The translations under genes were made by a program, and so were the position numbers. A stretch of 20,000 nt of DNA from an uncultured virus (IMG/VR IMGVR_UViG_3300020148_000031) (taxonomy: Duplodnaviria > Heunggongvirae > Uroviricota > Caudoviricetes): the IMG/VR virus record IMGVR_UViG_3300020148_000031. One strand, 5' to 3'. Under the pieces are notes generated by a model. The model had not been told where the DNA came from. It saw nothing but the letters and a program-made list of their open reading frames with translations, and ran no database searches. Shown in pieces: positions 1-20,000 of this stretch. Within the stretch, counting starts at the first letter, position 1; each line of letters begins with the position of its first letter.

Positions 1-1743
1 GAGGGTTTCTGATGAAAGTAAAGAATCCTTAAGAAGTTCTAAAACCTTATTATTTTCTCGAAGAATAGTGATCGCTTTTTGAAGAGCATCGCTTATAAGG
101 GTCTCGACTTCAGAATATACTTTTTCTGAAACGTTCGTTCCAAGCTCGAGAGCTTTCTTGTCGAGATAGTATAATTGAGATCCCATTCCGTAATATGTAA
201 TAGCTTCTATTGCAAGAGACGTTGCAGCCTTTATATCTCCACCCGCTCCTTGAGTGAACCCATCTTTACCGTATTTAATAATTTCTGCGGCACGACCACC
301 CATACTCGCAGCTAATTGCGCTTGGAATTCATTTTTAGTAAAGTAATTATTTTCGCTATTATCAAAACGTGTGTGACCTCCAGATTGACCACGTGGAATG
401 ATAGTGACGTATGATGGTTTCATGGCAGACTCAATCGCTTGAGCAACGATAGCGTGGCCTGCTTCATGATAAGCGGTAACTGATTTATCATAATCAGTCA
501 TGACGGCTGACTTCCGCTCTTTACCAACATGAAGAGTCACTGCAGATTCAATAAGATCTCTTTCTTCAACAATTTCAGCATTTCTTTTTGTTGCAATAAG
601 ACAGGCCTCATCGACTATGAGAGATAATTGAGCTCCACTGAATCCAATAGTTTGCTTTGATACTCTATCCCAGTTAATATCTTGGCTGAAGGGACGGTTT
701 TTAGAGTGAATTTTTAGAATTTCAGCGCGCCCTTTACTATCAGGAAGAGGGACATTGACTACTTTGTGAAGCCTTCTTGATAGAGCTGGGTCGAGTGATT
801 CTGGAAGGTTAGTGGCACCAATAACAATAATGTCATTCTTTTCAAATCCATCAATTTCTGTAAGAAGAGTAGTAAGAGTAGAGTCCATTTCTCTAGTTAC
901 AGCGTCAGCGCGCCCTTGATTTCTTTGTCTACCGATAGCGTCAATTTCATCAATAAAAATAACGGCTTTCCCTGATTTCTTTGCTTTTTTAAAGAGCTCT
1001 CGAACTCTCTTTGGTCCGACTCCAGCAAACATCTCAACGAAGTCAGCTCCAGTTGTTTGGAAGAATGGAACATTAGCTTCTCCCGCAATAGCTCTAGCAA
1101 GAAGTGTTTTACCTGTTCCTGGAGGTCCAACTAAAAGAACCCCACTCGGCGGTTTAGCTGTTAAACGCTTGTAAGGTTCTGGGTTCTGAAGGTAATCAAC
1201 AATTTCTTTCATATCTTCAACAGCTTCATCAACACCAGCAACATCTTTAAGTCTTGTTTTTGGGCGTTCAAGAACAGTTTGTTCTTTCTTAAGGTTACCG
1301 AGCCCGCCCATGATGAATAGAAGGAAAACAACAATAATGATTACTGGAGCAATTGCTAGTATAAGATTGGAAATGAAACTAGGAGTCTCTATTGGGTTAA
1401 TTTTTGTTTTAACATCAGAATTCTCAAGAGTATCAATAAGTTTTTCTTCATAACCTTTAATGTAAACACTCGAGTATTCTTTACCGTCAACATCCTTAAA
1501 AGAGAGTGTGTACGAACTTTGATCAATAGTTACTTCTTCTACTTTATCAGAAGTGATGATTTCTATTGCTTCAGTATAATCGACTTTTTCTATTTCTGGA
1601 GCGGTAAACCTCATCACAAGGAGAGTAGAAATAGCGATTAAACCTACTATTAATATGAGAGAAAGTCTTTTATTTCTGTTTGTTTTTAAATCTTTAAAGA
1701 ATTTGCCGAAGGCTTTTTTGAAAGAATTCAATGGAATAACCAT
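1..1743 (-). CDS. ftsH: ATP-dependent zinc metalloprotease FtsH (3' end runs off the window; absent from the ORF track)
   Basis: Manual translation from ATG at 1743 is open to base 1. It shows two hydrophobic segments, [12 protein letters not shown], Walker A GPPGTGKT (1128-1105), pore loop FVEMFAGVG, Walker [25 protein letters not shown], zinc motif HEAGH (468-454), MGGRAAE, GAGGD and a final ETL. TTG at 1731 is an alternative start. Confidence 0.95.
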
Positions 1744-1753
1744 CCTTTAGTAT

Positions 1754-1778
1754 TTTGATACACATGAATTTTATCAAA
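1754..1778 (-). promoter_or_regulatory. Putative extended -10 promoter (TGATAAAAT) within a TTTGATA/TATCAAA inverted repeat upstream of ftsH
   Basis: Minus strand reads GTTTGATAAAAT about 25 nt before the ATG. 7-bp inverted repeat at 1754-1760 / 1772-1778. Confidence 0.4.
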
Positions 1779-1789
1779 CTTTCGACTTT

Positions 1790-2761
1790 TTATTTACCTT
1801 CTTTTATCCTTCTTCTCATCGCATAGTGTACGTCTCGATCAACCTCCACTTTAAGAGCATTCTTAACATCAATTAGAGGTGTATTGGGATTTCCTGCCGC
1901 TCTGAAACGAATTCTTGCATCGTTAGACTTTAATAATATTTTTAAATCTTCAGGTTTAGCATTCTCATTATAAGCATAGCCCATTTTGTTTTCGCTTGAG
2001 CCGCTAGTCATAATCCACTTTTTATTTTTATCAGTGAGATTAGGGTTTTCACCAGCGGCAAGAGGTATAGGAGAGGAACTATGATTAAGTAAAGAAAATT
2101 GTTGTGAATCATTTGTCACTACTTTAGCTAGTTCGTAATGGGCACTGTGTGATTTTTCAGACTTTAAAATATCATCAATCTGATTTTTTAAAAGATTGTT
2201 CCCAATATGAAGAACAATGAGATGGTTCATTTTTGGATCTTGAGAATCTATAATAGAATCTAACACTCGATTTCCCTCTAAAGCTTTAATTAGAATAGCT
2301 TTTTCTTTAAGGTCAGAATGAAGCACGGAAGCGATTTGCCCAATTGACATTCCATCTGGATTCTTTAATTGTTTTTCAAAATTCTCTTGATTAATAAGTT
2401 GAGGGAGAGTTTCGCTCATGTATTCTTTGAATTCTTTATGTTTTATCAAAGCAGAATAATATTCACTAGAACGAGAGACAGTATCTGTTCTGTTAGCTAA
2501 ACTAGCAAACTGTTTCGAAGTAAGTGATCCATTTCTAAGGGGGAACAAAGGGTCTCCTCCAAAGCGATCTAGATCAAGATTGTTGTCAACAATTGATTTG
2601 AACGTATCAGAGTAATCATTTTCTAGTTTTTTAGAGTTTTTAAAATTAGCTTCTTCTAAAGAAACAGCGTCGATGTGTTGTTCTTCAGAAGCAAAAGGAC
2701 ATTTTCCTTTAACTGCTTTACATTTACTTACGACCCCGTTATTGTCAACATGAAATTTCAT
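1790..2761 (-). CDS. HCCH N-terminal module protein 1, with C-terminal LRV/HEAT-like helical repeats
   Basis: GGAGG at 2771-2767 favours ATG 2761 over TTG 2773. N-terminus is MKFHVDNNGVVSKCKAVKGKCPFASEEQH. C-terminus has A-x-N-P-N-type repeats (AAGENPNLT, AYNENAKPEDLKILL, RFRAAGNPNTP). Confidence 0.85.
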   Translation of the reverse strand: MKFHVDNNGVVSKCKAVKGKCPFASEEQHIDAVSLEEANFKNSKKLENDYSDTFKSIVDNNLDLDRFGGDPLFPLRNGSLTSKQFASLANRTDTVSRSSEYYSALIKHKEFKEYMSETLPQLINQENFEKQLKNPDGMSIGQIASVLHSDLKEKAILIKALEGNRVLDSIIDSQDPKMNHLIVLHIGNNLLKNQIDDILKSEKSHSAHYELAKVVTNDSQQFSLLNHSSSPIPLAAGENPNLTDKNKKWIMTSGSSENKMGYAYNENAKPEDLKILLKSNDARIRFRAAGNPNTPLIDVKNALKVEVDRDVHYAMRRRIKEGK

Positions 2762-2874
2762 AAAATCCTCCAAAGTTAATACATTATTATCTATATAATA
2801 CTAAACGCTTCTTCTATTTTTAACTTTTCTCGATACAAGTCAGCACATCGCAATTTATTTTCTCTTTTTTCAAT

Positions 2875-3624
2875 CTAAGAATATGGAGCATTATTAAGTT
2901 TTAGTTGATCTATTTCATAATAGAGCTCTAAATAATTTTTCTTTATGGAGAAATATTTTCCCATTGATTGATTCCAAGGGTTTCTCATGGAAGACATAAT
3001 CGGAGCTGGTAAATCTTTCATTTTTTCAAATTCTATTTTGTCTTTAGAGCTCATTTTATAATTAAAAGGTTTTTGTACTGTTATTGAAAGTTTAGACTCA
3101 AGTTCAGAATTTCTTTCTTCTTTCTCGCGAAGACTGTTTAATATATCTTGAGAATTAAGATTGTTTAAATATGGATAATACTCTTTTATATCTTTAATTG
3201 TTATATTTTTATTCTCTAAAAAATGATGTGTTGCTAGAGGTGAGAGTGTTCCAGATTTTAAATTTTCTATCTCTGTATTAATAAGACTTAAGGCTGTCAA
3301 TCTGTCAGAATAGCTCACTAATTGCCCTTTAGAAAAAATACTTTTCTTTATGTAGTTGCTAGTGTTTCTCTCGTTACATTTTGTTAAGAATACTTTATGA
3401 AATTCATTAGTGACTGAGTTGAAATCTCTATTAAGAGAGTAATCATAAATAAGCGCAGGAGCTTTATTTAACACTTCCCTTGCTATCTCTTCAGTTGTAA
3501 GAGGATGCAGGGCTAGAGAGTGAAGAGAATAATGTGAGTCCGAATCCTTTTCCATATGATAGAAATGATTAAAGAATTCTTGGTCATTAATTTTTGCAAA
3601 TAATTCTGGTATATCTTGTTTTTT
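2875..3624 (-). CDS. Probable C-terminal portion (helical, LRV-like) of HCCH module protein 2, in the -1 frame
   Basis: The ORF-track frame 2875..3555 stays open upstream (KKQDIPELFAKINDQEFFNHFYHMEKDS) past an A6C run at 3624-3618. It contains ALHPLTTEEIAREVL and LENKNITIKDI repeat-like motifs. Confidence 0.65.
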   Translation of the reverse strand, partial: KKQDIPELFAKINDQEFFNHFYHMEKDSDSHYSLHSLALHPLTTEEIAREVLNKAPALIYDYSLNRDFNSVTNEFHKVFLTKCNERNTSNYIKKSIFSKGQLVSYSDRLTALSLINTEIENLKSGTLSPLATHHFLENKNITIKDIKEYYPYLNNLNSQDILNSLREKEERNSELESKLSITVQKPFNYKMSSKDKIEFEKMKDLPAPIMSSMRNPWNQSMGKYFSIKKNYLELYYEIDQLKLNNAPYS

Positions 3625-4019
3625 AATCTTAGTAAAGATTGGTATCGCATTTCTAAAGGAAGTTCTATATCTTTAGAAAATTCGAAGAATAGTTTCCCTT
3701 CTATTGTATAAGGAGTTTCGGGGAAAGAGCTTTGAGTAATCTTCAAAAACTCCTGAACATAAAGTTCTTTCGGATTGAGATTATTATAAATGTATTCAAT
3801 ATACAATTCAGAGTATTTTCCCTCTTCAATAAGGGATCTATGAAACGAATCCTTGCTAAAGCTAGATATCTCTGAATGAAAATCTTTCATTATTTTCTCA
3901 TAAGCAGTTTGTGCTTCTTCTTTCGAATGATAGTGATTTTCAATCCCTCCGAAGGGACATGGTCCTTTGCTTGCTTTGCAGGGTGCTATAACACCCGAGC
4001 TATTGACATGATATGGCAC
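3513..4019 (-). CDS. HCCH N-terminal module protein 2 (N-terminal part; frameshifted relative to 2875..3624)
   Basis: GTG start; MPYHVNSSGVIAPCKASKGPCPFGGIENHYHSKEEAQTAYE matches the family motif. Its last ~35 codons overlap the downstream open frame. Confidence 0.8.
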   Translation of the reverse strand: MPYHVNSSGVIAPCKASKGPCPFGGIENHYHSKEEAQTAYEKIMKDFHSEISSFSKDSFHRSLIEEGKYSELYIEYIYNNLNPKELYVQEFLKITQSSFPETPYTIEGKLFFEFSKDIELPLEMRYQSLLRLKNKIYQNYLQKLMTKNSLIISIIWKRIRTHIILFTL

Positions 4020-4136
4020 CCGAACTACATTAATGTAATAAGTTTATTATCTAAACAATTTCTTTATCAAGAAATAATAACGAGGTGAGAAATAAAACTT
4101 TTTAGATAAGAAACAAAGTTTTGATAAGGAGAGAAA

Positions 4137-4745
4137 ATGCCTAAGTATCATTTAAATAAATATGGAGAACCAGCCCGTTGTGAAGCTGTAAAAATAGCGT
4201 GTCCATTAGGTGGAGCAGATGCCCATTTTGATGGAGATTTTAAAGACTCTATTGTTTGGGCCGAAAAAAAGAATGCGGAAAATCTAGCATTAAAAACTGT
4301 TCCGCAAGCAATAACTAATGACTCTATACAACATTCTGACTCTTGGTATGAGGATAAAGAAAGGATACAAGACGCATTGAAGATATTTCAACACAATATG
4401 AAAACATCTAAAATTAAAAAGCCAGAAAAACATTATTCAACTAATGCTGGTAAACTTAATATTACTAATTATGATGGTTCTGGTGCAAACTATATCACTC
4501 CAGGTGAGGATAGTTTTGTTGTTCTTACTTACCCTGACGGAAAAGGAGCCCGCGTAATTTCAAGCTATGGAGAGTTTTATCAAGACCCACAGTCCGCTAT
4601 AGGAAAATACGTTGTCCAATACAAACAATATTCTGGAAACAATGACGTGCAAAAAGATTTAGTGGTTGTTGGGTACATGTCGCGGGACGGGAAAAGATAT
4701 GGATATATTCCTAATCGTCAAGTTGCTTTCTTTGTTTATAAGTAA
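4137..4745 (+). CDS. HCCH N-terminal module protein 3, with an unrelated beta-rich C-terminal domain
   Basis: RBS AAGGAG before the ATG; MPKYHLNKYGEPARCEAVKIACPLGGADAHF. It is the only family member on the + strand. Confidence 0.85.
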   Translation: MPKYHLNKYGEPARCEAVKIACPLGGADAHFDGDFKDSIVWAEKKNAENLALKTVPQAITNDSIQHSDSWYEDKERIQDALKIFQHNMKTSKIKKPEKHYSTNAGKLNITNYDGSGANYITPGEDSFVVLTYPDGKGARVISSYGEFYQDPQSAIGKYVVQYKQYSGNNDVQKDLVVVGYMSRDGKRYGYIPNRQVAFFVYK

Positions 4746-4755
4746 TGTAAAATGA

Positions 4756-4802
4756 TACTATTAAGCCTCCATGACATATACAATCATGGAGGCTTAATAG
4801 TA
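4756..4802. terminator. Perfect 19-bp inverted repeat between convergent genes; probable bidirectional terminator
   Basis: tactattaagcctccatga (4756-4774), 9-nt loop, tcatggaggcttaatagta (4784-4802), lying between stops at 4745 and 4807. Confidence 0.75.
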
Positions 4803-4806
4803 AGAG

Positions 4807-6078
4807 TTATATACTCAAGGCCTTTTGAATCAAAAGACTATCTCTATATTTCCTGCTTAGATCTAAAACAAGACTTATTTGATTTCTTCCAATATCTCCA
4901 TTATAGTTCTCTAAAGATTCAGTCATTTCTTTAGTAGAATATTTCTTACCTGTAAGATATGACCATCTATTATTAAAATCATAAGGGTTTTCAGGGGTTC
5001 TTTGTTTCATCAACCTGTTATATTCTTGTTCTTCTTTTTCAGTGAGACCTTCAGTTTCATAAGGTGTAGGAATTCTTGGATTCAAAATAGTCTTTACTTT
5101 TTGAGGGACTGCTTTATCATTTTTTAATTTGTTGTATAAAACACCTTTAGAGTGCACTTGGATTCTTTCTTTGTTCTCTTTTAAATCAGAATATGTCATG
5201 TTTTCGTTAACGACTAAATTAGTTGAATCTTCATATTCCCATAATCTATCATCTCTCGTATTCTTCTTTACAAGATTTAATGCGAAATCTTTATCTGAGT
5301 AGCGAATAGAAATATGTCTAATTTCTCTAATAGAATTATTACTAACAAGAGGACTTATAGATTGAGGATCTTCCGTGTATCGTTTCATAAATCTAGTGCT
5401 GTATTCCTTTAATAATTCTTTATTTTTACCTGGATTTGCCCATTCATATTCTTCAATTAGAGAAGGGTCATTATCGAGTATTTGTCGAGTGATTTTTTCG
5501 GGAGTAGAGCTATTTTCTAATAAAACTTTTTCTAATGAACGATATTGATGGTATTTATCGTAAATTCTCTCAATAGCATCTTCACTTTTTATATATTGAG
5601 CAACACTCAAAAGATTAGTTAATTCGAGGTTTTTGATAATTTCATCTTTAACTTTCCCAGAAATATCGTCTCTTTCAAGTAAATATTCCTGTGCGTCAAT
5701 TTGTGAATATCTAGCTTCAGAAAAGGAGTCTTTATTTACTGGAGCTGTCACAATTGCAAACATTTCATCTATTTCTTCAGAAGTAAAGTTTCTCAAATAT
5801 ACAGAAAGACCAGAATCACCATTATCTTCTTTTTCCCATTGTGAGGCTAAATTATCTTTTAATGCTTGATGTTCTCTTAACGCTTGATGCTCTCTTTCAG
5901 CATTATCTTTATTGATTTTTTCAAAGATTCTTTTTTCGGGTCGCATTTGGACTTCATATGCTAATCTAGCGTCATGTTCGTCCTCATAATGATCATCGGC
6001 ACCCCCGAAAGGGCAATGGCCTTTAGTGGCTGAACATTTACCTGGTTCGCCTTTAGCATTAATATGATAAATTGCCAT
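4807..6078 (-). CDS. HCCH N-terminal module protein 4, with a helical LRV-like C-terminal region
   Basis: RBS AAGGA; MAIYHINAKGEPGKCSATKGHCPFGGADDHYEDEHDARLAYE; repeat-like motifs LLENSSTPEKITRQIL and VVNENMTYSDL. Confidence 0.85.
   Translation of the reverse strand: MAIYHINAKGEPGKCSATKGHCPFGGADDHYEDEHDARLAYEVQMRPEKRIFEKINKDNAEREHQALREHQALKDNLASQWEKEDNGDSGLSVYLRNFTSEEIDEMFAIVTAPVNKDSFSEARYSQIDAQEYLLERDDISGKVKDEIIKNLELTNLLSVAQYIKSEDAIERIYDKYHQYRSLEKVLLENSSTPEKITRQILDNDPSLIEEYEWANPGKNKELLKEYSTRFMKRYTEDPQSISPLVSNNSIREIRHISIRYSDKDFALNLVKKNTRDDRLWEYEDSTNLVVNENMTYSDLKENKERIQVHSKGVLYNKLKNDKAVPQKVKTILNPRIPTPYETEGLTEKEEQEYNRLMKQRTPENPYDFNNRWSYLTGKKYSTKEMTESLENYNGDIGRNQISLVLDLSRKYRDSLLIQKALSI
6001..6055. 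repeat. 55-bp direct repeat, copy 1 (codes for the core of the HCCH module)
   Basis: 53/55 identical to 6583-6637; mismatches only at 6018-6019. Confidence 0.9.
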
Positions 6079-6108
6079 AATTTTATCCTTTAATTTTTAT
6101 TTTGAAAT

Positions 6109-6663
6109 TTAAAAATCACCTAGAAGCGTCCATTCTGGTTCATCATCTTCTGGTTCATTTCTCACTACTAAACACACGAAAGATTTGTTAACCTCTTCCT
6201 GGTCGATTACTTCTACAAGTTTAGAATCTTTATTTATATCGTATAGAGTCTTAGCTGAGAAAACCTCTCCAGAATATACATCAGAAATTTCTTTTATGTC
6301 AGGATCGAAATCAACACTAGTTGGTATTTTCGAGTCTTCTGAAATTGACCACATTTCCGGATTTTCTTGATCATCTGGGTACGCAACTATAACATTAAAA
6401 GGTGTTTCTCTCTTAGGAAAATATAAAATTGCATATTCATCTGTTTTTATGACTGGTTGATATTTTTTAGAAGATCCAGTCCATTGATCGTAAATTCTTA
6501 TTGAAGTTGGCTTAGGAAAAGTTTCTTGTGAAGATTCAAAGGCAATAGCTGCTTCTTGAAAAGTATTAAAATGTTTCTCTGGACCCCCGAAAGGGCAATT
6601 ACCTTTAGTGGCTGAACATTTACCTGGTTCGCCTTTATCGTTGATATGAAATTTTGTCATCAT
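6109..6663 (-). CDS. HCCH N-terminal module protein 5; C-terminal domain homologous to that of 8264..8758
   Basis: RBS GGAGG (the second ATG at 6660 has better spacing); TKFHINDKGEPGKCSATKGNCPFGGPEKHFNTFQEAAIAFE. Confidence 0.85.
   Translation of the reverse strand: MMTKFHINDKGEPGKCSATKGNCPFGGPEKHFNTFQEAAIAFESSQETFPKPTSIRIYDQWTGSSKKYQPVIKTDEYAILYFPKRETPFNVIVAYPDDQENPEMWSISEDSKIPTSVDFDPDIKEISDVYSGEVFSAKTLYDINKDSKLVEVIDQEEVNKSFVCLVVRNEPEDDEPEWTLLGDF
6583..6637. repeat. 55-bp direct repeat, copy 2
   Basis: 53/55 identical to 6001-6055. Confidence 0.9.
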
Positions 6664-6690
6664 AAACCTCCGATAATTTTTCTAAAAAGA

Positions 6691-7311
6691 TTAGTAAAGA
6701 GCTCTCGTTTTGTTTTCTTTGCCTAATAAATCATCATCTTTAAAAGAGAAATTAGGTATCCAAAGTACAGCCTCACCTTTTTCAAGGGATTCTTTTACAT
6801 TAAGAACGCGCTGGTTAGAGCTGCCCGTAAACGAGCCTTGAAAAGTCTTCAAAGTCTTCATAAAAGGTCCATCAACAAGAACATCAATAAGAGATAATAA
6901 TTCTTTCTTATCATCAGAATCTTTTAATAATTGTTCAAAAGTATATCCAGACCACGACCAAATGTCTTTTTCAGGGAGTTCGTTTCTTATTCTTCTCACA
7001 AGGGGTATGAGAGTGGGTGTATTAAGGAACGGTTCTCCGCCTAATAAAGTAAGACCTTGAACATGAGGAAGAGCTAGATCTGACATGATTTTTTCTTCTA
7101 ATTCTTCAGTATAAGGTATTCCATTTCTGAAAGACCATGTTGCTTTATTAAAGCAGTCTTGACAAGCAAAAAGACAGCCTGACACATAGAGCGAACAGCG
7201 AACTCCTTCACCGTCAACTACAGTAAATGCTTTATAATCGGAAATGTAACCTTTTGAAAGCTTTAAACCATCCCAATTTTTAGGAGTTCTAAATAAAGAG
7301 TCTTCAGACAT
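6691..7311 (-). CDS. nrdG: Anaerobic ribonucleotide reductase activating protein (radical SAM)
   Basis: VVDGEGVRCSLYVSGC, CxxxCxxC (CLFACQDC), GLTLLGGEPFLN, DVLVDGPF and GSSNQRV motifs; nrdD is in the same window. Confidence 0.96.
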   Translation of the reverse strand: MSEDSLFRTPKNWDGLKLSKGYISDYKAFTVVDGEGVRCSLYVSGCLFACQDCFNKATWSFRNGIPYTEELEEKIMSDLALPHVQGLTLLGGEPFLNTPTLIPLVRRIRNELPEKDIWSWSGYTFEQLLKDSDDKKELLSLIDVLVDGPFMKTLKTFQGSFTGSSNQRVLNVKESLEKGEAVLWIPNFSFKDDDLLGKENKTRALY

Positions 7312-7333
7312 TTTTTCCCTTCAATACAGTACT

Positions 7334-7345
7334 ATTGTATCAAAA
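7334..7345 (-). promoter_or_regulatory. Putative extended -10 promoter of nrdG (TGATACAAT)
   Basis: Minus strand reads TTTTGATACAAT about 23 nt before the nrdG ATG. Confidence 0.45.
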
Positions 7346-7573
7346 TTTAATTTGATAAAGAATTAAATAGTTTTTCGTCAAGTTCCCTATCCTCTTTTTT
7401 CTTGTAGGGGAACTTTTTAATCTTTTCTTTAAGAACCACAAATAAGATTTCTTTATCATTTCTGCTGAAAGATAATATGGAATCTATCTGTTTTTACTAA
7501 CATGTGAATATGCTTGTTGCGCGCGCCAAATTCCCTCATTTCCAGTTTTAGTGTTAACGTGATAAGAGTTCAT
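7340..7573 (-). pseudogene. Decayed HCCH module gene
   Basis: ATG 7573 gives MNSYHVNTKTGNEGIWRAQQAYSHVSKNR* (TAG 7486-7484), then in frame IPYYLSAEMIKKSY. The two Cys positions read TGG and TAT, each one base from a Cys codon. The 3' boundary is uncertain. Confidence 0.6.
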
Positions 7574-7621
7574 AATTGCCCATCTTATAAAATAAATATA
7601 TATTTTTTCTAATGAAAAATA

Positions 7622-7843
7622 TTATTTTAAAAGAACAATAGTAGCTTCTGTAGCCTCAATAGCCTTCCATTGTTTTCCGAAAAGATAAACAGTATCACCT
7701 AAAGAAAAATTTGACTGCATATCAAGTTTATCTTGTCTTTCTAAAAGTAAAAACTTGTTTTCCGGTCTTTTAAAGACTGTTGCTCTTTTCTCGTTTTCTG
7801 TCACTGTTTCGTTGAAATTTAATACTAAAGTATTCACAATCAT
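7622..7843 (-). CDS. Small hypothetical protein (73 aa)
   Basis: Fills the gap between genes on the majority strand, has plausible composition and AAGAAGG upstream. No recognisable motif. Confidence 0.65.
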   Translation of the reverse strand: MIVNTLVLNFNETVTENEKRATVFKRPENKFLLLERQDKLDMQSNFSLGDTVYLFGKQWKAIEATEATIVLLK

Positions 7844-7904
7844 CCTTCTTTTATTTTTTGCATGTACTTATCTAAATAGGCTTTTATGTAATGCTATTAC
7901 ATTT

Positions 7905-8271
7905 CTATTTATTCTTTAAAAGTAAATCTTCTAATTTTTCTTTTGCTACTCTTGAAGAAAACGGAGCTTCAGAAAAAGATAAATATTCTAAGTCTTCTTT
8001 AGAGCAAAGAGGATTATTTACAAAACCGTCAGAATAATCACGATTGTAAGGGTTTTTAATAGAGCGTCTGATAATTGATGATGATTCCTCATCTAAAATC
8101 TCATTGCTGGCAATACAACTTTTTACTACTAAAGATTTATGATAAAGTAAAGAAGACATTATTTCCGTTTCTTTAGTAAATTCATCAATTTTAGAAAGAT
8201 AAGATTCTTCTCCCGAAAGGGCGCGCTTTATATTTTGCTGAACATTTAGAGATATTACCCTCTTTATTCAT
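7905..8271 (-). pseudogene. Frameshifted, decayed HCCH module gene with an LRV-like C-terminus (includes ORF 7905..8159)
   Basis: ATG 8271 (preceded in frame by TTG TTT CAA) gives MNKEGNISKCSAKYKARPFG, with the second Cys as CGC. A frame change near 8211 leads into EESYLSKIDEFTKETEI-MSSLLYH and VNNPLCSKEDLEYLS. It shares cccgaaagggc and gctgaacattta with the 55-bp repeat. Confidence 0.7.
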
Positions 8272-8758
8272 TTGAAACAAACCACCTTTGGTTATTTAAT
8301 CTAGCAAAAAGAATCATTGAGAAACCCTCATTGTCTTGGTCTTTTACTTCTATCAGTCTTAACCCCTTATCAATTTGTTTGATGAGAGAAGAAGAATACA
8401 CTGTTTCTGAAACAGTGTCAATAGAAATGAAATCTTCCGAAAACTCATCGCTCGTAGGGATCCTTATTGAGTCTATTTTCTCGTAGAAATCATCAAAATC
8501 ATTCTTTCTTACAAGAGAATATTTTGAACCATTTAAAAGTACAGAATAATTCTTACTCGATAATACTGGTTGCGTAGTAATAAAATCTTGAGATGTTTTT
8601 ACCTTTATAGATGGGTAAAGTCTCGATTTTTGTGATTTTTCATAGAACGCTCGCGCTTCTTCTTTTGAAGAGAAATGGTTTTCTATAGAGTCAAAAGGAC
8701 ATTGTATTTTTGCATGACATTTATTAATCTCACCGGTCTCAAAATTTATATGAAACAT
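8264..8758 (-). CDS. HCCH N-terminal module protein 6; C-terminal domain homologous to that of 6109..6663
   Basis: RBS AAGGAG; MFHINFETGEINKCHAKIQCPFDSIENHFSSKEEARAFYE. Confidence 0.85.
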   Translation of the reverse strand: MFHINFETGEINKCHAKIQCPFDSIENHFSSKEEARAFYEKSQKSRLYPSIKVKTSQDFITTQPVLSSKNYSVLLNGSKYSLVRKNDFDDFYEKIDSIRIPTSDEFSEDFISIDTVSETVYSSSLIKQIDKGLRLIEVKDQDNEGFSMILFARLNNQRWFVSNE

Positions 8759-8791
8759 TCATTTCTCCTTTGTCTATATAAATTCGAAGAA

Positions 8792-11236
8792 TTATTCAAA
8801 ATTTACTTGAACAGGTATGCTAGAATTAGTCGTAGAATTATTACCGAGTTGACCATGAGAGTTAACACCCCAAGCATAGATTTTACCTTCGGAATCAAGA
8901 GCGAGGGAGTGATTATTTAACGCTGCTATTGCGGTTATTGTCTTGACAGCGAGTACCCCGCTAGTGCTAACTTGAACAGGTATGCTAGAACTAGTCGTAG
9001 AATTATTACCGAATTGACCACCAGCGTTATTACCCCAAGCATAGATTTTACCACCAGAATCAAGAGCGAAGGAATGATTAATTCCCGCTGCTATTGCGGT
9101 TATTGTCTTGCCAGCGAGTACGCCGCTAGTGTTAACTTGAATAGGTATTCTAGCCTCAGTTGTAGAATTATTACCGAGTCGACCGGAATTGTTAGAACCC
9201 CAAGCATAGACTTTACCGTCAGAATCAAGAGCGAGGGAATGACTACTTCCTGCGGAGATTGCGATTATTGTCTTTCCAGCGAGTACGCCGCTAGTGTAAA
9301 CTTGAACAGGTATGCTAGAATCAGTTGTAGAATTATTACCGAGTTTACCAGAAGTGTTATTACCCCAAGCGTAGACTTTACCGTTAGAATCAAGAGCGAG
9401 GGAATGAGTAAATCCCGCTGCTATTGTGGTTATTGTTTTACCAGCGAGTACGCCGCTAGTGTTAACTTGAACAGGTACGCTAGAATCAGTCGTAGAATTA
9501 TTACCGAGTTGACCATTACCGTTAAGACCCCAAGTATATACTTTACCGTCAGAATCAATGGCAAGAGAATGAACACCGCCCGCTGCTATTGCAGTTATTG
9601 TTTTGCCAGCGAGTACCCCGCTAGTGTCAACTTGAACAGGTATGTTAGAATTAGTTGTAGAATTATTACCGAGTTGACCAGAAGCGTTACTACCCCAAGC
9701 ATAGATTTTACCTTCGGAATCAAGAGCGAGAGAATGAGTATTTCCCGCTGCTATTGCGGTTATTGTCTTGCCAGCGAGTACCCCGCTAGTGTCAACTTGA
9801 ACAGGTATGCTAGAACTAGTCGTAGAATTATTACCGAGTTGACCAGTACCGTTAAAACCCCAAGCATAGACTTTACCTTCGGAATCAATGGCAAGAGAAT
9901 GATTACTTCCCGCTGCTACCGAAACAATATTTGTAATATCTGGAAGGTCATTCACGGTCTTTTCAATTACTGGTGAGTAACCGGAAGAATTGTAGGCCGA
10001 TACGCTTGCTTTAACTGTTGTTGCTGTTACTCCAGTCGGTCTGGAAATGTTTGTTGACATTACTGATGAACTAACAGTGGTTTCTTCTGTAAAGACAATA
10101 TTATTGCTAGAGTCGTACCCAGTGAGGGTTATTTTGTAGCCTTGGTGGTTAGAGTTGGATGTGTCAGTCCATGATATGTCGTAAGAGTGATTATTGTTAA
10201 GTATGTTTGGTGTTAGTTCTACATTGTCAACGGAATCAGGTATAAGGATGATCGGTTGAACGGGACTTTCTTTCTTATCGCTACTTCCAAATCGATTAAG
10301 TGCTTCTACTCGAGCTATCGCGTATTTAACATTAGAACCATTAGTGCTAGTTATAGTAGTTGAAAGGGTATCGCCAACAGTTTTACTAATAGAGCCAATA
10401 TAATTTGGGTCAGTGTTATTCATCTGAATCACAATAGTTCCAAGGCTCGTACCTCCACTTGAAGGGTCGGCAGAGTATTCGTCAACTGTTACTTGGTACC
10501 CAGTAATAGATGGGTCGTTAGGGTCTTCCCAGCTAATATCATAAACTAGGTTATCTTCACTATAAGAATAGGAAAGAGTTGCCTCAGGGGTAACCTGTGG
10601 AAGTAGAGCTCTCACTTGGTTAAGAGAGAAGTTAACAGAATTAAGAGGTATGTTTGTTTGCATGTTTTCGGTTGCAGTATCTTTGAACCACAATCGCAAC
10701 TCAACAGTTACATCAGTAACACTAGCAGGAGTAATCTCTAAATTATTAGCAGTTAAACCATCAGGAATAGGGTCATCAGTATAATTTGAGCTTGAAAATA
10801 GAATTGAAGAATCATTATCAATATTAGTCCAATCGCCATTATTAATACGATAGTCCACTTCTATTTCATTTGGAACGACTTCGTTCTGAATTTGAACAAT
10901 CATGTCGGCTAAAGCGTGTTCACCTTCAAGAGCCACTTGAACATCGTAAGTACCGATAACAGTATCTCCCGGAACTATTCTAAAATCACTAATGTCAGAA
11001 ATTTTTCCCGCTGTAGTGACTTTATCTTCAGAATCAAGAGAGCCTTTACTTCCGTCTTTTAGAGATACATCTTCCCAACCGTTGTTAATGACATTAAGGT
11101 CAAGGTTACCAGAGAATACTTCTCCGCTATCGGCTGTTGAAGAAACATTCCATAATGCAAAAGTTCCGGCGGCTGCGGCAGCAATGAGAAGTCCGGAAAC
11201 AATTGCTCCTGCGCTTTTTAAAGTATTCTTTTGCAT
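8792..11236 (-). CDS. Exported protein: SipW-class signal peptide, TasA/camelysin-like domain, two FN3-like domains and a 7-repeat RCC1 beta-propeller
   Basis: N-terminus AAAAAGTFALWN...SGNLDL and IVPGDT; two ISW..GY....(A/S)..N..G FN3-like segments; seven IAAGxxHSLALDSxGKVYAWGxNxxGQLG repeats. Confidence 0.85.
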   Translation of the reverse strand: MQKNTLKSAGAIVSGLLIAAAAAGTFALWNVSSTADSGEVFSGNLDLNVINNGWEDVSLKDGSKGSLDSEDKVTTAGKISDISDFRIVPGDTVIGTYDVQVALEGEHALADMIVQIQNEVVPNEIEVDYRINNGDWTNIDNDSSILFSSSNYTDDPIPDGLTANNLEITPASVTDVTVELRLWFKDTATENMQTNIPLNSVNFSLNQVRALLPQVTPEATLSYSYSEDNLVYDISWEDPNDPSITGYQVTVDEYSADPSSGGTSLGTIVIQMNNTDPNYIGSISKTVGDTLSTTITSTNGSNVKYAIARVEALNRFGSSDKKESPVQPIILIPDSVDNVELTPNILNNNHSYDISWTDTSNSNHQGYKITLTGYDSSNNIVFTEETTVSSSVMSTNISRPTGVTATTVKASVSAYNSSGYSPVIEKTVNDLPDITNIVSVAAGSNHSLAIDSEGKVYAWGFNGTGQLGNNSTTSSSIPVQVDTSGVLAGKTITAIAAGNTHSLALDSEGKIYAWGSNASGQLGNNSTTNSNIPVQVDTSGVLAGKTITAIAAGGVHSLAIDSDGKVYTWGLNGNGQLGNNSTTDSSVPVQVNTSGVLAGKTITTIAAGFTHSLALDSNGKVYAWGNNTSGKLGNNSTTDSSIPVQVYTSGVLAGKTIIAISAGSSHSLALDSDGKVYAWGSNNSGRLGNNSTTEARIPIQVNTSGVLAGKTITAIAAGINHSFALDSGGKIYAWGNNAGGQFGNNSTTSSSIPVQVSTSGVLAVKTITAIAALNNHSLALDSEGKIYAWGVNSHGQLGNNSTTNSSIPVQVNFE
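8806..9916 (-). repeat. Seven tandem 165-bp coding repeats (RCC1 blades)
   Basis: Units begin on the minus strand at 9916, 9751, 9586, 9421, 9256, 9091 and 8926 (last unit truncated). High nucleotide identity outside a few codons. Confidence 0.95.
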
Positions 11237-11344
11237 TTTAAAACCTCATGATTAAAACCTAATGATAGATGAATATTCTTAATATAATATCAGAAATTTA
11301 CGTGAGTTTTGTAAAAAAATACTTAGAAAGGAAGAGATATATCG

Positions 11345-12295
11345 ATGATATATAATATTATGAATAAACTCTATTCTTTACACTGCAAAAGATGTAAAAA
11401 AGAATTCCTATCTAAATACAAGAATAAGAAGTATTGTCATGATTATTATGAGACAAGTTGTTCAGAATGTTCTTCTCTTTTTAAGGCCAGATGTATTCAA
11501 GAAAGAAAATTTTGTTCCGATAGATGTAACAACATTTCAAAAAAGAGAAAATCGTCTTATTCCCCAAAAAGAGGCTCTATAAAAGAATGTAAATTGTGTC
11601 ATGAAGAATTTCTTTCCGAATTTAAAAAATCGTATTGCTCTAATCATATTTTCTTTTGCTCTTATTGTTCTTCTCCATTGAATATAAAACCATTAATAGC
11701 GAAGAAAAAACTAGAGAAAAACCTTCACCTTTTCTGTGATAACACCTGTCATAACTTTTATAAAACAGGAAAAAAGATGAATTCTGGTGATTTAAAATTA
11801 TTCAAAAATCAGAAACAATGGGCTTTAGACTTTGAAAGAGAAAACACCCGCAAACCTACAAAAAATGATTTTCAAAAATACTTTAATCTCCCCAAAAGTA
11901 CAATACCGCATAAAGACGCGCTTCCTTATATGTCTAATAATAGAGGGTCAAGGTTAGAAGAAATTGTATATGATTATGTTTCAATGATTTATGGTGGGTC
12001 TGTTTTGCGAAATCAGAAAATAATACCAAAAGATACGAGAGGAAATTTAGAAATAGATATTTTTATTCCCGCTTTAAAAATAGGGTTTGAAATACAAGAT
12101 TTTAAAACGCATTCTAAAGAAGATGATCAAGAAATTGGATCTTTTGGGAAATTTAAAAATGGACCGCAATATCATCAGAACAAGAAAGGCTTAGCTAGAA
12201 ATATTAATATAGATTTGTTTGAGATTTGGGAAGATGAAATAATAAACGCCACATTCAAAGAGAAAGTGGCGTCTATTATTAATAAAAATCTTTAA
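11345..12295 (+). CDS. Putative free-standing homing endonuclease: Cys-rich Zn-ribbon repeats plus a Vsr/DUF559-like PD-(D/E)xK nuclease domain
   Basis: Repeated CxxC...[FY]C units in the N-terminal half. C-terminal SRLEEIVY...LEIDIFIPALKIGFEIQD...H and IDLFEIWEDE. Convergent with nrdD. The start may be ATG 11360. Confidence 0.7.
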   Translation: MIYNIMNKLYSLHCKRCKKEFLSKYKNKKYCHDYYETSCSECSSLFKARCIQERKFCSDRCNNISKKRKSSYSPKRGSIKECKLCHEEFLSEFKKSYCSNHIFFCSYCSSPLNIKPLIAKKKLEKNLHLFCDNTCHNFYKTGKKMNSGDLKLFKNQKQWALDFERENTRKPTKNDFQKYFNLPKSTIPHKDALPYMSNNRGSRLEEIVYDYVSMIYGGSVLRNQKIIPKDTRGNLEIDIFIPALKIGFEIQDFKTHSKEDDQEIGSFGKFKNGPQYHQNKKGLARNINIDLFEIWEDEIINATFKEKVASIINKNL

Positions 12296-12298
12296 TTC

Positions 12299-14536
12299 TT
12301 ACATATGTTTTTCGCGAGAATCAATTTCTTTTTGACGACCTTTAACAGCAGGTCTTAAAGATAGATTACCGAGATACCCACATAGTCGCTTCACTACATC
12401 TATAGTCTCTGGATCATTATTGTGACACTGTGGACAGCGATAACCGTCAGCAGTTGATTCAAAGTCTCCACGGAAATCACACTTATAACATTTGTCAATA
12501 GGCAGATTGTTACCGTAATAACCTATACGATCATAAGCATAGTCCCAAATTGTCTCGAGAGCTTTTGGATTAAAAGTAAGATCAGGTAATTCATAATAGT
12601 GTATGAACCCAGCAGATGCATAAACAGGATAATCTTTCTCGAAATCAATCTTCTCGAAAGGCGTAGGTTTCTTTCGAACATCATAATGGAAACTGTTAGT
12701 ATAGTAATCCTTGTCAGTAATGTCAGGAATGCTACCGTATTTTTCCTTATCTAAACGACAGAATCTGTCAGTAAGACTTTCAGAAGGAGTACTATAAAGG
12801 CTATAGTGATAACCCTCTTTTTCTTCCCATTCAAGACCCTTAGCTTTCATTTTACGAAGAATATCTAAAGTAAACTCTTTAGCCTCAGGGTTTGTTTCCC
12901 AATCAGGACCATAGAATGCTGTTGCTACTTCATAAAGCCCAATGTAACCCATACTTACAGTCGCGCGGCCGTTTTTAAAGACCTCGTCAACAGAATCATT
13001 TTCTGAGAGTCTCTTACCAAAAACACCATTCATATAAAGTATTGGAGCATTGTTAGGAACAGCCTCTTTAGTTCTCGCTATTTTATAAGCAATAGCGTCA
13101 TGAAGAACTTCCATTCTCTCTTCGAAAATCTCCCAGAAGCTTTCTTTACTTCCATTTGCTTCGATTGCAATTCGTGGAAGATTAAGAGTAACAACTCCAA
13201 GGTTCATTCTTCCTTCTTCAACATTAAGTCCTGTTTCAGGATCTTTCCATGCATGGAGGAATGATCGGCAACCCATTGGAGTTTTGAATGAACCAGTGAG
13301 TTCAACAAGTTTGTCATAACTTAGAATATCTGGGTACATTCTCTTGAGGGCGCATTCAAGAGCTTTTTCCTTAATGTCATAATTAGGGTCAGTCTTCTCA
13401 AGGTTGACGCCTCGCTTGAGAGCGAAAATAAGTTTAGGGAAAATTGCAGTCTTCTTGTCTTTACCAAGCCCGTTAATTCTTACTTCTAGAATTGACTTTT
13501 GAATTTCCCTCTCGAACCAACTTTCTCCGAGTCCGAACCCTAATGACACAAATGGTGTCTGTCCATTTGCGCTGAAAATCGTGTTCAGCTCATATTCTAA
13601 AGATTGCATAGAGTCGTAAATATCTTTACGAGTTTTCCTCTGAGCGATCTCTTTAATCTTATCTTTTATATCTTTTTCAATTATTGTCATTTTTTCATCA
13701 AGTAACATATCTTCAATGGTGAGATTAAACTCTTCTTCAGAAAGTGTTTCTCCGCTTAATTCTAAATGAACTCGAAGAGTGTCAGCTAAATGTTTCTTGT
13801 AGTTTCTTTCAGCATATGGTTTAAGTAACTCGTCTATTCTGTTGACGCTTACTCCACCGTATTGACTTGATGAAACGTTTGCTATTACTTGAGCAATTTG
13901 AGCACTTGCTGTTTGAATGGATTTTGGATCTTCAATTTCAGCATTACCTAATTCGAACCCGTTTTCCCACATTTCATTGAAGTCAACGAGACAACAGTTA
14001 GTGTATGGAGCATATGGGTGATAATCAAGGTCGTGGTAGTGAAGTTCACCTTTAGAGTGAGCATTTGCTACGTGTTCTGGAAGCATTTTAAGACCGATTG
14101 CTTTTGCGGCAGATCCTGCTGTAAGATCCCGAATGGTTGAGAATACTCTAGAGTCTTTGTTAGCGTTTTCGTTAACAACAGTTTTGTCTTTTTTGGAAAG
14201 CTTTTCGATTGCTTTGTTTACATCGAGGCTTTCTTGCCGTTGAATATCTTTTTCTAGCCTATAATTCATGTAAGCTTTTGCTACTTCCTCTTGCCCGGTT
14301 TCGAGTAAGTAGTGTTCAACTACGTTTTGAATTTCGTATATTTTTACTGTTTCTGTAAAACGATCAGTAATTTCGTTATAGCACATGTTTGTAAGAGCTT
14401 TGATAAGATCATCCTCTTGAGTGGTAAGACCACCTTTGGCTTCTAGAAAAGCTTTTTCTATTGCTGAAGCCATTTGTTTTTTGTTGAAGCGCACTTTTCG
14501 TCCGTCACGTTTTATTACTTTAAGTGGAGCAGTCAT
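12299..14536 (-). CDS. nrdD: Anaerobic (class III) ribonucleoside-triphosphate reductase
   Basis: ATP cone (VIKRDGRKVRF), NENANKD, HYHDLD, TNCCL, QYGG, PMGCRSFL, GRMNLGVVTLNLPR, YYTNSFH, CxxC...CxxC and glycyl-radical RLCGYLG; RBS AAGGAGG. No intein or intron seen. Confidence 0.98.
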   Translation of the reverse strand: MTAPLKVIKRDGRKVRFNKKQMASAIEKAFLEAKGGLTTQEDDLIKALTNMCYNEITDRFTETVKIYEIQNVVEHYLLETGQEEVAKAYMNYRLEKDIQRQESLDVNKAIEKLSKKDKTVVNENANKDSRVFSTIRDLTAGSAAKAIGLKMLPEHVANAHSKGELHYHDLDYHPYAPYTNCCLVDFNEMWENGFELGNAEIEDPKSIQTASAQIAQVIANVSSSQYGGVSVNRIDELLKPYAERNYKKHLADTLRVHLELSGETLSEEEFNLTIEDMLLDEKMTIIEKDIKDKIKEIAQRKTRKDIYDSMQSLEYELNTIFSANGQTPFVSLGFGLGESWFEREIQKSILEVRINGLGKDKKTAIFPKLIFALKRGVNLEKTDPNYDIKEKALECALKRMYPDILSYDKLVELTGSFKTPMGCRSFLHAWKDPETGLNVEEGRMNLGVVTLNLPRIAIEANGSKESFWEIFEERMEVLHDAIAYKIARTKEAVPNNAPILYMNGVFGKRLSENDSVDEVFKNGRATVSMGYIGLYEVATAFYGPDWETNPEAKEFTLDILRKMKAKGLEWEEKEGYHYSLYSTPSESLTDRFCRLDKEKYGSIPDITDKDYYTNSFHYDVRKKPTPFEKIDFEKDYPVYASAGFIHYYELPDLTFNPKALETIWDYAYDRIGYYGNNLPIDKCYKCDFRGDFESTADGYRCPQCHNNDPETIDVVKRLCGYLGNLSLRPAVKGRQKEIDSREKHM

Positions 14537-14831
14537 CCGGGCCCCGCCTCCTTTAATTCTTCTGTATAAAATTTTAAAAAATTTGTCTTTTTTAGCACAA
14601 TGGTATAGTACTTTACTAACTAAAATTGAGGAATTTTTCTTTAATCTATGTTATCAATTCTAATCTTTTTTGTGCAGTAAAGTGACCTTAAAATGAATAT
14701 CGCAAGTAAGAACTCTTCTATTATTATCTGTAGTCTGCAGTATAAGACGGTCTTTTAGCTTTATATATGTCGCATTACTTTATACGAGTAATGATTTTAG
14801 ACTGCTTTTAGCCGCTGATGAGCGGTGTTTC

Positions 14832-17800
14832 TCATTGAACGTTTGAAGTTCCAGAACAAGTCATTGATTCCTGAGGAAGAAGAGTAGTCTTTGGGCAAGT
14901 AATGACAGTTCCAGCATCATCTGTTACAGAAATGTTATAAATGCTAATGAAAGAATTATTAAGAACCGTGTATGTCCACGTTGCACTATCGTTGTAATGG
15001 AGAACATTAGTAGAATTACGAGTTTTAGTAATCGTAAGTTCTGGATACGGGTTATTAATAGTTACTTTTAGAGTTTGTGAAGATGAAAGAGTTGCTTGAC
15101 TTTGTTCTCCAACTCCAGTAAGATTAAATGTAGTTTCATTGTAATCTCCAGCATAAAGAGTTCCAATATTTGCTGTACAAGTAACAGTATCACCAATATT
15201 AAGAGTCATTCCTGAAGTAAAAGGTGCCGAGTTAAAGGTACACACAAGGTTTTGTAGATTGTTTCCTTCTACAAGAGTGCTGTTGAAATTAATGTTTGAA
15301 ATATTTTCATTTCCAGAATTTGTAAAGTGAATACTTACTGGAACAACTTCCCCATTAATGTTAGGATCCAAAGTTACTATGTCTTGTTCTGTTGTTCCTT
15401 CTACTTGAGAAAGTAGGAATCCACTTGGTATCGAATAGAAACCAGCATTAACATATATTGTATTTCCATTAGTAACAGATATGTTTTGAGCAGTATTTTT
15501 TACTGTTGTGTAATTTCCAATTTGTGATACATCACTTAGAGAGTAATCATTGACAGCATCCACTGGTACATATTGAGTTCCAGAATCACCTGTTTCTGGA
15601 GTAGAGAACGAAACAGTATAATTGTTAGGAAGAACATTGTTAAAGGAATATTCTCCAAGAGAATTAGTTGTTGTTTGAGCAATTTGATTAGTATTCTGAT
15701 AAAGAGTTACTGTGATTCCTGATTCTAATTGACTTGTAGAACTAGAATATGAAGAATTATTAAAGTCATTTGTCCATACTTTACCAGTAATTGTTCCTCC
15801 AGATATTGCTGCTGAGATTTGTATACCTACTTCAGTACATAGAGGGTAAGAATCTAAATCTCCGTTAACAGTAATATTTTCAGAACATCCTACAACCTCA
15901 GAGTTAAAGATTCCGCTAGTTGAACTACTTGGAAGATACGGCACGCTTGTAGAGTTTCCACCGCTTATATAATCAGAAATTTGTGTATTTGTTGAATTAA
16001 CATAGACTTGATTAAAGATATCTTGAGAAACAAGAGTCTTAGAAATTGTTCCACTGATAATAAGGTTAGTTGATTCTCCAGCGGCGAGGTGAGGGATAGT
16101 ATATGTATTTCTGTTGTATCCGTTAGAGTTACTTTCAGTTGATGGAACTGCTAGAATTCTATTATTTGAATAATATTTTGCAAGAGCTGGTTGTACTCGA
16201 CTCATGTAATTCGTATTTTCTACACCAGTATTACTTGCTTGCGAACCCTTTGACCAAACAGTGTTATCTTTGAGTAAGTAATAAATTCCATTAAGAGTTA
16301 CTTTTACGTCTTTAACTGTTTTAGTCTCTAAACCGACAGTGGCTTTTGCTGTTGTTGTATTAGTAAGAGAGTTAGAATATGTATCATCAGCTCTATAACC
16401 CCAAGTATATGCCTTACCATTAGAGTCAATAGCAACAAATGAAGAATAGTTATATGCTGCAGAAACAGAATTTTCATCAAGGTTATCACTATAAAATTGT
16501 GAAACAGTTACATTTTCAAGACCAGGCTGAACTTGAGGAGTTGTAGTTACTCCAATTCTATAAAGACTTCCAGTAGAGGAAAGAGCATAAGAGTATTTAG
16601 CGTCCTCACTATACTCTCCCATATAAACATGAGTGATGTTAAAAAGCCCATTAATTTGTATTGGTTCGCTATTTGCTGATTCGGAACTTGTTCCATTGAC
16701 ATACCCAGTTCCTTCTCCCCAAGACCAAACATTTCCAGTAGACGTTAACGCATAAGCTCCGTTAACCCTAGGAGATATTTGTGTTACTATCACTCCATTA
16801 AGTTTAGAAAGATTATTTGCTATAGGATTATCTGTTGTTTCTTGGTCACCATTAACACCATTAGTTCCTATACCCCAAGCATATACTTTTCCAGAATTAG
16901 ATATTGCGAAAGCTCCAAGACTGTCAGTTTTTACTACTATGTCTTTGATTCCATCTACTGGTAATCCTTGTACTATTTCTGCTGAGTAGAGTATACCTGT
17001 ATTATTATTACCGTTTGCATAATTAGTTCCTGCTCCCCAAGAGTATACTTCTCCTGCTGTAGTAAGAACATAAGCTCCGTTGGCTCTTGGATAAACTTTT
17101 GACACTATTACATTAGAAAGCCCGCTTACGGGTGTTGCCACCGATGTACTTATTGAATATCCAGATACACCTGAAGTGTTAGAACCCCAAGAGTATACTT
17201 TACCGCTTTGTGTAAGAGCATAAATAGCGGTTGATGATGGGTAGATATCTGTTACAACTTCGCTTGAAAGTCCCTGTACAAGAGCTGGGCTATATGCAAT
17301 AGATGCTGCATTGTTATTACCTAGAGATCCAGAATTATTTGTACCCCAAGCATAAATCTTTCCATCCGAAGTGAGAGCATATACTGTGTTTCCGTTAGCA
17401 ATCACTTTAGTAGCAAAACCAGGAATATCTACTTTAGCAGCATATGGTTGATTAGCAAGAGTTGTATCACCGTTCCCTAATCGTCCACCTACACCAAGAC
17501 CCCAAGAATATACTTCACCGTCGCTGTTAATGGAGTAACCACCATTGCTGCTTACTCCATAAAAACCCGTTACGTCATTAAGCTTTGACATTTGAGAGGG
17601 AAACAAGTTAAGAGCAGTTGTTGCATTAGTAATTTTAAAAATTTCTCCAGTTGACGAACTATAAGCCATTCCCGACTCTGAAACATCAGTAATAACATGA
17701 CCAGTAAGTCCGCTCATAAGGGTTGGAGTCAAATTAATAATTGAGGTCCCATTAGAAAGAGTCACTTTACCTAAAGTATATACCTCTCCGCTAGATGTGA

Positions 17801-19307
17801 TAGCAAAAGCACCTTGACCTTGAGATACTAATTTAACAACATTTGAAATAGTAGTAAGTTTTACAGGAGTTTCTACTGTTGATGATGAATTATTACTATT
17901 ATAATAATATGATGATCCACCCGATACACCCCAAGTATATACATCGCCAGTGCTGGATAATGCATAACCTCCACTGTATCCTCTAAGTACTACATCTACA
18001 ATAGGGTTAGTTCCAACATACTCAGTACTTTGGATAAAAGGGATGTAATGATCACTTGATGTAGATCCTAGCCCATAATTAGCATTAGAACCCCAAGTGA
18101 GTAATGCACCCTCATCAGTGAGAGCAAATACTGTATAAACATTTTTTGAAAGAGTCCCAAAAATTATCTTGTTGACATGATATGAAGAAGTTCCAGAAAC
18201 TATTGTTGGGGTGGTATAAGAAGTAGTATTATCGTTTGCTATACCAGCATATTGACCGCTTGAGCCCCAGAAGTAAACAACTCCATTATTACTAACAGCA
18301 TAGGCGCCACCTAGCGGGCGCGGATAAATATCTTCTACTACAACTCCAGTAAGATCCCCTCCTATGAGTGTAGGTGTAGAGACCGTTGCTGTAGAACTTG
18401 TTCCATTAGAATAAGAAGCTCCAGAGCCCCATGTATAAACTTGACCTGATGTAGTGATAGCATAGGCTCCAGAAATTGAAGGCTTAAGAACTAATTTTTC
18501 AACATTTGAAAGATTTGAGATAATTGCAGGTATGCTAGCTGTACCAGCTCTTCCTAATTTATCGACACTCGAACCCCAAGAATATACATGACCATCTGAA
18601 GTAAGAGCAAAAGCCTGCGCATTAGTTGGATCTTCAGTCATGTAAATATCTACAATGTTAAGAGAAGATAATTCTGGAATTTCTTCTGGGTAAAGAGACG
18701 CCCCTGTACTTGCTCTTCCAGTAAGATTACTTGCCGGGTCACCCCAAGAATATACACGTCCATCTTCAGTTAGAAGAAGAGTGGCGTTTGAAGTCATAAG
18801 GACTTTTTTTACATCACCTACAGCATCAAGATATACTCTTGAAAGAGGGTTAGTCGCTGCTGTATCCATGGTAGAGTAATTACCGGATTGTCCATTAGGC
18901 GCACCATAAAGATATCCGCCGTCAGTTTGAACATAAACTCCATTATAAAATTGGGCTCCAGTCGATCCATCTTCAAAACTTGTTAATCTTGTAGGATCAT
19001 TGAAAGAAGAAAATTGACCGCTTACTCCACTATCAAGAATAGATGCTTGATAATTGAAAACACTATCATTTAAAACATTTGTTAAAGAGAAATTATTGAC
19101 TGAAGTGTCAGTATTATTAGTAACGTTCACTGTGTATTCAACATCACATTCAGTGTCAGTGCAACTAAGTTGAGAAATATTACTATCTACACTTAATAAA
19201 TCTGCTCCTACAGAGCTAGTGTCAGAACTAGCGGCAATAGGTAAGAACGAAAGTAATAATACTGCACCTATAATGAGAGTAATAATACTGTAAAAAGATT
19301 TTTTCAT
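14832..19307 (-). CDS. Large secreted/surface protein: signal peptide, many divergent RCC1 repeats, a CnaB/SdrD-B-like domain and DUF11-like Ig domains
   Basis: Sec-type N-terminus; 13 clear xxWG RCC1 motifs plus degenerate ones; ITGKVW.D...GITVTL...TTTNSLGEYSFNNVLPNNYTVSF; terminal WTYTVLN...VTDD...CPKTTLLPQESMTC. No C-terminal membrane or LPXTG anchor. Confidence 0.85.
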   Translation of the reverse strand: MKKSFYSIITLIIGAVLLLSFLPIAASSDTSSVGADLLSVDSNISQLSCTDTECDVEYTVNVTNNTDTSVNNFSLTNVLNDSVFNYQASILDSGVSGQFSSFNDPTRLTSFEDGSTGAQFYNGVYVQTDGGYLYGAPNGQSGNYSTMDTAATNPLSRVYLDAVGDVKKVLMTSNATLLLTEDGRVYSWGDPASNLTGRASTGASLYPEEIPELSSLNIVDIYMTEDPTNAQAFALTSDGHVYSWGSSVDKLGRAGTASIPAIISNLSNVEKLVLKPSISGAYAITTSGQVYTWGSGASYSNGTSSTATVSTPTLIGGDLTGVVVEDIYPRPLGGAYAVSNNGVVYFWGSSGQYAGIANDNTTSYTTPTIVSGTSSYHVNKIIFGTLSKNVYTVFALTDEGALLTWGSNANYGLGSTSSDHYIPFIQSTEYVGTNPIVDVVLRGYSGGYALSSTGDVYTWGVSGGSSYYYNSNNSSSTVETPVKLTTISNVVKLVSQGQGAFAITSSGEVYTLGKVTLSNGTSIINLTPTLMSGLTGHVITDVSESGMAYSSSTGEIFKITNATTALNLFPSQMSKLNDVTGFYGVSSNGGYSINSDGEVYSWGLGVGGRLGNGDTTLANQPYAAKVDIPGFATKVIANGNTVYALTSDGKIYAWGTNNSGSLGNNNAASIAYSPALVQGLSSEVVTDIYPSSTAIYALTQSGKVYSWGSNTSGVSGYSISTSVATPVSGLSNVIVSKVYPRANGAYVLTTAGEVYSWGAGTNYANGNNNTGILYSAEIVQGLPVDGIKDIVVKTDSLGAFAISNSGKVYAWGIGTNGVNGDQETTDNPIANNLSKLNGVIVTQISPRVNGAYALTSTGNVWSWGEGTGYVNGTSSESANSEPIQINGLFNITHVYMGEYSEDAKYSYALSSTGSLYRIGVTTTPQVQPGLENVTVSQFYSDNLDENSVSAAYNYSSFVAIDSNGKAYTWGYRADDTYSNSLTNTTTAKATVGLETKTVKDVKVTLNGIYYLLKDNTVWSKGSQASNTGVENTNYMSRVQPALAKYYSNNRILAVPSTESNSNGYNRNTYTIPHLAAGESTNLIISGTISKTLVSQDIFNQVYVNSTNTQISDYISGGNSTSVPYLPSSSTSGIFNSEVVGCSENITVNGDLDSYPLCTEVGIQISAAISGGTITGKVWTNDFNNSSYSSSTSQLESGITVTLYQNTNQIAQTTTNSLGEYSFNNVLPNNYTVSFSTPETGDSGTQYVPVDAVNDYSLSDVSQIGNYTTVKNTAQNISVTNGNTIYVNAGFYSIPSGFLLSQVEGTTEQDIVTLDPNINGEVVPVSIHFTNSGNENISNINFNSTLVEGNNLQNLVCTFNSAPFTSGMTLNIGDTVTCTANIGTLYAGDYNETTFNLTGVGEQSQATLSSSQTLKVTINNPYPELTITKTRNSTNVLHYNDSATWTYTVLNNSFISIYNISVTDDAGTVITCPKTTLLPQESMTCSGTSNVQ

Positions 19308-19361
19308 TTCAGATTCAATAAAACCTTGTCTTTAAGTGTGATATGTATGAAAATATCAGAA

Positions 19362-20000
19362 TTATGGGATAATAGTTGGTGTATATTCTACAGAAATATT
19401 TTCAGGAAGTGTATATTGGTCTGAACCCCATGAAGTATTTCCTGTCACTGTTATTTCTTCACCGTTATATGTAGCATTTCCTTCAGCTTGAGAATCTGTA
19501 GTATAGTTACCTTCTACAGAATTAATAAGTAGACATACATAATGTGTCTCTTCATGAAGTGTTGAATACGGGCCACTATTTGTGGAAAAATTAATAGATG
19601 TATTAGGAGTATCAACAATTGTTGATAAGCATTCAGTGGGAGAACTTACTTCATAAAATTTTGTACTAATCGCACTAGGATTTGAAGTATTTAAAGTAAG
19701 CGTTTGTGATAGTTCGCTTTCTCCAATGTTTTCAGAAGTTAATGTAATAACAGAAGACGTTTTCCCAGTATCAAATAACTCTTGTTCTTGAGCTGATGTA
19801 AGATTGAAAGAATAAATATCTCCTTCATTTACTAACTCGTTTGTAGAATCTGCGCTTTCTTTTATAGAGAAACTAGCATAGCTTAAAAGAACATTGAAAG
19901 AAGCGTTTTGGTTCGCGCTCCATAAAGAATATGCGCTTGTTAAAGAGCTAGAAAGAACTAAAGCTCCAAGGAAGAATGCGAGTATGGTAAATTTTTTCAT
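19362..20000 (-). CDS. Exported protein with a probable SipW-class signal peptide (TasA/pilin-like)
   Basis: MKKFTILAFFLGALVLSSSLTSAYSLWS; Ser/Thr-rich, beta-type composition with two Cys. The ATG is at the window edge, so upstream context is unseen. Confidence 0.65.
   Translation of the reverse strand: MKKFTILAFFLGALVLSSSLTSAYSLWSANQNASFNVLLSYASFSIKESADSTNELVNEGDIYSFNLTSAQEQELFDTGKTSSVITLTSENIGESELSQTLTLNTSNPSAISTKFYEVSSPTECLSTIVDTPNTSINFSTNSGPYSTLHEETHYVCLLINSVEGNYTTDSQAEGNATYNGEEITVTGNTSWGSDQYTLPENISVEYTPTIIP

Follow-up and report, generated by a model that had tools for sequence, protein, structure and literature searches.

Six ORFs in the 20,000-nt stretch of DNA analysed here (the window) begin with a common H-C-C-H module of about 45 residues, which heads a very large, hitherto undescribed protein family. 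The family is best explained as a distinguishing feature of a single clade of huge (jumbo/mega) bacteriophages. The same front piece on thousands of giant-phage proteins is probably a common address or docking handle. Our leading but tentative interpretation is that auxiliary proteins of these phages use it as a common handle to one partner, likeliest the assembling phage head.

The six ORFs lie between positions 1790 and 8758 (Table 1). The ORF listing and the alignment bore out the initial annotation, according to which all six open with the module and share the ligand spacing H-x9/10-C-x5/6-C-x7-H. The residues H, G, C, A, K, C, P and H are invariant in these copies; the putative ligands are numbered His5, Cys15, Cys22 and His30. 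In a six-frame HMM scan of the window the six copies scored 80-92 bits, a range given by construction because the HMM was built from these same copies. The scan also detected two remnants, in agreement with the eight copies in 7 kb counted earlier, the eighth being marginal (E 0.25). The seventh copy reads FQMNKEGNISKCSAKYKARPFG; its first His is replaced by Gln and its second Cys by Arg, followed by a stop. The body once attached to it may be ORF 7905-8159, which lies downstream and in a different frame. The eighth copy reads MNSYHVNTKTGNEGIWRAQ, beginning with MNSYHVNTKTG..., and has Trp in place of the first Cys.

Table 1. Module genes, remnants, repeats and upstream elements in the window.
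Feature	Position	Strand	Remarks
Module protein 1, 323 aa	1790..2761	-	ATG at 2761; 82.5 bits
226-aa ORF without module	2875..3555	-	likely displaced body of module protein 2
Module protein 2, 168 aa	3513..4019	-	87.8 bits
Candidate promoter element TTTAGATAA	4047..4055	-	28-36 nt upstream of module protein 2
Candidate promoter element TTTAGATAA	4101..4109	+	28-36 nt upstream of module protein 3
Module protein 3, 202 aa	4137..4745	+	85.6 bits; sole copy on + strand
Module protein 4, 423 aa, helical body	4807..6078	-	90.3 bits
36-nt identical run, partner 1	6020..6055	-	in module-coding part of protein 4
Module protein 5, 184 aa, acidic body common to protein 6	6109..6663	-	91.6 bits
36-nt identical run, partner 2	6602..6637	-	in module-coding part of protein 5
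Motif TTTAGAAAA	6678..6686	-	15-23 nt upstream of module protein 5
Marginal decayed module copy (eighth)	~7487-7573	-	E 0.25, weak alone
Decayed module copy (seventh)	~8194-8277	-	16.9 bits, E 1.4e-4 (six-frame HMM scan)
Module protein 6, 164 aa	8264..8758	-	79.8 bits

Module protein 1 is identical to database protein P0004, and its body, which has NPNTP-type motifs, has no counterpart elsewhere in the window; the mechanically called ORF begins earlier, at TTG 2773. The body of protein 3, thought to be unique in the window, indeed gave no match in the window comparison and is shared with P0082. Proteins 5 and 6 do have the proposed domain in common (E 7.6e-5, 36.5% over 52 aa), but the LRV/HEAT-like repeats ascribed to window proteins found no Pfam match. 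Module protein 2 is probably shortened by a frameshift near 3513-3555. The 43-nt overlap makes it likely that the 226-aa ORF belongs to it. Since this ORF is paralogous to the body of the 423-aa protein (E 4.4e-4, 20.5% over 195 aa), 3513-4019 and 2875-3555 look like one frameshift-split paralogue, which had been missed before. Contigs of runs X1 and X3 span the region without differences, so the break is not the error of a single assembly.

When 1.84 billion representatives were searched with a profile of the six copies, 3,823 clusters were obtained at E<=1e-3 and 732 at E<=1e-10, far beyond chance. The module started within residues 1-7 in all 240 relatives inspected (at residue 1 in 219), and the strict N-terminal placement claimed for it therefore stood. 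It also remained without a name: searches of Pfam, NCBIfam, PHROGs, PADLOC and PDB sequences gave no match. H5, G10, C15, A17, C22, P23 and H30 were kept in 240/240 relatives, a figure biased upward because these were the best-scoring matches. An AF2 model of the module (mean pLDDT 81.9) has a hairpin (5-7/13-15) and a helix (35-47); the first ~45 residues would fold as a small hairpin-plus-helix mini-domain, most probably held together by one metal ion (Zn) via His5, Cys15, Cys22 and His30. No significant structural neighbour was found for the model (best Z 3.9, Foldseek E 0.45, Kunitz domains), a weak negative as it comprises only 53 residues.

Two IMG/VR huge-phage records were informative about the carriers of the family. 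The first (G001; 309,534 bp, CheckV 100%) has 11 copies and the second (G308; 88,999 bp, 31% complete), syntenic with it, has six, consistent with the claimed expansion of the family per genome. G001 has 66 tRNAs and a tmRNA within one block, and genes for RIIA, UvsX, Dda, T4-type topoisomerase II, DNA polymerase, clamp, clamp loader, LigA, RNR and numerous homing endonucleases. Its module genes are dispersed through the replication and tRNA regions, not beside recognisable head genes. No major capsid protein was recognised in the 145 of 320 G001 ORFs scanned with PHROGs, and apparent terminase matches were mostly intein-like. Further genes of G001 or G308 recur in metagenome loci that hold 2-5 module copies each. 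The window has only the module and a homing endonuclease in common with these two, and its own 437-kb contig is likely a phage. The initial annotation had not anticipated a phage context. In tblastn of 50,697 GenBank records no cultured phage matched; the module was absent from three huge phages with complete genomes of 357-378 kb, and the Bacillus phage G genome gave no match at E<=1. Since the module is absent from these four huge phages and pattern scans of IMG/VR found just two loci, it is clade-specific, not general.

The module genes of G001 share a promoter-like motif: T[TA]TAGAAA occurs within 120 nt upstream of 7/11 module ORFs as compared with 13/309 other ORFs (Fisher p 3.5e-7). A similar motif, TTTAGAWAA, precedes three window copies; seven matches were seen in the window versus 2.4 expected, a number reached in 2 of 200 shuffles.

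The cargos behind the module were diverse, 246 of them falling into 131 BLAST components, with 90 singletons among the 246. A Pfam scan of 252 relatives recognised a domain in just a small minority, which leaves the effector role proposed for the cargos unsupported in most cases. The bodies found were RNA_lig_T4_1 (Rnl1-type RNA ligase, twice), ART-PolyVal, Zn_ribbon_Top1, HD_5 and 2H-SAK (HD and 2H phosphoesterases), Zeta_toxin/AAA_33 (Pnk-like zeta-type kinase), ADPrib_exo_Tox, PolyA_pol/CCA-adding enzyme, a ResIII (SF2) helicase of 922 aa and PARP; ADP-ribosyltransferases are represented by three different families. LPD29 was a weak match. The commonest body in the family models as an alpha-solenoid. 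Different Pfam enzyme families and 131 cargo groups agree with the earlier claim of unrelated bodies, as opposed to one diverged fold, and the "tag plus cargo" modular reading is supported. Because none of 240 relatives has a TM-like or signal-like segment and the context is phage, the secretion tag considered in the initial annotation is unlikely.

In the head-handle interpretation the members would be soluble proteins with an interchangeable body behind the mini-domain. Besides many orphan folds, these bodies include alpha-solenoid binders, ADP-ribosyltransferases, kinases, a helicase and enzymes for RNA repair or acting on tRNA. Through the mini-domain this varied set of proteins, auxiliary or serving host takeover, would be directed to a single common partner, most likely the assembling head, and they would be packaged and then delivered along with the DNA. 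By analogy with T4 Alt and the internal proteins, targeting to the virion or to a compartment is more plausible in a phage than secretion, and the capsid-packaging analogy gains support from the huge-phage genomes and the three ADP-ribosyltransferase families. T4 Alt is an ADP-ribosyltransferase, as are some module cargos. The A-[YF]-E that closes the module helix would be a possible prohead-protease site; among 240 relatives, positions 40-42 are A in 156, Y/F in 170 and E in 173, but position 42 is not invariant (D in 32), which counts against this interpretation. New members would arise by duplication and recombination at the conserved 5' segment, and would also be lost fast, as the two remnants and the split gene in the window suggest. 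Against head packaging, cargos such as the CCA-adding enzyme, the RNA ligase and the 922-aa helicase would be atypical inside a phage head; they could as well indicate RNA or nucleic-acid targeting. The dispersal of the G001 module genes away from recognisable head genes, the clade-specific distribution, and the outcome of the searches of G001 for a prohead protease and a major capsid protein also speak against it.

Known systems offer partial parallels. T4 Alt and the internal proteins (IPI-III) carry a capsid targeting sequence (CTS), ejection proteins of giant phages (phiKZ, 201phi2-1, SPN3US) have N-terminal propeptides cut at AXE/SXE, and the diverged paralogues gp53/gp54 have identical N-termini (PMC5694885). 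The module is similar in being a strictly N-terminal element on unrelated or diverged phage proteins, in combining conserved N-termini with diverged bodies, as in the ejection paralogues, and in having an [A/S]-x-E-type motif behind the N-terminal element. Unlike the T4 CTS (10-20 residues, no Cys/His site), the module is, according to the model, a folded H-C-C-H unit of 45 residues; the giant-phage propeptides exceed 100 residues and have no sequence relation to it. Its copies are far more numerous (11 per 309 kb), neither PF03420 nor PF04586 detected a prohead protease in G001, and packaging and cleavage are predictions. Phage tailspikes and receptor-binding proteins likewise combine a constant N-terminal anchor or adapter for docking with an exchangeable C-terminal functional domain, an arrangement that permits modular swapping (PMC12692247 and others). 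Their bodies, however, are trimeric fibres or depolymerases on the virion exterior, whereas the module is followed by enzymes of cytoplasmic type and by solenoids, and it does not resemble the tailspike anchors (no PHROG match). Polymorphic toxins and polyvalent proteins of phages and conjugative elements (Aravind group) carry variable conflict-type domains on a constant delivery part, and ART-PolyVal, the weak LPD29 match and the zeta-type kinase recall them. Module proteins, however, have one cargo each and are not giant multi-domain polypeptides; they also lack a secretion-system N-terminal domain (LXG, PAAR, RHS etc.), recognised adjacent immunity genes and, in 240/240, export signals. Phage G has a small Cys-based metal module in tens of copies in one huge-phage genome, proposed to be a transcription factor or DNA-binding protein. 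Its example gp32 (117 aa) has a classical internal CPxC...CPxGC ribbon and not a strictly N-terminal H-C-C-H on large variable bodies.

We consider it unlikely that the module acts as a zinc knuckle that binds RNA or nucleic acid and guides cargos to tRNA, mRNA, ribosomes or phage DNA with no packaging involved. Most recognised cargos do work on RNA, DNA or nucleotides (the two Rnl1-type ligases, 2H-SAK, HD, the Pnk-like kinase, the topoisomerase Zn ribbon, the CCA-adding enzyme, the SF2 helicase), the CCA-enzyme copy of G001 sits in the tRNA region, and Lys is abundant in the first 26 residues, whose aromatics are conserved. However, the first 48 residues carry a net charge of -1.0 +/- 2.1 and the helix is acidic, alpha-solenoid protein binders are the most frequent cargo, and RNA targeting would be needless for ADP-ribosyltransferases and orphan acidic bodies. 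Moreover, nucleic-acid binding would not demand strict N-terminal position, and the structure search, weak as it is, also speaks against a knuckle.

Docking to a non-head machine, with the module as a regulatory handle for a phage-encoded AAA+ protease (timed removal or adaptor-mediated degradation) or as a metal/redox/heme-sensing switch, seems rather improbable. Immediately downstream of the module array, the same strand of the window carries a full-length FtsH gene; G001 codes for an ATP-dependent protease (phrog_4871, E 1e-105), alpha-solenoid bodies are typical of target-binding adaptors, the module genes form one promoter class, and the invariant Cys-Pro resembles heme-regulatory motifs. 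But FtsH adjacency was found in this window only, the G001 protease is only weakly similar to the window FtsH (tblastn E 3.8e-4, 57 residues), and an adaptor model does not suit enzyme cargos. Known degrons of FtsH or Lon are unstructured tails, not folded domains.

There is little probability that the module is merely an inherited leader without common biochemical function, spread by birth-and-death paralogy with recombination past a shared 5' segment (promoter, ribosome site and first 45 codons). Such a history would accommodate the common upstream motif, the split gene and decayed copies, and the repeat of ~56 nt with 2 mismatches (36 nt exact) in the module parts of the adjacent genes of proteins 4 and 5, whose bodies are unrelated; assembly graphs fork at this run, contigs from three runs ending exactly there (6026-6049 and 6608-6631). 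Yet the ligands, Gly10, Ala17 and Pro23 are kept in all 240 best relatives, from genomes of 33-57% GC and at ~25-60% protein identity, a conservation that can be explained only by selection on the folded module, and the structure model is confident.

Scarcely probable, finally, is an origin in small-genome bacteria (e.g. Patescibacteria) with the module as a contact-dependent export tag for effectors into a host cell: the 437-828 kb contigs carrying members exceed most known phages, the window codes for NrdDG, RCC1-type surface-like proteins and the membrane protein FtsH while sharing so little with G001 and G308, and IMG/VR holds few members, but both whole records examined are huge phages, loci from 727-kb and 475-kb contigs share genes with them, signal peptides and TM segments are absent from all 240 relatives, 185,579 species genomes yielded no confirmed member in a pattern scan (the pattern covers only 27/240 members), 301 Actinomycetota genomes gave one marginal match, and every annotated window gene has a PHROG counterpart, FtsH included (phrog_30773, 5e-135).

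Six intact ORFs in the window, whose G+C content is about 33%, code for proteins that start with the ~45-residue H-C-C-H module (ligand positions H5, C15, C22 and H30), followed by a variable body, or cargo (Table; proteins are named by their length). The residues H, G, C, A, K, C, P and H are invariant in all six copies, the ligands are spaced H-x9/10-C-x5/6-C-x7-H, and the next element is usually a helix of the S.EEA..AYE type. The window was scanned in six frames with an HMM built from the same six copies, which are therefore matched by construction. The scan detected two decayed copies in addition. The initial annotation had counted eight copies in 7 kb, and with six intact ORFs and two remnants this count proved right. 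The 168-aa gene is overlapped by an ORF (2875-3555) that lacks the module and whose product shows similarity to the 423-aa protein's body (E 4.4e-4); judged from the sequence, the 168-aa gene was probably truncated by a frameshift. The split-gene stretch is identical in contigs from two sequencing runs. The 184- and 164-aa proteins have related bodies (E 7.6e-5), and those of the 202- and 323-aa proteins have no match elsewhere within the window. Two small ORFs on the minus strand, 7622-7843 (73 aa) and 7905-8159 (84 aa), are located between the decayed copies. They are without family matches and may be leftovers of old cargo bodies. A TTTAGATAA element is found at 7868-7876, upstream of the ORF 7622-7843.

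Table. Coordinates of module genes, module remnants and other features (window positions unless indicated)
Feature	Position	Strand	Remarks
Module ORF, 323 aa	1790-2761	-	product starts with module
Module ORF, 168 aa	3513-4019	-	product starts with module; probably shortened by frameshift
Module ORF, 202 aa	4137-4745	+	product starts with module
Module ORF, 423 aa	4807-6078	-	product starts with module
Module ORF, 184 aa	6109-6663	-	product starts with module
Module ORF, 164 aa	8264-8758	-	product starts with module
Decayed module copy	~8194-8277	-	six-frame HMM scan, 16.9 bits, E 1.4e-4; first His replaced by Gln, second Cys by Arg
Marginal decayed module copy	~7487-7573	-	six-frame HMM scan, E 0.25; first Cys replaced by Trp
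Complete membrane-anchored FtsH	1-1743	-	two TM segments, AAA, HEAGH peptidase; directly downstream of module array, same strand
Large RCC1-repeat protein	8792-11236	-	hydrophobic N-terminal segment
Homing endonuclease, 316 aa	11345-12295	+	phrog_3339, E 2.3e-13; adjoins nrdD; counts for phage origin
Large RCC1-repeat protein	14832-19307	-	hydrophobic N-terminal segment
66 tRNA genes in one block	145,134-178,814 of G001 (L059-L060)		one predicted suppressor, anticodon TTA

A profile of the six window modules, searched against 1.84 billion representatives, matched 3,823 clusters (50% identity level) with E<=1e-3, of which 732 reach E<=1e-10. In all of the best 150 of the 3,823 clusters the match starts within residues 1-7. 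A word-based search yielded 155 longer proteins, 120 of which were listed. The module was located at residue 1-7 in all 240 family proteins inspected (at residue 1 in 219); among these proteins and the best 150 clusters it is strictly N-terminal on otherwise unrelated polypeptides. A weak second, partial copy was seen in one of the 240, the 293-aa relative P0121 (residues 60-85, 19 bits). H5, G10, C15, A17, C22, P23 and H30 are present in 240/240 and A37 in 237/240 proteins, but these figures overstate the conservation because the inspected proteins are the best-scoring members: in divergent copies of the huge-phage record G001 the Pro is replaced, and one G001 copy lacks the fourth His. H5, C15, C22 and H30 are invariant in two alignments (A3, 141 sequences; A4, 120 sequences), and on this conservation they are putative metal ligands. 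At positions 40-42, A occurs in 156, Y or F in 170 and E in 173 of the 240 proteins, the motif A-[YF]-E being present in roughly two thirds; it may be purely structural. Averaged over these proteins, the net charge of the first 48 residues is -1.0. No TM-like or signal-like segment was detected in any of the 240 proteins, and the bodies of the inspected relatives are nearly cysteine-free.

The module did not match any entry of Pfam or NCBIfam at E<=0.1, of PHROGs or PADLOC at E<=0.01, or of a PDB sequence profile search at E<=10. In the ESM Atlas, residues 1-50 reached a best score of 0.78, which is under the useful range. AlphaFold2, using the alignment of 141 sequences, gave a confident model (mean pLDDT 81.9) consisting of a beta-hairpin (5-7/13-15), a loop with the CP motif and a helix (35-47). 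Because this model is small, comparison with known structures has low power: Foldseek found nothing in the PDB at E<=1e-3 (best E 0.45, Kunitz domains), an exhaustive VIA-align comparison with 48,161 chains gave a best Z of 3.9, for disulfide-stabilised Kunitz domains, and a C2H2 finger scored only Z 2.0. On the predicted model the Kunitz resemblance is a common hairpin-plus-helix arrangement and does not indicate relationship. Unlike members of the known zinc-finger, zinc-ribbon, treble-clef and zinc-knuckle families, to which it has neither a sequence match nor a clear fold match, the module is probably a new metal-binding fold. It also differs from the zinc-ribbon expansion of phage G, with which it has no homology; the motif of phage G gp32, CPxC...CPxGC, is located at residues ~24-50. 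No description of the module was found in the open-access full-text literature with the words searched, where 'HCCH' proved to be the name of NMR experiments; supplement S1.4 of PMC7824862 (phage G ZnR) might hold related small modules.

The bodies behind the module are highly diverse. When 246 of them were compared by BLAST, they fell into 131 components, 90 of which were singletons. Pfam scanning of 115 relatives gave matches in the body above the cut-off for four (two Rnl1-type RNA ligases, ART-PolyVal and a topoisomerase zinc ribbon) and sub-threshold matches only for four more, and 107 had no match. A second set of 120 relatives contained HD_5/HD, 2H-SAK, Zeta_toxin/AAA_33 and MORN_2 domains, with weak matches to Tox-PLDMTX and LPD29, and the 17 copies in two phage records included ADPrib_exo_Tox, a CCA-adding enzyme, a helicase of 922 aa (ResIII/Helicase_C) and a PARP-type domain. 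Three kinds of ADP-ribosyltransferase are thus represented; the Alt protein of phage T4 is an ADP-ribosyltransferase. Only a few cargos were toxin-like in the Pfam scans, and only two were named among the cluster members ('ssDNA-binding Zn-finger/Zn-ribbon topoisomerase 1' and 'barstar'). The commonest body forms a group of 15 and includes P0095, a relative whose gene apparently lies, like the window, on the 436,884-bp contig. This group was chosen for structure modelling since the window cargos have too few relatives (alignment A5 is poor outside the module). The P0095 model (pLDDT 86.6) comprises the module, an alpha-solenoid (residues 60-312) and a small alpha/beta domain, and its structural neighbours are generic armadillo/HEAT/LRV-type proteins only. 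The differing Pfam families and the predicted solenoid of P0095 indicate that the cargos are of many folds, not one.

The single IMG/VR record retrieved with a family pattern, G001 (309,534 bp, 35% G+C, CheckV 100%), carries 11 module copies scattered over the whole genome, corresponding to ~3-4% of the phage proteins (11 of ~320 ORFs). Most of its ORFs (257/320) are on one strand. After the tRNA block come an SRP-like RNA and a tmRNA whose tag is ANANKNAYALAA; no Rfam families, rRNA included, were found in the 280 kb scanned, and likewise none in the first 140 kb. The PHROGs scan covered 145 of the 320 ORFs, each at least 205 aa long and contained within a single 20-kb piece. It identified replication functions (UvsX-like recombinase, DnaB, primase, Dda helicase, split DNA polymerase, clamp, clamp loader, T4-type topoisomerase II and LigA), RIIA, class I RNR, PhoH, a sigma factor (phrog_351), an ATP-dependent protease and at least a dozen homing endonucleases, which flank or interrupt the RNR, DNA polymerase, DnaB and topoisomerase genes. 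Neither a capsid protein nor a prohead protease could be identified among these 145 ORFs, and the prohead protease families PF03420 and PF04586 were not found in G001, although the PF03420 control matched nowhere. The 'terminase' matches are largely inserts in a 937-aa protein (L055:1461-4274) and in the DnaB helicase (L057:4925-7225; L numbers denote pieces of G001 or metagenome contigs). In tblastn searches the same inserts also match genes that encode terminases, helicases, exonucleases and HNH proteins in unrelated phages. By sequence, they are most likely inteins with a homing endonuclease, and the terminase annotation is therefore unreliable. The T4SS pilin family PF18895 was absent from G001, and the FtsK/SpoIIIE family PF01580 had four matches, one of them above the family cut-off. 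In one G001 gene (L060:8131-9567, plus strand) a module without the fourth His is fused to a CCA-adding enzyme (PolyA_pol head, tRNA_NucTran2_2). This gene has an 8-nt overlap with the preceding module gene, which encodes an ADP-ribosyltransferase exoenzyme domain.

In G001 the motif T[TA]TAGAAA occurs within 120 nt upstream of 7/11 module ORFs versus 13/309 other ORFs (odds ratio 40, p 3.5e-7). The motif (20/320 ORFs) is promoter-like, with a TATAA-like element 3-5 nt further on, and most module genes have an intergenic spacer of their own. Given this enrichment and the separate spacers, the G001 module genes seem to form a single transcription class. In the window, the adjacent genes of the 423- and 184-aa proteins, whose bodies are unrelated, share an identical run of 36 nt inside the module-coding part (~56 nt with two mismatches), and assembly graphs from three runs branch exactly at this run, which points to recent recombination or gene conversion at the module DNA. 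Taken with the two remnants and the split gene, these observations show that the family undergoes rapid birth, exchange and death.

A folded, conserved and strictly N-terminal module is best explained as a common handle bringing unrelated soluble bodies to one partner, and in a huge phage the precedent of T4 and the giant phages would suggest head targeting. In T4, a capsid targeting sequence (CTS) at the N-terminus of Alt and of the internal proteins is cut off by the prohead protease. Ejection proteins of giant phages have long N-terminal propeptides cleaved at AXE/SXE, and diverged paralogues can retain identical N-termini (PMC5694885). By this analogy the module may be a packaging or compartment tag, an interpretation that we hold tentatively and rate somewhat short of an even chance. 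Packaging is consistent with the occurrence of three kinds of ADP-ribosyltransferase in the cargo set and with the A-[YF]-E motif that often follows the module. The prohead-protease site is L/I-x-E in T4 and A/S/G-x-E in giant phages, whereas A-[YF]-E is found in most but not all members of the module family. Other observations speak against packaging: the module is a folded domain and not a short peptide, neither a prohead protease nor a capsid gene was recognised in the G001 searches, and the presence of a CCA-adding enzyme, RNA ligases and a large helicase among the cargos suggests a cytoplasmic role. In contrast to the T4 CTS, a peptide of 10-20 aa without fixed fold, the module has ~45 residues and a hairpin-plus-helix model; it is not a T4 CTS by length and fold, and by analogy would work most like a CTS/propeptide or an N-terminal anchor domain. 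We consider that the module represents a new domain family; provided that the proposed function is right, it would also be a novel, structured version of a phage protein-sorting tag. A wider version is doubtful, namely that a folded zinc mini-domain serves one huge-phage clade as universal sorting tag to a phage-built compartment while its DNA doubles as a recombination handle. The proteins would be sorted either into the head, to be injected together with the DNA, or into a different body made by the phage; the tagged set would include ADP-ribosyltransferases, RNA-repair enzymes and target-binding solenoids, and the conserved tag DNA would allow quick swapping and invention of cargos. If this version were true, no earlier protein-sorting signal described for a bacterial virus would be both structured and metal-dependent.

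The module could also be a knuckle binding RNA or other nucleic acid; RNA ligases and the CCA-adding enzyme are among the cargos, the module is slightly acidic, and we regard this as unlikely. That the module docks its proteins to an AAA+ protease, or acts as a metal/redox switch, is less probable still. An FtsH gene adjoins the window array. That the module is a mere inherited leader has little probability.

Huge phages carry hundreds of genes of unknown role. To our knowledge, little has been learned, other than in T4 and the phiKZ group, about how they select the proteins that accompany the DNA or enter compartments made by the phage. If the tag interpretation is true, a 45-residue tag on thousands of proteins would provide a sequence-based list of candidate delivered or co-localised proteins, including new ADP-ribosyltransferases and RNA-repair enzymes aimed at host defence. 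It would also supply a compact, transferable unit with which foreign proteins could be loaded into phage particles, a use to which the T4 CTS has been put. Even without a tag role, the family is large (3,823 clusters), is absent from Pfam, NCBIfam and PHROGs, and the module can be used as a metagenome marker for one huge-phage clade.

Among related records, G308 (88,999 bp, 53% G+C, 31% complete) contains six module copies, five of them within 13 kb, and is syntenic with G001 (RNR 72% identity). In these two relatives the module is encoded by tailed phages. Eight JGI metagenome loci have 1-5 copies each (2-5 in six loci), mostly in same-strand arrays. L046 and L049 are syntenic with G001, and L043 (727-kb contig), L047 (475-kb contig) and L048 have at least one further gene in common with G001 or G308. 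No tRNA was detected in the eight loci. Three proteins with DUF7487 (Pfam), one of which has a Mom-like domain as well, were noticed in L042, L049 and G001; in G001 and L049 they are encoded within a few kb of module genes. The module is not a general feature of huge phages: three complete phages (357-378 kb) lack it, and when the complete record of Bacillus phage G was searched with the profile, nothing matched at E<=1. Similarly, tblastn with the module and the relative P0012 found no match in 50,697 phage and 72,556 plasmid records, hence no cultured phage with the module. A pattern scan of species genomes gave 15 chance-level matches, none of them confirmed, and 301 Actinomycetota genomes gave one marginal match (E 9e-4), with no match in the three other targets searched.

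The window itself is probably of phage origin. In favour of this are the module family, the PHROG counterparts of all other annotated window genes, and a TTTAGAWAA element upstream of three window module genes, which resembles the G001 motif. The window homing endonuclease is 33% identical over 303 aa to one of those in G001. Along its entire length the FtsH matches phrog_30773 (5e-135), which means that genes of the FtsH type occur in some phage records; its presence would be unusual in a phage replicon. No relative of this FtsH was found in IMG/VR. Against phage origin are the complete membrane FtsH and the two large RCC1-repeat proteins, and the fact that the window shares with G001/G308 only the module, the phrog_3339 homing endonuclease and a similar upstream motif. 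In IMG/VR, the relatives of NrdD reach only 35-40% identity; in species genomes it is 54-63% identical to Lactobacillales and Trueperella and 31-36% to Clostridia. No tRNA was found in the window. A Saccharibacteria-type bacterium was dropped as the organism on the phage evidence, and the accessible parts of PMC13622651 and PMC12102498 contain nothing relevant. An export tag of a small-genome bacterium is very improbable, the 240 inspected proteins being without export signal. Polymorphic toxins combine a secretion-linked N-terminus with a C-terminal toxin and an adjacent immunity gene, whereas no recognised immunity family occurs among the annotated neighbours in the window and the related loci, which are module genes or phage genes. 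The window DNA occurs in three 'ant metagenome' runs, two of which may be its source, and in no listed RNA run. Its RCC1 repeat region (8800-10800) has many strain differences, indels, a 302-nt skip between runs and inflated contig depth, and the ORF 8972-9976 (plus strand) is an antisense artefact of the RCC1 repeats.
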